Below are positions 1 to 64,000 of a stretch of DNA of 64,000 bases, in pieces. Positions within the stretch are counted from its first letter, which is position 1; each line of letters opens with the position of its first letter. The DNA is from a virus: positions 30,556-94,555 of IMG/VR virus record IMGVR_UViG_3300020175_001039; one strand, given 5' to 3'. The notes under the pieces are model-generated. The model saw only the letters and a list, made by a program, of their open reading frames with translations, made no database searches and was not told the DNA's origin. Position numbers and translations under genes: made by a program.

Positions 1-378
1 CCAGTCCAGGCACATTGAACCACCATCTAGTTTATCACTAGTAATTGGCTCCCCGATATTTTGCTCTACAAGAGTCATGTTGATATTAAAGTCTGCGGCG
101 GCATTATACAACCTCGGCAACCGATCACCACGTGCTTCCATGTGATCAAACACACAGTGCAATACCTCGTGTCCTACCAAGAAATCCAACATAGGATCAG
201 TAAGGTTATCTACAAATGTACGATTGAACATAAACTTACGGCCATCAGTTGCCGCGGTTGGAATGTAATCACTGGCATCTTCAATACGAAGCCGTACAGC
301 TAGTGTACCAAAGAATGGCTTTGTCATTAGTAGTCGAACACGTGACTGAGTAATACGTTCTTCAGCTGTCTTTTGCAT
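1..378 (-). CDS. Putative metallopeptidase (DUF2201/VWA-associated), N-terminal part; runs off the window
   Basis: Not in the ORF track. Hand translation from ATG at 378: MQKTAEERITQSRVRLLMTKPFFGTLAVRL...PTAATDGR...LVGHEVLHCVFDH...YNAAADFNIN. Has HExxH and sits downstream of an AAA ATPase. Confidence 0.85.
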   Translation of the reverse strand, partial: MQKTAEERITQSRVRLLMTKPFFGTLAVRLRIEDASDYIPTAATDGRKFMFNRTFVDNLTDPMLDFLVGHEVLHCVFDHMEARGDRLPRLYNAAADFNINMTLVEQNIGEPITSDKLDGGSMCLDW

Positions 379-409
379 AGTGTTTACCTTTTTATCAACT
401 TACCCTGTT

Positions 410-437
410 ATAATAGCACATCTAGAAGCAATGTCAA
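410..437 (-). promoter_or_regulatory. Sigma70-type promoter
   Basis: TTGACA (432-437), 16 bp, TGcTATTAT (410-415), followed by GGTAAGTTGA. Confidence 0.65.
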
Positions 438-769
438 CCATAAATTGAAAGTTTAAAGATTAAAGCATCTTCTGGATTTTTAAAATAGAACAAATGACTA
501 TCATCTGGATGTGCAAACTTACGATAGTCCCAATCTTGCATGAATAAATTTTGTTTACACCACTTAATTGCCTTGTCTAAATTGCCACGCACAGTTATAG
601 TTTCGCATGATTCAGCCCAGGATTTTTTGAACTCATATACATCACGTGGAACCCAATCTTTACATTCTAGTCCGTACAACCGAATATTGGTGCGTTCTCT
701 TGGATTATAAAGGGAGAGATCAACAGTCTCTCCCTCCTTTAGTTTAGGTGTAATATACGAAGCTGACAT
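434..769 (-). CDS. Hypothetical phage protein
   Basis: 111 aa; C-terminal FxNxEDAxxFKL motif common in small phage proteins. Confidence 0.6.
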   Translation of the reverse strand: MSASYITPKLKEGETVDLSLYNPRERTNIRLYGLECKDWVPRDVYEFKKSWAESCETITVRGNLDKAIKWCKQNLFMQDWDYRKFAHPDDSHLFYFKNPEDALIFKLSIYG

Positions 770-1887
770 TATGCATCCAACACAAGACGACCGTAACGCT
801 CGAAATATTCATTAAAACGTTCAATTTTGTCTTGCTTTGGTACTAACTTGTATTGTTGCATAGCAATACGTGATGCCATGATAACCATCTCAGTCTCAAA
901 GTTATCCATCATAAAGCCAATAAAGTTACTGAAGCTCTTGTGGTAAAGTGCCATTTGCTTGCTATCAGCACCTGCTTTTTCTCCAGCAATGTGGCGGTCC
1001 CGCAATACATAACATAGGCTGGTAGCCAATGCATACTTGGCACTGATTTCAGTGCTTTCCATTTTTTTAACTTTGGCATCTAGTACATCTTCTGGAATAG
1101 GAAGGTCACCTGCAATTTTTTTGTGTGCCATAAATTTAACAGCCGTGCCTTCTCCTACACAACCTGCAACCATATCAGTCTGTAAGCTATCGCTAAGGTC
1201 ATCTGCATCCTGTACTAGCTCTGAAACAAATGTCCACGAGCGAGGTGTAGCAAAACCACGTGAGCTGGATTGTGGATCAAAGTTATAAAGATCGCCTTTA
1301 GCAAATGAAAGGTAACCAACAACATCTGCATCCATGCCGTTGTTAACAGCCCAATTCAACCAATCACCAAAATCAACACGTAGTTCAAAGTGAACAAAAC
1401 GATTCTCAAGTGGCTTAGGCATGCGGTATGTAACACCTTTGTCTGTCTCACGGTTACCTGCTGCAATAATAACAACGTTGTCTGGCAATACATATTGTCC
1501 AATACGACGGTTAAGAATAAGCTGATAGCCAGCAGCCTGTACACTTGGTGCGGCGCTGTTCATTTCGTCTAGGAACATAATAACAGTATCATACTGATCT
1601 GCTTCAGCCTGTGTTGGCAAATCTGCAGGCGGCAACCAAACCATTTCACGTGTTACCATATCTGGTGCAGGATATCCACGCAAGTCTGTAGGCTCAAACA
1701 ATGCAAGCCGCATGTCAATTACTTTGGTATTGCCTAGTACGCCACTGTCACCAATACCTTGCACTAGTTCTGATTTACCAATGCCCGGAGGACCCCACAA
1801 AAATACAGGGCGTTTTTTCTTAAATGCACGAGTAATAAGCTGCGTGGCTTCGGAAATTTTTACGGTGCGTGTATCTGTTATTTGCAT
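769..1887 (-). CDS. AAA+ ATPase (MoxR/dynein-related AAA_5 type)
   Basis: Walker A GPPGIGKS, Walker B MFLDEMN, IIAAGN, NRF. Confidence 0.9.
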   Translation of the reverse strand: MQITDTRTVKISEATQLITRAFKKKRPVFLWGPPGIGKSELVQGIGDSGVLGNTKVIDMRLALFEPTDLRGYPAPDMVTREMVWLPPADLPTQAEADQYDTVIMFLDEMNSAAPSVQAAGYQLILNRRIGQYVLPDNVVIIAAGNRETDKGVTYRMPKPLENRFVHFELRVDFGDWLNWAVNNGMDADVVGYLSFAKGDLYNFDPQSSSRGFATPRSWTFVSELVQDADDLSDSLQTDMVAGCVGEGTAVKFMAHKKIAGDLPIPEDVLDAKVKKMESTEISAKYALATSLCYVLRDRHIAGEKAGADSKQMALYHKSFSNFIGFMMDNFETEMVIMASRIAMQQYKLVPKQDKIERFNEYFERYGRLVLDA

Positions 1888-1919
1888 CTTGCTAGTCCTT
1901 CTTTTTTAGCTATACCGTC

Positions 1920-1948
1920 ATACTATATTATTATTGTTATACAGTCAA
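1920..1948 (-). promoter_or_regulatory. Sigma70-type promoter directly after a terminator
   Basis: TTGACT (1943-1948), 17 bp, TAGTAT (1920-1925). Confidence 0.55.
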
Positions 1949-1949
1949 G

Positions 1950-1974
1950 AAAAAAGCGAACCTAAGTTCGCTTT
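1950..1974 (-). terminator. Intrinsic terminator
   Basis: AAAGCGAAC-TTAG-GTTCGC-TTTTTT on minus strand. Confidence 0.8.
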
Positions 1975-1986
1975 GATATCAATGGG

Positions 1987-2343
1987 TTAGGATTTTTTTT
2001 GACAATTTTTAATTAGATCTCTTGCCATTGTTAGATCAGAATCTTCATCTACTATTTGATCAACAATGTCCAATGCCATCATTTCTATTTGTACTTCCTC
2101 TTCCATCTCTTGACTAAGTTTATCAATTTCTTCAGATATCCATTTGTCCAATGCTTCCATGTCTCCATCAACCATGTTGAGAAGTTTGTCAGCAAAGTCA
2201 TCCTTTTGGGTGTCTGTAAGAGGCTTGAACGGCCATTGTTGTCCACTTGCCATGCGATTGTATTCCCATCCATTTTTAAACCCATAATAGGGCTGTGTAA
2301 AATTAAAACTAATAGACCAATTGTCTGGTTTATCAGTACTCAT
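1987..2343 (-). CDS. Hypothetical protein
   Basis: 118 aa, tiles with neighbours. Confidence 0.6.
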   Translation of the reverse strand: MSTDKPDNWSISFNFTQPYYGFKNGWEYNRMASGQQWPFKPLTDTQKDDFADKLLNMVDGDMEALDKWISEEIDKLSQEMEEEVQIEMMALDIVDQIVDEDSDLTMARDLIKNCQKKS

Positions 2344-2563
2344 CGATCAAGAACTCTTCTTCCATATCGTCCTCAAATTGCTGTAACATTTGTCGTTTTT
2401 CCAGCAATAACTTTTCCAGATTCCAAACTGCTGCATATTTTTCATCACTTGCGCCTTCGTTAAAAGCAACCAGTGCTGATTCTAAAACAACGATATCGTT
2501 AACTACGTCTTGCATTATTCTTCTCCTACGAAGTTTGTTTCGATTGATTTGATATGTTTGCAT
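2333..2563 (-). CDS. Hypothetical protein (true start probably MQDVV)
   Basis: Acidic small ORF, tiles with neighbours. Confidence 0.5.
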   Translation of the reverse strand: MQTYQINRNKLRRRRIMQDVVNDIVVLESALVAFNEGASDEKYAAVWNLEKLLLEKRQMLQQFEDDMEEEFLIDEY

Positions 2564-2721
2564 TTCTTAAATGCTGGACAATCACACGTAAAGCCGTTGT
2601 CTAACATCTTTATAGTATACTGTCTATTATTACTTCCGTCAACAGTCCATTGGGTATCTACTGCCCAATGTTTACGGGTATTAATCAGTTCTGACGGAAA
2701 TATTTTCGGTCCGTACTTCAT
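2515..2721 (-). CDS. SWIM-type zinc-finger protein
   Basis: FTCDCPAFKKCKHI (CxC-x5-CxH). Confidence 0.8.
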   Translation of the reverse strand: MKYGPKIFPSELINTRKHWAVDTQWTVDGSNNRQYTIKMLDNGFTCDCPAFKKCKHIKSIETNFVGEE

Positions 2722-2724
2722 GAT

Positions 2725-2964
2725 TTATTCCTGGATTTGTGGATATTTTTTAGCAATAGCTTGAATAAATCGACGTTGCTCTGGAGTGATTTCATTTAAT
2801 CGGGTGCCGAAAGGAGCGCCTACTGTTGTGAGCATATTGCCTATTACTGCCATTTTATTGGATAGTGCATCGTCCTTTTCAACTGCGGCGAGGTCCATAA
2901 TCTTACGTCCCATATTGCCAAGTTTGCGTTGTGATTCTGTAACCTCAAAAAATTGCACATTCAT
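2725..2964 (-). CDS. Hypothetical protein
   Basis: 79 aa with GGAG RBS, directly after a promoter. Confidence 0.6.
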   Translation of the reverse strand: MNVQFFEVTESQRKLGNMGRKIMDLAAVEKDDALSNKMAVIGNMLTTVGAPFGTRLNEITPEQRRFIQAIAKKYPQIQE

Positions 2965-2987
2965 GTAATAAAACTCCGGTTGTTTAT

Positions 2988-3031
2988 TTAACTTACTATA
3001 CCAATATACAGTAAGATGTCTTACTTGTCAA
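2988..3031 (-). promoter_or_regulatory. Sigma70-type promoter with inverted repeat in the spacer
   Basis: TTGACA (3026-3031), 17 bp, TATATT (3003-3008); spacer GTAAGA-CA-TCTTAC; downstream AGTAAGTTAA. Confidence 0.75.
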
Positions 3032-4334
3032 CACTTTTTTCATCTTTTTTTGATAAAAAATTATACATTTTTGGACACAACGATACGATACTCATGTTGT
3101 ATATTTTATCCAGTTGTTTAAAATAGTCGTATGTTTTTTCAGGCAACTCAGCATAATCGTCACCTCTTGATAAAAACTCAACCACACGTTCAACTTGCTT
3201 AACTGCCATAGTTGCTTTGCGTTTGTGTTTGTACTTTGAAATTATCTGCAAACTCTTGCTTAGATCCACAAGGGCTTTTGTTTTTAATGCTTCGGGCATA
3301 TACACTGCGCTTAATGGATGTGGAGGGTCAACAAATGCAACATGCATGTCGAGATCATTTTCAACAATATATTCTACTACGCCCAACCAATCTAACATAG
3401 TAATAAAGTTAACAGTAATAGTTGCTTTAACTGTGATATTTTCTACATTATTTTGTAAATCTATAATATTCTCATGCATCAAGTCCCAATCTGACCCATA
3501 ACGAAAATATCCATAAAATTTCTTGCTGGTGTCGATACTGGCAAATACCCTAAGGCTTTTAAATTTGTTCCATTCATCATAAAATTTATCATAGAGCTTG
3601 TGCTGTAAGTTTGTGTGATACCGCAAATCAATATTTTCTTTACGTTTAATCTTTGTGAGCCATTTTAAGTGCTTTTTATCCATCAGCGGTTCTCCGCCAG
3701 TAAAGTGTACACTTTTTAAATTGTCAGCCAAATCGTAAAACTCATCCAGTGAATCTGGACAATTAATGAAATTGTCAATATATTTGATAGTTAAATTATC
3801 CGCTGTGGCACTTTCTGGCAAATATAATACTTCTGACATTTCTGGTACCATGTCAGGATTATGCCTAAGTAAACTCATCCAGCCGGTGCTGCTTTCAGGA
3901 CTGCAATGTGCGCATGCTAAATTACAAACTCCGTGAGGACGTATTTCCATTGTGCTGATGTTTGATGGATAGCTCTGTGTTGGATCTTGTTTTATCTTTT
4001 CAACCACAGTGGCCAATTCTTGTTCTTCAACAATATTTTCCATATAGTGCTTGTTAAATTCTTGCCTAGTACTAGTTACACCATCTGTTTCACGTGCATG
4101 GCACTGTCTGCAATTAGCATGTTCTTGTCCATTCCACAAGGCATTGCGCAACTCTTGCATATTTTGATTGTTGTATTCAGTTAATAGATTTTCGTTAGAT
4201 CTCTTCCAACGTCCCATTTGCTCTTTGCTGCGATAACATGGCCTAAAAGAACCGCTTTGATCCAAGTCAAGATTAACATATGGTGCAAAACAAAAACTGT
4301 CTGGCAGTCCAAGTTTTTTTAGTTTATTTGCCAT
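3021..4334 (-). CDS. Radical SAM protein with N-terminal Twitch/SPASM-like Cys domain
   Basis: CNLACAHC, FTGGEPL; N-terminal FCFAPY...PC...CRQC. Confidence 0.9.
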   Translation of the reverse strand: MANKLKKLGLPDSFCFAPYVNLDLDQSGSFRPCYRSKEQMGRWKRSNENLLTEYNNQNMQELRNALWNGQEHANCRQCHARETDGVTSTRQEFNKHYMENIVEEQELATVVEKIKQDPTQSYPSNISTMEIRPHGVCNLACAHCSPESSTGWMSLLRHNPDMVPEMSEVLYLPESATADNLTIKYIDNFINCPDSLDEFYDLADNLKSVHFTGGEPLMDKKHLKWLTKIKRKENIDLRYHTNLQHKLYDKFYDEWNKFKSLRVFASIDTSKKFYGYFRYGSDWDLMHENIIDLQNNVENITVKATITVNFITMLDWLGVVEYIVENDLDMHVAFVDPPHPLSAVYMPEALKTKALVDLSKSLQIISKYKHKRKATMAVKQVERVVEFLSRGDDYAELPEKTYDYFKQLDKIYNMSIVSLCPKMYNFLSKKDEKSVDK

Positions 4335-4641
4335 CTAGCCATCCTTGCGCACCGGCCATGCGAGCCATAAATGCATCTCTTTCAGTAAAAAGTATAATTT
4401 TCTTTTTGTCCAAGTAATAGGGAAATGTCATTTTGCGCATAAGTGATATTATATTACCAGCAGTTTTTGCAGGAGGATCAAATTCCCAATACTCGTATTG
4501 CTTCATCAAGACATTAGCACCATGTTTTTTTAAACGCAAGGTGCTTTTGTTGTGGAATACTTGTGTAATGGTATATTTGTTATCCAATAAGCCCAGTATT
4601 TTACTCTGGACTTTTTCCGTCTCTAGTAATTGTTTCTCCAT
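4324..4641 (-). CDS. Hypothetical phage protein
   Basis: 105 aa, overlaps both neighbours. Confidence 0.6.
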   Translation of the reverse strand: MEKQLLETEKVQSKILGLLDNKYTITQVFHNKSTLRLKKHGANVLMKQYEYWEFDPPAKTAGNIISLMRKMTFPYYLDKKKIILFTERDAFMARMAGAQGWLDGK

Positions 4642-4903
4642 GTGATAATTTTACAACCGTAAATTTGTGTGTATTAAACTTTTTATTCAGCCTGTCTGCT
4701 AAATTAAAGGCGTGGCCGCTGTTGCTGAAACTTACCTTTTTATACTTTGGTCCTGGATAGTTAACTAGTGTATTTAAAGAACGAATATTAATTGGCTTAT
4801 TTTCATAATAGACTGCATAGATTGCACCTGCTTCCAAAATTTGTTCTGTATTGTATTGCTTGTCACTAATCTCTATAATGATATTTGGTTTAGGTCTAGC
4901 CAT
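4601..4903 (-). CDS. Conserved hypothetical phage protein
   Basis: MARPKP...YPGPKYKKVSFSNSGHAFNLA; AGGAG RBS and late box upstream. Confidence 0.7.
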   Translation of the reverse strand: MARPKPNIIIEISDKQYNTEQILEAGAIYAVYYENKPINIRSLNTLVNYPGPKYKKVSFSNSGHAFNLADRLNKKFNTHKFTVVKLSHGETITRDGKSPE

Positions 4904-4926
4904 GTAATATTTCTCTCCTGTATGTA

Positions 4927-4934
4927 TATTTATA
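4927..4934 (-). promoter_or_regulatory. T4-like late promoter box TATAAATA
   Basis: Exact TATAAATA on minus strand, 24 bp before ATG at 4903. Confidence 0.7.
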
Positions 4935-4961
4935 CAAATTTGCAGGAAGGACGCATAATAG

Positions 4962-5420
4962 CTATCGGTTGTGCCTTTTCAAATCTAAATTCATCTCCCA
5001 TTCCGTGGGATATGGTCCAGAATATTCATATTTGGTTAGTGTATCCAGCTTAGGACAATAGCTTGGTAGCCATTTCTTAAACTTAATGATGTAATAACCA
5101 GCCGCAAATATACTTTTACCAGTAGCAGTCTTTTTATATAATGGAAGATTACCATCATGTTCATATTCAATTGGATTAGAGAAGCTGCACGGAAACTTTT
5201 CTGAAAATCTTGTTACATATGACTCGGCTTTATTGTCACTCGTGTCTTTTGTCTGCAAGGTAAAAAGTTCATCTACATCAGTTAACATCTCAAGAGTGTT
5301 TGACTTTTGATTAAAAAATTCATACATTGAGTCATTTACACGGCGAAGTGTTCCCACCTTTCCGTGCTTGGTATTAACGATCCAATATTTGTCCTTGATA
5401 ACTTCGTTTGCTGTATACAT
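4962..5420 (-). CDS. Hypothetical phage protein (start revised to MYTANE)
   Basis: Revised start abuts the stop of the upstream gene at 5422. Confidence 0.6.
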   Translation of the reverse strand: MYTANEVIKDKYWIVNTKHGKVGTLRRVNDSMYEFFNQKSNTLEMLTDVDELFTLQTKDTSDNKAESYVTRFSEKFPCSFSNPIEYEHDGNLPLYKKTATGKSIFAAGYYIIKFKKWLPSYCPKLDTLTKYEYSGPYPTEWEMNLDLKRHNR

Positions 5421-5421
5421 A

Positions 5422-5748
5422 TCAACGCTTTGCGTGGCTGCCGTCACAGTATGGCTTATTTTCACTCTTTCCACAACTGCATACTCCGCCCAGACGGCGG
5501 AAGCCAGTTACACTGGCGAGGCGAAAGCTGCGCCAGCCATTGGCATTAATATCCCACACTACATGCACATTTTCGTTGGGTTCTCGATTGCGATTGATTT
5601 CATCTTCAGAAGCAACTGGGGTGGGTATTACACGTTTATGGAGTGTGCATGTCATTACACGTTGTTCTCCGTCTACTTTGTTAAACGTTACTTCAAAAAT
5701 ACCACGTTTAAGTTCATTCAGTGCGTCTTGATAGGATAAATTTTCCAT
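5422..5748 (-). CDS. WYL/Sm-like SH3 domain (DUF2693-like) fused to a CDGSH iron-sulfur motif
   Basis: VTFNKVDGEQRVMTCTL...VWDINANGWRSFR, then CSCGKSENKPYCDGSH. Confidence 0.8.
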   Translation of the reverse strand: MENLSYQDALNELKRGIFEVTFNKVDGEQRVMTCTLHKRVIPTPVASEDEINRNREPNENVHVVWDINANGWRSFRLASVTGFRRLGGVCSCGKSENKPYCDGSHAKR

Positions 5749-5749
5749 G

Positions 5750-6742
5750 TTAGTCTCCATATGCTGAGTTAAGATATTTTGCATGATCGTTAGCGTTTTT
5801 ACTTACGTTGTCCAATTGATACTTTCCACAAAAACGCATAAAATGAATGCCTACTTGAGGGATACGTTCTTTTTGTACCTGTTCAACAATAGCTGCGTCC
5901 AACTGTGCTTTTACTTCATCGGGCTGTTGTGTCAAGTCAATCAAGTGTACGTTGCGTTGATAGTCTTCCAATACACGATGCTCTACGCCTTCATGATCTA
6001 CCCATCGCTGTAGCATGAAATTATTCCAGTTGTAGCCTTTGGTATCTTTATCAGCATATGCTTCCAGCATACCAACCTTGTTCTTAGTGCCCTTCTTGCG
6101 TACGCCAGGGTATGCACTAAACACGTTATCAGCAGTGTCACCACGTACACACTTTTCGAACAACAGCCACTTAGGATCACCAATTACTTTGGGCTCCTTG
6201 GTCTTCTTGTCTTTTACTGGGCGACCACGGTCATCAAACACACCATCGATTGTCATCAGATGTCCAGCAATGCCATTATATTGTGTTACGTTTTCATTAA
6301 TAAGCTGATAGAAGTCACTGTCACTACTAACAATAACATGCTTGTCATCCGGATGGTTCTGGATCCAACGTGCAATAAAGTCATCAGCCTCACAGATTCT
6401 GTCCTGCAATACTGTTACATTTGTCTTCTCACGCATAAACCCTTGGAACTCATCAAATGCGTCCCAGAACTTCTGATCTTCAGCCTGTTGTGCATCTGTT
6501 TTTGCATCACGTACTTCTGCACGGTTACGCTTATACGGAGTATAAAAGTCCTTGCGCCAGCTACGCCCTTCCAAGCACACAACTACATGAGTACCGCCTT
6601 GGTCTCGCCATGTTTTATTAATACTGTTAAACATGATATGATAACTCATAGCAATTTTAGTATCCATGTCATCGCCACGTACTACGTGACGAGCTCGCAT
6701 GAACATATTAGCAGCATCTACCAGAATGTAAGTATTACTCAT
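5750..6742 (-). CDS. rnh: T4 RNase H-like 5'-3' exonuclease
   Basis: YILVDAAN, SWRKDFY.PYK.NR, EADD, SSDSDFYQL, GDTADNV. Confidence 0.9.
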   Translation of the reverse strand: MSNTYILVDAANMFMRARHVVRGDDMDTKIAMSYHIMFNSINKTWRDQGGTHVVVCLEGRSWRKDFYTPYKRNRAEVRDAKTDAQQAEDQKFWDAFDEFQGFMREKTNVTVLQDRICEADDFIARWIQNHPDDKHVIVSSDSDFYQLINENVTQYNGIAGHLMTIDGVFDDRGRPVKDKKTKEPKVIGDPKWLLFEKCVRGDTADNVFSAYPGVRKKGTKNKVGMLEAYADKDTKGYNWNNFMLQRWVDHEGVEHRVLEDYQRNVHLIDLTQQPDEVKAQLDAAIVEQVQKERIPQVGIHFMRFCGKYQLDNVSKNANDHAKYLNSAYGD

Positions 6743-6752
6743 GAGGTTCTCT

Positions 6753-6941
6753 CTATGTTAGGATTTCAGTTTCAAGAGCTACAATCTTTTCTTTTAGTAG
6801 CAATTTCTCTTGTTTAAGAGCCTTAATTTCTTGGTCAGTGGCAATAGACGTAATCTCAATAATCTTGCTATCAAGATCACGATGCTTATTTGTCAAACTT
6901 GTCAAATAACGCTTTTTACTATTAATAGTACCAGTACCCAT
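6753..6941 (-). CDS. DUF465/YdcH-like coiled-coil protein
   Basis: HRDLDSKI...LKQEKLLLKEKI. Confidence 0.65.
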   Translation of the reverse strand: MGTGTINSKKRYLTSLTNKHRDLDSKIIEITSIATDQEIKALKQEKLLLKEKIVALETEILT

Positions 6942-6967
6942 GTTGTATCTCCTTTATGTTATTCTTT

Positions 6968-6996
6968 ATAATAGCATATGAATTATCACAAGTCAA
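6968..6996 (-). promoter_or_regulatory. Sigma70-type promoter
   Basis: TTGACT, 17 bp, TGcTATTAT. Confidence 0.7.
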
Positions 6997-7658
6997 CTGG
7001 AAATTAATTCAAAATTGTAGCCGCACTCTTGAATAAATCTTAAATTTTCTCTGTGGTAAGATTCAATTATATTCTTGTAATTTGGATCATAATCAACGTC
7101 TAAAAAGTCACACATTTTTTTAAGTTGATTTTCAGTATCATAGTGTACCATCTCGTGATATTCAATATCAAGTACCTTAATATTATTTTTCCGTGCTATC
7201 CAGGACAAGAACTTATAATGTTTAGCATATTTCAACTGTTTTAGGTTTGAGTATGTTGGTTTATTAGTAATGTTTAACCTTAAATTATGTTTTAAAGTGG
7301 CCAAATTATTAGCATAGTCTGAGCTTTTTGTAGTTTGGATAATGATTACTTTTTTATTTTTAAGTGCCCTGAGATGCTCCTTATAGCGTGAAGCAGTGTA
7401 TCGTTCGCTACCATATGCGTAAAATCCAGGGCCACGAAACCACAGGTTTATGTGGCTATGGCTAATGAGTTCATTATTTTTAGAATCATAGTATTCATTA
7501 CTTAAACTATTATATTTTCCATGATACTTATAATTTAACAAATAAGTGCTTATAAAATAATGAAAAAAATTGCCGCCAGAGCCTCCGCGGAACACGACAG
7601 TGACCTCCCCAAAGATTTCTAGATCCTGGTATATTGGAGGATTATACTTCTTCAGCAA
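6993..7658 (-). CDS. Sulfotransferase-like P-loop protein
   Basis: GGSGGNF; C-terminal IEYHEM...LKKMCDFL. Confidence 0.55.
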   Translation of the reverse strand: MLKKYNPPIYQDLEIFGEVTVVFRGGSGGNFFHYFISTYLLNYKYHGKYNSLSNEYYDSKNNELISHSHINLWFRGPGFYAYGSERYTASRYKEHLRALKNKKVIIIQTTKSSDYANNLATLKHNLRLNITNKPTYSNLKQLKYAKHYKFLSWIARKNNIKVLDIEYHEMVHYDTENQLKKMCDFLDVDYDPNYKNIIESYHRENLRFIQECGYNFELISS

Positions 7659-7926
7659 TTTGTCTGCACAATCCAGTAAACCATGAATCTACGATTTCAC
7701 TTTCGTCTTGTCCACTGTAACCAGAGTCAAGTAGTTTGCGAACAAAAATCTCGTTCCACTCCAATTCAAAATAGCCATCGCTTGGATTTTCTGGATCAAT
7801 ATTAGTGCTTAGTACACGCACATATGGTTCACCACGTGCTGTTGCTTTATCTTTGTCAGACAAAGGCTCCGAAGAGCCTTTGCCAAATAAACTTTTAATT
7901 TTCTGTAACATTAGATTTTCTCCCAT
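7642..7926 (-). CDS. Conserved hypothetical phage protein
   Basis: ATARGEPYVRV...GYFELEWNEIFV. Confidence 0.65.
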   Translation of the reverse strand: MGENLMLQKIKSLFGKGSSEPLSDKDKATARGEPYVRVLSTNIDPENPSDGYFELEWNEIFVRKLLDSGYSGQDESEIVDSWFTGLCRQIAEEV

Positions 7927-9005
7927 GGAACGTCTTTGTCTCCAAAGTGTCCGTATACACAGTTTTCACTGTAGTTGTAGAAGTTAAACATATCAAACTT
8001 TCGAATAATTCCCAATGGAGTCATATTTTGTGTAGCGATCCAGTTTTCAAGTGCCTGTACGTTAGCCCCATCATTGCAGTCAATATACACTGCCATTGGC
8101 GCTTTTACTCCGATGGCGTATGAGAGTTGGATCGTCGCCCAGTCGCAATATCCTTTGGCCACCGCCTGTTTTGCAAGCCATCTTGCCATGTAGGCTGCTG
8201 ATCGGTCAACCTTTGTTGGATCTTTGCCAGAAAAAGCGCCGCCGCCATGGGGAGCATAGCCCCCATAAGTATCAACGATAATCTTGCGTCCAGTAAGGCC
8301 AGTATCACCGTCAGGGCCACCAATAACAAAATTCCCAGTGGGATTAATAAAAAATTTAGTATGTTTCTCATTATACAATTCTCCAAGCTCATCAATACAA
8401 ACCTGTCTTGCAATCTCTATTGCACTGTCTCCACGTTTGTCTGCGTGTTGAGTACTACATACTACATTAGTTGCATATGCTGGCTTGCCGTCAATATATT
8501 TAATACTAACTTGGCTTTTTGCATCCGGACCCAATACATCTTTGTTATTCTGTCGCATCACATCCAGTGTTTTTAGAATTTCATGACTATAGTGGATGGG
8601 CGCTGGCATCATACTTGGCGTATCATTACATGCATAGCCGAACATAATGCCCTGATCGCCTGCGCCAAAATTATCTGTACCCAATCCAATGTCACCACTT
8701 TGTGCGTGGATTTCGTTGTATACTTTTAAATTTTGCCAATGAAATCCTTCTTGTTCGTATCCAATTTCACGTACCTTATCGCGAATAATTTCATCTACTT
8801 GTTCTTTAGTGATATTAAAGTTTTTCACTTCTCCTGCCACTGTAACCATATTAGTTGTAACAAGTGTTTCAATTGCAACACGGGTCGTCTCGTCCCCATT
8901 GCGTAATCCTGCATCCAATAGTGCGTCACTGATTTGGTCAGCGACTTTATCTGGATGACCAGCACTAACTGATTCGCTTGTGAAGGTGTAATTACCTTTG
9001 TTCAT
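7911..9005 (-). CDS. metK: S-adenosylmethionine synthetase
   Basis: FTSESVSAGHPDK, GAGDQG, GGPDGDTGLTGRK, GGGAFSGKDPTKVDRS. Confidence 0.97.
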   Translation of the reverse strand: MNKGNYTFTSESVSAGHPDKVADQISDALLDAGLRNGDETTRVAIETLVTTNMVTVAGEVKNFNITKEQVDEIIRDKVREIGYEQEGFHWQNLKVYNEIHAQSGDIGLGTDNFGAGDQGIMFGYACNDTPSMMPAPIHYSHEILKTLDVMRQNNKDVLGPDAKSQVSIKYIDGKPAYATNVVCSTQHADKRGDSAIEIARQVCIDELGELYNEKHTKFFINPTGNFVIGGPDGDTGLTGRKIIVDTYGGYAPHGGGAFSGKDPTKVDRSAAYMARWLAKQAVAKGYCDWATIQLSYAIGVKAPMAVYIDCNDGANVQALENWIATQNMTPLGIIRKFDMFNFYNYSENCVYGHFGDKDVPWEKI

Positions 9006-9397
9006 AGTTTACCTACCTTATATATAATAGTTTTTATTAAGCTGCCAAGACCATTACGGCGTTGTGCCGTCAACAGCTCTTTAATTCCCAGTGCTTCTAA
9101 GTCACTTGGTTCAATTGCTTTAGCTTGTGATAATGGTATACCACTAAAACAATCACATACAATATGCGTGATTCCTTTTGTAATCATTGCATCGCTATCG
9201 TATTTTACTTGTACAATACCTTCTTCATTAAATGCTGATACCCAAATTTGACTCATGCATCCATCAATTTTGTTATAATCAGTCTTGAAAGCGTCATCCA
9301 ATGTTGCTGATTTTTTTGCAAGATCAATCAAATGTACTAGACGATCATCATCGTCCAACCACTCCATCTCCTCTGCCCAATTATTTATCTTATCCAT
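9002..9397 (-). CDS. sufE: SufE Fe-S assembly sulfur acceptor
   Basis: GCMSQIW, DSDAMITKG, LTAQRRNGL; start revised to MDKIN. Confidence 0.9.
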   Translation of the reverse strand: MDKINNWAEEMEWLDDDDRLVHLIDLAKKSATLDDAFKTDYNKIDGCMSQIWVSAFNEEGIVQVKYDSDAMITKGITHIVCDCFSGIPLSQAKAIEPSDLEALGIKELLTAQRRNGLGSLIKTIIYKVGKL

Positions 9398-9398
9398 G

Positions 9399-10517
9399 TT
9401 ATACTTTCTTTTTGAAGACATATACACCTTCAAATTTTTCTCTGCCTGCTAGTTTATCGTTACCTACTCCAGGGCGTGTGTTGAGCATCATCTTAATTGT
9501 CTTGGTGTGTTCAAAACCTAATTTTTCGGCTGTAGCAATCCATTTATCAACTACTTCTACTGGTTCTTTCTGGCTGTATGTTTTATAATCTGCAATATTT
9601 GTAGCAAACGTTCCAGTTGATTTTAATCCACGATGTATGTTAATCATAGTTGGTTCAACGTAACCTTCAAACCATTCATCCAGTGTAGTATAATTAACCA
9701 TACACTGAGTAGGTTCATCACTATACTTTTCTAAGTTAAAGTATGGCGGAGAGCTGAATGCCAAATCAATATTCTCTGATTGGTAATTTTCACTAACGTC
9801 TTGGATAATTTCACTATTGGTATTTAAAAATGTATTTAAGTATTTTAGATAGTTATATGTCTCAGTGTTTGGATCTGTTCCAACATATGTATATCTCATA
9901 TTACTACTACTTATGCCTAATAACCTGCCGCCATAACCACAACTGTAATCGTATACCCTGCCCCACATTACTGGGCATAGATGCTCTACGATAGCACGTG
10001 CATTCTGCGCTTTGAAGTTGGTAACATTCTCTCCAGTCACTAACTCTAATGCTCTGCGCATTGCTGTAGGGTATACTAGTTTGTTGCCTTCTCTAAATTC
10101 AAAACAGATTCTGATAGCACGTTTTAGTTTTGCATCATCGTAAAATCTATCCTTTAATGAATTTGATCCTCTACCTTTTGGTTCTGCTGTTTGCATGTTG
10201 GTAAAGATAAATCTGTTAATGGTTTGACCTGCATTGTTTCCGAGTCCAATTCGTCCAGAAGACACACCGTTATATGACTTGGCTCGAAACCCTCGGACAG
10301 CGTCTCGAATTCCTTGCTCAGTGTAATATACCACAGGGACAAGCCCACGATTGCGGTAGAGATTAAAAACGCTATCAATAGTTCCTTCAGGATCTGCCGC
10401 ATATGTTTCTTTCGTGTGTTTATCAAATTCAGGATACAGGTCTTCATAACCAGTAAACTCATCCCCGAAGATGTGTTCAGATTTTATACCCCAAAAATCA
10501 TAAATCTTATCTATCAT
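9399..10517 (-). CDS. DNA amino-methyltransferase (m4C/m6A)
   Basis: Motif I DYSCGYGGR, motif IV FSSPPY; start revised to MIDKIY. Confidence 0.85.
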   Translation of the reverse strand: MIDKIYDFWGIKSEHIFGDEFTGYEDLYPEFDKHTKETYAADPEGTIDSVFNLYRNRGLVPVVYYTEQGIRDAVRGFRAKSYNGVSSGRIGLGNNAGQTINRFIFTNMQTAEPKGRGSNSLKDRFYDDAKLKRAIRICFEFREGNKLVYPTAMRRALELVTGENVTNFKAQNARAIVEHLCPVMWGRVYDYSCGYGGRLLGISSSNMRYTYVGTDPNTETYNYLKYLNTFLNTNSEIIQDVSENYQSENIDLAFSSPPYFNLEKYSDEPTQCMVNYTTLDEWFEGYVEPTMINIHRGLKSTGTFATNIADYKTYSQKEPVEVVDKWIATAEKLGFEHTKTIKMMLNTRPGVGNDKLAGREKFEGVYVFKKKV

Positions 10518-10698
10518 TATTTTCCTGTCGCAATCTAAATGGAGTATAAATGTTATCCCAAATATAAAAAATACTATAAGCACCTATGCCACCAATAAAC
10601 ATTGATAGCCAATTACCGCTAAACAATGCTATTTGTATATTGCCCCATAAAAAGTCTGCCGCAAAAAATGCCGCAATATAATCATACCATCTGATCAT
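10507..10698 (-). CDS. Small two-TM membrane protein
   Basis: MIRWYDYIAAFF...; ATGA-coupled to the upstream ORF. Confidence 0.55.
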   Translation of the reverse strand: MIRWYDYIAAFFAADFLWGNIQIALFSGNWLSMFIGGIGAYSIFYIWDNIYTPFRLRQENNDR

Positions 10699-10859
10699 CC
10701 GAATACCGCCCATACTAAAAAAAGTATAAGCATCCATCCAAAGAAGCCTATACCATTACTACCAACTAGACCTTTGCTTTTCGCACAATCATAACAATAG
10801 CGATACTTCTTTGGAGTTTGCTTACTACAAAAAAACGCATCACATGTTTTCTTACTCAT
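10695..10859 (-). CDS. Small Cys4 zinc-finger plus C-terminal TM protein (54 aa)
   Basis: Not in track: MSKKTCDAFFCSKQTPKKYRYCYDCAKSKGLVGSNGIGFFGWMLILFLVWAVFG; coupled on both sides. Confidence 0.7.
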   Translation of the reverse strand: MSKKTCDAFFCSKQTPKKYRYCYDCAKSKGLVGSNGIGFFGWMLILFLVWAVFG

Positions 10860-10955
10860 TAAATTAAGCCCTTCTTACGCAACTTTTCATCTAGCTCTTC
10901 ATACATTTTAATCGGAGCCTTCATTGCTTTTTCGTGCTGTGCGTTTTTATACTCT

Positions 10956-11849
10956 CTAAGTTCCCCAGGCATTTCCGAATAAGCTAATGTGGAGTCTTGG
11001 ACTGAATCGCCATCCTCTTGCCATACAGGCTTCCGCCACGTCTTTAACGTTGAGGGAATATTCTTCACTGCGTCCGCCCATTGGCATAAGGTATACTGGA
11101 CATTGTATCCCGGCATCTGCATAAGTTGCAACAGCCCTTTCGACTTCTTCAAAGTCAGACTCAGTAGCAACAACAAATTTGAAATACATGTTGCTATCAG
11201 TAACACAGGAATACTCACTAGCAATGTTAGGCTTGATAGCATCATCCCAAGACTCGCCCGAAACGGAGAGTTTTGGTGAACAACTAAATGTGACTGTAAT
11301 TCTGTCTGAATTGTTGAGATAATTGTACAGTTCATCGTGTAAAGGTTGTGTAGTGTTTGTTTCAAATGTAACATTTTTTAAATCCGCCATACGTGGGTGT
11401 TCGAATAATTCTACGTAAAGTCGTTGCCACGCTAACAACGGCTCGCCGCCTGTGAGAATAAGATGGATATCTTGTCCATCATCTTGTGTCCATTTACCTT
11501 GAGGAGTCAAAGAAAGCAAATGCTCTACTACTTCATCAATAGTTGCCAGCTTGTTGAAGTCTTTAAACTCTGGATAGATACTTGCATATGTATCACAGCC
11601 TGTGTGAACAATAGGAAGATCTTCAAATGTTTTAGTCTTCTCAATAATACCATCATCCAACAATGCCTTTACTTCTGCATTGTAACGCTGACCTTCTGCA
11701 TGTTGTTCCCAACGATCTTTCTTTGTATCTACACCAAAGTTCATACAACGGAAGTTACAACCAAAGGTACGTAGGAATACACTTGGTACCCCTACAAACT
11801 GGCCTTCGCCCTGTACGCTATAAAACGCTTCTGAATATCTTAGTTTCAT
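10956..11849 (-). CDS. queE: 7-carboxy-7-deazaguanine synthase QueE (radical SAM)
   Basis: SEAFYSVQGEG...PSVFLRTFGCNFRC (long insertion) GCDT, TGGEPL, ETN, SPKL, RFSPRLH; start revised to MKLRY. Confidence 0.92.
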   Translation of the reverse strand: MKLRYSEAFYSVQGEGQFVGVPSVFLRTFGCNFRCMNFGVDTKKDRWEQHAEGQRYNAEVKALLDDGIIEKTKTFEDLPIVHTGCDTYASIYPEFKDFNKLATIDEVVEHLLSLTPQGKWTQDDGQDIHLILTGGEPLLAWQRLYVELFEHPRMADLKNVTFETNTTQPLHDELYNYLNNSDRITVTFSCSPKLSVSGESWDDAIKPNIASEYSCVTDSNMYFKFVVATESDFEEVERAVATYADAGIQCPVYLMPMGGRSEEYSLNVKDVAEACMARGWRFSPRLHISLFGNAWGT

Positions 11850-11986
11850 TTGTTTAGCATCCTTGCACATGTAAAGAAACTGTTTTCTTTCAAACAATCA
11901 CTCCATTGATGATATGCAAGTGCTAGTACACCCGCAATAATTGCTGTTGACAGTACCAGTGTACTAATAATCTTAAGCCAATTCAT
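11846..11986 (-). CDS. Small membrane protein (46 aa)
   Basis: Not in track: MNWLKIISTLVLSTAIIAGVLALAYHQWSDCLKENSFFTCARMLNK; ATGA overlaps at both ends. Confidence 0.6.
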   Translation of the reverse strand: MNWLKIISTLVLSTAIIAGVLALAYHQWSDCLKENSFFTCARMLNK

Positions 11987-12147
11987 TTTGTAGTTACCTT
12001 CCGTAATGTCCATGAGCCATCTTTGTTATCAATCCACTCGATTGTATCGCCAACACCAGCGTCCAGCGCCTCTAGCATTTCGTCAGTCAGCTCAAAGAAC
12101 AGTTCATCACTGCCTTCAACTTGTTGTAGGGTTAATGTTTTTTGCAT
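11983..12147 (-). CDS. AbrB/MazE/SpoVT-like DNA-binding protein (54 aa)
   Basis: Not in track: MQKTLTLQQVEGSDELFFELTDEMLEALDAGVGDTIEWIDNKDGSWTLRKVTTK. Confidence 0.7.
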   Translation of the reverse strand: MQKTLTLQQVEGSDELFFELTDEMLEALDAGVGDTIEWIDNKDGSWTLRKVTTK

Positions 12148-12898
12148 TTAATACCTCATTTGTTTCTTTAACTTGTTCTAGTATACTATGATCTATTACT
12201 GTTGTCAAGGCTTTTACGTCCTTGGGAAAGCATGCACCTTGATAACCCAAGTTACCCTGGGCGTTAGGCGCTTTCATCATATCAGGCCCGATGCGATAGA
12301 AGTTTCCGAGAGCATTCGTTACTGTTTCATAATCAATACTTTCAGGCATGTTTGCATATAACTCGTGAAACCATGCTACCTTGGTAGCTAAAAATGCATT
12401 GTGTGCATACTTGATCATGCTTGCTTCTTCGGTGCTGCAATATACTGTATTTAGATCGTGTCCAGATGCCTCTGCAAACAAATCATCCCACCATACTGCA
12501 TCATCTCGGTTATTTTCGTGGTGACCAAATATCCACTGTTCTTGGTTATTGAAGTCTTCTTCTGCTCTAGCCTCACGTAAAAACTCTGGGTTGTATACTA
12601 CATTAGCTTCATAGTCACGTAAACAATCAAATGTTACACTACTTTTAAGTAACACTTTGGTACGGTGATCTGTCATCTCCAATATTTCACGTACAATACT
12701 ATCATCACATGTGCCGTCTTCTGCACTAGGTGTCGGGACACATATGATAATTCCATCATTTTCAAATATTGCATCATGTGGGTCTACACCTGGATACAAT
12801 ACTGGATCTACTCTACTAACCGCTACTCCATTATTTTGCAGAAAGTTGGCGACAGTGCCGCCAACAAATCCACATCCAAAAACAGCTATATGCATCAA
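12116..12898 (-). CDS. ugd: UDP-glucose/GDP-mannose 6-dehydrogenase family (short form, no C-terminal domain)
   Basis: GCGFVG, CVPTP, NPEFLRE, KYAHNAFLATKV, GYQGACFPKD. Confidence 0.88.
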   Translation of the reverse strand: MMHIAVFGCGFVGGTVANFLQNNGVAVSRVDPVLYPGVDPHDAIFENDGIIICVPTPSAEDGTCDDSIVREILEMTDHRTKVLLKSSVTFDCLRDYEANVVYNPEFLREARAEEDFNNQEQWIFGHHENNRDDAVWWDDLFAEASGHDLNTVYCSTEEASMIKYAHNAFLATKVAWFHELYANMPESIDYETVTNALGNFYRIGPDMMKAPNAQGNLGYQGACFPKDVKALTTVIDHSILEQVKETNEVLNAKNINPTTS

Positions 12899-14265
12899 TA
12901 GTCCATATCCTCGTCAATTGCAAGACCAATGGTGCCTGGCTTGTTTACAAAATTATGTAATGTGCGTACACCAAATCCAACTGCGCCTTTGGGAGTAAGT
13001 GGCTTGCCGTTATCTTCCCATGCCATGCCTGCAATATCCAAGTGAGCCCATACAACGTCATTTTCGATAAACTTGAACAAGAACTCCGCCGCCGTTGTTG
13101 AGCCAGCGTATGGGCCGCCAATGTTCTGCATATCAGCAATTGGCGATTCAATCATTTTTGCATATTCAGGACCCATTGGCATGCGATAAAATCCTTCACT
13201 ACAATCTTTGCCTGCGGCAAGAATTAGCTTCTCCAACTCTGTTGAGTTAGTAAACAATCCTGCCATTTGTTTTCCCAATGCGGCGACAATTGCACCAGTT
13301 AAGGTAGCCAAATTAATCACAGTAGCTGGTTTATATTCACGTTGAACATATGTCAAAATATCCGCAAGTACAAGCCGACCCTCTGCATCAGTATTCAAGT
13401 TTTCTACTGTCTGTCCGCTTAGTGATGTAACAACATCACCTGGCTTGATTGCTTTACCGTCTGGCATGTTCTCTACAAGACCTACAATACCCACAACGTT
13501 TCTTTTAGTATTCGTTGAAGCAATTGCATGCATGGCACCTACCACTGCGGCGCTGCCTCCCATGTCATACTTCATATCTCCCATACCACGCCCTGGCTTG
13601 AGGCTAATGCCGCCACTGTCAAATGTAACACCTTTGCCTACTAGTGCAACTGGCTGATCATCTTTTTTACCATTCATGTATTCCATAACAACAACTTGTG
13701 AATCCCTGTCGCTACCTTGTCCTACACTTAGTAGCAAGTTAAATCCCATCTTTTCTAGTTGACGTTGACTGTATACTTTGACAGTTACACCAAGAGGTGT
13801 AAGTGTTGATTGGATACGATCAGCATATTCTTCTGGATATAATTCGTTACCAGGCTCACTAACAAAGTCACGAGCCCAATTTACACTAGTAGAAACACCA
13901 CTTCCATGTGTTACAACGCCGCCATATAATATTTCTTTAAGTTTATTGGCTTTCGGATCAGTTTTGTATTTGTTAAATTCATACATTGCCAATTCCGCAC
14001 CGTCGACAATAGCGTCTCCAAAACATCCAGTATCAAAATTAAGTGTTTCTACTTTTGATTTATATTTACCTACCATTTTGCCAGCAAGTGTGCGCCATGC
14101 TTCACCATTTTCTTCGGGCTTTTTTTCTACAATAGTGATGTAGTCATACTCATCATGTGCAAATGATACATCAACATCTCCTTGTTGTACGCTTGCACGT
14201 TTTGCAATATCACCAAGTGCTTTGGCTTGTTTGCTGTCTTTAATTACTACTAATGCTTTAGACAT
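12895..14265 (-). CDS. pepA: Leucyl aminopeptidase (M17)
   Basis: GKGVTFDSGG, MKYDMGG, NTDAEGRL, ATLTGA, WAHLDIAG. Confidence 0.95.
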   Translation of the reverse strand: MSKALVVIKDSKQAKALGDIAKRASVQQGDVDVSFAHDEYDYITIVEKKPEENGEAWRTLAGKMVGKYKSKVETLNFDTGCFGDAIVDGAELAMYEFNKYKTDPKANKLKEILYGGVVTHGSGVSTSVNWARDFVSEPGNELYPEEYADRIQSTLTPLGVTVKVYSQRQLEKMGFNLLLSVGQGSDRDSQVVVMEYMNGKKDDQPVALVGKGVTFDSGGISLKPGRGMGDMKYDMGGSAAVVGAMHAIASTNTKRNVVGIVGLVENMPDGKAIKPGDVVTSLSGQTVENLNTDAEGRLVLADILTYVQREYKPATVINLATLTGAIVAALGKQMAGLFTNSTELEKLILAAGKDCSEGFYRMPMGPEYAKMIESPIADMQNIGGPYAGSTTAAEFLFKFIENDVVWAHLDIAGMAWEDNGKPLTPKGAVGFGVRTLHNFVNKPGTIGLAIDEDMDY

Positions 14266-14267
14266 TG

Positions 14268-14597
14268 TTACTCCTCGATTAAATTTGAATATCTTTTTAA
14301 TTTTAAACGCTTTACTTGTTTTCGAGCATCTAGTTCTTGTCTTGTAATATAGCCGTGTTCAATTAATAAATCCAACATCAATGCTACATCGCCAGCCTCT
14401 TCGATAAGACCTTCTATTTTCTTTTTATCAGTTCCCCATCGTACAATTTTCATACACGATTGAATTAATTCACCACATTCTTCAGCAGTAATTGCCATGA
14501 GTTCTGTTTCCAATGGCTGTTTACTTTTGTCAGATCGATTAACTGCATCATATGATGGGTATCCTTTTTCATATACTGGTGGTGCATTAGTGTCCAT
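14268..14597 (-). CDS. MazG-like NTP pyrophosphohydrolase
   Basis: EECGEL...EEAGDV. Confidence 0.75.
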   Translation of the reverse strand: MDTNAPPVYEKGYPSYDAVNRSDKSKQPLETELMAITAEECGELIQSCMKIVRWGTDKKKIEGLIEEAGDVALMLDLLIEHGYITRQELDARKQVKRLKLKRYSNLIEE

Positions 14598-14633
14598 TTA
14601 TTAAATCTCCAAAGTTTGATATTTTATACTTCC

Positions 14634-14662
14634 ATTATAATCTAAAATTTGCAAGAAGTCAA
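14634..14662 (-). promoter_or_regulatory. Sigma70-type promoter
   Basis: TTGACT, 17 bp, TATAAT. Confidence 0.75.
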
Positions 14663-14668
14663 TCGTTT

Positions 14669-15010
14669 TTAAGCATGTCCCACAGTCTCACGCATAATGT
14701 CATTATGCGAAAATTCTGCCCAATATAATTCAAAAGCGACACCATCTTCTAAACATTCAAACTGATGATACACTCCAGGCTTAACCTTAGTGTACATGCC
14801 TGGTTCGAGAATAGTCTCATCAACTAAATCATAATCTTTCTGCCATACACGAATAAGCATACGACCAGATTCGACATAAAACCCATTCCACTTAAATTCA
14901 TGTAGGTGTTTAGAACAAACACCGCCCTTGTTCATTTCAATACGATGGAATTCCAAAGCACCATTAGCTTCAACTAATTCAGTGTTGCCCCATACCTTAC
15001 CTGCTATCAT
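14669..15010 (-). CDS. Cupin (sugar isomerase-like)
   Basis: KVWG, SKHLH..KWNGFYVESG, PGVYHQF. Confidence 0.75.
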   Translation of the reverse strand: MIAGKVWGNTELVEANGALEFHRIEMNKGGVCSKHLHEFKWNGFYVESGRMLIRVWQKDYDLVDETILEPGMYTKVKPGVYHQFECLEDGVAFELYWAEFSHNDIMRETVGHA

Positions 15011-15689
15011 TCCATTTCCCCAAATCTTGTGGTGTGTTAATTTCTATACCATTAAACTCAACTGGGAACACACTCATGCTCCAACCGCTTTTTAACCAAC
15101 GCAGCTGTTCTAGTTTTTCAATTCTTTCTTCACGTGTACTTACAAGTGTATCATATAGTGCTAATGCTTCACGTTTATATCCATATACACCTAAATGTTG
15201 GTCTCCGTATCCCGACATTCCTCTCCCCATCCACAACACTTTATCACCTGCACGTACAAGTTTAACTGTGTTTGGGTCATCTAGTCTTTCATCTTTAATT
15301 GGAGTACACACTGTTGCTAATGGATAATGCTTTAATCCAAAGATACATTTGTCAATCATTTCCAGTGTCACGTCAGGCATATCACCTTGTACATTAATGA
15401 ATTGATCGTAGTGTCCTAAGTACTTAGTAAACATGTCATTCGCTACTGCGCCAGCACATCTAGCAGTTCCGTTTTCGTATTCTTGTTCTTGATCTATCCA
15501 ACACGCCCTTGCGCCAAACTGTTCAAAAATACGCATATCGTCTGTAAGTACATATGTCGGTAGCCCTGTTGCTTTACATGCATTGTAGACACGCTTAATC
15601 ATAGGAATACCATCTAGCATTGCCAGTGGCTTGCCGAGAAAGCGAGTGCTGTTATACCTTGCTGGTATAAGAATAGCTGATGATGTCAC
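14997..15689 (-). CDS. kdsB: CMP-KDO synthetase
   Basis: IPARYNSTRFLGKPL, NVQGD, HLGVYGY, EKLEQLRWL. Confidence 0.92.
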   Translation of the reverse strand: MTSSAILIPARYNSTRFLGKPLAMLDGIPMIKRVYNACKATGLPTYVLTDDMRIFEQFGARACWIDQEQEYENGTARCAGAVANDMFTKYLGHYDQFINVQGDMPDVTLEMIDKCIFGLKHYPLATVCTPIKDERLDDPNTVKLVRAGDKVLWMGRGMSGYGDQHLGVYGYKREALALYDTLVSTREERIEKLEQLRWLKSGWSMSVFPVEFNGIEINTPQDLGKWNDSR

Positions 15690-16455
15690 GTACTATCTCC
15701 TCAAAGTCTTTTAAGTGTAACATGTTGGGTCCATCACTGGGTGCGTTGTCTGGATCTGCATGTACTTCTAAGAAGAAGTTACTGACGCCCATAGCAGAAG
15801 CAGCCCTAGTAAGACCTGGAACATAATTGCGATTACCCCCACTACTAGAACCCTGTCCTCCTGGCGACTGGACTGAGTGAGTGGCATCGAACACAATATT
15901 ACTAAAATTGTCAAGCATATAGTTGATGCCAGTAAAATCATTAACCAAAGTATTATATCCAAAACTGGTACCTCTTTCTGTAATCCACACTTCTTTTGCA
16001 CCTTGTGTTTTACTAAGGATACCTTTTACATCCCATGGTGCAAGAAACTGTCCTTTCTTGATGTTGACAATCTTGCCTGTTTTGCAAGCTGCCTTAATCA
16101 AATCTGTTTGTCTGCATAAGAATGCTGGTATCTGTAATACATCAACGCATTCCTCCCAACCTACGATAATCTCACCAATCTGGCTAACACTATGTACATC
16201 TGTTACTGTAGATACTCCATACGTTTCTTTCAGTGTACGAAAATCCATCATGGTGTTTTCTAGTCCAACCCCACGTTTACTATCTGCACTTGTACGATTT
16301 GCTTTGTCGTAACTTGCTTTAAAATAATAATCGATACCATACTTGTCGCACACACGTTTACACTCACGTGCAATCTCTGCACTTTGTGCTAGACCTTCAT
16401 GCTGACAAGGTCCTGCAATAATTCTCATGACAGGTAATTCTATAATTTTATTCAT
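15652..16455 (-). CDS. kdsA: KDO-8-phosphate synthase
   Basis: IAGPC, KASYDKANRT, QIPAFLCRQT, KKGQFLAP, ERG, DATHSVQ, SDG. Confidence 0.96.
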   Translation of the reverse strand: MNKIIELPVMRIIAGPCQHEGLAQSAEIARECKRVCDKYGIDYYFKASYDKANRTSADSKRGVGLENTMMDFRTLKETYGVSTVTDVHSVSQIGEIIVGWEECVDVLQIPAFLCRQTDLIKAACKTGKIVNIKKGQFLAPWDVKGILSKTQGAKEVWITERGTSFGYNTLVNDFTGINYMLDNFSNIVFDATHSVQSPGGQGSSSGGNRNYVPGLTRAASAMGVSNFFLEVHADPDNAPSDGPNMLHLKDFEEIVRDIISYSYTSKV

Positions 16456-16457
16456 TT

Positions 16458-16931
16458 CTAATCCCAGAGATTTTCAAAATAAGTCCCGAACAAACGGAAA
16501 CCATTGCTCATGCGATCTTGGTGGGCTTTTGCACCTTCACTATCCCATTTGTTATAGTCGTAATCTTCCATCCAATCGTCACGACACTTTTGTTCGAACG
16601 CCCAGATCATTTCATCCATGATCCAGTCCCAACGTTCAAAGAACTTAGGGTCAGAATCACCGTTTTTGCCGTATGCGTCCAGTTGCTTTTTAGTAGCACG
16701 TAGTTCTCGTGGAACATCTTTCATGTCTACCATAGGAGCACCATGCTTTGTAGCTCTTAGCTGTACAAGCATAGGCAATATGATAGGTGCAAGAGTATGA
16801 TCCATACTCCAAGTATCATAGTCGTGAATCTTTATACTCGTTCGTTGCTGTTGACTATAACCAAACCAGCGGTACAACCAGTTGTGATAGAACCTATGTT
16901 TAGGATAATCGCTGATATAAACTTTCATCAC
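16458..16931 (-). CDS. Conserved hypothetical phage protein
   Basis: DTWSMDHTLA...WDWIMDEMIWAF...GFRLFG.YF..LWD. Confidence 0.7.
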   Translation of the reverse strand: MMKVYISDYPKHRFYHNWLYRWFGYSQQQRTSIKIHDYDTWSMDHTLAPIILPMLVQLRATKHGAPMVDMKDVPRELRATKKQLDAYGKNGDSDPKFFERWDWIMDEMIWAFEQKCRDDWMEDYDYNKWDSEGAKAHQDRMSNGFRLFGTYFENLWD

Positions 16932-17239
16932 GATCCCTCATAGCTAATAGTGCGACCAGTGTCTTCATAAATCATTGACCAACCACATCCATATGCAGGG
17001 ACAATTTCTACAAACTGCGGCATCTGATTATCATCTTTAGGTCCATGACCACCAGACAAGAAATATGCACCACTCATTTCTGGTGTTGCGTGTTTAAAAC
17101 GATTACGCTCACGTGCATAGATTTCAAGACCTTTGCGCAGTTTTTCGTTCTCTGCTTCCAGTTCAACAATCTTAGCCTCAGCCTCAAGCCACGCATCGAG
17201 CACCTTCGGGGTCTCCGCCTCTGCCTGCTCATCACTCAT
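16928..17239 (-). CDS. Hypothetical protein
   Basis: Strong AAGGAG RBS; coiled-coil N-terminus. Confidence 0.6.
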   Translation of the reverse strand: MSDEQAEAETPKVLDAWLEAEAKIVELEAENEKLRKGLEIYARERNRFKHATPEMSGAYFLSGGHGPKDDNQMPQFVEIVPAYGCGWSMIYEDTGRTISYEGS

Positions 17240-17257
17240 CTTTCTTCTCCTTTAACA

Positions 17258-17470
17258 TTAATCCACCAAAGTGTTCTTAAGTTCTTTCAGAACCTGCTCT
17301 AGTTTCTCTACATCTGCGTTACGACAAGAAGAGATTCGATTAGGACGAAAGACCCTACCTTCATTTGTCTCTTCGGTTTTGTCAAGAAGTTCAAACAGCT
17401 CTTTAATGAGAGTCTTCGTTTTTTCCAGATCCATCAATAGACCTTCTTCGTATAATTCCCGATCATTCAC
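17258..17470 (-). CDS. Hypothetical protein
   Basis: GTG start after AAGGA. Confidence 0.55.
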   Translation of the reverse strand: MNDRELYEEGLLMDLEKTKTLIKELFELLDKTEETNEGRVFRPNRISSCRNADVEKLEQVLKELKNTLVD

Positions 17471-17536
17471 CGTCTTGTCCTTTAAGTTCTGTTGACATCT
17501 TGTTGCCCTCTTTGTTAACTTCTTCTAGTACGTTCC

Positions 17537-17565
17537 AGCTTAATGTATCTAGAAAGAAATGTCAA
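17537..17565 (-). promoter_or_regulatory. Sigma70-type promoter
   Basis: TTGACA, 17 bp, TAAGCT. Confidence 0.6.
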
Positions 17566-17581
17566 CGGTTAATTTTATATC

Positions 17582-18064
17582 TTACTTAAAAGCCTTGCCA
17601 AATCCCTCAACATATAAATGATCATATTGCTCGAACCTGTATATATTAAAATCTCCAAACATACCATACATTGTAGCACCTTTGTCCAATTTGTCAAATT
17701 CTATTAACATGTTTTTATATTGTTCTGAATTTTTATTATCATTATACGGCACGGGGTATAATTTCCCCATCACAGTATATCGTGGATTATTTAATCGTGT
17801 ACCATGCTTTTCTACAGAAGCAAAATAGATACTAACACGTTTACTTATGTCCTGAATATTTCTAGTATGCTCGCTTAAATCACTTAGTAGCAAATAAATC
17901 TCACCATTTACTACTGCAGGCATTACCTTGGATACATGTGGAAATCGTTCACCAGTAGTTGCCAATGCTGCTTGTTGGAAATTTTCCATCAAATCATTAA
18001 TCTTAAACTGTGTCTCTGTATCAATTTCGTGGTACATTATTTGCCTTCCCAATGCGCATGGCAA
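17582..18064 (-). CDS. Pyridoxamine-5'-phosphate oxidase-like / HugZ split-barrel protein
   Basis: ALAT...PHVS, SDLSEHTRNI, FGDF, YVEGFGKA. Confidence 0.8.
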   Translation of the reverse strand: MPCALGRQIMYHEIDTETQFKINDLMENFQQAALATTGERFPHVSKVMPAVVNGEIYLLLSDLSEHTRNIQDISKRVSIYFASVEKHGTRLNNPRYTVMGKLYPVPYNDNKNSEQYKNMLIEFDKLDKGATMYGMFGDFNIYRFEQYDHLYVEGFGKAFK

Positions 18065-18603
18065 CGTGGCTCATATTTGTCTGCGCCGCCGACATTTACT
18101 CGACCGCCGCCAGTACTTAATCGCTGTGTTTTACTGGCGCTCTGGCCGCATACATTACAAAATGCTGTGATCTTTTCAATATCATCTGCCAGCGCCAACA
18201 TGCGGGCAGTTGTGTCAAACGGTACACCGCGGCTGTCCTGGTCCAGTCCCGCACATACAAAGTTAACGCCTTCGCGGAGGCCTTCCTCCACAAACCACAG
18301 TGTTTCTTTTGGATCAAAAAACTGAACTTCATCAATAAAAATAGTATGAAAGTTATAAGGCTTGATTGTATAATTGTCTTTTACAAGTTCTAAATCAATC
18401 ACGGAAACTGCCTCATGTTTTAGTTGGTTATGTGTTACGATACTGTTGGGATCATATCTATCATCAATTACTGGCTTTAGTACTAAGACTTTGTTGCCGC
18501 CGTGTTCAAGAAAAAGTAGACGCTTTAACAGCGCACTACTCTTTCCTGCAAACATTGGACCAGCTATAACTTCTAACTGTCCTCTTTTGTATGTTGAACT
18601 CAT
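18037..18603 (-). CDS. tdk: Thymidine kinase
   Basis: GPMFAGKS, IDEVQF, AGLDQD, CNVCG, YEPRC. Confidence 0.95.
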   Translation of the reverse strand: MSSTYKRGQLEVIAGPMFAGKSSALLKRLLFLEHGGNKVLVLKPVIDDRYDPNSIVTHNQLKHEAVSVIDLELVKDNYTIKPYNFHTIFIDEVQFFDPKETLWFVEEGLREGVNFVCAGLDQDSRGVPFDTTARMLALADDIEKITAFCNVCGQSASKTQRLSTGGGRVNVGGADKYEPRCHAHWEGK

Positions 18604-21257
18604 TAAAATTGTACCTTAAAGTTTACACCAATCGACCCTGATGTATTTCCTGAAATGCTACCTGCATTGTCTGTGAAGCTAGCATATGTACCAACACCTG
18701 CATTGTCGTTAAATGCATAATCGTAACCAAATCCAACAGTAAGCTCACGTGATGCATTTTCAAGGCTGGATGACATGTTCATAGTCTCAATGTCTCCGGT
18801 TGCGCTAACGCCGCTAGCAACTTCAAAATTTCCGTTACCATTTGCAATTGCTACTGGAAGAGCTGCACTAAGACTAAACATTCCTTTGCCTACCATTTGG
18901 CGGACACCAACAGTTGCACTATTGCTAACCAAAGTGTCTGCTGACTTCATCATTGCACTACTATTTACATCCAGTGTTGTTAAACCAATTGTTGCGTTGC
19001 CATAAAAGGTAGTGTTACCTTGTGAAAATTCTGCTTCGTAACCAGCATATACTGTTGTGGCACCATCAACATCAATCATCATGTTATCAGCAACGTTGCC
19101 TAGAAATGTTTCATTTTCACTCATTACTCCTACTTGAACACCGTCAAAATTTACTTCAACGCCATTTGCCATTTCACCAAAACTAACATTTACATTTTCC
19201 ATCGGCACAGTAACATTTGTCATTGCGCTATAGCTTGTCAACGACGCGGCGCCTGCGTTCATGTTGTTGCCGTCAATATAGAAGTCACGATCATAATCAT
19301 CAACCACCATCATATTGCCCAGTGCGCTGATACTGGCACCTGCAATGTTCATAGTACCAACACTAGCAACACTTGTTGATGACCCATCAATACGTCCAGT
19401 TGTTGGAATTCCAATTACGCCCTGTGGGCTAGTTGCTTCAGCCAAATCCAACAATCCCTGACCATGTACATTTTCATTGTAATTAAAAATTTCGTCAGTG
19501 CTTGCTGTATCCAACAATAGGTTAGTCAAGTTAGCACCTGTCATATGCGGCCACATCTGGTGTATTACTGCCACTGCACCTGATACTGTGGGAGCTGCCA
19601 TTGAGGTACCGCTGAGAGTACGATACTCTCCGTTGTTATCTGCACTCATCACATACTGTCCTGGCGCCATAATATAACGATCACTAATACGCTTATCATT
19701 ATTACAAGTAGATGTAGCTTCATTAAAATCGTAGCACACGGTGCCTGCTGCATTTGAACTGGATGCCAGAGCGTTTGAGCGTAGGTCATAGTTACCAACC
19801 ACCAACACACGTTCGCCAACTTCATCATCCAATGCAATCTTTGTAGGCTGTCCTGCGAAATCCAAACCTTGGTTGCCTGCAGATAGTACCATTACCAACT
19901 CATTGCCTTTCATCGCAGTTACAGTATCACCATAGTACGCCGGGCTTGAATACATGTTAGCATATCCATTATTGTCATATGAAACACCATTACGTCCACG
20001 AGTATCGTTGGAACGGAAGACGCCGTCGGCAATTTCTGTCATGCTGTTCTTGTAAGTGGCGTCTACATTGTAGTTTGCACTGATGTTAACAACATCCGCA
20101 CCGTTGTCTACTGCCCATTCAATAGCCTCGTCAACTACAGTAAAGTCAAAGAACCCACTGTTGTATGCTGTCTTAGCAATCAGCAGGTCTGCATCATAAG
20201 CGACACCAGTTGATCCATTACCGTCTAAATTACCAGCTGCAATACCTGCAACGTGTGTACCATGTGAGTTACGATTTTCGTCTTGCACAGTTGCATAACC
20301 AGCTGAACATTCACGTGTAAAGCATTTTGTGCCGGCAATGCTGTCCTCAAACTCAACATGATCTAGGTCGATACCAGAGTCTAAAATAGCAATAGTAGAG
20401 CCTTTGCCTGTCCAACCACGTGCCCATGCTTCTGGAGCGCCAATTGCTGGCAAGTTACCAGCATATGGTTGCATAGCAGTATTAATATAGTCAGGATTAA
20501 TTCTGGCATTCATATTAAGAACTGCTGATTGATATGCTTCACTTGCAGAATAGTCGACATCATCACGTGCCATATATTCTTCAACAGTTAGAACTTGTGA
20601 TACTGTGTTATTTACTGGAGTATCTTCTACTACCACCGCAGTCTGACGAATCAGTTCACGTGTTACTTTTGTTTCTGTTTCATCCACTGTGTCATTTGAC
20701 GTAACTTTAACTTGGTTGCTTGTTTGGCGATCGCCATCACTGTATACCTTGACTGTTGTAGTCACAGTGTAAAGTATTGTGTTTACTGGAGTTGTTAATA
20801 CTTTTGTGTTTACTGCATATTCATTAATGAACTCAGCAGTTGTTTCAATCTCAACAGTATCTACATCACTAGTTACCGCCGTGGGGCGGCGGCGCACTAT
20901 TGAACGATCTTCAGTAGTAACAATGGTATCAATTAATGTAGTTTTTGGAGCTGCGTTTGCGTCCAGTAAGCTCTTGAATTTTGCAATTTCAGATACTTGG
21001 AACGTATACCGACGTTTCATATTATCATACCAACTATGCCCAGCAAACTGAGAATATTTGTTAATGAAATTTGAATATGCTTTGTTGCTGCGCTCAAGAT
21101 TGCGGATCATACTATTAGCAAAATTAATCTGCTGTGCTGGTTTCCACTTTTGTGCCATATTGTAATAGCTTTTAAATTCTGAAGCAGTTGCAGTAAGCGG
21201 GATGGCACTCAGGGCTAACGCACTAACTGTAGCAATAAGAGTTTTTTTGATATCCAT
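18603..21257 (-). CDS. Secreted subtilisin-like (S8) protease with a probable C-terminal outer-membrane beta-barrel
   Basis: Signal peptide; triad ILDSGI / HGTHVAG / GTSMAAP; amphipathic beta C-terminus ending GVNFKVQF. Confidence 0.9.
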   Translation of the reverse strand: MDIKKTLIATVSALALSAIPLTATASEFKSYYNMAQKWKPAQQINFANSMIRNLERSNKAYSNFINKYSQFAGHSWYDNMKRRYTFQVSEIAKFKSLLDANAAPKTTLIDTIVTTEDRSIVRRRPTAVTSDVDTVEIETTAEFINEYAVNTKVLTTPVNTILYTVTTTVKVYSDGDRQTSNQVKVTSNDTVDETETKVTRELIRQTAVVVEDTPVNNTVSQVLTVEEYMARDDVDYSASEAYQSAVLNMNARINPDYINTAMQPYAGNLPAIGAPEAWARGWTGKGSTIAILDSGIDLDHVEFEDSIAGTKCFTRECSAGYATVQDENRNSHGTHVAGIAAGNLDGNGSTGVAYDADLLIAKTAYNSGFFDFTVVDEAIEWAVDNGADVVNISANYNVDATYKNSMTEIADGVFRSNDTRGRNGVSYDNNGYANMYSSPAYYGDTVTAMKGNELVMVLSAGNQGLDFAGQPTKIALDDEVGERVLVVGNYDLRSNALASSSNAAGTVCYDFNEATSTCNNDKRISDRYIMAPGQYVMSADNNGEYRTLSGTSMAAPTVSGAVAVIHQMWPHMTGANLTNLLLDTASTDEIFNYNENVHGQGLLDLAEATSPQGVIGIPTTGRIDGSSTSVASVGTMNIAGASISALGNMMVVDDYDRDFYIDGNNMNAGAASLTSYSAMTNVTVPMENVNVSFGEMANGVEVNFDGVQVGVMSENETFLGNVADNMMIDVDGATTVYAGYEAEFSQGNTTFYGNATIGLTTLDVNSSAMMKSADTLVSNSATVGVRQMVGKGMFSLSAALPVAIANGNGNFEVASGVSATGDIETMNMSSSLENASRELTVGFGYDYAFNDNAGVGTYASFTDNAGSISGNTSGSIGVNFKVQF

Positions 21258-21288
21258 TATGTTGTCCTCTTTGTTAACTTACTCATAT

Positions 21289-21317
21289 AATATAGCAGTA
21301 AGACATCTTGATGTCAA
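21289..21317 (-). promoter_or_regulatory. Sigma70-type promoter
   Basis: TTGACA, 17 bp, TGcTATATT; spacer resembles that at 3009-3025. Confidence 0.75.
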
Positions 21318-21318
21318 G

Positions 21319-21348
21319 AAAAAAGCGAACAATAAAATCGTTCGCTTT
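21319..21348 (-). terminator. Intrinsic terminator with the same stem as 1950-1974
   Basis: AAAGCGAAC-9 nt loop-GTTCGC-TTTTTT. Confidence 0.75.
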
Positions 21349-21367
21349 CAATGGGTTGTAATTTTTA

Positions 21368-21835
21368 TCACTGTAAATCTAATTGTTCTTGCACAGTTAA
21401 AATAAAATTTCCCATAGCAACCACACATGCTATATTATTTTCTGGCTGTAACAGCACAACTGCATATGAAAATGTTTGTGGGTGTCTTACAATAACAATC
21501 GAGCTAAATGGATCTCCTGGAATATAATCAGGAGTTTTTCGACCACCTGCCCACAATACTAAACCCTGTGCATCCAGCATTTCACGAACGTATGTTGATG
21601 TTCCGCACATCATTGTTCTGGGCACAGCCACGAGTGGAGTTTCATCAGGCGTGGGCTCGGTTGTTTCTGGTACTATAGGATTTAATGGCTGTATTGGCAT
21701 CGTTTGAGAAAATGCGGATGAAGCAGTAAACGTTAAAAGTACCAATAGATAAAGTTTTAAGTTTTTCAAAATATATTCCTTACAGATTTTCATAAAATTC
21801 CCAACCAGATGACTTAGTGCGGGTGTCAATATCAT
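21368..21835 (-). CDS. Exported hypothetical protein (start probably downstream)
   Basis: Signal-like LLVLLTFTASSAFSQ; two Cys in the mature part. Confidence 0.6.
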   Translation of the reverse strand: MILTPALSHLVGNFMKICKEYILKNLKLYLLVLLTFTASSAFSQTMPIQPLNPIVPETTEPTPDETPLVAVPRTMMCGTSTYVREMLDAQGLVLWAGGRKTPDYIPGDPFSSIVIVRHPQTFSYAVVLLQPENNIACVVAMGNFILTVQEQLDLQ

Positions 21836-22349
21836 CGCTATCTATAGCTTGTCCGTCATATTCTATACTATCAATTACCACATCACCATCAATGTTAGTT
21901 GCAGAAAATACCAGTTTGTCCGGATCAAATTTATCTGTTTCAATTTCCGCAGTGAAAAAGTTTCCTTTTTCAGTCTGCCATATTTTAATATAATATCCAG
22001 CTTCCTGCTCTTCTGGATCAATGATTGAAGTACTCTTAATTGCTGGCTCATCACATTCCCATATTTCTTGGTCATCTTCATCCAGTACAATTACTACACA
22101 CTTTTCTGAAAAGGCACCGTAAGAATGTTCAATATCATCATTCTCATACCAATTTCCTAGAAATCGTGGATCAGATTCGTCAGTAACTTCATTGCCTTCT
22201 TCAGCTTCGTATGGATCCCAGAACAAATGGTTAGCTAGTCCACTATCATCTTCATCTTTAATACTCCAGTAATCATAGGCTTGTTTGGTGATTGCGCCAA
22301 GTACCATCTCTGTACCCCAACCATTAATTTGTATAGTATATGTTGCCAT
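21780..22349 (-). CDS. Acidic hypothetical protein
   Basis: 189 aa, D/E-rich. Confidence 0.65.
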   Translation of the reverse strand: MATYTIQINGWGTEMVLGAITKQAYDYWSIKDEDDSGLANHLFWDPYEAEEGNEVTDESDPRFLGNWYENDDIEHSYGAFSEKCVVIVLDEDDQEIWECDEPAIKSTSIIDPEEQEAGYYIKIWQTEKGNFFTAEIETDKFDPDKLVFSATNIDGDVVIDSIEYDGQAIDSDDIDTRTKSSGWEFYENL

Positions 22350-22351
22350 GG

Positions 22352-22699
22352 TTACTTTCCACCCAGCTTGTTCAGAAATCTTTTTTGTTCAACCCTCTTT
22401 TCAAGATCATATTCAACATTGAAATCTTTCTTTATTACCATGTCAGCAATAATTTCACTAAGAGCTTCGATTTGCATTTTTTGTTCTTTAAGGGTTTCAA
22501 GTAATTTAATAGTTTCACAATCTTGATTAATTGTAATTTCTCCATTAAATGTCACGTCGTTTGAAAAAGTATCTGTCAAAGTTATAGTATCGCACTCATG
22601 ACCAGTAACGCTGATTACACTGTGGGTAGCGTCAAAAATTAAATCGTCTATTTCATCTATGTCAATGCTGAGTTTAGAAGTTTCCATAATCTCTCTCAC
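22352..22699 (-). CDS. Hypothetical protein
   Basis: 115 aa, tiles with neighbours. Confidence 0.55.
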   Translation of the reverse strand: MREIMETSKLSIDIDEIDDLIFDATHSVISVTGHECDTITLTDTFSNDVTFNGEITINQDCETIKLLETLKEQKMQIEALSEIIADMVIKKDFNVEYDLEKRVEQKRFLNKLGGK

Positions 22700-23249
22700 C
22701 TTCCCAAGGGAATACTACCCAAACATCACGTTCGCTTTTGTCCAGTTCCATTGCAGTGTAATCGACATCACCAAACGCACTGCCCACATTATCCATTAAT
22801 GTTGCAAATTTAACATTGTTGCCCCACACTGAGTCCCAAGCATTATCCTCGTTAGGGAAACAACTAGATCTCCAATCATCTTTAATCCATTGCATTGTTT
22901 TGCCGCTGTCATTAATATCATCAAAAATTAATATATTTTTACGAAGTTTAATATCCCAACGAGCGCCAGTGATGCCAGTTTTTTCTGTATCGTTATATCC
23001 AAATGCCTCTTCGCTCATCCAGCAATTGCTTTCAGGACCATTTAGTCCCTCATTATCTCGAAAACGTACATCTAATGTGTGCATTGGAATGCCTGTTAGA
23101 TTTGACATAATTACTGAAGGAACCAATCCTCCACGTGTAAGTCCAACAATATAATCTGGTCGCCAATTATCGGCATACATCAAATTGTTAATTGTATGAA
23201 TCATATGTTCTACATCTTTCCAGGTGTAGTGAACTTTATCAATGGCCAT
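22674..23249 (-). CDS. Type I purine phosphoribosyltransferase-like protein
   Basis: IVGLTRGGLVP, PRPP loop ILIFDDINDSGKT, WVVFPWE. Confidence 0.88.
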   Translation of the reverse strand: MAIDKVHYTWKDVEHMIHTINNLMYADNWRPDYIVGLTRGGLVPSVIMSNLTGIPMHTLDVRFRDNEGLNGPESNCWMSEEAFGYNDTEKTGITGARWDIKLRKNILIFDDINDSGKTMQWIKDDWRSSCFPNEDNAWDSVWGNNVKFATLMDNVGSAFGDVDYTAMELDKSERDVWVVFPWEGERDYGNF

Positions 23250-23452
23250 TATGATTTACCTCCTGCCAAATAATTTACACTTTGTCTAATTTCACTTACT
23301 ACTAATGATTTAGGTTCAGTATATGAATGTGTACCCGCAAATTCAGCACGAACATACACATCGTTAGCTTGCAACTTTGCCCAAGTTGCATTAAGGTCTT
23401 TAATTTGTTTCTCAAATTCCTTGACTAGCTTTGTTACTTTTGGATCAATCAT
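23249..23452 (-). CDS. Hypothetical protein
   Basis: 67 aa, coupled between folE and the PRTase. Confidence 0.55.
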   Translation of the reverse strand: MIDPKVTKLVKEFEKQIKDLNATWAKLQANDVYVRAEFAGTHSYTEPKSLVVSEIRQSVNYLAGGKS

Positions 23453-24135
23453 CTCGGTGCAAACTCCTGTTGTAATTTAATATTATCAAAAAACTCTTGC
23501 TTACATGCTGGATCTTTGATAAAAGTACCGTTGAGTACAGTTGTTTGTGTTAATGAACTGTGTGCCATAATGCCACGATTTTCACAACAGCCGTGTGTTG
23601 CTTGAATGTAAACACCCACGTCTTCACTATCAGTTGCTTTTATAATCTCACGCATAATATCATTGCACAGTTCTTCCTGTAGTGTGCCACGTCTTGCACA
23701 CCACTGTGCAATGCGTGTATACTTTGAAAGTCCGATGACTTTCTCACCTGGAATGATACCAATATACGCAACACCGCTCACTGGTTGGTGATGATGACTA
23801 CACATTGATTTAAGCTCGCTACGAACTACCAACATGCCTTTGTATGCAGTACCATTGTCGTTTGGAAATGCAGTTGCAGTGGGTGGGGGCTCATATCGTC
23901 CTGCCATAATCTCATTAAAGTACATCTTGGCCAAGCGGCGAGCTGTGCCTTGTGAGTTAGGATCATTTTCGCGATCAATTAGCAGAGCGTCTAGTACACT
24001 TTCAAATGCTACTGTAGCATCTTCGATAAGTTCTTCCTTATCGCCATTCTGTAATACTTCAGAAATGTTATCGCCTGCCCAATGGCGGATATTTGCATCT
24101 TGCAAACGTTGTTTAATCTGGGAAGTCTTTGTCAT
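23449..24135 (-). CDS. folE: GTP cyclohydrolase I
   Basis: TARRLAKMY, SMCSHH, IGLSK, LQE, HGCCENRG. Confidence 0.95.
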   Translation of the reverse strand: MTKTSQIKQRLQDANIRHWAGDNISEVLQNGDKEELIEDATVAFESVLDALLIDRENDPNSQGTARRLAKMYFNEIMAGRYEPPPTATAFPNDNGTAYKGMLVVRSELKSMCSHHHQPVSGVAYIGIIPGEKVIGLSKYTRIAQWCARRGTLQEELCNDIMREIIKATDSEDVGVYIQATHGCCENRGIMAHSSLTQTTVLNGTFIKDPACKQEFFDNIKLQQEFAPR

Positions 24136-24165
24136 ATACTATGTTCCTTTTATTTTATTACTACT

Positions 24166-24194
24166 ATTATATTATTATTTTCTTAGTTTGTCAA
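24166..24194 (-). promoter_or_regulatory. Sigma70-type promoter upstream of folE
   Basis: TTGACA, 17 bp, TATAAT (perfect consensus). Confidence 0.8.
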
Positions 24195-24747
24195 CCAATA
24201 AGTCTAAGCTAATTGGCTTATAATTGATCTGCTCTACGCTAACTCCAATATATGGACCCTCGGGACTTGGGTTGCTATGCAGATGCCCATGTACGTTTGT
24301 GACAGTCATCCATTGTGATTGATCATATTTGTCTACGGCTCGGTCACCATTTGCATATTTAGGTCTAATTAAACTACCAGCTTCAACAGGAACATGAGTT
24401 AACAACAACTCCAAGTCTTGCATTTGTTTCCACATGCTAATATTAGTAAACCAGCCTCCTGATGCCATTAGCGGAATATCATCATGGTTGCCTACGATTA
24501 GTTCACACGTACCGTTCAATCTATGGAAGTTTTGTTCCATCCATCGCTGTCTATCTTGTTGAACAAAATCACCCAAATGGATAACGTGATCATTAGGACC
24601 AACTACGCTATTCCAACTCTCAATCATAAAATCATCAATATGATCAACACTAGCAAACCCAGGACGGGTTAAGTTACCTTCCCAGTCAGTAAACCCCAAC
24701 ATTTCTGGAAAATTAAAATGGGTATCGCTGATTAGGAAAGTACTCAT
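24175..24747 (-). CDS. Calcineurin-like metallophosphoesterase
   Basis: SDTH, HLGD, GNHD, THVP, HGHLH. Confidence 0.9.
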   Translation of the reverse strand: MSTFLISDTHFNFPEMLGFTDWEGNLTRPGFASVDHIDDFMIESWNSVVGPNDHVIHLGDFVQQDRQRWMEQNFHRLNGTCELIVGNHDDIPLMASGGWFTNISMWKQMQDLELLLTHVPVEAGSLIRPKYANGDRAVDKYDQSQWMTVTNVHGHLHSNPSPEGPYIGVSVEQINYKPISLDLLVDKLRK

Positions 24748-25811
24748 TATAGCCCTAGAAGTTTATCCACCATAACAGTTGCATTCAAGTAACTGTCCAT
24801 TAGGATATTTTGTTGTTTGTTAACCAGTTCCGCATATTCATCATAATTGTCAATACGCTCCTGGATAAATGCTACCAAGTTATCTTTATTACGAACATAT
24901 GAGTCATAATTTTCAGTCCACTCACTTGGGTATTTGAATTCTGGCAAATACATTTCAGCATAGCTACACCGATCCGGCAATACTGGAATTGCACCTGTTA
25001 GTACCGCTTCCATTACGCTGATACCCAAATTCTCGTGCAATGCACAACTAAAGATTACTTTGCTGGTTGCCATTACATCATAATACGCATCTTTATCCAA
25101 GTCCATTTTTTGTGTAATAACCATGTCAAAATCGTTACTGAGATCTTCTGCAATGTCAGGTTGCTTGTCTGCATTATAACGATGTGGCCACATTACCTTG
25201 TTGGTTTTCGTTCCACCCTGACGGTTAAGCAACGGCTCAATAATGAGTTCATGCGGCTGTCCACTGCGTATTGCCTTGCCTTCGTACTTTTCTGGAATGT
25301 CCAAGTTCTTGAGGAACATATTTTTGTGGCTATTGGTTGCAAAGTAATTATAATCACTGCTCATAAACCAACTTTGTTCTTGCAACCAAGGCCAAGGCTT
25401 GCTCATTTTGTATCCTAGGATGTCGCTTGGATCATAAGCGCCTGCATGCCAAATACTGTGGATTTCGACTGGGATATCCAATAAGTCACTCATGTATTTG
25501 ATAGGAGTAATAATAAAGTTCCAAGCGTCAGTAATCAAAAACTTGTCGCCCGCTTTGACTTTGCCGTTACTAAACATCTTGCTTACTGCGGTTGTTTGTG
25601 TTGACTTGTATACGTTAGTAGCACCAAAATCTAGGAACGCACCTTCAGTACGCTGTTCTGGAGCAAAGTCTTCACCATCAATTATTACAATTTGATAATC
25701 TAAACCTTCAACACCAATTCGTGCTGCCAATGTCTTGGGAATGTTATCATACCACTGTTTAGTATAACGTTGATCTATTGGTTCGATTGGAATAATCCAA
25801 ATAGTATTCAT
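24747..25811 (-). CDS. GT-B fold glycosyltransferase (GT4-like)
   Basis: HRYNADKQ, ENLGISVMEA (Ex7E), GAIPVLP. Confidence 0.82.
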   Translation of the reverse strand: MNTIWIIPIEPIDQRYTKQWYDNIPKTLAARIGVEGLDYQIVIIDGEDFAPEQRTEGAFLDFGATNVYKSTQTTAVSKMFSNGKVKAGDKFLITDAWNFIITPIKYMSDLLDIPVEIHSIWHAGAYDPSDILGYKMSKPWPWLQEQSWFMSSDYNYFATNSHKNMFLKNLDIPEKYEGKAIRSGQPHELIIEPLLNRQGGTKTNKVMWPHRYNADKQPDIAEDLSNDFDMVITQKMDLDKDAYYDVMATSKVIFSCALHENLGISVMEAVLTGAIPVLPDRCSYAEMYLPEFKYPSEWTENYDSYVRNKDNLVAFIQERIDNYDEYAELVNKQQNILMDSYLNATVMVDKLLGL

Positions 25812-26023
25812 TTCTTTTCCTTTTTTACTTTGTGTTTGTTTTTGACTGGCGTTGTTACTTTCTTGTCATACCATCCCCAACGTTGTAGTAATGGTTCGAC
25901 AGCATGCTCGACTTGTGATTCATTCCAGTTATAAAGTTTTTTGAGATCTTTAAATAACTTATCTTTATCCGTATAGATACCCATCATGCTGACGATGTTT
26001 TTGTCAATTTCAATCCAGTTCAT
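25808..26023 (-). CDS. Hypothetical protein
   Basis: 71 aa, coupled. Confidence 0.55.
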   Translation of the reverse strand: MNWIEIDKNIVSMMGIYTDKDKLFKDLKKLYNWNESQVEHAVEPLLQRWGWYDKKVTTPVKNKHKVKKEKK

Positions 26024-26838
26024 TATTCGCTAGCATCCACAATCATTTTAATATTGTATTCAAGTTTAGCATTAAATTCTTCGTCTGTCAAGTCATAACG
26101 TAAGCCTTCTGATAACGCTCTGCTAAAGCTCGCACTTACATTGTCATTAAGGCCAAGCCTATTACATGCTTCTGCTGTACTGTATCCGCCACTCAGGAAC
26201 ACAACCTGTTCTACATTAGGAAACACTGTAAGGTTGTGATACAGATTAGGTACTTCCGGCGGTGTTAGTTTGAGAATACATTTGCCTGGATATTCATCTA
26301 AGAACTCTTGCAAGTGATACATAAGAGCGTCTTCAACTTCAGCTTTGATAGGATGGTCAATAGGCACTTCTGGTTCAATAATAGGTACAAGTCCACAATC
26401 CCAAATAGTACGGGCAAGTGTAAACTGTTGTTTGAGTACAGGATGTACCATTCCTGTACCGTGTACAATACTACGCATCTTGGTGCCGTAGATTTTAGGA
26501 CCAATGCCGTTAGTAGCAAACTCTAACATTTGTTTTACTGGAAACTGTTTGAGTGTTCCATCAGCATCACATCCGCTATCAATCTTTAGGAACGTGTCAA
26601 TACCTTTTTCATCCAAGATGTTAACCATGCCACGTGTGACTGTGTCTTGGTAGAGGATTGCTCCCCAGATGTTTGAGTCGTTGAAGTCAGGACTGTTGAC
26701 CATTCTAAGACGCATAGCATGAACTTTCTCCATCTTGTCTGCTTCTGTGTATTCTTGTCCGTAACGTTCTAGTACGCCACCTGTTGAACCACCACTGTGA
26801 TCCATTGCTGCTATAAATCTACTCATGATATAATCCAA
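26023..26838 (-). CDS. Class I fructose-bisphosphate aldolase
   Basis: FIAAMDHSGGST, FLKIDSG, GTKMRS, IIEPEV, LSGGYS, SFSRAL. Confidence 0.92.
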   Translation of the reverse strand: MDYIMSRFIAAMDHSGGSTGGVLERYGQEYTEADKMEKVHAMRLRMVNSPDFNDSNIWGAILYQDTVTRGMVNILDEKGIDTFLKIDSGCDADGTLKQFPVKQMLEFATNGIGPKIYGTKMRSIVHGTGMVHPVLKQQFTLARTIWDCGLVPIIEPEVPIDHPIKAEVEDALMYHLQEFLDEYPGKCILKLTPPEVPNLYHNLTVFPNVEQVVFLSGGYSTAEACNRLGLNDNVSASFSRALSEGLRYDLTDEEFNAKLEYNIKMIVDASE

Positions 26839-27149
26839 TCCATATTCATCCAGTCTGTATCTTCTGGCATCATCTCAACTTTGTCGCCGTGAATACCTTG
26901 TAACTGTGTCCAAATGTGTGCATTGTTCATCCTCAGTGTGTAGGACTCTTTATAACAACGATATCGAGACCCACTAGAACCAGAGAAGTAGTAGAACTCT
27001 TCGTCCTCTTCTACCTTTGTAATGCCACTGTTCATACGCCAACTGTCGCCATCTAAGTAACCACCAGATGTTCCAACAAGAAGACGATAGTGAGGATCAT
27101 CGCCTTTCATCTTGATAACGACCCAGTTATCACATGTGTAATCACTCAT
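26823..27149 (-). CDS. Conserved hypothetical phage protein
   Basis: DNWVV...GGYLDGDSWRMNSGI...GSSGSRYRC; start revised to MSDY. Confidence 0.7.
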   Translation of the reverse strand: MSDYTCDNWVVIKMKGDDPHYRLLVGTSGGYLDGDSWRMNSGITKVEEDEEFYYFSGSSGSRYRCYKESYTLRMNNAHIWTQLQGIHGDKVEMMPEDTDWMNMDWIIS

Positions 27150-27480
27150 AAGTTTCCCCTGTTTCGCGGAAGAAGTTTTCACTCCAAAATGCTTTGTCAT
27201 CAATCCAGATATCGTAGTTTTCTTTTTCACCTACGCTTAGTTCGTGATGCTTTGCACCCCACTTCATCAGCTGTGCATATGTAAGCTCGTAATAGTCCAC
27301 GCCACTAACGCACCCACGTGCAGTCATATATTTGATTGTATGTCCTGCATCGTATAGTGCATTTACTTTTGCAATGCGTTCTGGCATTGGGATATGATTA
27401 GCGTAGTCTTTTTTACCACCACTGTCAGGAATGATAACTTCTCGACAGATAGTCCCGTCAATATCAATAACATACTTCAT
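27142..27480 (-). CDS. HAD-family phosphatase (capsule-biosynthesis type)
   Basis: DIDGTI, TAR, IDDK. Confidence 0.8.
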   Translation of the reverse strand: MKYVIDIDGTICREVIIPDSGGKKDYANHIPMPERIAKVNALYDAGHTIKYMTARGCVSGVDYYELTYAQLMKWGAKHHELSVGEKENYDIWIDDKAFWSENFFRETGETYE

Positions 27481-28241
27481 TAATCTCTTCTTTCAATATC
27501 TTCTTCACTGAGTTCAGATCCCATCCAAACCTCAATTACTTTTGCAGTAACTTCTCCTACATTGTGTGCTTTGTGCCAAGTTAATACTGGAATATCAATG
27601 CTGTCACCAGGACCATATGTTTTGCTTTCACGATCGCCGTTGGCAAATTCCAAGTCCATGCGAATTTTGCCTTCAATCACATGCCAGTGTTCACTGCGAA
27701 TAAAATGCCGTTGATCACTAAGTGGAGTTTCAGTACCAAAAGCAAGTTCTTTAACAGCCCAACCTGGACCATTGTGTAATACAGTGTAACTACCCCAGGC
27801 ACGTTGGGTTGTGGGTTGACTCCACTCCTTGAGTATCCAACTACTGCTATTGCGCTTATCATCACCGCCGACGCCAAACTCAAATGATAGGCGCGGATCA
27901 GTTACTGTCATTTCTGGAATATTATCTTTGCCGCGATCGCCGCCGTTTGCAAAAATAATTTCACTAGATTTACAGTTATTGAGAACTTTAGTTAGTGCAT
28001 CGCAAGCTGTATCGTCAGTATCATCAAATTTGATAACTTGATCAACAACTGCTAATTCACCGATAATACCAGCACGTTCAGTAAATGGCATGAAGGGCCG
28101 ACCCTTTTTTCGAGTCAGCCAATCATCACTATTCAAGGCAACAACCAAGACATCTCCCAATGCCTTGGCTGCTTTAAACATGCTAATGTGTCCGCTGTGA
28201 ACGGGATCAAAACCACCGCTTACTACAACCACACGATTCAT
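27480..28241 (-). CDS. Cytidylyl/adenylyltransferase fused to a mannose-6-P isomerase-type cupin
   Basis: GGFDPVHSGH, NGGDR, SSS; C-terminal RAWGSY, QRHFIRSEHW. Confidence 0.88.
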   Translation of the reverse strand: MNRVVVVSGGFDPVHSGHISMFKAAKALGDVLVVALNSDDWLTRKKGRPFMPFTERAGIIGELAVVDQVIKFDDTDDTACDALTKVLNNCKSSEIIFANGGDRGKDNIPEMTVTDPRLSFEFGVGGDDKRNSSSWILKEWSQPTTQRAWGSYTVLHNGPGWAVKELAFGTETPLSDQRHFIRSEHWHVIEGKIRMDLEFANGDRESKTYGPGDSIDIPVLTWHKAHNVGEVTAKVIEVWMGSELSEEDIERRD

Positions 28242-28242
28242 A

Positions 28243-28572
28243 TCAATCTGCCTTTACGTTGTCACGAAAATGGACAAGACGACCAACATGGATCTTTAGT
28301 TTTTTGGGGCTACGATCCTTGTGTAGCCTTAGCGTTAAATCAAAGGTCACTGCGTTATTTTTTTCAACAGTGATGATTTCAAATTCACGCAATTTCCAGC
28401 TTGAACTCAAGTCGCCTAGGTAGGCATGAAACAAGCTAGTAACCTTTGCTGTGTCTTTGTGGTTATAAATCAAACCATCATATGGTTGGATAATTTTAAG
28501 AAGATCGTATTTGATCTCCGGCAAAGTATAGTAGCCACCAATACGATATTGATTTGGTTTAGTGTTGGACAT
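28243..28572 (-). CDS. Hypothetical protein
   Basis: 109 aa with AAGGA RBS. Confidence 0.6.
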   Translation of the reverse strand: MSNTKPNQYRIGGYYTLPEIKYDLLKIIQPYDGLIYNHKDTAKVTSLFHAYLGDLSSSWKLREFEIITVEKNNAVTFDLTLRLHKDRSPKKLKIHVGRLVHFRDNVKAD

Positions 28573-28583
28573 TTTATTATTCC

Positions 28584-28973
28584 TTAGTTTGAGTTAAATG
28601 TCATTGTTGCGCCGTTTTCATTATCTTCAGCAACAGTGATAGTAATGTCGCGGCCCGGGTATTTGTTGTTAATAGTTGTTGCTAGTTCTTCAGCAATCAT
28701 TTCACAACTACGATGATTGAGATTCAGCGTTCCTACTGAATACAGTGATTGTAGCCACCGCTTGAATTGGATAAATTCAATATCTCGATCATTGTGTTGT
28801 ACATCAATTGCTACACGGAAGTGAAAGATATGACGATGTGCGTATCCTAAGAAACTTACGTCATCCCAATCGCCTGTGGCCAGGGAAGGGTCATCAATTG
28901 CAGCTGGGTACAAGTGTACCCCTTCTTGTTGAAAGGTTACCCAAATTTGACGCTGTGAAACTTGAACACCCAT
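28584..28973 (-). CDS. queD: QueD-like (6-carboxy-tetrahydropterin synthase, T-fold)
   Basis: EGVH, HRH, DIEF, SCEMIAE, V.EDNENGA; clustered with folE and dpdA-like. Confidence 0.75.
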   Translation of the reverse strand: MGVQVSQRQIWVTFQQEGVHLYPAAIDDPSLATGDWDDVSFLGYAHRHIFHFRVAIDVQHNDRDIEFIQFKRWLQSLYSVGTLNLNHRSCEMIAEELATTINNKYPGRDITITVAEDNENGATMTFNSN

Positions 28974-28976
28974 CGT

Positions 28977-29162
28977 CTACGTGTCCTCGCCAACTTGCGC
29001 ACGAAGAAGCTTCAAGATTTCCCAAAGTTTCCAATCAATTGCTTCCGCATATTTCATCATTTGCGCACCATCTAGTCCTGGCACAGATACTTCCGTTGTA
29101 TTAGTATCTGTTGTTGTTGTAGTAGTACCTTCTTCATCAATTAGTCTGATCTTTTTCGCCAT
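28977..29162 (-). CDS. Small hypothetical protein
   Basis: GGAGG RBS; AIDWKLWE motif. Confidence 0.6.
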   Translation of the reverse strand: MAKKIRLIDEEGTTTTTTDTNTTEVSVPGLDGAQMMKYAEAIDWKLWEILKLLRAQVGEDT

Positions 29163-29164
29163 AA

Positions 29165-30664
29165 TTAGGCCTCCATATTTGTTAAGATTGTGTTTGCTTG
29201 TTCAGCAGCTTCATTGTCGTAATCTGCAGAGATGATATCATCCTGCATTTTACTTACTTTAAAGAGTCCACTCATCGAGTTGTTTGATGTTTTAAGACTC
29301 TTCTGTCCGTTAAAGTCCGCCATCATTGCTCCAGCTTCGTCTAACATCTGCATTGGTGTTTCACTTTTAAATAGTTCTTCAATAAAGTTAGACATATACA
29401 ATGCATTACGTGGTACCCAAGGATCAAATTGATCCTCTTTACTACCATTCTTTACTTTGCGCCATTCGTGATGACTAGTTTTAAATTGTGTTGTAGCAAC
29501 ATCTGTCAATGCATTAGCACGTTGGACACTTTCAATGTGACTATATACATTGTGACCCATCTGTAGGAAGTAGCTGAGGCTATCCCACGAAGTCTTGCCT
29601 TCTTTGCCATTCTTGTTCAACATGCCTGGATGATACCAATTAATATCCCCCATAGTTAAACGATCACCAACTGCGCCGCCCCAAGGGAACGGAATCTCAC
29701 TACCTGCTAATGTTTTGCTATCTACTGCACTATCCATAACATAACCAAATTTGTTATTACGATGTGTGTGCTGTGTGTACACTTGTCCCATTGCCGTAGC
29801 AATAAAAGGACTTGCACAATCAAACATAACATCAATATCTTCATTAACTGTTGAACGTAATGCACGTTTAATAGCAGTAAATGCAGTTGCCCATTCCAGT
29901 TTACTTGTTCCTAGATAGTGCAACAAGTCACGCTTTCCACGCTCCAGCTGATTATCATCACGCATTTGAATAAGTGTGCGCAATACAATATTGATATCAT
30001 TCTTGGTGCTACCACCAAAAGCAAAGCCATCAAGATCATGGTGCTTCATACTTTGATACCAATGATTTGCTTCTGCCCAATTACGTCCTTGCATAACATT
30101 TAGATATTTTGTTTGGAATTTACGATGCTTTTTAAACCAGTTTACATTAAAATCAGTGTATTCCAAACATTCATTGAATGAAGTAATGCCTGTACGCTCA
30201 GTAAATGTAGGTTCAGCTGCCAATGTTGGGATATCCAAAATCATTGAATAGTCTGCTGTATACTCCAACCAGTTTAGAATAGTTTCACGTAAACTATCAT
30301 CTGTCTTAAAGTTTTTCCAATCACACTTAATAACACCTTTAATGATCTGGAACCCACCTGAGTCTCCTAGGATGAATGTCTTTTCACGATCACGTGCTTG
30401 TACCATGTTATCGCTTACATATGCTTTGTCGAGATTTAACTGTGCATGTCCTGCAGAGTATAGCCCCCATTTGTATGGAAAGTAACTATCCTCTTTGAGG
30501 AAGTCCATGCCTTCCAAACCTTTTTCAAAGCCTGCTGGCACACGTTCATCAGGGATGAAGTCTGTGCCTTGTTCACGATATTTTGCAAGCACATTGTTAT
30601 AGAAGGTGCTAATGCTGGGCAAAAACACACTATAATCTTTGTTGCTAGCTGTTAAGTTTGACAT
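29165..30664 (-). CDS. dpdA: TGT-fold transglycosylase, DpdA-like (7-deazaguanine insertion into DNA)
   Basis: TGT motifs DSGGFQ, MILD, VMQG, DGFAFGG, HYLG, FDCASP; no CxCxxC zinc site as in tRNA TGTs. Confidence 0.75.
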   Translation of the reverse strand: MSNLTASNKDYSVFLPSISTFYNNVLAKYREQGTDFIPDERVPAGFEKGLEGMDFLKEDSYFPYKWGLYSAGHAQLNLDKAYVSDNMVQARDREKTFILGDSGGFQIIKGVIKCDWKNFKTDDSLRETILNWLEYTADYSMILDIPTLAAEPTFTERTGITSFNECLEYTDFNVNWFKKHRKFQTKYLNVMQGRNWAEANHWYQSMKHHDLDGFAFGGSTKNDINIVLRTLIQMRDDNQLERGKRDLLHYLGTSKLEWATAFTAIKRALRSTVNEDIDVMFDCASPFIATAMGQVYTQHTHRNNKFGYVMDSAVDSKTLAGSEIPFPWGGAVGDRLTMGDINWYHPGMLNKNGKEGKTSWDSLSYFLQMGHNVYSHIESVQRANALTDVATTQFKTSHHEWRKVKNGSKEDQFDPWVPRNALYMSNFIEELFKSETPMQMLDEAGAMMADFNGQKSLKTSNNSMSGLFKVSKMQDDIISADYDNEAAEQANTILTNMEA

Positions 30665-30667
30665 GTT

Positions 30668-31423
30668 TTATACCGACAATGCTGGAAGGATATAGTTATA
30701 TTCGCCGATGCCAGTGTCGATTGTAATTTGCAACGCACCCATTGCACTGATGTGCAAAGTACATTGTGCTGTCATGCCCAACTTCAATACACTCAAGAAT
30801 TGTGTAAGTGGCCAACTAAAGCCCTCGCCCAGTTCACCAGTTACATTAGTAGCAAATGTACGCTTACCAACAAAACTACCACCAGTATCACCAACAGTAA
30901 CGATTAGGTTACCATCTTGTGTCTTTAGGCTAAAGTTGGGTTCAATGCCACCATAAATGCCAGCAATTTCCTGCAACTCACTTACTTTTTGCTTTGTAGG
31001 CTCAACAGTGATATCCCAGTTTGGCATTGAGTTAAATTCAATGTTTTCAAATGTACTGAGTACCTGGCGTTCATTCATTAGACGATATCGGTCGTTATTG
31101 CCTTGTGTGTCTTTGAATAGCAATGCTTGTGGTGTTGTTGCACCATCTTTTTCCTGCATTACCATTTCTACAGTCGCGCCATCTTCTTTGTATGTGCGGA
31201 TGCCGCTAATGCCGTTCAAGAACGCCAAGTTGCCAAATCCAAACACACCAGAAAATTCTGGAAGTGCATTGTGTAGTTTCGCTTTGATAATCACAGTGCG
31301 CTCTGTGTCTACTGCATCGAACTTGGTAGTAGAAGCATCACCTTCTACTTTAACAAAGTTTACGATGCCCAAGCTCGCAGTCATTTTAACTACGTCTTGA
31401 ACTACGTCTTTAATAGTACTCAT
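30668..31423 (-). CDS. Probable DNA polymerase sliding clamp (gp45-like)
   Basis: 251 aa alternating beta/alpha pattern, C-terminal YNYILPA; inferred from resemblance only. Confidence 0.55.
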   Translation of the reverse strand: MSTIKDVVQDVVKMTASLGIVNFVKVEGDASTTKFDAVDTERTVIIKAKLHNALPEFSGVFGFGNLAFLNGISGIRTYKEDGATVEMVMQEKDGATTPQALLFKDTQGNNDRYRLMNERQVLSTFENIEFNSMPNWDITVEPTKQKVSELQEIAGIYGGIEPNFSLKTQDGNLIVTVGDTGGSFVGKRTFATNVTGELGEGFSWPLTQFLSVLKLGMTAQCTLHISAMGALQITIDTGIGEYNYILPALSV

Positions 31424-31463
31424 TTATAGAGTCTCCTTAGGGTTTGATTGTTGTTATGTATTC

Positions 31464-31492
31464 ATAATACGATGAATTGAAGTTAAAGTCAA
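31464..31492 (-). promoter_or_regulatory. Sigma70-type promoter for clamp/dpdA/queD
   Basis: TTGACT, 17 bp, TATTAT. Confidence 0.7.
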
Positions 31493-31515
31493 GTATTTTT
31501 TGAAATTAAAATACA

Positions 31516-32151
31516 TTATTTTACTCTTATTTTGTAGACGTCCTCAAATGCTGGTCTAGGATATGGATTTTCTCCATAAGCATACGGAATACGTCTACTT
31601 CTATCTGTCCTAGGGTCAATATAAAGTGGATGTGGTTCACGATATCCGATTCCAATGAACAAATTAGTTCTTCGGTCTGCACCGATTAATTTTGCCATGC
31701 CTTCTGCATCTCGAATACACTGGCATAATCCAGTGTCAATTCCTCGAGCAGTAAAGCCGTAGATAAATGATACTGCGGCGATACCAATTTCTATATTGTC
31801 AGTATTGGCAATTCCAATTCCTGGGCGTTGTTCAATTGTTTGAAATTTAGTTTCTTCATAAACAACATCACGTGTGCTGAATGCCAAAAGAGTAGGTGCT
31901 AGTACTTGCGGATTACCTTTATCGATCATCATATTATGATCTGTATTTCTATGACACATTGTGTGAATCTGTTTTCTCATTTCAGGATCAGTGTTGTCAA
32001 TAATATCTACTACATAAGGTATTTTTCTGTTTTTACTAGGAGCATAATTGTAAACTTCCTCGCATACCTCTTGTATAATTTCCACTGGCACTTGATCCGT
32101 CTTCCAACTAAAGGTAGTGCTTCTTGCTTTTAATACGTCTGAATATTCCAT
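31516..32151 (-). CDS. Nitroreductase-family flavoprotein
   Basis: RSTTFSW, APSKN, IGIAA...GIDTGLCQC, IGIGY. Confidence 0.8.
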   Translation of the reverse strand: MEYSDVLKARSTTFSWKTDQVPVEIIQEVCEEVYNYAPSKNRKIPYVVDIIDNTDPEMRKQIHTMCHRNTDHNMMIDKGNPQVLAPTLLAFSTRDVVYEETKFQTIEQRPGIGIANTDNIEIGIAAVSFIYGFTARGIDTGLCQCIRDAEGMAKLIGADRRTNLFIGIGYREPHPLYIDPRTDRSRRIPYAYGENPYPRPAFEDVYKIRVK

Positions 32152-33251
32152 TATTTAAATTGCTCCGAGAATGGGTCAAACTCTGTGCCACACTTTTGCG
32201 CACAAACACCTAGTTTACCAGCTTTGATACTTTCAAGTTTCCAACTACGTTGAATGTCTTGCATAATGCCACTATCAAAGACACCTTTTATACCAAATAG
32301 TTTTGCATTAATACCTTCTTTCCCGCCAGCTCTGTCAATAAAGTCCCAAATTTGTTCCACTTTTGGATCTGCTTGCCACCATTTATACATCCGGCCCGCT
32401 GTCCAACAACACGGCATAATTAATCCCTCTGCTGTTACAAACATGCTTTTATTTTTATCTGGCTGCGCTACTTTACAACTAATAGTGGCTTGGTTATAGT
32501 AGTCCATCATACTGCCGTATGTTTTTTCTAATTCAGCCTCTTTGGCCAATGCCAAATTCTGATGCTCTAATTTTTTAGGTTTTGCAAGTGTTGTTGTTTC
32601 AGCGCCTTTTCTGTTTACTGCTTGGTGAGACTCTTTGCCTTTGTTTTTAGCACTGCTAAAGAAACGCCCAGTTTTTTTCTTCATAAATTTTTCACAGCCC
32701 CATTCTTTTGCAAGCTGTTCTGCACGTTCTACATCACATTCACTGTGTTCAAAGATAATATAATCCCACCGGGCTCTGCCGCCTGCTGCAATAAATGCTT
32801 TCATATTTCTCTCAACAAACTCCCAACGTACATTCTGTCTATACAGGTGATTTGTGTTTTCGAGACCATCAACACTAAAGATGACTGCACCTTGGCGTCC
32901 GATAACTTCTGCTAAACGTGTCCACCATTCAGTGTCTCTGGCGCCAGCATTGGTGTTCATACTGAGCCAAATATTGGGATTATGTTTTCTAAAGTACTCC
33001 ATAATCTCTAGTGTATCAGTGGCACTGATGGGATCACCTAGGTTACCACACATATACATCACGTTGAGCTGTTTAATAAATTCTGGAGGGAAGATATCCA
33101 TACAGTCCTGTAGTGATAATTCTTGTTCATTTCCACGTATGTGTTGGTTGACAGCGCCACCGTTTTCGTTACGATCACACATTGGACAAGCAGCATTGCA
33201 TCGCTGTGTTACTTCCAGGTGTAATTCGGTGATTTCGTTATAATTATACAT
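32151..33251 (-). CDS. Radical SAM protein with C-terminal SPASM/Twitch-like Cys
   Basis: CNAACPMC, CGNLGDP, FSVDGL, MPCCW, CAQKCG. Confidence 0.9.
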   Translation of the reverse strand: MYNYNEITELHLEVTQRCNAACPMCDRNENGGAVNQHIRGNEQELSLQDCMDIFPPEFIKQLNVMYMCGNLGDPISATDTLEIMEYFRKHNPNIWLSMNTNAGARDTEWWTRLAEVIGRQGAVIFSVDGLENTNHLYRQNVRWEFVERNMKAFIAAGGRARWDYIIFEHSECDVERAEQLAKEWGCEKFMKKKTGRFFSSAKNKGKESHQAVNRKGAETTTLAKPKKLEHQNLALAKEAELEKTYGSMMDYYNQATISCKVAQPDKNKSMFVTAEGLIMPCCWTAGRMYKWWQADPKVEQIWDFIDRAGGKEGINAKLFGIKGVFDSGIMQDIQRSWKLESIKAGKLGVCAQKCGTEFDPFSEQFK

Positions 33252-33607
33252 TAATATACTCCTCCAAAAATAAAGTAATCAACAGCAAAGGTCATTTCTG
33301 CACCAATAAACACCGCTAAGTAATAATTCTGTAGTCTATTCCAGATCCATTTAATAACAATCCAAGCAACAAATACTCTAACTGTGTACAATATGTCTGC
33401 GTAGATTAACTCTATTAATCTCGGCAATTCTTGCGCTGAATAAAGATAAGCAAACACCCCATTGTCCCACGCAAAGCTGAATTGGCTCATGATAAGAACC
33501 GCCCAATAGTAATTCACATAACGGTTGAAGAACTTAACAAGGTGGGCGCTGATTAGCAATCTATATGCAACATATGTTGCATTTACTAATATAAAATTAA
33601 GCATCAT
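33251..33607 (-). CDS. Small multi-pass membrane protein
   Basis: 3-4 hydrophobic segments. Confidence 0.65.
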   Translation of the reverse strand: MMLNFILVNATYVAYRLLISAHLVKFFNRYVNYYWAVLIMSQFSFAWDNGVFAYLYSAQELPRLIELIYADILYTVRVFVAWIVIKWIWNRLQNYYLAVFIGAEMTFAVDYFIFGGVY

Positions 33608-33863
33608 CTAGTACGAAACTCACTTCTGTTCCTGGTCCGATTTCGCTGGGCATTCCGCCATGTTCCATTACATAGTGCTTGATCACTGCCTTGTACCACA
33701 AATGACTGTTGTGGTATGCAACTTTGTTAAACTTATATATACTGTTGTTATCTGCTTTCATGGTTGTGATAGCACGAGCAGATTCTTTTTGTAATTCACG
33801 CACACTGAGAGAATCTAAATACTCATCAAATACGTCCATTGTCATTTCTATTTCTTCATCCAT
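33597..33863 (-). CDS. Hypothetical protein
   Basis: 88 aa, tiles with neighbours. Confidence 0.55.
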   Translation of the reverse strand: MDEEIEMTMDVFDEYLDSLSVRELQKESARAITTMKADNNSIYKFNKVAYHNSHLWYKAVIKHYVMEHGGMPSEIGPGTEVSFVLDDA

Positions 33864-34134
33864 CGTCTTCTACCTTGTCTATACCGCCAAGTGTTACCAG
33901 CATGGCATCTTCGGGTTTGATAAATCTCATAACAAGTATTCGGCTACCTGACCTATTAATATAGCTTTCGTCAATCGAATAATCTTTTATATAAGTTAAA
34001 TTATATTTATCATGTAGTCCTGTTACCAATCTAGCAATACAATCCCAAACCGGAAATGTCTCTCCTTCAGTGTAAACTGAATGTTCGCTAACAACAAATT
34101 CCACTAGCCCTTCTAATCCCAGGTCATGCGGCAT
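33856..34134 (-). CDS. Hypothetical protein
   Basis: 92 aa, RFIKPEDAML motif. Confidence 0.55.
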   Translation of the reverse strand: MPHDLGLEGLVEFVVSEHSVYTEGETFPVWDCIARLVTGLHDKYNLTYIKDYSIDESYINRSGSRILVMRFIKPEDAMLVTLGGIDKVEDDG

Positions 34135-35270
34135 TATTTAATGCCAATCAGCATAAACCTATTATATAAGTGAGTGTCTAATTCACCTTCATAAGAGATA
34201 CTTTGCATTGGGTATTTACTTTTTACTTCTTCTAAATCTTTACAACAATTACTATGCTGTGGATTTGAAAAATAATCATTAGTTTGTAGCACAACAAACG
34301 TACCACTTGGTAAGTTTTCAAACCATGTGTTATCCATGTGTTCACAACTTGTATTAATTACACAATTGATATTATCTAATTCTACCCAACCAAACTTATT
34401 TTCAAGTAACTCATCTTTGTCTTTAAACATTTCTGTGCGTAAATCTTCACTTATTTTTTCAATAACTGAACCTTTGTCTACAACGCCTTGTTTAATGTTT
34501 TCCTCGTTTTCATTAATCCACTTATCAATTAGTTCTTGTCTTTTATTTATTAATGCACTTTCTTGCTTTTCCATCCAACGATTAATTTGTTGATCTCTCA
34601 AATCATAATCTGTGTATCTAAGTGTTTTATTATCCCAATTTATTTTATTTACATCTGTTGTTACTGGAATAAATCTATTTGATGCTACTTGGCTAGGGTA
34701 TAGCCTTTTACTGGGCACCGCTACTTTGTCATCAATATCTAAGCTGTATATTTTTGATACGTCGAACTGATTGAAAAGGAAGTGAGCAAGGAAATTATAC
34801 CAACCACCATAAAATACAATATTACCCAGTGGTCCGTCGATAATGTTTGCTAATTCGGAAACCATCCACAGTTTACTTCTAACTTGTCCTCTGGAAAGGA
34901 AATCATTAATGTCTGGCATGTCAGCTGCTTCGCCATTCTCTCCACTCCAATAATTAATAAACTTACACACATTCACCAAAAATTCGTCTTCTTTCATATA
35001 CTTGCGAAAGAGAGTAGCCAGCAACTGTGGTTTAATCTCGAAATCTTCCAGCTTATCATGCAACAATACATTCATCCAGGATTTAACATGCACTGGGTTA
35101 CTGTTTCGCATACTACACAACTCAAGTATAACATCACGCTTGCGATACCAATTGTCATGGTACAGTGCTTTGTGAATTTCCTCCCAACGTTCATGCTGGC
35201 CAGTATATTTAAAGTATTCACTTAGACCGTTCATCCAGTGATATGTTTCTTGAAATTCAGAGAGCTTCAT
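34134..35270 (-). CDS. Class I SAM methyltransferase-like protein with a charged insertion
   Basis: SRGQVRSKLW, GGWYN, SLDID, INTSCEH, RFMLIG. Confidence 0.7.
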   Translation of the reverse strand: MKLSEFQETYHWMNGLSEYFKYTGQHERWEEIHKALYHDNWYRKRDVILELCSMRNSNPVHVKSWMNVLLHDKLEDFEIKPQLLATLFRKYMKEDEFLVNVCKFINYWSGENGEAADMPDINDFLSRGQVRSKLWMVSELANIIDGPLGNIVFYGGWYNFLAHFLFNQFDVSKIYSLDIDDKVAVPSKRLYPSQVASNRFIPVTTDVNKINWDNKTLRYTDYDLRDQQINRWMEKQESALINKRQELIDKWINENEENIKQGVVDKGSVIEKISEDLRTEMFKDKDELLENKFGWVELDNINCVINTSCEHMDNTWFENLPSGTFVVLQTNDYFSNPQHSNCCKDLEEVKSKYPMQSISYEGELDTHLYNRFMLIGIK

Positions 35271-35961
35271 TAAATTTTTCCTTTAGCCAATTCCAATCAT
35301 TGATTTTTCTCAATGCATCTGTATTATTTCTGTAATGTGTACCAAAGTCGCGACCTTGTTGCGCACCAAGTATAGCATACTCGCCATAGCGCCTGTTTTC
35401 GCCTCGTGTACACCATACTTCCAAACGATAAGAGTCGTCAATTTGTTTGTTGTGATCAATAATATTGCTTGATAGTTTTGTACACTCACGAAAAGCGCTG
35501 CGCCACGCATTAAACGGATCAGTATTAAATTGAGTAGTATTGCTGATTTCAAACTTAGGCTTAAACTTAGCACCAATACTAGTAGTCATGTCTACTTTGA
35601 ATTCTTTGGTTGCCAGAAGATTCTTCTTGGGAAAGAGTTTCACAGCACCGTAGCCATAAATCAAATCATTGATAGGATTATGGCTACGGTAGGTGAACAC
35701 ACACTCAGTCTCCGGCACGCCTGGATACGCTTCCCGCCTGTCACTTGGAGTAAATTTAAATCCAAAATTTTCGCTGATAACTGCATCAGCATCACAGACA
35801 TAGAAATACTGGGTTTTGCTTTCTTCTGCACAGGCTTGGTGTGCATTAAGCAATCCTTCTACACCATCTATACGTTTAGCATGTGGTGCGAAGTTTTTTA
35901 AAATTTCAAAATTATCATTTGCTTCGGGTTCACCGAAAGTTAGCATAAAAACATCTAGCAT
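35257..35961 (-). CDS. GT-A glycosyltransferase-like (paralog of 56326-57297)
   Basis: EP.A..NF, AH..CA, DAD, N.INDLIYGYGAVK, AWRSAFRE. Confidence 0.75.
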   Translation of the reverse strand: MLDVFMLTFGEPEANDNFEILKNFAPHAKRIDGVEGLLNAHQACAEESKTQYFYVCDADAVISENFGFKFTPSDRREAYPGVPETECVFTYRSHNPINDLIYGYGAVKLFPKKNLLATKEFKVDMTTSIGAKFKPKFEISNTTQFNTDPFNAWRSAFRECTKLSSNIIDHNKQIDDSYRLEVWCTRGENRRYGEYAILGAQQGRDFGTHYRNNTDALRKINDWNWLKEKFNEAL

Positions 35962-35994
35962 GTAATTTCCTTATTTGGGTAGCATAGTAAAGGC

Positions 35995-36054
35995 ATAAAT
36001 ATCATTAACTACACAGTTATTTATCAGTATACTACTCAATACAGATAATGTCAA
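35995..36054. promoter_or_regulatory. Divergent promoter region
   Basis: ATAAATA on + (35995-36001), GATAAATA on - (36018-36025), and TTGACA-17-TATACT on - (36026-36054). Confidence 0.65.
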
Positions 36055-36079
36055 CAAAAATATATGAGAGTTTTTAAAC

Positions 36080-37036
36080 ATGACAAAAAAGCGTAACCTG
36101 GATATTGCTAAAGAATTTTGGCATTGGTGCAATCAAACTGCAATGGCACACGTCTATGAATTTACCGCTGATGGAAACGACATATTATCATTACTTAATT
36201 TTGATACTAGTGACCATAATGGCACTGGTATGCGTTCAGTAATGAGTGATTATATAGACGAGTACCAAAAATTAGATCCAGAACGAATTGAATGGTTTAG
36301 GAACACTACTGAGAACACATGGGTTCCAGAAGACGGTGATACTTACCTGTGTTATCGTTTATATAAGATGCTGTGGCTGGCAAACGATATTGCTGAAAAA
36401 GGACAAAAAGCACCAATACAGTTACTACAAAGTGGTAGAGAATATCAATGCCATCCTGGTAGCGACAAGAAATTTGTTATAACATACTTGCAACAATTAG
36501 ATAAAATACACGGATTTTATATTTGGTACCCAATGCTAGACAATAGTCCGTGGATATGGACTGTTCCCAATCGTGAAATACAGACTGCTGAGGAATTTTT
36601 GGGAATATTTCAACATGCTGACCATCCAACGTTCGTTCTAGAAGCTAACGATGTAACATTCACCAAAGACGGGTTTCAATGTGATAATGAACACATGACT
36701 CCGTTTGCTGAAGGCACTTTGTTGGGATTAAAAAAATACGGAAACTTAAAAGATGAGTTAAATTTAACTGTGAAGCACCTAAGCTACCGTGATGGCGTTC
36801 ATCGCAAAAATATGGATATGGACAAAACTTTATTAGATCAAATCTATTTTAGTGACGAAGATACCTTCCGAATGGGGAGATTTACTTTTATTAGGCGGCA
36901 CGATGGATGGTGGCCCGTGCATCTATTAAATAGTCCGAGAAGTTTAATAGACGCAAAGTGGAAAAATGATGACAAAAAGTCAACATTTTTTAATCGCAAA
37001 AGAAGTAATTTAGGCATAGGGAGACATTACTTGTGA
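36080..37036 (+). CDS. Hypothetical protein (plus strand)
   Basis: 318 aa with no competing minus-strand ORF; GTGA overlap with the next gene. Confidence 0.75.
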   Translation: MTKKRNLDIAKEFWHWCNQTAMAHVYEFTADGNDILSLLNFDTSDHNGTGMRSVMSDYIDEYQKLDPERIEWFRNTTENTWVPEDGDTYLCYRLYKMLWLANDIAEKGQKAPIQLLQSGREYQCHPGSDKKFVITYLQQLDKIHGFYIWYPMLDNSPWIWTVPNREIQTAEEFLGIFQHADHPTFVLEANDVTFTKDGFQCDNEHMTPFAEGTLLGLKKYGNLKDELNLTVKHLSYRDGVHRKNMDMDKTLLDQIYFSDEDTFRMGRFTFIRRHDGWWPVHLLNSPRSLIDAKWKNDDKKSTFFNRKRSNLGIGRHYL

Positions 37037-37758
37037 AAGTTTATATAGGATATGACCACAAGCAACGTGATGCAAGTGAAATCTGCAGATACAGTATACA
37101 GAAGCATTTGTCAAGATATGTCGAGACTATAGATTTAAAAAAAGACATTTTAATAAGAAATGAAGTGTATTATAGACCCGAAGGTGACCCAAGTAGTACT
37201 GATTTCACCTACACTAGATTTTTGGTGCCATACTTGAGCAACTACAGTGGATGGAGTCTTTTTTGTGATAGTGATTTTGTGTTTACTGATGACATCTTAT
37301 CTATTATGGATGACATAATGTGGGATCAGGAAATGAACAACCGTGCAGTGTATGTTGTTAAGCAGCCAGAATATGTTCCATCTATGGACACAAAATTTCA
37401 TGGAGAACAGCAGCTATCATTCCCACGCAAAAATTGGAGCAGTCTCATGTTGTTCAACAATGAGCATCCAGCATGCAAGAAATTAAATCCGTTCAGCGTA
37501 AGTAATCAGACACCACAATGGTTACACCGATTTGAATGGTGTAGTGACCACAATATAGGAGGATTGGCACCTGATTGGAATTTCTTAGTAGGAGACCACG
37601 AGTTTGATGACTACCACATTCCACGCGGTATACACTTCACCAATGGCGGCCCATTTAACGGCGTGTGGGGGCAAGATTATGAGGAAATTTGGTTAAATGA
37701 GTGGGACGAGTTTACAGGGTTAGCTTTCCCTGGTGGCTCTATGGACTTCAAAATCTAA
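37033..37758 (+). CDS. GT8-like nucleotide-diphospho-sugar transferase
   Basis: YIGYD, STDFTYTRFLVP, FCDSD, RKNWSS, HFTNGGP. Confidence 0.85.
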   Translation: MKVYIGYDHKQRDASEICRYSIQKHLSRYVETIDLKKDILIRNEVYYRPEGDPSSTDFTYTRFLVPYLSNYSGWSLFCDSDFVFTDDILSIMDDIMWDQEMNNRAVYVVKQPEYVPSMDTKFHGEQQLSFPRKNWSSLMLFNNEHPACKKLNPFSVSNQTPQWLHRFEWCSDHNIGGLAPDWNFLVGDHEFDDYHIPRGIHFTNGGPFNGVWGQDYEEIWLNEWDEFTGLAFPGGSMDFKI

Positions 37759-38343
37759 CCAATACTCATGTACATCCTTGATGTATTTTTTATTAGCATC
37801 AGCTTTTAATATTTCATCTATTTCTGGATCCCAATATGCCACTGGCCATTCCAAGTCAGTAGACACCTTTTCCATGTATCTACTTTTATACAAGTAAAGT
37901 AATTCCTGACTCAGGAAGTTTACATTGTGTTCTTCCATAATCTTATCGAAAAATTCCAACGCAATCGGAGTACTGTGGGTGCCACGTACTCTAGTCTGTT
38001 GCTTTTCCAGTATATTTTGATCTCGTCCTATAATAGCGATATCAATATCAGTATAAACATTTGCTATGTCTATAAATTTTTTATAATTAGGAACAACTGG
38101 TACGCCGTCTGAGATAAAAGGACAACTAATACTAGTTACATAATAATCACTTTGCTTCCAATCAAAAGAATGCAATAGCTCTGGATTTCTCCAACAATCA
38201 GCAAACGGCTCATGGTGATGCCCTTCCCAATATGTATTAAGAAGATTTTTCCAACCAAATACATCTTCATGTAATGCAAATATTTTACTGAATAGATGGT
38301 TGCCTGAACCTTGTGGGCCAGTTATGATCAATAATCTGCTCAT
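37720..38343 (-). CDS. Sulfotransferase-like P-loop protein
   Basis: IITGPQGSGNHLF, IGRD. Confidence 0.55.
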   Translation of the reverse strand: MSRLLIITGPQGSGNHLFSKIFALHEDVFGWKNLLNTYWEGHHHEPFADCWRNPELLHSFDWKQSDYYVTSISCPFISDGVPVVPNYKKFIDIANVYTDIDIAIIGRDQNILEKQQTRVRGTHSTPIALEFFDKIMEEHNVNFLSQELLYLYKSRYMEKVSTDLEWPVAYWDPEIDEILKADANKKYIKDVHEYWLDFEVHRATRES

Positions 38344-38349
38344 GTTTTA

Positions 38350-38387
38350 ATTATAGTGCCTTTTTGTGTAATGTCAATATATTTATC
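38350..38387 (-). promoter_or_regulatory. Tandem late box and sigma70 promoter; probably leaderless mRNA
   Basis: GATAAATA (38380-38387); TTGACA-16-TATAAT ending 6 nt before the ATG at 38343. Confidence 0.65.
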
Positions 38388-38391
38388 AACT

Positions 38392-38417
38392 AAAAAAGGG
38401 CAGTGTTTCCACTGCCC
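38392..38417 (-). terminator. Intrinsic terminator after tctC
   Basis: GGGCAGTG-GAAA-CACTGCCC-TTTTTT. Confidence 0.9.
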
Positions 38418-38443
38418 CTGTTATTATCTAATTGGTTAATCCC

Positions 38444-39505
38444 TTACTGCGGGATAACGCCTTCTTTAAAGATAGCTGCCTTACCTGTGTGCTGTAGGAA
38501 ACCTACCAAGTTTGTTAGCGTCTCACGTTGAATCTGACCACGTAGAATGTCCAGTGCGTCTTTCATATCGTTACCGATGATCCAGTCATACTTGCCAGTC
38601 TTCTGATAAATTTTAGCCATTGATTCTGGATCAGCTGCCATTGCACGGAATGCTGCAACAAGTGCTGGTGTGTTTGGGTTACCTGCACGTGTCCACAATG
38701 CTTTTTGCATTACGTCACGGAAGTTACCCGCTAGTTCAAATGCATCCCAAAATTCGCCACTTGGTGCTACGCCCCATTTAGCTTCAAACACTTCGTGAAT
38801 TGACTGATTTGGCCAGTTTGGATCTGCATCAATTTCACCTGTTTCCAAGTTAAATACACCTTGTGAGAACCATACTTTTGAATAGGGCGCATCAGTATAG
38901 TACTTGTTGTATGCAGCGGTTGACTCACGTGTTACGTTAAGTTCACCACGTTGATATGACAAACGACGTTCACCGCCGGACATGCCTTTGATATACTTGT
39001 ACTGTGAATCAAAGATTTCAGCACCCTGTGCCATTGTTAAACCTGGACCGCCTTTAAGCAAGATGTGTGCCATCATGTCTGGGTTCATACCAGAACCTGC
39101 CGAGAACAAGATCTCACCAGTGTATGGATCAAAATCTTTCTGGTGGCCGTTGATGATTGTCAAGTTCATCATGCCAATTGGATCGTACTGGTAGTAGTCG
39201 TAATCTACGTCATCTACAAGGTATGATACGCCGTTACCGCCGTGTGATACCATTACAGTTTTGTCGTCTGACTGCAAGTCGTTATGAAACTTGTTAAAGC
39301 CAGGAATATCGTTTGCACCCGGAATGTGTACAATTTTAATTTTCTCGCCTAGGTGCTTTTCAAGCTCGCCTGCGACGATTGATGTCCAAACAGATGTACC
39401 AGAGCCTGGTTTCTGTGGAACGATAAATGTATAGTCTGCCATTGCAGAACCAGCCATCATTACAGATGCTAAAGCACCTGCTACTAGTGTTTTAAAGTTC
39501 ATCAT
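38444..39505 (-). CDS. tctC: Tripartite tricarboxylate transporter substrate-binding protein (TctC/Bug)
   Basis: Signal peptide MMNFKTLVAG...AMA; FIVPQKPGSGT, IPGA, YQRGELN; adjacent to tctA. Confidence 0.8.
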   Translation of the reverse strand: MMNFKTLVAGALASVMMAGSAMADYTFIVPQKPGSGTSVWTSIVAGELEKHLGEKIKIVHIPGANDIPGFNKFHNDLQSDDKTVMVSHGGNGVSYLVDDVDYDYYQYDPIGMMNLTIINGHQKDFDPYTGEILFSAGSGMNPDMMAHILLKGGPGLTMAQGAEIFDSQYKYIKGMSGGERRLSYQRGELNVTRESTAAYNKYYTDAPYSKVWFSQGVFNLETGEIDADPNWPNQSIHEVFEAKWGVAPSGEFWDAFELAGNFRDVMQKALWTRAGNPNTPALVAAFRAMAADPESMAKIYQKTGKYDWIIGNDMKDALDILRGQIQRETLTNLVGFLQHTGKAAIFKEGVIPQ

Positions 39506-39535
39506 TTTTTTTCTCCATTTACGATGATTTAAGTG

Positions 39536-39684
39536 AATGTCCATTTATATGGACATTTAAAAAGTCATCTATCATATGATAGATGATAAGCACCTAGTAC
39601 ATACAGCAACTCTGCTATATAATGCTTACATCTTGGATGTTCGTTAACACAACTCTGTGTTACAGTAACATAATTCTATGTTAC
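39536..39684 (-). other. Array of six tandem hairpins in the tctA-tctC intergenic region
   Basis: Stems at 39536-57, 39565-86, 39601-20 (within 39587-628), 39628-40, 39645-62, 39665-84. Confidence 0.75.
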
Positions 39685-39699
39685 GATATTATTAATACT

Positions 39700-41151
39700 T
39701 TATACAAAGTCAATTTTAGCTTTGTTAAAAAATAATCCCCAGATACCAGCAAGTACTGCTAGTACAAGGAAGGTGGCTGGTAACCAATTGGTTAAAAGGT
39801 CAGACCATTCGTAAAGTCCAGTAAACTGCAAATAGCTTTTTTCTAGGCGTGCGCTGAGAATAAAACCAATTAAGAAACTTACTCGGCTAAATTTTCCCCA
39901 CTTCAGGCCAAGACCAACCAAACAACACACAGCAAACATAAGATAATCTTCAATATATCCAGTGTACTGTGTGCAACTCCAGATTAAACTGACCAAAATT
40001 GGCCAGAAGTACCACTGGAAAGGTACATTAGTAATACGCACTGCGTACTTGATAAAAAGATATGAAACAGGCAAAATGATAATCAAACTCCACAAGTAAC
40101 TGCTGAGTAGATGATCAAAAAATACACCATCAGCCAATACAGTTGGTGTCCCGAGTTCTAATCCAACATACATGAGAAGGCCCATCACAATAACTTCAAA
40201 AGGTGCTCCTGGAATACCAAAAAGAATAGTGGGAACATAACTGGTGGCTTTTTGTGCATTATTAGCGCCTTCACAACCAATAACCCCACGCACATTGCCT
40301 TTTCCGATACTTTCTCCGTCTTTTCCACTAGCCGCTACTGTTTGGCTATACGCAAACCAGTCTGCAATATTGCCGCCGATTCCTGGTATCAATCCAATAA
40401 ATCCGCCAATAAATCCGCCGCGCAAGCCGTCCCATTTATACTTCCAACTATCTTTAACGCCTTGCCACAATTGTGATTTTATCTCTTTGTCATCTAGGTG
40501 AATTTTTTCTGCTTTCATAAAGTAGGCGCCTATTAACTCAGGGAAGGCTAGTACACCAGCCATAACAGGAATCATTTGAATTCCATCCCCTAGGTAATCA
40601 ATATCCATTGTCCAGCGAGGTGCGGCGGTTTCTGGATCCATACCAATGTGCCCAACCAAAACGCCTAGTACTAGTGCAACTGCACCTCGGAACCAATATT
40701 TGCTACTTATAAAAACTACGCAAGTCATTGCAAAAATTAAGAAAGCAAACATTTCCTTGGTGCCGAAGTACAGTACGATCTTTGTATACCAAGGAAGGAA
40801 TAAAAATACCAACAACCCCCAGATTAGGCCATTAACCCAGCTTGTACTAATAGCTGCACTTAGTGCTCTAGCAGCCTCTCCTCTTCTCGACATCGGAAAG
40901 CCATCAATCATTGTTGCGGCGGCGCCGCCAGCACCTGGAACATTCATTACAACACCACAAAAACTGTCGCCAATACTGCTAGTAACTACAATTGCAGTTG
41001 TAAACACAACCAACATATATGGATCTTCAAAATAACCCACAAATGCATATACAGCAATTAGTCCAGTGGTGGCGCCAGCAACTGGAATAAGCCCCACGAA
41101 AAATCCGTAAACTACTCCCAGTAATAAGCATGCAATATATGTTTCAAACAT
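39700..41151 (-). CDS. tctA: Tripartite tricarboxylate transporter large permease TctA
   Basis: GLIPVAG, NVPG, DGFPMSRRG, GLIPGIGG, EGANNA, P.ILFGIPG; start revised to MFETY with GAGG RBS. Confidence 0.9.
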   Translation of the reverse strand: MFETYIACLLLGVVYGFFVGLIPVAGATTGLIAVYAFVGYFEDPYMLVVFTTAIVVTSSIGDSFCGVVMNVPGAGGAAATMIDGFPMSRRGEAARALSAAISTSWVNGLIWGLLVFLFLPWYTKIVLYFGTKEMFAFLIFAMTCVVFISSKYWFRGAVALVLGVLVGHIGMDPETAAPRWTMDIDYLGDGIQMIPVMAGVLAFPELIGAYFMKAEKIHLDDKEIKSQLWQGVKDSWKYKWDGLRGGFIGGFIGLIPGIGGNIADWFAYSQTVAASGKDGESIGKGNVRGVIGCEGANNAQKATSYVPTILFGIPGAPFEVIVMGLLMYVGLELGTPTVLADGVFFDHLLSSYLWSLIIILPVSYLFIKYAVRITNVPFQWYFWPILVSLIWSCTQYTGYIEDYLMFAVCCLVGLGLKWGKFSRVSFLIGFILSARLEKSYLQFTGLYEWSDLLTNWLPATFLVLAVLAGIWGLFFNKAKIDFV

Positions 41152-41191
41152 TTTTATACCTCTTCGTATATTATTTTTAATATAGCCATAG

Positions 41192-41218
41192 AAAAAACCC
41201 GCAAAGATATTTGCGAGC
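41192..41218 (-). terminator. Terminator-like hairpin in the tctA leader
   Basis: GCTCGCAAA-TATC-TTTGCGGGT-TTTTT. Confidence 0.7.
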
Positions 41219-41304
41219 ATTAAAAAGTTTTTGAAGTTGTGCATTCTGCAAGGCTTAAAAACTATATGACTATGGAATAATAACGTAATCTACGCTATCA
41301 TTAT

Positions 41305-41312
41305 TATTTATC
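41305..41312 (-). promoter_or_regulatory. Late-promoter-like box GATAAATA
   Basis: Immediately after the upstream stop, ahead of the structured tctA leader. Confidence 0.55.
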
Positions 41313-41986
41313 TATTTAACTTTTAACACAAAGTAAAGTCGATTTCCGCCATCCTCTGACAGTGCAATTACTTCACAATTGAGTTGATTAGCAGCATTTA
41401 GAATAAATGTCGGGTTCCAATCAAAGAAATCAATCCATTGCGATTCCAGCGCATCATGTTGTTTGCCTGGGTTAACTCGAAAAAATAAAAACCCGCCAGT
41501 GTTAGTTAAACTGATTGCTTTTTTTAATTCACTATATATTTTATCTACTGATCCAAAATTAATACTACCTAGGCAGATGACAGCGTCAAATTTATTGCCC
41601 GGATTATACTCTAGAATATGACAATTTATATCTGCACGACTATTGTATGCATCAATTCCCACCAAATTATGTATTTTACCTTTAAACTCATTATAACCGC
41701 AACCGAGATCCAATACACTACGTGGCTTTAGATTATTAATTTCATCAATGATAGCAAGTCCACTATATTTGTATTTTTTTGTTTTTGGTTGCCATACTTT
41801 ACTAAAATAATTACACAATACCTCATCATCAATTGCATCGGTTATCGATACAAGGTCAGTATTACTTAATTCAATATCAACACCAAAGGTCACATTAATT
41901 GCCTGTCGCAATGCATTATTATCATCAATCAACTGTGGAGATGACACTAGAAGTTCCTGTAGTTTATTAAATATCTTTGTATTCAT
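41312..41986 (-). CDS. Class I SAM-dependent methyltransferase
   Basis: VLDLGCG, GID, FDAVICLGSINF; start revised to MNTKIF. Confidence 0.8.
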   Translation of the reverse strand: MNTKIFNKLQELLVSSPQLIDDNNALRQAINVTFGVDIELSNTDLVSITDAIDDEVLCNYFSKVWQPKTKKYKYSGLAIIDEINNLKPRSVLDLGCGYNEFKGKIHNLVGIDAYNSRADINCHILEYNPGNKFDAVICLGSINFGSVDKIYSELKKAISLTNTGGFLFFRVNPGKQHDALESQWIDFFDWNPTFILNAANQLNCEVIALSEDGGNRLYFVLKVK

Positions 41987-42162
41987 TAGTCTTGTCTTTT
42001 CCAATAATGAGGATTATCCTCAGTAGGTACATTTCCAATATACACTTGACCAGTTTCCATGTCAAGTAATTTATATTTTTCCGGACATTTTGTTATTACT
42101 TTAAGCGTAATTGCCATATCAAATTCCGGTGCCTCAGTGTTGTCTAGTAATTTACGTTTCAT
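41986..42162 (-). CDS. Small hypothetical protein (58 aa)
   Basis: Not in track: MKRKLLDNTEAPEFDMAITLKVITKCPEKYKLLDMETGQVYIGNVPTEDNPHYWKRQD; coupled both sides. Confidence 0.7.
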   Translation of the reverse strand: MKRKLLDNTEAPEFDMAITLKVITKCPEKYKLLDMETGQVYIGNVPTEDNPHYWKRQD

Positions 42163-42572
42163 TCAAGTTTGCCATCTTCTCTTAGTTGTTTGCGTATTTT
42201 TGTGGCACTAATATTGTGTATTTCTTGGCCTAAATCATGTTCTGTGAATGTATAACCTACTCCGCGGCCATAGCTGATATCAACGATGTTAGGCACTTTC
42301 ATAATCATATACTCAACACCGTAAGTTGCATAGTCAGTGAGTCCATCTTTAATATTTTTCACAACAGTATCATAATCAAATGGGTTATCATCTTGCTTTG
42401 CTGTGCGCCCAGCGCCTGCATCCTGTCCGACTATCCCACCTACGTCTCTAATCATTATACACACTTGGCCGGTTTCGTCAAGTGCTTTTTTGAATAATGC
42501 AGTGTGGCCATCGTGCCACGGCTGCCAGCGCCCTAGCATCTGTGCTGTGGGTTTTTGCCAATCGAAACTCAT
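42159..42572 (-). CDS. HxGH nucleotidyltransferase (cytidyltransferase-like)
   Basis: GRWQPWHDGH, DNPF, ISATKIR. Confidence 0.85.
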   Translation of the reverse strand: MSFDWQKPTAQMLGRWQPWHDGHTALFKKALDETGQVCIMIRDVGGIVGQDAGAGRTAKQDDNPFDYDTVVKNIKDGLTDYATYGVEYMIMKVPNIVDISYGRGVGYTFTEHDLGQEIHNISATKIRKQLREDGKLE

Positions 42573-42997
42573 TTATTTCTCTCCATGTAGTTATTAACTA
42601 CTTCCATTAATGTACTGTGCGTGTCATCAAACCAGTCACTTACGTGGTAATCAATACCAGATTTGGGAGGTTCTTCAAATATACGATTAGTGTCCGCGAA
42701 CCTGCCTTCTTTGATGGTATCCATCCACACCTTATAGTCTGCATCAAACTCCAGCCTGGCTGCACTGGTAGGACATATAAAGTCAGCTACTGCAATTCTT
42801 CCTGCTTTGACGACACCATCTGCTAAGTGTCGCATACGCTGTGCCTGTCGTTGACGTCCATCCAATGTAAAGTCCCAGTCGTCGTATTCAGCCCTGATTT
42901 CATCTGCATTCAAATGTACTGCGCCAATCATCTCAGCAAAGGGACGAGCAAGAGTGGTTTTGCCACTGCCGGGCAAACCAAATATTAAAATTTTCAT
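42569..42997 (-). CDS. cysC: Adenylylsulfate (APS) kinase-like
   Basis: GLPGSGKT, NADEIR, F...GR.RQ, DFICP, FEEP. Confidence 0.78.
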   Translation of the reverse strand: MKILIFGLPGSGKTTLARPFAEMIGAVHLNADEIRAEYDDWDFTLDGRQRQAQRMRHLADGVVKAGRIAVADFICPTSAARLEFDADYKVWMDTIKEGRFADTNRIFEEPPKSGIDYHVSDWFDDTHSTLMEVVNNYMERNK

Positions 42998-43005
42998 TTT
43001 TTTTC

Positions 43006-43110
43006 CTATTCGTAAATGTAGGGGTCTTGATCTTTTAGTTCTTTTAACTTTTTCTTAATCATTTTTTTACGTTTGTATTCAGCAATTTTGCCTTTAATCC
43101 AATTAATCAT
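43006..43110 (-). CDS. DPxIY micro-protein 1 (34 aa)
   Basis: MINWIKGKIAEYKRKKMIKKKLKELKDQDPYIYE; ATGA overlap with upstream stop. Confidence 0.8.
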   Translation of the reverse strand: MINWIKGKIAEYKRKKMIKKKLKELKDQDPYIYE

Positions 43111-43943
43111 TTCCAATTGTCCTTGCCGTTTATAATGTTATGTTCGTATTTAACAAACAAATTGTTGTAGTTGTTAAAATCTGGAGCCCAGGCTGCAAGA
43201 TACGATAGTATGTACCTTGTTGGGTGTGCATCTGCTTTACGGTGATGTCTGTATTCAGTCATATCAAATATCACAAAGCCTTGTTCAGCAAGTACTTGAC
43301 AATCTTTTAAGTATTGTCCGCTTTCCCAACGACTGTATGCTTCTGCTGTTCCATTACCAAAGGGTCCTGTTGATATTAATATTCCTTTGTCACTTATTGA
43401 ATCTTTATAAGCATCCATTAATCCATTTAATGCTCCCAAGTAAGGTGATGCATCATCATTTACATAATCTAACTTAGCACCATTTACTTTTACTAAATGC
43501 TTTGCTGTTGATATTTGATATGCATCCATTCCATGAAACAATGATTCTTTTCTATTTGGCAGTTGCCAATCGGCTCTATGTGTTTCAGAAAAACGTCTCA
43601 ATGATAAGTCTTGAGCCTTTGCTAATCGTTCATGGTTCTCTATAAAATGTCTTCTGTTGCCTACAGTTTTATAATGTTCTAAATGATCTTTATGAAATAA
43701 GTCTACACCCATTATGTGTGTATCTTCGGAAAACTTAAACATCATGTCATGAGCTCCGCCTCCGCCTATTCCAAGCTCACACAAACTTAATTGTTGCTGT
43801 CTTGACTTTGTTAATTTATCTACAGATGAGAGTGCGTCAGCTAAAAATGGATGAAGTCCTCTGTCTACTTGTCTTTTAACATCTACACAACTATCAGACA
43901 TTGCTTCTTGTGTGTAGCCATGTACATCAAATCTATTAATCAT
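43107..43943 (-). CDS. Methyltransferase-fold protein
   Basis: ELGIGGG, GVD, DAY, DYVNDDAS. Confidence 0.6.
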   Translation of the reverse strand: MINRFDVHGYTQEAMSDSCVDVKRQVDRGLHPFLADALSSVDKLTKSRQQQLSLCELGIGGGGAHDMMFKFSEDTHIMGVDLFHKDHLEHYKTVGNRRHFIENHERLAKAQDLSLRRFSETHRADWQLPNRKESLFHGMDAYQISTAKHLVKVNGAKLDYVNDDASPYLGALNGLMDAYKDSISDKGILISTGPFGNGTAEAYSRWESGQYLKDCQVLAEQGFVIFDMTEYRHHRKADAHPTRYILSYLAAWAPDFNNYNNLFVKYEHNIINGKDNWK

Positions 43944-45462
43944 GTGTGTATACCTTTACTCCATACATGCTAGTCCATTCGGCTGCATCTTCTTCTGTAT
44001 TTACCATAGGCTTGCCTTTGATATTTAAACTTGTGTTTAATATGATAGGACATCCTGTTTTTGCATGCCATTCAACCATAAGCTGATGCAATCCTGGGTG
44101 GTCTTGTTTAGTAACAGTCTGTACACGACTGGTGTTATCTATATGCGCAATTGCTGGAAATAGGTCTGGGCGCTTACATACACTTGTATACTGCATATAA
44201 GGACCAACTGCGCCATCAAAATACTCACTAGCGTGTTCTGCTAATACCATAGGAGCGAATGGCCGGAATTCCTGTCTACGTTTTACTGTGTTGACTAAAT
44301 CCTTTATATCATCGCCTCTAGGATCTGCAAACAAGCTGCGGTTGCCCAATGCACGTGGACCGAACTCTGCCTTGCCGTTTGCTACACCCACTAGTCTGGT
44401 GTTTTCTAGTTCATGTAACAAACCTTTTACTGGATACTGGCCGGAGATATTGTATCCCAAGTAAGGCCCTTTCCATTCAATAAAATCTTTGCGGGCGGCT
44501 AAAATAGCACCAAGGCTACTACCAGCGTCGCCTGGATTGGGCATGATCCAAACATTACCATCGTAGTAACGATGTGCAATACTATTAGCTACACAGTTCA
44601 AAGCACAGCCTCCCATAACCACAAGATTTTTACTGGGCACTAGTCGCTGCGTTTCTTTTACAAGGTGTTCAAACACCATTTCATAAACGGCCTGTGTACT
44701 TGCTGCAATGTCTGCGTAATCTTGAACTGTGTTCAGCTCTGGTGCCCACCACATGCATCCACGATGCAGATTGTGTTTAAACTTTACCTTTGCGCTGCCC
44801 GGGCGCAATGGCTTAAAGAAGTCTTCATATATTTTTTGCTTGTATTTTTCTGGGTCGCCCAGTGCTGCCCAACCCATAAGTATATATTCATCTTCGTTGG
44901 GTTTAAGTCCAATGCGCTGTGTCATAGCACTGTACCATAATCCAATGCTGTGCGGATATCCTTGACTGAACTTTCTTTTTAATTTTTTGCCTTTACCATG
45001 CCATATGGATAATGTCTCAAATTCACCAATGCTGTCCACCACTAATACCGCCGCGTCGGTAAACGGGCCAGTATAATAACCAGCTGCTGCGTGACTATGA
45101 TGATGTTTTACTTGATCAAGTACAGTGGATTCAATAACAAAATCAGCATCATCACCAGGCAGATATTGTCGAGATACGATGTTCACATCTAATAATTGCT
45201 TACCTGGTGATGGCTTAGACCACGCCGTGTGATATTGTTTAGACCAAACTTGTCTCATACGTTTTAAAACAGTATTTTCATACCAATGTGTGATTCTTGG
45301 TTCACCAAATTCCAATGCAGCATCAACCAGGTCTTGATTTAACCACTTGTCATTTTTTACACCGCTATATCTTTCAGCGTGACCAGCAAATAAAATTTCG
45401 TCACCTTCGACAACTGTGAGACTTGCGTCATGTGCGCCGGCAGTTATACCCCATCTAATCAT
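43936..45462 (-). CDS. O-carbamoyltransferase (NodU/CmcH/TobZ family)
   Basis: HDAS, ERYS..K, HHHSHAA, DSIGE, GGCALN, EFGPRALGNRS, RPFAP, NTSLN. Confidence 0.95.
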   Translation of the reverse strand: MIRWGITAGAHDASLTVVEGDEILFAGHAERYSGVKNDKWLNQDLVDAALEFGEPRITHWYENTVLKRMRQVWSKQYHTAWSKPSPGKQLLDVNIVSRQYLPGDDADFVIESTVLDQVKHHHSHAAAGYYTGPFTDAAVLVVDSIGEFETLSIWHGKGKKLKRKFSQGYPHSIGLWYSAMTQRIGLKPNEDEYILMGWAALGDPEKYKQKIYEDFFKPLRPGSAKVKFKHNLHRGCMWWAPELNTVQDYADIAASTQAVYEMVFEHLVKETQRLVPSKNLVVMGGCALNCVANSIAHRYYDGNVWIMPNPGDAGSSLGAILAARKDFIEWKGPYLGYNISGQYPVKGLLHELENTRLVGVANGKAEFGPRALGNRSLFADPRGDDIKDLVNTVKRRQEFRPFAPMVLAEHASEYFDGAVGPYMQYTSVCKRPDLFPAIAHIDNTSRVQTVTKQDHPGLHQLMVEWHAKTGCPIILNTSLNIKGKPMVNTEEDAAEWTSMYGVKVYTHD

Positions 45463-45934
45463 TTTTTTTCTCTAAGTTTATGTATAGCATATTTGCTTTT
45501 CTTAATATTTCATCACACAATAATTTTCCAGCTTGATCAATTAATGAAAATTCCAAGCTATTAGAAACATCTTTCAACAACTGCCAATGATTTCTTTTCA
45601 ATGCCAAATTATATTGTGCCAGTGTCCTGTTAAAGAACTTATTTTGTGCGGCTGACTCCAAATCAGTTGTAAACAATAAATTATTTTTATTGTGTATATA
45701 GATCTTCTCATTTGGTTGGCCGGCTTCTTGTTTCCATTCTAACACACCATTTGTTAAAAGTAAACTGGAAATTTTAGTGGGTGTATTCATAAACACTGCG
45801 TCGTATTGTGACAAATCAAGTTGATTTAAAATACCTGCATAATTTATATATCCACCACCAGGAAGTATTCTATAATCGTATTTATGCTCCTTGCTGTACG
45901 CTTGATATTCATTTGTTAGTACTAATATTTTCAT
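45455..45934 (-). CDS. Hypothetical protein
   Basis: 159 aa, tiles with neighbours. Confidence 0.6.
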   Translation of the reverse strand: MKILVLTNEYQAYSKEHKYDYRILPGGGYINYAGILNQLDLSQYDAVFMNTPTKISSLLLTNGVLEWKQEAGQPNEKIYIHNKNNLLFTTDLESAAQNKFFNRTLAQYNLALKRNHWQLLKDVSNSLEFSLIDQAGKLLCDEILRKANMLYINLEKKND

Positions 45935-45936
45935 GG

Positions 45937-46788
45937 TTATACTAAATTGCTAAAAATAACATTGGTTGCACGATTTAAATACTGGTCCAAATCTTTATTT
46001 TTTGTCATACTTGCCACCAATTGTGCCAGTCCTATATTTTTTAAACTGTAGTTTGCCAGTTCAGGTTTAGTCACTTGTGCAAATGGCAAAGTTAGTCCTA
46101 GAAAAATTTCCTCGTAATGATATAATTTTAGTTTGTTAACTTTTCCCATGTCAGCTAATTGGCTTGCTGAGTTAAACCATCTTTCTAACATATACATTAA
46201 GTTGGTGTCATCATGTAAGTGAGACAGTAACTCAGATTCTACAAATTGGGAAATGTTGGCCTTGGTGTGCGGCAGACGCCTAGCTTTTAAGTATATTCCA
46301 TACAAGTAAACAAAATTAATACACTGATCGTCTATTCTTGTTGCCAGTCCATTATATTCTTTTTCTAATAGATCACATAAACTGGATATGTATGGAGGCG
46401 GAAGTCTCATATTCATTCCCTCTCCCAGTTCAACAGCTCGTTGTAACAACCAAGATGTTTCTCCAATGGTGCGACTAACATTAAACATGCGCTTTGCTTC
46501 TAGCATAAAACAACTAAACCAGTTTGGTAATATAATTGCCATTTCATTTACCATTACATCTTGTGTCTCAAAAAACTTTATAGGAATGTTATGTGAAGCT
46601 AATATAGATTGGTTTGGCTTTATTTCATTCATGGTTGGACGAACATGATATTTTATGTCATCACTAGTCACATACTCGTTAATGTATTCTAGATACTCAG
46701 TATTGGATTTAGGAAGCAAATAACTTATTAAATGATTTCCTCCAGCGCCAGCATCCCATATAACCCCATGTTGAAATAAATGCGTCAT
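45937..46788 (-). CDS. Hypothetical protein, possibly divergent sulfotransferase-like
   Basis: WDAGAGGNHL near N-terminus, YHYEEIF near C-terminus. Confidence 0.45.
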   Translation of the reverse strand: MTHLFQHGVIWDAGAGGNHLISYLLPKSNTEYLEYINEYVTSDDIKYHVRPTMNEIKPNQSILASHNIPIKFFETQDVMVNEMAIILPNWFSCFMLEAKRMFNVSRTIGETSWLLQRAVELGEGMNMRLPPPYISSLCDLLEKEYNGLATRIDDQCINFVYLYGIYLKARRLPHTKANISQFVESELLSHLHDDTNLMYMLERWFNSASQLADMGKVNKLKLYHYEEIFLGLTLPFAQVTKPELANYSLKNIGLAQLVASMTKNKDLDQYLNRATNVIFSNLV

Positions 46789-46869
46789 GGACGGTAAACA
46801 TCGCTGCATATGCCGTACGAATCATCACTATCTAACCAGACTTCTAGTACAGTGTGTGACGCCAATAAA

Positions 46870-46971
46870 TTAATCATATAAGAAAGGGTCCTTGTCTTTC
46901 ATACGCTTTAGATTTTTTCTATATTGTATTTCACCGCGTATACGTTCAATTAAGTTTTTAATAAATTTCAT
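46870..46971 (-). CDS. DPxIY micro-protein 2 (33 aa)
   Basis: MKFIKNLIERIRGEIQYRKNLKRMKDKDPFLYD; ATGA overlap with upstream methyltransferase stop. Confidence 0.8.
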   Translation of the reverse strand: MKFIKNLIERIRGEIQYRKNLKRMKDKDPFLYD

Positions 46972-47702
46972 TTTTCTTCCTCAAACATAGCATAAACAAA
47001 TCCAGGAATAAATTCGTATGATTTTAGTTTACTCATAGTAATATCATATTGATCATCATTATCAAAGTTACACCAAGTTAATTTTCTACCAGTTGACAAT
47101 GCTGCCGCTTGTAATACACTTAGATCAATAGTAACTTCATATGGGTGCCTCAATTGATCTCTGAACCAACTTTTTCTTTGGGTTTCATCTTTTATCCAAG
47201 GAGTCATTTTTTTAAATAATTTATATTGTTTATGCTTTGGATATTTATCATAAAAATCAAACATTGCTCTTCTACTAGAAGTATGATATAGTCCCATAAA
47301 ACAATATTGGTTTGATTTAAGTATTGCTTGCTCCAATAAAAAACTTATATCGTGATCTGGTATATGATGCAATACTCCAATACTAACAACAGTGTCAGCA
47401 GTTCTAGTTGTTTGAAGTATATCTTCTTGATTAAAACTAGTATTGGGTATGTTATAACCTTTTGCTCTATCTATATTTTCTTTTATTAAATCTATTCCAG
47501 TTACTTCTACTGAATAATTATTGGCAATGCGATTACTCAACCACCCTTGCCCACAACCTAATTCTAGTACGGTATTGCTATTTGATACTGCTGTGTCCAA
47601 AGACTTCCAAGGAGTATTTGATTTATTAATTTGTTTCCGTAAACTATCATCATCTGATTTATTGAATGGCAAAATATCATAGAACGTTTTCACTAAACTC
47701 AT
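46968..47702 (-). CDS. Class I SAM-dependent methyltransferase
   Basis: VLELGCGQG, TGIDL, GVLHHIPD, WFRDQ..HP.E. Confidence 0.88.
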   Translation of the reverse strand: MSLVKTFYDILPFNKSDDDSLRKQINKSNTPWKSLDTAVSNSNTVLELGCGQGWLSNRIANNYSVEVTGIDLIKENIDRAKGYNIPNTSFNQEDILQTTRTADTVVSIGVLHHIPDHDISFLLEQAILKSNQYCFMGLYHTSSRRAMFDFYDKYPKHKQYKLFKKMTPWIKDETQRKSWFRDQLRHPYEVTIDLSVLQAAALSTGRKLTWCNFDNDDQYDITMSKLKSYEFIPGFVYAMFEEEK

Positions 47703-48358
47703 TTAGATAATTTCCATTTATACATTAATTGTGCTAACTCAAATTCTTCCTCCGTATCAATATCTATATGTTCACTCATTGAGCACGTAAAGTAATCAAA
47801 TTTTCTAGGAATGGGATAACCATCGACTGCCTTTGTGTCACCTAGTGGTGCTAATATACCTGCCCATGGTAATTGATAAACTGGGTTAAGTTCTTGACTA
47901 TAGGCATGATAATGACCAGGCATAAAGTTAATACCTATTTTGTCATGATTCATATAAAAGTGTTTATGGGGGTGAACTACTAGTTGATTGTTTCCAGTTT
48001 CAGTATAACGTTGATACATCTCGTTATATCGATCAAATAGTGGAACCATAGTATTGCTATAGTTGACTAAGGTATCATCGCTCACTGGCAAACTTTCATA
48101 TATATGCTTCATAACAATTGGCCATGGTGGTCCATTTTGTTCATCACACAATTGTTCTTCACGTTGAATATAAGTAATATGATCTGTGTTTCTTACATCT
48201 GGGTCATTTGTACTAACATATACATGATCGGCGCCACTGCGAAGAAACTGTTCTAATTTAATGTCTACTAAAGTTTCACCATTATAAAATTCACGATGAT
48301 GTTTATTTGGACATCTACTACTGTACATCTTGTACATTGTCATTGCTACCCAGCTCAT
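47699..48358 (-). CDS. Acylneuraminate cytidylyltransferase-like (NeuA/PseF family)
   Basis: SSRCPNKH, VYVSTND, DIDTEEEF. Confidence 0.8.
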   Translation of the reverse strand: MSWVAMTMYKMYSSRCPNKHHREFYNGETLVDIKLEQFLRSGADHVYVSTNDPDVRNTDHITYIQREEQLCDEQNGPPWPIVMKHIYESLPVSDDTLVNYSNTMVPLFDRYNEMYQRYTETGNNQLVVHPHKHFYMNHDKIGINFMPGHYHAYSQELNPVYQLPWAGILAPLGDTKAVDGYPIPRKFDYFTCSMSEHIDIDTEEEFELAQLMYKWKLSK

Positions 48359-48359
48359 A

Positions 48360-49103
48360 TTACCACTCCTTAAAATCTTTTTCTATACTACCACTCGTCA
48401 GTGCTATTGTTGCTTCAATCTCATCACTAAATTGACGTAAAAGATTCCAATAATCAACTGAGTTTTTTTGCCATTCTATTTGACATTCCAAGTTTAATTT
48501 TCCAGCGCAAGAAAAGTTTAAATATTCAAAACGTTGTTCTGGTTCTCTACCTGCTCTGCTTATACCAAATTCTTCATCATAATCACCACCGTTAATTAAA
48601 CACTCAGAAAATACTTCTTGGGCAGTGTTTAATACTTTCATATTTTCCAATGGAATAAATGGGCTATCTCCATAGTGATTATACATAACAGGTATTTTAT
48701 TTTTTCTATGATACAGGTTAAGAACCCTAGCACTTCCATTGACTAATCGTAGATGCTTACGGTTATGGTTATATCTGACAATTGGCCTATACAATATATT
48801 GGGTATCTGTAAAATATATATCATATGTGTTGATCGTTCCAACATACCATACTTAGGACCAAATCTCAAAGAATGATCACAATTGGGGTCAAGTTGCTGA
48901 AATTCACGTATTGTTTTCTCATCACAGCTTCTCAATCTGTTCAGTGCTATTCTAAGTTGTTCACTCAACCCATTGACAATAAAATTATCTTCATAGTGCT
49001 TTGTAAAATCAGCACTGAATATTGCACCACCTTCACTGTGGACATCTCTCATCCATTTTTCAACTCTATCAAAGTTACCTTTCCATCCTGTTCTTCTAGG
49101 CAT
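48360..49103 (-). CDS. Hypothetical protein
   Basis: 247 aa. Confidence 0.6.
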   Translation of the reverse strand: MPRRTGWKGNFDRVEKWMRDVHSEGGAIFSADFTKHYEDNFIVNGLSEQLRIALNRLRSCDEKTIREFQQLDPNCDHSLRFGPKYGMLERSTHMIYILQIPNILYRPIVRYNHNRKHLRLVNGSARVLNLYHRKNKIPVMYNHYGDSPFIPLENMKVLNTAQEVFSECLINGGDYDEEFGISRAGREPEQRFEYLNFSCAGKLNLECQIEWQKNSVDYWNLLRQFSDEIEATIALTSGSIEKDFKEW

Positions 49104-49650
49104 TATAAAATTCCTTTGCTATATTAATGTGCCAATCTTTTCCCGGGTGCATTCCATCACTGCCTAATGGGTACTTGTGAAATGGGAATTTTTCCATATC
49201 AAGTTGATAAAGTTCAACACCTTTCCATCCACAATATGCTTCAAGCATAGTTTTGTTTTTGATATAGTTATAGTTGTCAAATTTTTCATTCCCTAACATT
49301 ACCATACTCTTGTGCCAGAACTTGTTTTGGTTTGGTTTATGCGTTGGATTAAATCTCAGTGGTTGATTATTTTCATCAATAAATTCTCTACGTTCTTTTA
49401 ATGTCCATAGTACATAAATTCTATTTGGTGAGTATTGATTAATATATTCAATAGCAAGTCTACATATACGATCATTACTGCTTCCTGGTTGTCCACCATT
49501 ATACAAATTTAATAGGTTACACCAATCCTGACCTATCTCTACGCCCTCACCCCAAGTAGCACTACATCCAAACCCTGCGTCAGCACCAAGTCTATTTGGA
49601 TACTTTGGATCAAAAAATAATTCATTATTGTTTGTTTTATTAAAAAACAT
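49096..49650 (-). CDS. SGNH/GDSL-like hydrolase/acyltransferase
   Basis: FGCSATWGEG, GSSNDRI, DGMHPG. Confidence 0.7.
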   Translation of the reverse strand: MFFNKTNNNELFFDPKYPNRLGADAGFGCSATWGEGVEIGQDWCNLLNLYNGGQPGSSNDRICRLAIEYINQYSPNRIYVLWTLKERREFIDENNQPLRFNPTHKPNQNKFWHKSMVMLGNEKFDNYNYIKNKTMLEAYCGWKGVELYQLDMEKFPFHKYPLGSDGMHPGKDWHINIAKEFYNA

Positions 49651-50197
49651 TTATTAACTCCTTTGCTACAATTTTATTACCTTGTAAAGTCATATGATTC
49701 TGCCACCGCTCACCCTTGTTACTATTATATATATTACTCATATTTATGATATTATATTTTTTTGCCAATTTTGGAAAGAAAGTAATATGTGTGCTATTTG
49801 GTATGCTACGACAATCCTCTAATATTTTTTCATACTGATAAACAAAGTATTCGTCATCCCATATTTTTTCTAATACTTCAACAAACTCGTCTGCTTTATC
49901 ATTAACATCCCCAAACAGTATATCACAGTATCTATGCGTATCAATAAGTCTACTTTTCATACTTTTTACACTGTCCTTTAAGAATACTCTACTGTAGTGT
50001 GTATGACAAAAAATAACTCGGTCATCTTGTGAAATTACGTGCCTATTCTCTTGATAAGATCGCCATATTCTATATTCACTACTACCCCTACTACCAAATG
50101 TTTTACCACTGATATAATCAGGCCATCCGCTCTGCCATGCGCTAAAACTATCCCCAAAAATGTAAATCATAAATTCTCCATGATAATTTCTGCCCAA
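49640..50197 (-). CDS. SGNH/GDSL-like protein
   Basis: IFGDSF, GSS, NHMT.QGN. Confidence 0.7.
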   Translation of the reverse strand: MGRNYHGEFMIYIFGDSFSAWQSGWPDYISGKTFGSRGSSEYRIWRSYQENRHVISQDDRVIFCHTHYSRVFLKDSVKSMKSRLIDTHRYCDILFGDVNDKADEFVEVLEKIWDDEYFVYQYEKILEDCRSIPNSTHITFFPKLAKKYNIINMSNIYNSNKGERWQNHMTLQGNKIVAKELINVF

Positions 50198-50838
50198 GGA
50201 GTATGTACTGATCCTGTAAAGTGCCCGGGGTCTAGCCTACCATCTTCAAGTTTACCAAATTTTTGTTCTTTGGGAATATCAAGACTATGTGCATAATCTT
50301 TAAAACTTTTGTTATATATATTTTCTGTTTTAATATTACATAAATCTTTCATATAACCCAAATTGGTTTCTGGATAATAGATAGGTTCATCTATAAAAGC
50401 AAAATATCTACAAGGCAACTTTGACAAATAATTGTCAAGCATGAGATATTGTTGATGCCAATGTAGACTATCATTAACTTCATTTGTTATCGTGCTCTTG
50501 TAAAACTTTAATCCATAAATGAAGTCGTCTTCATTTTTATTTTGTAAACTCAATTGTGTCATGCCAACATAGTTAATAATTTTATGCGCTGCATCTCTTA
50601 CATCCACATGCTGCGTCTTACTTGCTTTAGCTGGAATTTGAATTACAACGACATCATCACTGCTGATGTTTTCAAATTCAATCAACAGTCTCATGATAAC
50701 ATAATTTATAGATGCACCTGCGGTGGCAAAGTCGTGTCTTTCTAAATTTAGTTTTTGGGAGATTATATCACTGTATACAATACCATCACCATTCCAACCA
50801 ATAGCATGACTGCCGCCAAAGTTAAGTAAACTTGCCAT
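50167..50838 (-). CDS. SGNH/GDSL-like protein
   Basis: FGGSHAIG, GAS, DPGHF. Confidence 0.6.
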   Translation of the reverse strand: MASLLNFGGSHAIGWNGDGIVYSDIISQKLNLERHDFATAGASINYVIMRLLIEFENISSDDVVVIQIPAKASKTQHVDVRDAAHKIINYVGMTQLSLQNKNEDDFIYGLKFYKSTITNEVNDSLHWHQQYLMLDNYLSKLPCRYFAFIDEPIYYPETNLGYMKDLCNIKTENIYNKSFKDYAHSLDIPKEQKFGKLEDGRLDPGHFTGSVHTPWAEIIMENL

Positions 50839-50851
50839 AAATATATTTATG
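50836..50851. promoter_or_regulatory. Perfect 16-bp palindrome; candidate bidirectional late promoter
   Basis: CATAAATATATTTATG is its own reverse complement and contains both divergent start codons. Confidence 0.65.
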
Positions 50852-50971
50852 AGGAATTATATTAACATATTATTCAATCCGTTTAGATTTATCAATGAGT
50901 GGAAACGTAAACGTAGATTTAGAAAAAAGGTTCAAGAGATGATGGATGAAGACCCATTCATTTATGATTGA
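50849..50971 (+). CDS. DPxIY micro-protein 3 (40 aa, plus strand)
   Basis: MRNYINILFNPFRFINEWKRKRRFRKKVQEMMDEDPFIYD. Confidence 0.75.
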   Translation: MRNYINILFNPFRFINEWKRKRRFRKKVQEMMDEDPFIYD

Positions 50972-51656
50972 TCCACTCTAGTACTTGTTCATAATTTTCT
51001 ATACTATCACTGTAATTTCCGCGCTTGACAATCTTTACGGTTAAATTTTCTACTGGACTTTTAGCAAGCATCGGAAACAGCATTTGATCTTTAGTTGGAT
51101 CACCAGATAAATCTTCATAGTATATTGTTTGATCAAAATCCATGTCAGTATAGTTTAATATCATATCACTATACTGTTGTATAGTTTTTAGATTATGTTC
51201 AGTTTCTTCACGTGTAGCAATGAATTTGTTTGGAAGACTATGCGGTATTATACTATTTCCATGTGCCACTTTAAAAGTGTTGTACATCTTACTATTTTTT
51301 GCTATCAACAGACTAAGGGATGTTTCAATGATATCTTTTCTTATGATTTTAATTTTGTAAAAATCTCTATAACAATCATTTGGATCAAAGTTAACACCAT
51401 AATGCATTCCATAGTGCGTGAGATGATCTTTGGAAAATATATCAACATCGTTGTTTTTTAAAAAATCTAAATGGTATTGTGTCTTTTCAATGTCTTTCAT
51501 CTCTGCCAGTAACCTTAGATGTTCTTTAAAAACATTATAATACTTTTTACTGTACGTACCTATATCACGGCCCTTTTTTTCGTGATAACTTTTAAACAAC
51601 TGTGTAATATAACTTGTACCTGTACGTGGTTGGCCAAGCAACAAAATTTTACTCAT
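50958..51656 (-). CDS. Sulfotransferase-like (Stf0-type)
   Basis: GQPRTGTSY, IIRKD..ET..S, IYYEDL. Confidence 0.72.
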   Translation of the reverse strand: MSKILLLGQPRTGTSYITQLFKSYHEKKGRDIGTYSKKYYNVFKEHLRLLAEMKDIEKTQYHLDFLKNNDVDIFSKDHLTHYGMHYGVNFDPNDCYRDFYKIKIIRKDIIETSLSLLIAKNSKMYNTFKVAHGNSIIPHSLPNKFIATREETEHNLKTIQQYSDMILNYTDMDFDQTIYYEDLSGDPTKDQMLFPMLAKSPVENLTVKIVKRGNYSDSIENYEQVLEWINHK

Positions 51657-52290
51657 ATAATCTTGCCTTTACTTTCCCTAAAACTTCGTCGTAGTTTTTA
51701 ACTACACTGCGCTTATCCTTATTTGGTATAGTATTTATTTTTATATCTTTAGATTGAGTAATGTATTTTATCAACTGTTGATCTTTATTTGGATCAAGAG
51801 ACAAATCTTCATAATAAACAGTTTCATCAAACCAATTTTCTGGTATCATAGAAATACTGTCATAACCATAATTTATTTTATCAATCACACTATCTAAATG
51901 ATCAAGATCAATTGTTACAGAATCTGATACATCTAGTATAGTTCTGTGATACTTATTGGTAGTCTCTGCTATTGCCATACTTATAATTGCTTCGGTACGA
52001 TCTTTTCTTATAACTCTAATACGATAAAAATTTTCATAGAATTCAAAAAGGTCATTGCCTGTTTCATATTCATAAACACGAAACGTTTGAGCATGTTCTT
52101 TAATTAGCTCAGCAGAATGAAGTGTACCCATTGTATCATGGAAGTCACTGATGTTTCTAGTAGATATTGCATGTTTAAATGGTTCATTCAAACACTTACT
52201 GTCATTCAATTCAAGATAGTTTTGCAGTAAGTAATAAAGATAAGTTGTACCGCAACGATTGGTTCCGCAGATTAATATTTTATCTTTCAT
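51649..52290 (-). CDS. Sulfotransferase-like (Stf0-type), paralog of 50958-51656
   Basis: GTNRCGTTY, LNEPF, VIRKD..EA..S, VYYEDL, KNYDEV. Confidence 0.75.
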   Translation of the reverse strand: MKDKILICGTNRCGTTYLYYLLQNYLELNDSKCLNEPFKHAISTRNISDFHDTMGTLHSAELIKEHAQTFRVYEYETGNDLFEFYENFYRIRVIRKDRTEAIISMAIAETTNKYHRTILDVSDSVTIDLDHLDSVIDKINYGYDSISMIPENWFDETVYYEDLSLDPNKDQQLIKYITQSKDIKINTIPNKDKRSVVKNYDEVLGKVKARLYE

Positions 52291-53242
52291 TTAACTCGAC
52301 CCCAAGCAATTTGCTCTTTGCTATTACATAATAATCAGTTAGTGTCCAATTATCATGTTCGTCACTTACAACACCAAGTTGCGGAGGGCATCCATATCTA
52401 TGCTTTGGGTCTTTCCAATCTACATAATCACCAAGATCATGTCGTTCAATAAATTGACTAATTTTATTGTCATGGTGTTGAAATTCTTGTTCTGCTGTTA
52501 GTAGTTTATGTTGTCCAAAGTTACCATTGTGAACTAACAGTGCTTCACCACCAATGTCCATTTGTGGACTCAACATTTGATCTCTTACCACTTGTGGATC
52601 ATCATCAACCGCACAGTGTTGTAAGTTTTTTCCAATAGTAGCATATCCCAGCATTAACCTGACTTGCTTTTGTTTGGTGACAGCGGTTGGTTTAAACAAT
52701 AGACGCTGTTCATCAGTGATGGGATTTCGTAATCTTCCATCCCACTCACCAAAGTTTATCATTTTGTAACTATTGACACTAATATCACCAAATGTTTCTT
52801 TTCGAACTATTGTTTCAATACTATGGATAAGAAAATTTATTTTTTCAAATGCGGTAGTAATCTCTGGGAGTTGTTTTGGGGAAATACGTTCTAGGTGAAG
52901 TTTGTCTTCTGCTTTGTGAAATTCTTGGTGTAGATAATTTAATTCACTTTGCGTAATCTCTTTATACTCAGATGGCCACTGTAACTCAGGAACAAATTTT
53001 CTAGCACTATGAATATATCCTAGTATTTCATTATGTAGAAATTCTATGTTATCCATATTGGGAAAACTATAATGTAAATTTTCTTGATTGGGAGTAACAT
53101 CTGATTGACTTAATTTTCTTTTGATAACATCAATCCAACTCTGACATACTGACGTATCATGTATGTCAAAGGTGAGTGTATAATCTGTTTTCGTTTCATC
53201 ATTTGCCCAATATGTTACATATTGGGCTATTACATTAGTCAT
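52280..53242 (-). CDS. Hypothetical protein
   Basis: LNYLHQEF, INFLIHSIE, LGYATIGK. Confidence 0.65.
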   Translation of the reverse strand: MTNVIAQYVTYWANDETKTDYTLTFDIHDTSVCQSWIDVIKRKLSQSDVTPNQENLHYSFPNMDNIEFLHNEILGYIHSARKFVPELQWPSEYKEITQSELNYLHQEFHKAEDKLHLERISPKQLPEITTAFEKINFLIHSIETIVRKETFGDISVNSYKMINFGEWDGRLRNPITDEQRLLFKPTAVTKQKQVRLMLGYATIGKNLQHCAVDDDPQVVRDQMLSPQMDIGGEALLVHNGNFGQHKLLTAEQEFQHHDNKISQFIERHDLGDYVDWKDPKHRYGCPPQLGVVSDEHDNWTLTDYYVIAKSKLLGVELNER

Positions 53243-54878
53243 CTTTCTTTTTTCTCTCTAGCTGTTTTTTGCTTTTGTCTATTCCAGTTTTGAAGTTTGT
53301 TTCATCTTCTGGAGCATTAAACATCTTTCTGTATTCACGCATACACAGTTCATAGAACTCAGCATATTCTGGGAATACTTCGTGAAAATTTTTCCCACGA
53401 CGATTACTGTATTGTTTCATAAACAGTGCAAACTTAGCACGGTTAGCACGGATTTCTGGATTAAGAGTTAGTCCATCTTCGCCAACTTGCTTTGCTGCTA
53501 ACATCATGTTTACCACGTTTCGTTTTAGTTTTAGACTTTCGTGACTTTCAAATTTTTGTGTAATGTACCAATCGCCAGTTCCAGCATTATCATACATGAA
53601 TTCTAGAGCAGGCATCATATATTTCTTAATCATACTAACATCTAAGATATTGGCATCCAAGAATTGCGGGTGTCGTAAGTATGGAATATCAACTGCTACT
53701 CGATTGTGTACGTCCAGGTTGTGCTCTTTGCGTTCAGCATATGTCATTGATTCTTCATCAACATCAATGTATCCTTCTTCTTCTAACCATTTGAACCATC
53801 CTTGGTAACTGTAAGTTTGTTTCAAATATAAAACCCACTCTAAAAGCTCTTTGAAAGTACTTGCGCTCAATACGTTAAATGCACACATGAAAACAATTTT
53901 TGTACCTTTTGTATTTTTCAAGAACTTTTCGATATTAGTTACAAACAGGTCCCAATCCATTCCATCACGAATGAAGTCATTTTGTTTACCAGTCGCTTCT
54001 GCACTTGTATATAGTTCGAACTTCTTAACACATTTATTTGTTGTAAGTATGTTTACCTTTTCAATAAACTCATCCCAAATTTTACCAGGAGGACAGCCGT
54101 TACTATTAATAGCAAAGTTCAAGTTTGGGTTAGGATTTTCAATTAAAAAGTCAATAACCTTCATTGTGTCTTTAATTAGAAGAGGCTCGCCACCTGTAAT
54201 ACGGAAAGTATGCATATGCTTGTATGCCTCTGGGAACCATTCCCAGAATGCTTCAATGTATGGATTGTGTTCATTGTTTGGAATATGCTTTTCACTTTCC
54301 TTGATTGGATTAAAGAAATGATTGAAAATATTATAAGGACCATGTTGTTTAATTTCTTGCTCCCACTGACTACTAAAAGGTGGACCACAGTAAGCACACT
54401 TAAAGTTACATGTTCTATTAAAACTTACTTCAACATATGTTGGAAATACATCTTCATCACCATCCAGTTCACTAATTTTGTCATGATGTGGACTACTAAA
54501 TGTGGGTAAACTTTTAAGAACACGATCACTAAATTCGTTCGTGTTGTCTTCCACACGCCAACAAAAGTCACACTCACTGGGGCGTTTACCGCTTAACATT
54601 TCTTTACGCCGTGCTTTTTTGAATTTTGTATTATGCAGTGCGCTAGGATTTTCTTTTAATTCATCCAATGGGATGCTGTGTGCACCTGGGTGGTGACAAC
54701 TATGTGTAAGGCCGTTACCAAGATGCATTGTAACCTGTGTCCATTTTGCCAAACAGAAACCTTTTCCAGTTTGGTTTAATAGGTCGCGCATCTGATGACG
54801 GTTATTTTCTGTTAGTGCTATTTCGTCATCATTGACGCCTTCTTTGTCCCATGCATAGTCATTTATTTTTTTACTCAT
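53235..54878 (-). CDS. Radical SAM protein with N-terminal Twitch-like domain
   Basis: FCLAKW...SCHHP...CDFCW; CNFKCAYC; ITGGEPL. Confidence 0.9.
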   Translation of the reverse strand: MSKKINDYAWDKEGVNDDEIALTENNRHQMRDLLNQTGKGFCLAKWTQVTMHLGNGLTHSCHHPGAHSIPLDELKENPSALHNTKFKKARRKEMLSGKRPSECDFCWRVEDNTNEFSDRVLKSLPTFSSPHHDKISELDGDEDVFPTYVEVSFNRTCNFKCAYCGPPFSSQWEQEIKQHGPYNIFNHFFNPIKESEKHIPNNEHNPYIEAFWEWFPEAYKHMHTFRITGGEPLLIKDTMKVIDFLIENPNPNLNFAINSNGCPPGKIWDEFIEKVNILTTNKCVKKFELYTSAEATGKQNDFIRDGMDWDLFVTNIEKFLKNTKGTKIVFMCAFNVLSASTFKELLEWVLYLKQTYSYQGWFKWLEEEGYIDVDEESMTYAERKEHNLDVHNRVAVDIPYLRHPQFLDANILDVSMIKKYMMPALEFMYDNAGTGDWYITQKFESHESLKLKRNVVNMMLAAKQVGEDGLTLNPEIRANRAKFALFMKQYSNRRGKNFHEVFPEYAEFYELCMREYRKMFNAPEDETNFKTGIDKSKKQLERKKKDD

Positions 54879-54992
54879 TTAAAAATCCTAATAATTTATA
54901 AGTTCTTCTGGATCATCTTCTGCTGATTTAGCATGAAAGTCCCACTATCGAAGTTTCCACATCATTGCTTGTCCTCCGTCTTCAAAATTCCA

Positions 54993-55853
54993 TTATACAG
55001 CCATTGGCGCTTTAATACTGGGCATTGGATCATAGTCGCACAACACAAAGTCAGTAGCACGGCACCGCAGTAATGTTTCCAGGTCACAGAACACTGGCGA
55101 TGCTAGCTGTGGTAGATCATGTGGCTCACGTTCTAGTTGCTGGTTAACTTGTTCCATGTGGTTCTGATAAATGTGTGCATCACCAATGGTGTGTACAAAG
55201 TCACCCACTTCAAGATCGCAAATGTGTGCCAACATGTGTGTTAGCAAGGCGTAACTTGCAATATTAAATGGTACACCCAAGAACATGTCAGCACTGCGTT
55301 GATATAGTTGACAACTCAATTTACCGTTCATTACTCTAAACTGTGCCAGTGTATGGCAGGGAGGCAATGTCATTAATTCAAGCTCATTGGGGTTCCAAGC
55401 ACTGAGAATAATGCGTCGACTGTCTGGTTCATTTTTCAGCTGATGGATAATCTTTCTAATCTGGTCAAAGCCTTCGCTGTTGAAGTCACGCCATTGACTT
55501 CCGTACACAGGTCCTAGTTCTTTTACTAGGCTGTCATTACGATATCCTAGTGATTTACCTTGATTGTCAGCATTGGCAGTCCAGATAGTTCGTTTGTCCA
55601 CCAGGTGGTTTCGAGGTTGGCCAAATGTAAGTTCAGCAAGTCTGCGTTCGTCTGTTGAACCTTCCAGGAACCATAACAGTTCACCCACTACACTACGCCA
55701 TGCCAGTCTTTTTGTTGTAACTGCTGGAAATCCGTCACGTAGGTTAAATCGCATTTGATAACCAAACACACTGCGTGTGCCTACGCCTGTGCGATCACTT
55801 ACATCTTCACCATTGTTTAAAATATGCTCAAGAGCGTCTAAATATTGCTTCAT
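54993..55853 (-). CDS. thyA: Thymidylate synthase
   Basis: DRTGVGT, ELLWF, GPVYG.QWR, LPPCH, YQRSADMFLGVPFN. Confidence 0.97.
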   Translation of the reverse strand: MKQYLDALEHILNNGEDVSDRTGVGTRSVFGYQMRFNLRDGFPAVTTKRLAWRSVVGELLWFLEGSTDERRLAELTFGQPRNHLVDKRTIWTANADNQGKSLGYRNDSLVKELGPVYGSQWRDFNSEGFDQIRKIIHQLKNEPDSRRIILSAWNPNELELMTLPPCHTLAQFRVMNGKLSCQLYQRSADMFLGVPFNIASYALLTHMLAHICDLEVGDFVHTIGDAHIYQNHMEQVNQQLEREPHDLPQLASPVFCDLETLLRCRATDFVLCDYDPMPSIKAPMAV

Positions 55854-56329
55854 TTTTTAATCCATATTTCTATAGTCAGACTTTCAAGAGTGGTTGTTGA
55901 ATCCAATACGAAGTTATCAGTAATAACTTTGACCGGAAGAAATGTATCGCAATCATAGTCGCCATCAATGCGACTAATATGTAATTCTGAAATCATATCT
56001 AGTGTAGACAACAAAAATTCTGCGCCACCAATAATCCATTTTTCCTTATATGGTTTTAGATCTGATATTTGTTCACGAAACTCTTGGTAACCATATATAT
56101 TTGATGCACCAGGGGCAATCTCATTTGGCTGTGAAGTAACAACTACATTATGTCTAGACGGTAATGGATGGACTGGCAAACTTTCCCAAGTTTTTCTTCC
56201 CATGATAACCATTTGCCGTACAGTGCATTCCTTAAACCACTTTAAATCATCACTATTATGAGGCCAAGGCAAATCATTATTTTTGCCTATTCCCCAATTT
56301 TTGTCTGCTGCAAATATTGCCTTGATCAT
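55850..56329 (-). CDS. folA: Dihydrofolate reductase
   Basis: IGKNNDLPW, MGRKTWESL, IIGGA, DTF. Confidence 0.95.
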   Translation of the reverse strand: MIKAIFAADKNWGIGKNNDLPWPHNSDDLKWFKECTVRQMVIMGRKTWESLPVHPLPSRHNVVVTSQPNEIAPGASNIYGYQEFREQISDLKPYKEKWIIGGAEFLLSTLDMISELHISRIDGDYDCDTFLPVKVITDNFVLDSTTTLESLTIEIWIKK

Positions 56330-57297
56330 TCTAGAGTATCAATAACTTGATCTTCACGAACTTGTGCGCCCATGCGACTTGGGTTAGTGTACACTCTCTT
56401 GAAGAACTCGCTACCTTCTATACCAATATCTGCAATCTCTAGTTTTAGTTCTCGGCGAATGTCAACACCCAGTTCAACTGTTTTGGCTTTCAAGGGTTCT
56501 AGTCCCCAACGCATACCTGTTCGAGGACACATTTGGTCATCGCCAACAAATTGTGGAGCAACTGTTTCGTTAAAGAAATTCGTAAGCCAATCAAAGTTTC
56601 TGACTTCTTTCCAATCCCATTCTTCACGTGTAATGTTTGTCATATAACAGCCGAGGCGGGCGCCATAAATTGCCCAAATACCATTAGTTGTATTCTCGCC
56701 CACTGTCATCCAAGTAAGCAGACGCTGATAGTTCTTTTTGTGAATTTTTTTAATATCTCGAGGATCTACAACATCTCCGTCTACCAATCCCATTTTAACA
56801 CCTTCACGGAAACCGGCACGCCACGCCTGTAATGGGCTACCATTGTTCATAACATCACAATAGATGTTGTTCATCTGAACGTAATTGATATTCCAACAAA
56901 AATCTACCTGGGCACGTGGATTATCTGCTGGTGCATTTTCGTGTGTTTGCATACCATAAACTACGTCTTTGGGCCAGCATTTAATACCGCCGTTGCCGTA
57001 TACCAGTCCATTAATTATATTTTTGCCTGCCCAACTAATAACATCAGTATCACGAATTTTGTCCATGTCTATTTCAACACCAAAAAAGTCTTGCTTAACA
57101 ATATTATCTGCATCAATGGTAATGAACCGATCAGTTTCTGCCATATCTGCTGCGGCTTTATGTGCTGCATCACTACCAAATACACCATGGCTACGTTTAG
57201 CCCACGGACACTTATCTTGTAGATCAGCAAAGTTTTCATCAGCATTTGGTTCATCGTAGCTGATAAAAACAATATCAAATTCATTGATACTTTGCAT
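56326..57297 (-). CDS. GT-A glycosyltransferase-like
   Basis: FISYDEPNADENF, DADN, NGLVYGNGGIK, AWRAGFREG. Confidence 0.75.
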   Translation of the reverse strand: MQSINEFDIVFISYDEPNADENFADLQDKCPWAKRSHGVFGSDAAHKAAADMAETDRFITIDADNIVKQDFFGVEIDMDKIRDTDVISWAGKNIINGLVYGNGGIKCWPKDVVYGMQTHENAPADNPRAQVDFCWNINYVQMNNIYCDVMNNGSPLQAWRAGFREGVKMGLVDGDVVDPRDIKKIHKKNYQRLLTWMTVGENTTNGIWAIYGARLGCYMTNITREEWDWKEVRNFDWLTNFFNETVAPQFVGDDQMCPRTGMRWGLEPLKAKTVELGVDIRRELKLEIADIGIEGSEFFKRVYTNPSRMGAQVREDQVIDTLE

Positions 57298-57299
57298 GT

Positions 57300-58265
57300 T
57301 TATTCCTTTTCATCTATTCCAATTTTAATATACTTATTTTTGTATACTACAATTGGGTTTGGTGGCCATTTAAATGTCGTCTTGACATGATATGGCAATT
57401 TCTTTCCAATAATTCTATCGTAAGGCACTTCAAAGCCGCCTACTATAGTATCTATATTACTACTACATACAATAAAATGCAAGAACTTTTTTTGATCAGT
57501 GACATATTTTTCATAGTTTGTAATAGAACTTGTAATTTTAATTTTGGATTTGTCTTTTCCAATATTGATAATCACATCCCCGATGCAGTCAAGATCAGCA
57601 GTTTGTAATGTCTTACTTAAATTGTTATTGAAGTCAGTATCAAACTTTACTTTCCGATAATGCATGGAGTATTCACTAAACACTTGTCTCGTGTATATAC
57701 TTATGTCTCGCAAACTTGCGTACTGATCAATATCTAAGTCAAAAATCTGCCTGCCCTTGATAAACAATTCAAGGGCATCCACCTTCAAGGTTTTAATCAT
57801 GAAGTCTGGATCGCCTTGCCTTGTGATATAAAGATCTAGGATATTGTCTTTATTTTTTGCAATCTCATTTATTTCACGTAGTCGAAAATTCTTTTTAATT
57901 TTTTTTAAATTAACAGATACTTCCAGTTGTTTAGTCTCAGTATAGATATCAACGTGAATTTCAGAATCACCTCGGCTTTTTTCCTGTAGTCTTACCCAAT
58001 GATCCTTGCCAGTTAACGTTAATGTGGAACCTCTTGTATCAACAAACCAAGTTTCATTATCCAAGTCTCGGTATACTGCGAGATCTCTTTTTGAAATTTT
58101 ACCGGTGGTAATTTCTGCACATATTTTATTGTCAGTGACAATTGAAATCCTACCATTGATTGGAGGAGTATCCTGGCCAGATATCTTAAATATCTTTCCA
58201 GACTTTGGATCAAAATGTATAAACCACTTATTTTGTGACGAGTCGATAGTATTCTCGTTGACCAT
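57300..58265 (-). CDS. Hypothetical phage protein
   Basis: 321 aa. Confidence 0.65.
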   Translation of the reverse strand: MVNENTIDSSQNKWFIHFDPKSGKIFKISGQDTPPINGRISIVTDNKICAEITTGKISKRDLAVYRDLDNETWFVDTRGSTLTLTGKDHWVRLQEKSRGDSEIHVDIYTETKQLEVSVNLKKIKKNFRLREINEIAKNKDNILDLYITRQGDPDFMIKTLKVDALELFIKGRQIFDLDIDQYASLRDISIYTRQVFSEYSMHYRKVKFDTDFNNNLSKTLQTADLDCIGDVIINIGKDKSKIKITSSITNYEKYVTDQKKFLHFIVCSSNIDTIVGGFEVPYDRIIGKKLPYHVKTTFKWPPNPIVVYKNKYIKIGIDEKE

Positions 58266-59055
58266 TTTTAATATCCTTGGTTAAAAACTCAGGAAGTCTG
58301 TAATGCAAGCATCCCGAAATAGCATAGTTTTGTATTTTTATATTATTACTTTGATTGTACCAAATATTAAACTTATTAATCCATGGTTCTGTCATTGTGC
58401 TTTGTACTATTTCCATATCAATAGACTGTAATATATCCGGATGCAGGGGTGTACATTCGTCATATACATCCAAGTGTTGCAAGACAATACTAAACATTAG
58501 ATTTAAATCCAATGTTTTTGGATGATGCTGTGGTTGGATGTATGTAGAAAATACTTCTCTATATGACTGGAGATATGGATCTAATAGTTTAAAGAATTTC
58601 AACGCTAAATCCGAATCTTTTTTAAAGTAAAATATATTGCTATTAGCAAATGATAGATTGTATTCATTTAAAACTTCTAGATCGATTTTCTCACTAAGCC
58701 TAAAATCAGTTATTGACTTTCCAACACACATATCATGATGATCTATCAAATAGTCCCAAGTGCTGTCGAAGTTTTGTTTTACAATACTGTTGCAGTCAAT
58801 TACAATTGTGTGTTCATAAGGAGTTGACCAGTATACCTGCCAAATCGATTCGTTTTTATGTTTATCGCCATAACGATACGGTATATCAATAATAGCGTCA
58901 AAAGGCTCTTCTTGGCTGATTGTAATGTTGTCAATTGGACAAACTAAACTAACTTTACTACCCTTGTTGCTGCTGCCAATACTGTATGCTAGTGTGACAG
59001 CTGCGTCAATCTCTTCATGATTAGTCGCAAAGATTAAGAATCCTCTTTCATCCAT
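58228..59055 (-). CDS. Nucleotide-diphospho-sugar transferase-like
   Basis: GFLIFA, TPYEHTIVIDC. Confidence 0.6.
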   Translation of the reverse strand: MDERGFLIFATNHEEIDAAVTLAYSIGSSNKGSKVSLVCPIDNITISQEEPFDAIIDIPYRYGDKHKNESIWQVYWSTPYEHTIVIDCNSIVKQNFDSTWDYLIDHHDMCVGKSITDFRLSEKIDLEVLNEYNLSFANSNIFYFKKDSDLALKFFKLLDPYLQSYREVFSTYIQPQHHPKTLDLNLMFSIVLQHLDVYDECTPLHPDILQSIDMEIVQSTMTEPWINKFNIWYNQSNNIKIQNYAISGCLHYRLPEFLTKDIKNGQREYYRLVTK

Positions 59056-59944
59056 TGGAAATCTCCATTAGCTTATCATAGTGGCGCTGAACACTACGTT
59101 TATTCATTAAATGTATATCTGTTCCTTTGTGATTTACCAGTATATCAATCCAGTTCTTTTCATTATCGTTTGATAAAAATATCCAATTGTCTTGATCAAC
59201 AACCTCGCACAAGTCATCACGTTGGCTCATGTTAACCATTTTTTGATCTGCAAAGTTTCCAATAGCATTGCTGGGCACCATTCCGTTCAATATGTGAACA
59301 ACAATGCTCACACAATAATCAGTTCTAAACAAATTAGAAGGGAAATTATATAACATTTGATAGTAATTGTAGTTATCTGCAACATGTGCCCATGTGTCAA
59401 AAAACAATTTACTAATTTCACTTCTGTCAAAATATACAACTGTACTCCACCACATAGGTATACCTTGAGATGATAGAAATCTCTCATTAAAGTGAGGATG
59501 ATCATTCCGTAAGTTAACTGCATTATTAAACATATGCACACCAGGGGCATCCATAAAGTTGCCCAAGAAATCTGTTTTTAGAAAATAATCAATATCTATC
59601 AATAACGTGTGTTCAAATGGACTATACTCCCAGATCATATGCTTGTTACTGTTTTGAAAAGGAGCAGTAAATTCAGTCCAAGGACTGTCATGATGAAGTC
59701 TTGTGTTTTCTGGATGCTCTACATTTGTTAACACTACATAATCAAAAAGATTTTCTATATCATCATCAGTGTTAGATTGTTCAAACCAACTGTATGTGCC
59801 TTCATCTGTAATAACACACACTGGTAAACCAAGATGTTTTTTAGCAAATTTTGCAGCTAGCACAGCTAAGTTTATGTAATCAATTTGTTCGTTATTGTAT
59901 GCAAAGAGGCAGACACCTTTTTCTGCTTCGATGTTCATTACCAA
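59048..59944 (-). CDS. Nucleotide-diphospho-sugar transferase-like (paralog of 58228-59055)
   Basis: GVCLFAYNN..IDY, SPFEHTLLIDID, WWSTVVYF, FRTDY. Confidence 0.7.
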   Translation of the reverse strand: MVMNIEAEKGVCLFAYNNEQIDYINLAVLAAKFAKKHLGLPVCVITDEGTYSWFEQSNTDDDIENLFDYVVLTNVEHPENTRLHHDSPWTEFTAPFQNSNKHMIWEYSPFEHTLLIDIDYFLKTDFLGNFMDAPGVHMFNNAVNLRNDHPHFNERFLSSQGIPMWWSTVVYFDRSEISKLFFDTWAHVADNYNYYQMLYNFPSNLFRTDYCVSIVVHILNGMVPSNAIGNFADQKMVNMSQRDDLCEVVDQDNWIFLSNDNEKNWIDILVNHKGTDIHLMNKRSVQRHYDKLMEISNG

Positions 59945-60291
59945 CCCATAATCTGCTTGATGTTACGAGCTTTGCGCAATTTATTGTATTCAACATCATA
60001 CTCTTGTGCCGAACTAATATACGCAGTCATTAGCTTTTCTAAAAATTCTTGTAAATTAGAGATTGCAATAGGATTTTCCTTGCTGTCAATAACAATGCCG
60101 TCCTTGTGTCCTAAATCAATATATGTCTTAACAAATGCAATAGTTGACTGGTCAGCAGTAAATACACCGCCAGAGTGGTGTACTATTTGTAATTGTTTTA
60201 CTCGATTTTTGATATTTTTCTTTTGGTTAGTAATCGTCAGATTATAGTTACTAAACTCCAGAGCTTTTTGAAGTCTCTCGTCCATAGACAT
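59938..60291 (-). CDS. Conserved hypothetical phage protein
   Basis: MDERLQKALEFSNY...GGVF. Confidence 0.65.
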   Translation of the reverse strand: MSMDERLQKALEFSNYNLTITNQKKNIKNRVKQLQIVHHSGGVFTADQSTIAFVKTYIDLGHKDGIVIDSKENPIAISNLQEFLEKLMTAYISSAQEYDVEYNKLRKARNIKQIMGW

Positions 60292-60319
60292 CTCCTGTAA
60301 TTATAAATTAATTATACAC

Positions 60320-61369
60320 TTAAGACCAGTCAGTGTCAAGTGTTATTGTGGGTGCGGTTCTTTCTTGAAATTGATAGCTCACGCTATCTGCTATAAATGC
60401 TTGAGCATTACTACCGGAACCAAGGTATGCATCACTGGGTGACTCTAGTGGAAGTATATACCCAGCATCAAGTGTAATTATGTCATCATTGGTTTGATCA
60501 ACTACTGATTCTGACAATACAACAGTAACATACATATCAAAACTAGTAAGAGTTTCTACAGCTCTACCTGTTATTGTTACTACACGATTACTATATTCAC
60601 CGCCATAGTCGCCGCTGTCATATTCACCGCCACTGTTCCCAAATCCCTGATAAGTAAACAAGTCAATTTCAGAACCATCGGCTGGCAAGTCTACATATCC
60701 ACGTGGTACTCCCGTCAATGATCCAGCTATTCCTTGGTTATAAGTGGTTTCTGCACTAATTCTAATCTCTTGCATATTATCAAACACTGCATCCCAGAAC
60801 GCAGATCCGTATCCGTTAGTTGCATCTAAGTTTATTGTTACTACTCCGCCAGAATTAAAAAAGTGCCTAGCTTCTTCATAACTATTGAAACTTACTTTTA
60901 CACTTGCTTGTGTGCTATCGTCCCATACTTCACCATTATTAGTAGTCGTTACCACAATATTATCGTCTATATCAACACCATTTAAATTATACCTTGTTGG
61001 GGTATTAATGAAATTATCTAAAATTCCTTTAATTGTATAATACGTTGCTGCTGTAATAGTTTCACCTGGTGCAAAGCTGGGCAACATTGAGGCATTTTCA
61101 TTTGTGTGATACAACGCTGCATTAAGCACTGCTCTTATTTTATTGGTGTGTACGCCAGTAATTTTAGTAGTAGGTGCTACTTTAAAGGATGCAAAATCAA
61201 CATCGGTTTGCCCCCAACCGTATGAATGATATGTCTTGTCCCCAGTATCTAAAAATAGTGCAGGTGTAGTGCTGGTAGACGAATAATCATCTGCCCATAT
61301 TTTAGCAAGTTGATCAACTAAACCATTGAACTGGTCTGCTGTAATTTTATTACCTACACCAATAGTCAT
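60320..61369 (-). CDS. Probable virion structural (tail-associated) protein
   Basis: ITADQFN, YGWGQ, EARHFFNSGG; acidic, T/G-rich; in structural cluster. Confidence 0.6.
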   Translation of the reverse strand: MTIGVGNKITADQFNGLVDQLAKIWADDYSSTSTTPALFLDTGDKTYHSYGWGQTDVDFASFKVAPTTKITGVHTNKIRAVLNAALYHTNENASMLPSFAPGETITAATYYTIKGILDNFINTPTRYNLNGVDIDDNIVVTTTNNGEVWDDSTQASVKVSFNSYEEARHFFNSGGVVTINLDATNGYGSAFWDAVFDNMQEIRISAETTYNQGIAGSLTGVPRGYVDLPADGSEIDLFTYQGFGNSGGEYDSGDYGGEYSNRVVTITGRAVETLTSFDMYVTVVLSESVVDQTNDDIITLDAGYILPLESPSDAYLGSGSNAQAFIADSVSYQFQERTAPTITLDTDWS

Positions 61370-61372
61370 GAT

Positions 61373-62341
61373 TTACTTTGCTCCAACTACAACTTCAAGT
61401 AAACCTTCACCTTCTGATGTCTTGTCTGCTAACGCACGGCCAACAATTCTATACCAATCTAATGCTTCTTGTCTTTCATAATCACTAACTGCACGTGCAA
61501 CGCCAGGAGTTTCACTTGAAACCAAACGCTGTCCTTTACGTACTGGACCAATAACACGACATGGTACACGACCTTCAAGTGCCACTGCTACGCTTGTGCC
61601 TTCGCATGTACTGTTCATTAAATATGCTGGATTAGTAGATACAATGCCAAATACTTCACTACAAAATGCATCAGTTGTTTGTGTAACTTCAGCTTCGCCG
61701 CCAATTTTAATAACAGTGCCTGGTGCATATTCTGCGTCACTTGTATACATTTCTGCAAGGTCAGCATACTGGGCAGATGTTGCTGTACCGTGGAAAAAAC
61801 TTCCAGCTTTTAATGTTACGCCTTTGCCAATTTTATCTCCTGGGAAAGTTCCCTTAAAAGGAGAGCCTGGAACATAGTTTTCATCACCTTCAACGCCTAT
61901 GCCTTGCCAAAGTATGAAGTCATCATGTCCACTATAAACTGAAATCAAACTACCATGATCAAAGATTGCAGTCACATCTTTAGGTGCATTATTTGAATCT
62001 GTTAGTATCATTTGCATGATAATTGATTCTGGACCTGGTACCCATTCACCATCAGGAAAAGCTTCAGTTGGTTTATAGATATTCATTTCATTTAATGTTT
62101 TATTGAACCAAAATTGTCCAATAACTGGTTTGCCTTTGATTAATGATTCTGGTTCGCCTGGTGCGGAATCACTTTCACTGGCAAAATTTTCCAACAAATG
62201 CAGTTGGTTTTCTGCTACGTATTCACCATAACCATAAAAGTTTTTGCCCACCAAGGTTAAGTTGGTTTTTGTATCAATTGTACCATCATTTACTGTGATG
62301 GGCTCTTTATTATCGTCTGAATAGTTTACTGTGTAAGCCAT
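61373..62341 (-). CDS. Tail fibre/baseplate protein with C-terminal intramolecular chaperone-like domain
   Basis: LVGKNFYGYGE..AEN..HLLENFA; GTATSAQYADLAEMY...GIVSTNPAYLMN...GRVPC. Confidence 0.72.
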   Translation of the reverse strand: MAYTVNYSDDNKEPITVNDGTIDTKTNLTLVGKNFYGYGEYVAENQLHLLENFASESDSAPGEPESLIKGKPVIGQFWFNKTLNEMNIYKPTEAFPDGEWVPGPESIIMQMILTDSNNAPKDVTAIFDHGSLISVYSGHDDFILWQGIGVEGDENYVPGSPFKGTFPGDKIGKGVTLKAGSFFHGTATSAQYADLAEMYTSDAEYAPGTVIKIGGEAEVTQTTDAFCSEVFGIVSTNPAYLMNSTCEGTSVAVALEGRVPCRVIGPVRKGQRLVSSETPGVARAVSDYERQEALDWYRIVGRALADKTSEGEGLLEVVVGAK

Positions 62342-62342
62342 A

Positions 62343-62933
62343 TTAACCTCCTGCTTTAATTCTTAGCGTATAAATTATTTGAATTTTTCTATTTGCACTC
62401 TTTTGAATTGGATGAAATGTCAAGTGTGTTAAATATAAATTACTGTCAGTAATTAATCCAATTTCATCAAAGACATAATCGCCTTCAAATTCTTGTGCAT
62501 TATCTAAGTCTTGCTGTCCATTAGGCTCACTGTAGTCAAGTGTGCTAGTGATAATAATATCACTGTATGGCTGATTTTCAAAAAATTGTACGTCTATTTT
62601 GTTGTCTGTATCGACATTGGCAACTGACTTTTCATATGTTTTATTATGAAGTTGCCCGGTTGTTGTGTCAGTGTTTGGAGCCCGGTATTGGATACTACCA
62701 GTTGTTTCATCAACAATGGATCCGCCGTTGCCGTATGCAATTTTTGTAATACCATAACCTGTTCCAGTTTGTTCGTCTGTGCGACCAGCAAATAAACTAG
62801 CAACTGCGATAGCTACATTCAAATAATTAATAGCATTGTGCTTGTCTAATAGAACTTCACCTGAGTCCATATCTTTTACAAGCACATGACCGTCTAATGA
62901 TGTAGTCGCATTATCAATAAAATCGTTTTTCAT
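62343..62933 (-). CDS. Baseplate/tail-associated protein
   Basis: GHVLVKD...NAI, GNGG, YVFDEIGL, FHPIQKSANR. Confidence 0.65.
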   Translation of the reverse strand: MKNDFIDNATTSLDGHVLVKDMDSGEVLLDKHNAINYLNVAIAVASLFAGRTDEQTGTGYGITKIAYGNGGSIVDETTGSIQYRAPNTDTTTGQLHNKTYEKSVANVDTDNKIDVQFFENQPYSDIIITSTLDYSEPNGQQDLDNAQEFEGDYVFDEIGLITDSNLYLTHLTFHPIQKSANRKIQIIYTLRIKAGG

Positions 62934-62956
62934 TTAACATTGTTCTCCGTTGTATG

Positions 62957-62963
62957 TATTTAG
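62957..62963 (-). promoter_or_regulatory. Late-promoter-like box CTAAATA
   Basis: Followed by CATACA..GGAG, as at 4927. Confidence 0.5.
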
Positions 62964-62965
62964 CA

Positions 62966-64000
62966 TTAAAAAACAATACCTGAGCCAGTTGCTTGTAACT
63001 GTATTGGTTCTATGTTCGTGCTTGTTGGATCCAGTATGCTCTTGCCACTGTCGTTATATGCAGGCTCGCTTATCTGCACTGTGTTTGTTAATGTTGTTAT
63101 TCTTGCATCGCTAAGTGATATAATTGTATCTCCAATAGACCATTCTTTTGCATATGTTGCTCTTTTGATACCGTACAATGTGTTACCGACAATACCAATA
63201 TATGATGCAATCTCACCATTGATGTAAAGCTCGCCGCCATCTGTATCAAACAATGAAATGTCAGCTACTTCAACTGTATCATCCACTTGTGCAATTACCT
63301 GTGTTGACATGTCTGCAACTAGACTATATGATACAACTTGCTTGTTGTTGTCTTGTTGATATACAAATGTTCTCGTGTCACTATCTGTTGCACTTCCAGA
63401 TGTATTAGTAAGAACCTTGATATCTAAATGTTCCTCTGGTTCTACAATGTAGACATTTCTGCGATGTGCGTTTTTGCCAATTTCAGTTTGCGTGTAGTTA
63501 TATATGTTATAATCCAAGAAATCTGGACCAGCGTGGATGTCGTCATACTCAGTGTCAGTAAATGACAGACCAGTATAAGTTTCACCAGCCGTATTATTAA
63601 ACAAGCTACCATAGATTGGACCATCAAATGCTTGATCAAATACATCAAATTTCAGTGTCATTTCCATAGCATGGCTTTCTTGGATATCCACCATTAGTTC
63701 TTCAGTTATGCTGTGTTTATCAAATACATTTCTTACCTTGGTATGGTAAGGCTTAACAGTATTTACATAACCTTGAATTTCATTTATTCCATTGCGAATA
63801 TATTTTCTTGCACGTTGCTCGATTTGAGATTCAATCTCCAATTGAATATACGTTGTTTTGTACACCCAGTCAACCTGTTTTTGCGAACTAATTGTAAATT
63901 TAATCATATCGAAGAAGAACTTGTTGAAGTTATCCTGATGGTTTAGTATAAAGATATCATTGCGCAATGCCTCTACCATGTAGTATGCAAAGATTTTCGT
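62966..64000 (-). CDS. C-terminal part of a large structural (baseplate wedge-like) protein
   Basis: ORF is probably 5'-truncated by the window edge; DWVYKT, YVNTVKPYHTKVR. Confidence 0.55.
   Translation of the reverse strand, partial: TKIFAYYMVEALRNDIFILNHQDNFNKFFFDMIKFTISSQKQVDWVYKTTYIQLEIESQIEQRARKYIRNGINEIQGYVNTVKPYHTKVRNVFDKHSITEELMVDIQESHAMEMTLKFDVFDQAFDGPIYGSLFNNTAGETYTGLSFTDTEYDDIHAGPDFLDYNIYNYTQTEIGKNAHRRNVYIVEPEEHLDIKVLTNTSGSATDSDTRTFVYQQDNNKQVVSYSLVADMSTQVIAQVDDTVEVADISLFDTDGGELYINGEIASYIGIVGNTLYGIKRATYAKEWSIGDTIISLSDARITTLTNTVQISEPAYNDSGKSILDPTSTNIEPIQLQATGSGIVF

What the first reader, a model, noticed from the sequence alone, without database searches (positions are those of the whole stretch)
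43006..50971. Three unannotated paralogous micro-proteins ending DP[FY][IL]Y[DE] around a carbamoyltransferase
Seen in sequence: three ORFs below the track cut-off at 43006-43110(-) MINWIKGKIAEYKRKKMIKKKLKELKDQDPYIYE, 46870-46971(-) MKFIKNLIERIRGEIQYRKNLKRMKDKDPFLYD and 50849-50971(+) MRNYINILFNPFRFINEWKRKRRFRKKVQEMMDEDPFIYD. They share a hydrophobic/aromatic start, a basic helix and a conserved D-x-D-P-[FY]-[IL]-Y-[DE]-stop tail, although the DNA differs. Two are ATGA-coupled to methyltransferase-fold genes. The third is inverted with its own candidate promoter. Established: bacterial NodU-family carbamoyltransferases often have a small partner (SxtK/DUF5989) ending APFIYTLF. Inference: these are either soluble SxtK-like partner/scaffold peptides, or RiPP-like substrates for the surrounding carbamoyl-, methyl-, sulfotransferase and radical SAM enzymes. 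An acid-flanked Tyr is also a classic sulfation context. This is the best candidate for an undescribed system here.
Basis: partly seen in the sequence, partly recalled or inferred. Interest (0 to 1): 0.85.

Follow-up and report, generated by a model that had tools for sequence, protein, structure and literature searches.

The report
Phage tyrosine-tailed microproteins beside carbamoyltransferase
Three overlooked 33-40-residue genes in a marine giant-phage fragment belong to a large, unnamed, virus-only family of one-helix proteins whose invariant ...DPF-x-Y tail sits next to carbamoyl-adding and SGNH-type enzymes, so they may be soluble carriers that pass a chemical group from one enzyme to the next on the tyrosine.

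Summary
Exactly three open frames in the window end D-x-DP[FY][ILV]Y[DE]-stop, against 0.003 expected by chance. They belong to a family of at least 437 clusters (50% identity) of 30-45-aa proteins. No Pfam, PHROGs or NCBIfam model covers it, and it is almost absent from 185,579 cellular genomes. Invariant D, P, F and Y codons vary only at the third base, so the protein is under selection. Of 128 copies, 88 lie within 300 nt of a co-directional NodU/TobZ-type carbamoyltransferase (CT), 51 of them with a 4-nt overlap. Fifty-eight copies have an SGNH/GDSL-like gene within 5 kb, and only 8 have neither. The window holds one CT, three microproteins and three tandem SGNH-like genes. The tail matches the published FXYXXF "acyl-shuttle" motif of DltX and bacterial MBOATs, and of DUF5989/SxtK. 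The match is complete in DPFTYKNF-tailed relatives and truncated to FXYX here. Best reading: a membrane-free tyrosine shuttle that takes carbamoyl from the CT to SGNH transferases (about 0.4). Rivals are a non-covalent CT partner and a RiPP-like precursor. HMM membership in DUF5989 and DltX fails. This scan has met the same family before on other DNA.

The parts
43006..43110 (-). Microprotein 1 (34 aa, ...KDQDPYIYE). Its ATG overlaps the stop of the 278-aa MTase-fold gene (ATGA). Its stop lies 8 nt before the APS-kinase-like gene.
   Evidence: An identical protein (P0002) is seen on 55 contigs. AF2 gives one helix, residues 2-28, with a free tail; pLDDT 90.6.
46870..46971 (-). Microprotein 2 (33 aa, ...KDKDPFLYD). 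ATGA-coupled to the 244-aa class I methyltransferase. GAGGA Shine-Dalgarno-like sequence upstream.
   Evidence: Near-identical P0007 and the variant P0104 occur elsewhere.
50849..50971 (+). Microprotein 3 (40 aa, ...MDEDPFIYD). The only + strand gene here. It fills the 119-nt gap between two - strand genes, starts 10 nt from the divergent start of the 223-aa SGNH-like gene, and overlaps the 3' end of gene 50958-51656 by 14 nt.
   Evidence: P0004, 93% identical with an intact tail, comes from another sample. It resembles the 40-aa subfamily with an inserted P[FY].
43936..45462 (-). NodU/TobZ-type carbamoyltransferase, 508 aa (Kae1-like N domain plus YrdC-like C domain)
   Evidence: Pfam PF02543 8.5e-37 and PF16861 9.6e-51. 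It falls inside the clade of microprotein-linked phage CTs (36 rows, SH-aLRT 98).
43107..43943 (-). 278-aa class I SAM-methyltransferase-fold protein lying between the CT and microprotein 1. The closest relatives (L007, L037) have CT followed directly by the microprotein.
   Evidence: AF2 pLDDT 91. Foldseek hits CalS11, MycE, SpnK and Dot1L at E about 1e-5. ELGIGGGG motif. Synteny.
46968..47702 (-). 244-aa class I methyltransferase (NodS-like hit among others), upstream partner of microprotein 2
   Evidence: Pfam Methyltransf_31/25/23 about 1e-12; NodS 6.6e-5
49096..49650 (-). SGNH/GDSL-like protein, 184 aa (G-C-S ... D-G-M-H-P)
   Evidence: Iterated profile 1.7e-27 with G, S and H invariant. 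Profile A8 hits PDB GDSL proteins at E 4e-6 to 1e-3. ESM Atlas neighbours are named SGNH/GDSL. No direct Pfam hit.
49640..50197 (-). SGNH/GDSL-like protein, 185 aa (FGDSFS ... NHMTLQG)
   Evidence: profile 4.6e-13; motifs read
50167..50838 (-). SGNH/GDSL-like protein, 223 aa (FGGSHAIG ... DPGH), divergent neighbour of microprotein 3
   Evidence: profile 3.6e-13; motifs read
42569..42997 (-). APS-kinase-like P-loop kinase, 142 aa, immediately downstream of microprotein 1
   Evidence: Pfam APS_kinase 32.9 bits (cut-off 21.1) and AAA_33. Homologs occur in 21 microprotein loci.
42159..42572 (-). HxGH nucleotidyltransferase-like protein, 137 aa (weak ATP-sulfurylase / cytidylyltransferase-like)
   Evidence: Homologs occur in 26 microprotein loci, some as the N-terminal domain of 1300-1650-aa proteins that follow the microprotein.

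Best explanation
The three ORFs encode real, free-standing microproteins. Each is one basic amphipathic helix of about 27 residues ending in a flexible tail, D-P-[FY]-x-Y-x. I propose that they are soluble, phage-encoded counterparts of the transmembrane 'acyl-shuttle' microproteins DltX and, by inference, SxtK/DUF5989.

In this model the carbamoyltransferase makes carbamoyl-AMP and loads the carbamoyl group on the phenol of the invariant tail Tyr. The tail then presents O-carbamoyl-Tyr to the catalytic Ser of one of the SGNH/GDSL-like transferases encoded beside it. That enzyme delivers the group to the final acceptor, probably a sugar, given the surrounding methyl-, sulfo- and nucleotidyl-transferases. 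The helix would serve as the docking handle for the enzymes.

Shown: the genes exist, the protein is under selection, the family is virus-restricted, it is linked to CT and SGNH genes, and the tail matches the motif. Inferred: loading on Tyr, transfer to Ser, the cargo and the acceptor.
For: (1) The proteins are real and selected. There are 115 clusters at 90% identity and 437 at 50%. In 87 distinct tails, D, P, F and Y have zero entropy at codon positions 1-2 and 0.8-1.7 bits at position 3, with all four Pro codons and six Leu codons used.

(2) Linkage to CT. Of 128 copies, 88 lie within 300 nt of a co-directional CT, 51 of them with a 4-nt overlap, and 105 have a CT in the locus. For comparison, the window's CT matches only 142 of 50,697 phage records.

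(3) Linkage to SGNH-like genes. Fifty-eight of 128 copies have one within 5 kb, including 15 of the 23 CT-less loci, and only 8 copies have neither enzyme. None of 6 microprotein-less phage CT loci has this SGNH family. In Ralstonia phage RsoM2USA the unannotated copy sits between two SGNH-like genes next to the CT.

(4) The window has one CT, three microproteins and three tandem SGNH-like genes.

(5) Motif. In DltX and MBOAT proteins the C-terminal FXYXXF carries the acyl group on its Tyr to the Ser of an SGNH transferase (PMC12148441). DUF5989 ends APFIYTLF and the phage KNF subfamily ends DPFTYKNF. Both are FXYXXF at the extreme C-terminus. hhalign aligns just these 8 columns (P 7.5e-4).

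(6) DUF5989 lay next to a CT in 25 of 25 bacterial loci, in the same two gene orders as in phages.

(7) Tail type tracks gene order: K/R tails are always upstream of the CT (40 of 40) and KNF tails always downstream (38 of 38). This is consistent with long co-inheritance.

(8) In the AF2 model the tail is not part of the helix.

(9) From general chemistry, not tested here: aryl carbamates carbamoylate active-site serines.
Against: The window's three tails are truncated to FXYX and lack the final XF of the published motif. The DltX (PF12459) and DUF5989 (PF19451) HMMs give no hit, and profile-profile similarity is confined to the tail, so common descent is unproven and the motif could be convergent or coincidental. 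No MBOAT or SxtJ-like partner was found. The known shuttles act outside the membrane, whereas this one would be cytoplasmic, where a direct CT-to-substrate transfer needs no shuttle. In the window none of the three genes abuts the CT (0.8, 1.4 and 5.4 kb away). More than half of the family's loci show no SGNH gene within 5 kb. About 27 loci pair the microprotein with a CT that lacks the YrdC-like domain needed to make carbamoyl-AMP. Some loci have neither CT nor SGNH and carry radical SAM/SPASM, cupin or nucleotidyltransferase genes instead.
Confidence: 0.4

Rival explanations
1. Non-covalent accessory subunit. The microprotein binds the carbamoyltransferase, probably on its Kae1-like domain, through the helix and tail. 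It stabilises, activates or localises the enzyme without ever carrying the group. The W/I-rich, basic N-terminal turn could act as a peripheral membrane anchor, standing in for the TM helix of DUF5989.
For: Start/stop overlaps with the CT in 51 loci suggest equimolar co-production. The constant partner across subfamilies is the Kae1-like N domain, because N-domain-only CTs keep the microprotein. The amphipathic helix has an i, i+3/4, i+7 hydrophobic stripe. In about 27 loci an 81-aa two-TM protein lies between the microprotein and the CT, recalling CT + SxtJ + SxtK. Tail type co-varies with gene order.
Against: It does not explain why the one invariant nucleophile-bearing residue is a Tyr set in the same FXY(XXF) frame as proven acyl shuttles. 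It does not explain the co-occurrence with SGNH-like genes, including in 15 loci with no CT. It does not explain why this window has three copies for one CT, none of them adjacent to it.
Confidence: 0.25
2. Peptide precursor or scaffold (RiPP-like or cofactor-like, as with PqqA or MftA). The C-terminal Tyr-containing tail is itself the substrate, modified by neighbouring radical SAM, methyl-, sulfo- or carbamoyl-transferases, and the modified piece is the product.
For: The most abundant metagenomic subtypes (P0037 and P0033, on 254 and 122 contigs) sit between radical SAM and SPASM-domain proteins in loci L124, L136, L141 and L145. The phage record has 10 radical SAM matches, one about 2.9 kb from peptide 3. 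Relatives of these radical SAM proteins occur in 22 microprotein loci. Cofactor precursors such as MftA end in a conserved Tyr (general knowledge).
Against: Only about 17% of loci have such radical SAM genes, against 82% with a CT. No peptidase or exporter was noticed next to the genes, though this was not searched systematically. Tight translational coupling to enzymes is unusual for precursors. The whole helix is conserved in character across more than 400 clusters, with no variable core.
Confidence: 0.12
3. Cis-acting leader or arrest peptide, or a DNA/RNA signal, that controls expression of the neighbouring enzyme gene, with no trans-acting protein function.
For: The ORF is short and abuts enzyme genes. 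The strongest conservation lies in the last 12 codons before the stop, as in termination-arrest peptides. 'IYK-stop' can spell TATAAATA, the T4-type late promoter sequence.
Against: Third codon positions vary freely while positions 1-2 of D, P, F and Y are invariant, so no DNA or RNA motif is being conserved. The ORF lies upstream of the CT in one subfamily and downstream in another. Peptide 3 has no downstream gene on its strand. The residues after the Tyr vary (K, D, E, KNF, NH or none).
Confidence: 0.04

Closest known systems
DltX and the C-terminal FXYXXF 'acyl shuttle' of bacterial MBOAT proteins (PatA, etc.), working with SGNH transferases (DltD, PatB)
   Same: Both are microproteins, or tails, whose invariant Tyr lies in F-x-Y-(x-x-F) at the extreme C-terminus, and both are encoded beside SGNH-family genes. 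The phage KNF subfamily has the full hexapeptide (DPFTYKNF). Motif and mechanism are taken from PMC12148441.
   Different: There is no transmembrane helix and no MBOAT. The donor enzyme would be an ATP-dependent carbamoyltransferase, the cargo carbamoyl rather than acetyl or D-alanyl, and the location cytoplasmic. The window's tails stop one residue after the Tyr. The PF12459 HMM does not match.
SxtK / DUF5989 (PF19451), the approximately 50-aa protein of unknown function encoded with carbamoyltransferases (sxtI-J-K of saxitoxin clusters)
   Same: Same size class and same genomic partner: 25 of 25 bacterial DUF5989 loci abut a CT, in either order. Both have a basic, aromatic amphipathic N-terminus and a tail with PF[IT]Y at the same distance from the C-terminus (APFIYTLF against DPFTYKNF). 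SxtJ and SxtK are uncharacterised (PMC2885083).
   Different: DUF5989 has a central hydrophobic TM segment where the phage proteins have a Lys/Arg/Glu-rich helix. The HMM gives no hit and hhalign aligns only 4-8 tail columns. The phage family is essentially absent from cellular genomes (2 MAG contigs among 185,579 species), whereas DUF5989 is present in 60 of 301 Pseudomonadota genomes sampled. No SxtJ-like gene was seen in the window.
HypF-HypE (carbamoyl transfer onto the C-terminal residue of a partner protein)
   Same: From general knowledge: an enzyme with YrdC-like and Kae1-like domains puts a carbamoyl group on the flexible C-terminal tail of a separate protein.
   Different: HypE is a large enzyme, the acceptor is a Cys thiol, and the system matures hydrogenase. 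No sequence relation was tested.

Membership tests
DUF5989 / SxtK (PF19451) | Match to the family HMM above 27 bits | tested here: not met
   No match at E<=10 in the whole 94.5-kb record. Pfam scan of the peptides at E<=10 does not list it.
DUF5989 / SxtK (PF19451) | Central transmembrane helix | tested here: not met
   The sequences are Lys/Arg/Glu-rich (GRAVY about -1.1, pI about 9.9). AF2 gives one soluble-type helix. Real DUF5989 members show LLPILI..LLGGLIV.
DUF5989 / SxtK (PF19451) | C-terminal APFIYTLF-type tail | tested here: inconclusive
   The window tails (DPYIYE, DPFLYD, DPFIYD) share P-[FY]-x-Y but end early. KNF relatives share P-F-x-Y-x-x-F. hhalign aligns the tail only, with P 7.5e-4 and 0.023.
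DUF5989 / SxtK (PF19451) | Encoded next to a NodU/TobZ-type carbamoyltransferase | tested here: met
   For the family, 88 of 128 copies are adjacent. In the window the CT lies 0.8, 1.4 and 5.4 kb away in the same island.
DltX-type acyl shuttle (PF12459; FXYXXF motif) | Match to the DltX HMM | tested here: not met
   No match at E<=10 in the record, although the control genomes B. subtilis and L. lactis ring
DltX-type acyl shuttle (PF12459; FXYXXF motif) | Invariant Tyr within a C-terminal FXYXXF hexapeptide | tested here: inconclusive
   Tyr is invariant in 87 of 87 distinct tails and F in 86 of 87. The full FXYXXF is present in the KNF subfamily. The window's three have only FXYX.
DltX-type acyl shuttle (PF12459; FXYXXF motif) | Partner SGNH-family transferase | tested here: met
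   Three SGNH-like genes at 49096-50838. Fifty-eight of 128 family loci have one within 5 kb.
DltX-type acyl shuttle (PF12459; FXYXXF motif) | Partner MBOAT acyl donor and transmembrane topology | tested here: not met
   No MBOAT (PF03062) match in the record; no TM helix
DltX-type acyl shuttle (PF12459; FXYXXF motif) | Covalent acyl-Tyr intermediate | not testable with these tools
   Needs biochemistry and mass spectrometry
RiPP / peptide-cofactor precursor | Dedicated maturase (radical SAM/SPASM, YcaO, etc.) adjacent, plus a peptidase or exporter | tested here: inconclusive
   Radical SAM/SPASM genes are adjacent in 4 relatives' loci, and radical SAM relatives occur in 22 loci. In the window the nearest radical SAM match is about 2.9 kb away. 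A peptidase or exporter was not searched for.
RiPP / peptide-cofactor precursor | Conserved leader with a variable or product-defining core | tested here: not met
   The tail is the most conserved part, and the N-terminal helix is conserved only in character. This is still compatible with cofactor-type precursors.

The most novel reading that the evidence does not exclude
These phage microproteins would be the first membrane-free tyrosine shuttles and the first with a carbamoyl cargo. An ATP-dependent carbamoyltransferase would load the tail Tyr, and dedicated SGNH transferases would unload it. The three paralogs and three SGNH enzymes in this jumbo-phage island would route groups to different positions of a heavily decorated (methylated, sulfated, carbamoylated) sugar. 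The same logic would then assign a function to the long-unexplained SxtJ/SxtK/SxtL genes that accompany bacterial carbamoyltransferases.
Probability: 0.3. Interest if true: 0.85.

Novelty: new variant of a known kind. Interest (0 to 1): 0.72.

Why it matters
The family is large: at least 437 clusters at 50% identity, found in marine, freshwater and soil phages, including the cultured Ralstonia phage RsoM2USA, where its copy is unannotated. It is missing from Pfam, PHROGs and NCBIfam and is usually below gene-calling cut-offs. It marks a recurrent phage cassette of carbamoyltransferase and SGNH transferases with sugar-tailoring enzymes, whose product is unknown. If the tyrosine-shuttle reading holds, the acyl-Tyr relay described for cell-envelope acylation would extend to a soluble, viral setting and to a new chemical group. 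It would also suggest a role for SxtK/DUF5989, which have had none since 2008. If it is only a docking subunit, it is still a useful handle for purifying and characterising phage carbamoyltransferases.

Tried and rejected
- tblastn of P0037 and P0029 against the phage collection gave nothing. The low-complexity filter on a Lys-rich 34-mer is the likely cause, so this is not evidence of absence. Whole-record profile searches found one copy in RsoM2USA and none in HTVC008M, S-CAM8, C48C1, S-SCSM1, S-SSM7 or CM1.
- megablast of the region against phages gave no match.
- Pfam, PHROGs and NCBIfam on the peptides gave only chance-level hits. The ESM Atlas returned only unnamed 34-aa clusters.
- A search for fused long forms found none; the 87-99-aa hits look like miscalled starts. 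Longer hits are upstream-start artefacts, one tandem pair (P0116) and one frameshift fusion to a CT N-terminus (P0259).
- The Lipase_GDSL_2 HMM and single-sequence PDB searches did not detect the SGNH-like genes. Only an iterated profile did.
- The promoter/terminator scan was at chance level.
- I considered that the tail encodes a T4-type late promoter (TATAAATA in IYK-stop). The codon test and the window's own tails reject this.
- Metatranscriptome contigs of one study cover the whole stretch. They carry no strand information and may contain DNA, so they are not used as evidence of expression.
- Literature searches for DUF5989, DPFIY, DPFTY and PFIYTLF found nothing relevant.

Full report
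**Observation**

In all six frames of the 64-kb window they are the only frames that end P[FYW][ILVM]Y followed by at most six residues and a stop. The strict tail DP[FY][ILV]Y[DEK]-stop occurs three times, against a mean of 0.003 in 300 shuffles.

The copies are old paralogs, not recent duplicates. They share 57-67% nucleotide and 38-48% amino-acid identity over the last 21 codons.

- Peptides 1 and 2 start inside an ATGA overlap with the stop of the upstream gene and have GGA/GAGGA purine tracts upstream.
- Peptide 3 lies on the opposite strand, in the 119-nt gap between two minus-strand genes. It has no Shine-Dalgarno-like sequence and no promoter match better than chance.

**A real, large, virus-restricted family**

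- A profile of the three peptides plus two viral homologs retrieved 115 clusters (90% identity) of 33-45-aa proteins with no Pfam domain.
- An exhaustive HMMER pass over 1.84 billion representatives found 437 clusters at E<=1e-3.
- Longer hits are miscalled starts, one tandem pair and one frameshift fusion. A dedicated search for long fused forms found none.
- Pfam, PHROGs, NCBIfam and the ESM Atlas have no name for the family, and the literature search found nothing.
- In one genome for each of 185,579 prokaryotic species the conserved tail pattern led to only two loci, both on short MAG contigs.
- IMG/VR gave 47 and 80 loci in two scans.
- The window comes from a 94.5-kb marine virus fragment, estimated 26% complete, whose DNA recurs in 11 studies.

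The consensus is M-I-K-W-I-K-x-x-I-x-x-[WY]-K-x-E-R-x-Y-K-K-K-I-K-E-L-K-K-R-D-P-F-[IT]-Y. It is then followed by K, by D/E, or by K-N-F.

**Selection acts on the protein**

I compared 87 distinct DNA versions of the tail. The D, P, F and Y codons have zero entropy at positions 1 and 2 and 0.8-1.7 bits at position 3. All four Pro codons, six Leu codons and both Arg codon families are used. This rules out a conserved DNA or RNA signal. That includes the T4-type late promoter that 'IYK-stop' can spell.

AlphaFold2 with the family alignment gives one helix (residues 2-28, pLDDT 90.6) and a non-helical tail.

**Linkage to enzymes**

I located carbamoyltransferase (CT) genes in every locus with a profile built from the window's CT.

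| Feature, of 128 microprotein copies | Count |
|---|---|
| Within 300 nt of a co-directional CT | 88 |
| Of those, with a 4-nt overlap | 51 |
| CT anywhere in the fetched locus | 105 |
| No CT within 5 kb | 23 |
| SGNH-like gene within 5 kb | 58 |
| Neither CT nor SGNH-like gene | 8 |

As background, the window's CT matches only 142 of 50,697 phage records.

Gene order tracks the tail type. K/R-tailed copies are always directly upstream of the CT (40 of 40). KNF-tailed copies are always directly downstream of a CT of about 550 aa (38 of 38).

In a tree, microprotein-linked CTs form a clade (36 rows, SH-aLRT 98). The cyanophage and pelagiphage 'Nol-like' CTs without the microprotein fall outside it. 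My sampling was through the microprotein, so this shows distinctness, not independent association.

The closest CTs to the window's (L007 at 66% identity, and L037) are followed directly by their microprotein. In the window a 278-aa gene lies between the CT and peptide 1. That gene has a class I methyltransferase fold closest to sugar O-methyltransferases.

**Loci without a CT**

In the 23 copies with no CT within 5 kb, the microprotein is still tightly packed against enzyme genes:

- radical SAM and SPASM proteins with two GT7 glycosyltransferases;
- a cupin, or a transketolase-like protein, followed by a 1300-1650-aa protein that starts with an HxGH nucleotidyltransferase domain;
- IMPDH/GMP reductase;
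- a 2OG-Fe oxygenase.

A note from this scan on another genome (e1-5774420) pointed to the tyrosine 'acyl shuttle'. I checked the source (PMC12148441):

- In teichoic-acid D-alanylation, the transmembrane microprotein DltX carries D-Ala on an invariant Tyr in a C-terminal FXYXXF hexapeptide.
- It takes the group from the MBOAT enzyme DltB to the catalytic Ser of the SGNH protein DltD.
- In PatA and other MBOATs the same hexapeptide is fused to the enzyme and is auto-acetylated on that Tyr.

Real DUF5989 proteins, which I extracted from 25 bacterial loci, end APFIYTLF. The phage KNF subfamily ends DPFTYKNF. Both are FXYXXF at the extreme C-terminus. The window's three tails (YIYE, FLYD, FIYD) are the same frame cut after one more residue.

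The window also carries three tandem genes at 49096-50838 with G-x-S near the N-terminus and D-x-x-H near the C-terminus.

- Pfam and single-sequence PDB searches miss them.
- A profile iterated from the 184-aa protein over the family's loci keeps G, S and H invariant. It scores the three window proteins at 1.7e-27, 3.6e-13 and 4.6e-13.
- That profile hits solved GDSL/SGNH proteins at E 4e-6 to 1e-3.
- Some members reach Pfam Lipase_GDSL, Lipase_GDSL_2 and DUF6071.
- ESM Atlas neighbours are named SGNH/GDSL.

This SGNH-like family occurs within 5 kb of 58 of 128 microproteins, including 15 of the 23 CT-less copies. It occurs in none of six microprotein-less phage CT loci. In Ralstonia phage RsoM2USA the unannotated copy lies between two such genes, one gene away from the CT.

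**Relation to DUF5989/SxtK**

I confirmed that DUF5989 is present in 60 of 301 sampled Pseudomonadota genomes and abuts a CT in 25 of 25 loci. It lies either directly upstream of the CT, or downstream after a 136-aa four-TM SxtJ-like gene. The phage family therefore occupies the same position.

Homology is not shown. The PF19451 HMM finds nothing in the record. hhalign aligns only the last 8 columns (P 7.5e-4) or 4 columns (P 0.023). The phage proteins have a charged helix where DUF5989 has a membrane span. The DltX HMM and an MBOAT HMM also find nothing.

**Best explanation and rivals**

Best explanation (confidence about 0.4): a soluble tyrosine shuttle. The CT loads carbamoyl on the tail Tyr. 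An SGNH-like transferase takes it on its Ser and passes it to a sugar acceptor. The helix is the docking handle.

Shown:
- gene reality and selection on the protein;
- virus restriction;
- CT and SGNH linkage;
- the motif match;
- the contents of the window (one CT, three microproteins, three SGNH-like genes, at least three methyltransferase-fold genes, an APS-kinase-like gene and a nucleotidyltransferase-like gene).

Inferred: every chemical step.

Points against:
- the window's tails are truncated;
- a cytoplasmic enzyme has no obvious need for a shuttle;
- more than half of the loci have no SGNH gene within 5 kb;
- about 27 loci pair the microprotein with a CT that lacks the YrdC-like domain.

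Rivals:
- A non-covalent CT subunit or peripheral membrane tether (0.25).
- A RiPP- or cofactor-type precursor (0.12). Radical SAM/SPASM neighbours in some abundant subtypes, and ten radical SAM matches in this phage record, keep this alive.
- A cis-acting leader (0.04). The variable gene order and the codon test argue against it.

**Novelty**

In public family databases and in the searchable literature the family is undescribed. This scan has met it before on other DNA (e1-5952099, e1-5834475, e1-5861158, e1-5992660). Those agents' readings (a CT partner or carrier arm) agree with mine. The exception is that the microprotein does not 'always' travel with a CT.

I class it as a new variant of a known kind: a TM-less, viral form of the Tyr-tailed microproteins that work with SGNH transferases, or a soluble analogue of SxtK.

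**Limits**

- Expression is not shown. RNA-library contigs cover the region but carry no strand information.
- All loci were fetched through the microprotein itself.

Noticed in passing
L015:4048-7763 (and about 27 similar IMG/VR loci, e.g. L002, L022, L031, L041): A truncated carbamoyltransferase sits inside the replication module. The order is DnaG-like primase, microprotein, an 81-aa two-TM protein (P0267, weak DUF2061 hit), the CT (Kae1-like N domain only, about 320 aa, no YrdC-like domain), then DnaB-like helicase.
   Followed up: partly
L055:3026-3148 (Ralstonia phage RsoM2USA, MG752970 record 125894-125992, - strand): An unannotated 36-aa family member (...IRKQDPFIYK) lies in the gap between RsoM2USA_201 and _200. 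My profile scores both neighbours as SGNH-like. The copy is one gene upstream of the CT, RsoM2USA_199. It is the only copy in this cultured jumbo phage.
   Followed up: partly
window about 3414-3935, 32754-33215 and 53832-54425; seven more in the record upstream of the window: The 94.5-kb virus record has 10 radical SAM (PF04055) matches, 8 above the Pfam cut-off. That is unusually many for a phage fragment.
   Followed up: no
window 42159-42997 (-): An APS-kinase-like 142-aa gene and an HxGH nucleotidyltransferase-like 137-aa gene (weak ATP-sulfurylase hit) recur beside the CT and microprotein in 21-26 KNF-type loci. They could be a PAPS-synthesis pair or a NadR-like pair. In some loci the nucleotidyltransferase is the N-terminal domain of a 1300-1650-aa protein.
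   Followed up: partly
window 48169-48326: Contigs from two metatranscriptome libraries (X7, X8) skip 156 nt inside the 219-aa PseF-like cytidylyltransferase gene. The DNA runs X3 and X6 do not show the skip. It may be a strain variant.
   Followed up: no
L136:503-8772: Gene cluster: two GT7 glycosyltransferases with ConA-like domains, a radical SAM protein (503 aa), the microprotein, two proteins with an N-terminal SPASM domain followed by a radical SAM domain, then another radical SAM protein. No CT lies within 5 kb.
   Followed up: partly
window 50958-52290 (-): Two paralogous genes of 213 and 232 aa (26% identity) start with P-loop-like GxxRxGT[ST]Y motifs. The only Pfam support is a sub-threshold Sulfotransfer_3 hit (E 0.005). 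A homolog directly follows the microprotein in L037.
   Followed up: partly
window 39700-41244 (-): A 514-aa polytopic membrane protein is encoded at the edge of the island. It was not analysed.
   Followed up: no
P0116 (75 aa, metagenomic): Two family members are fused head to tail in one open frame (...KEDPFIYK-QEKY-M...KKDPFIYK).
   Followed up: no
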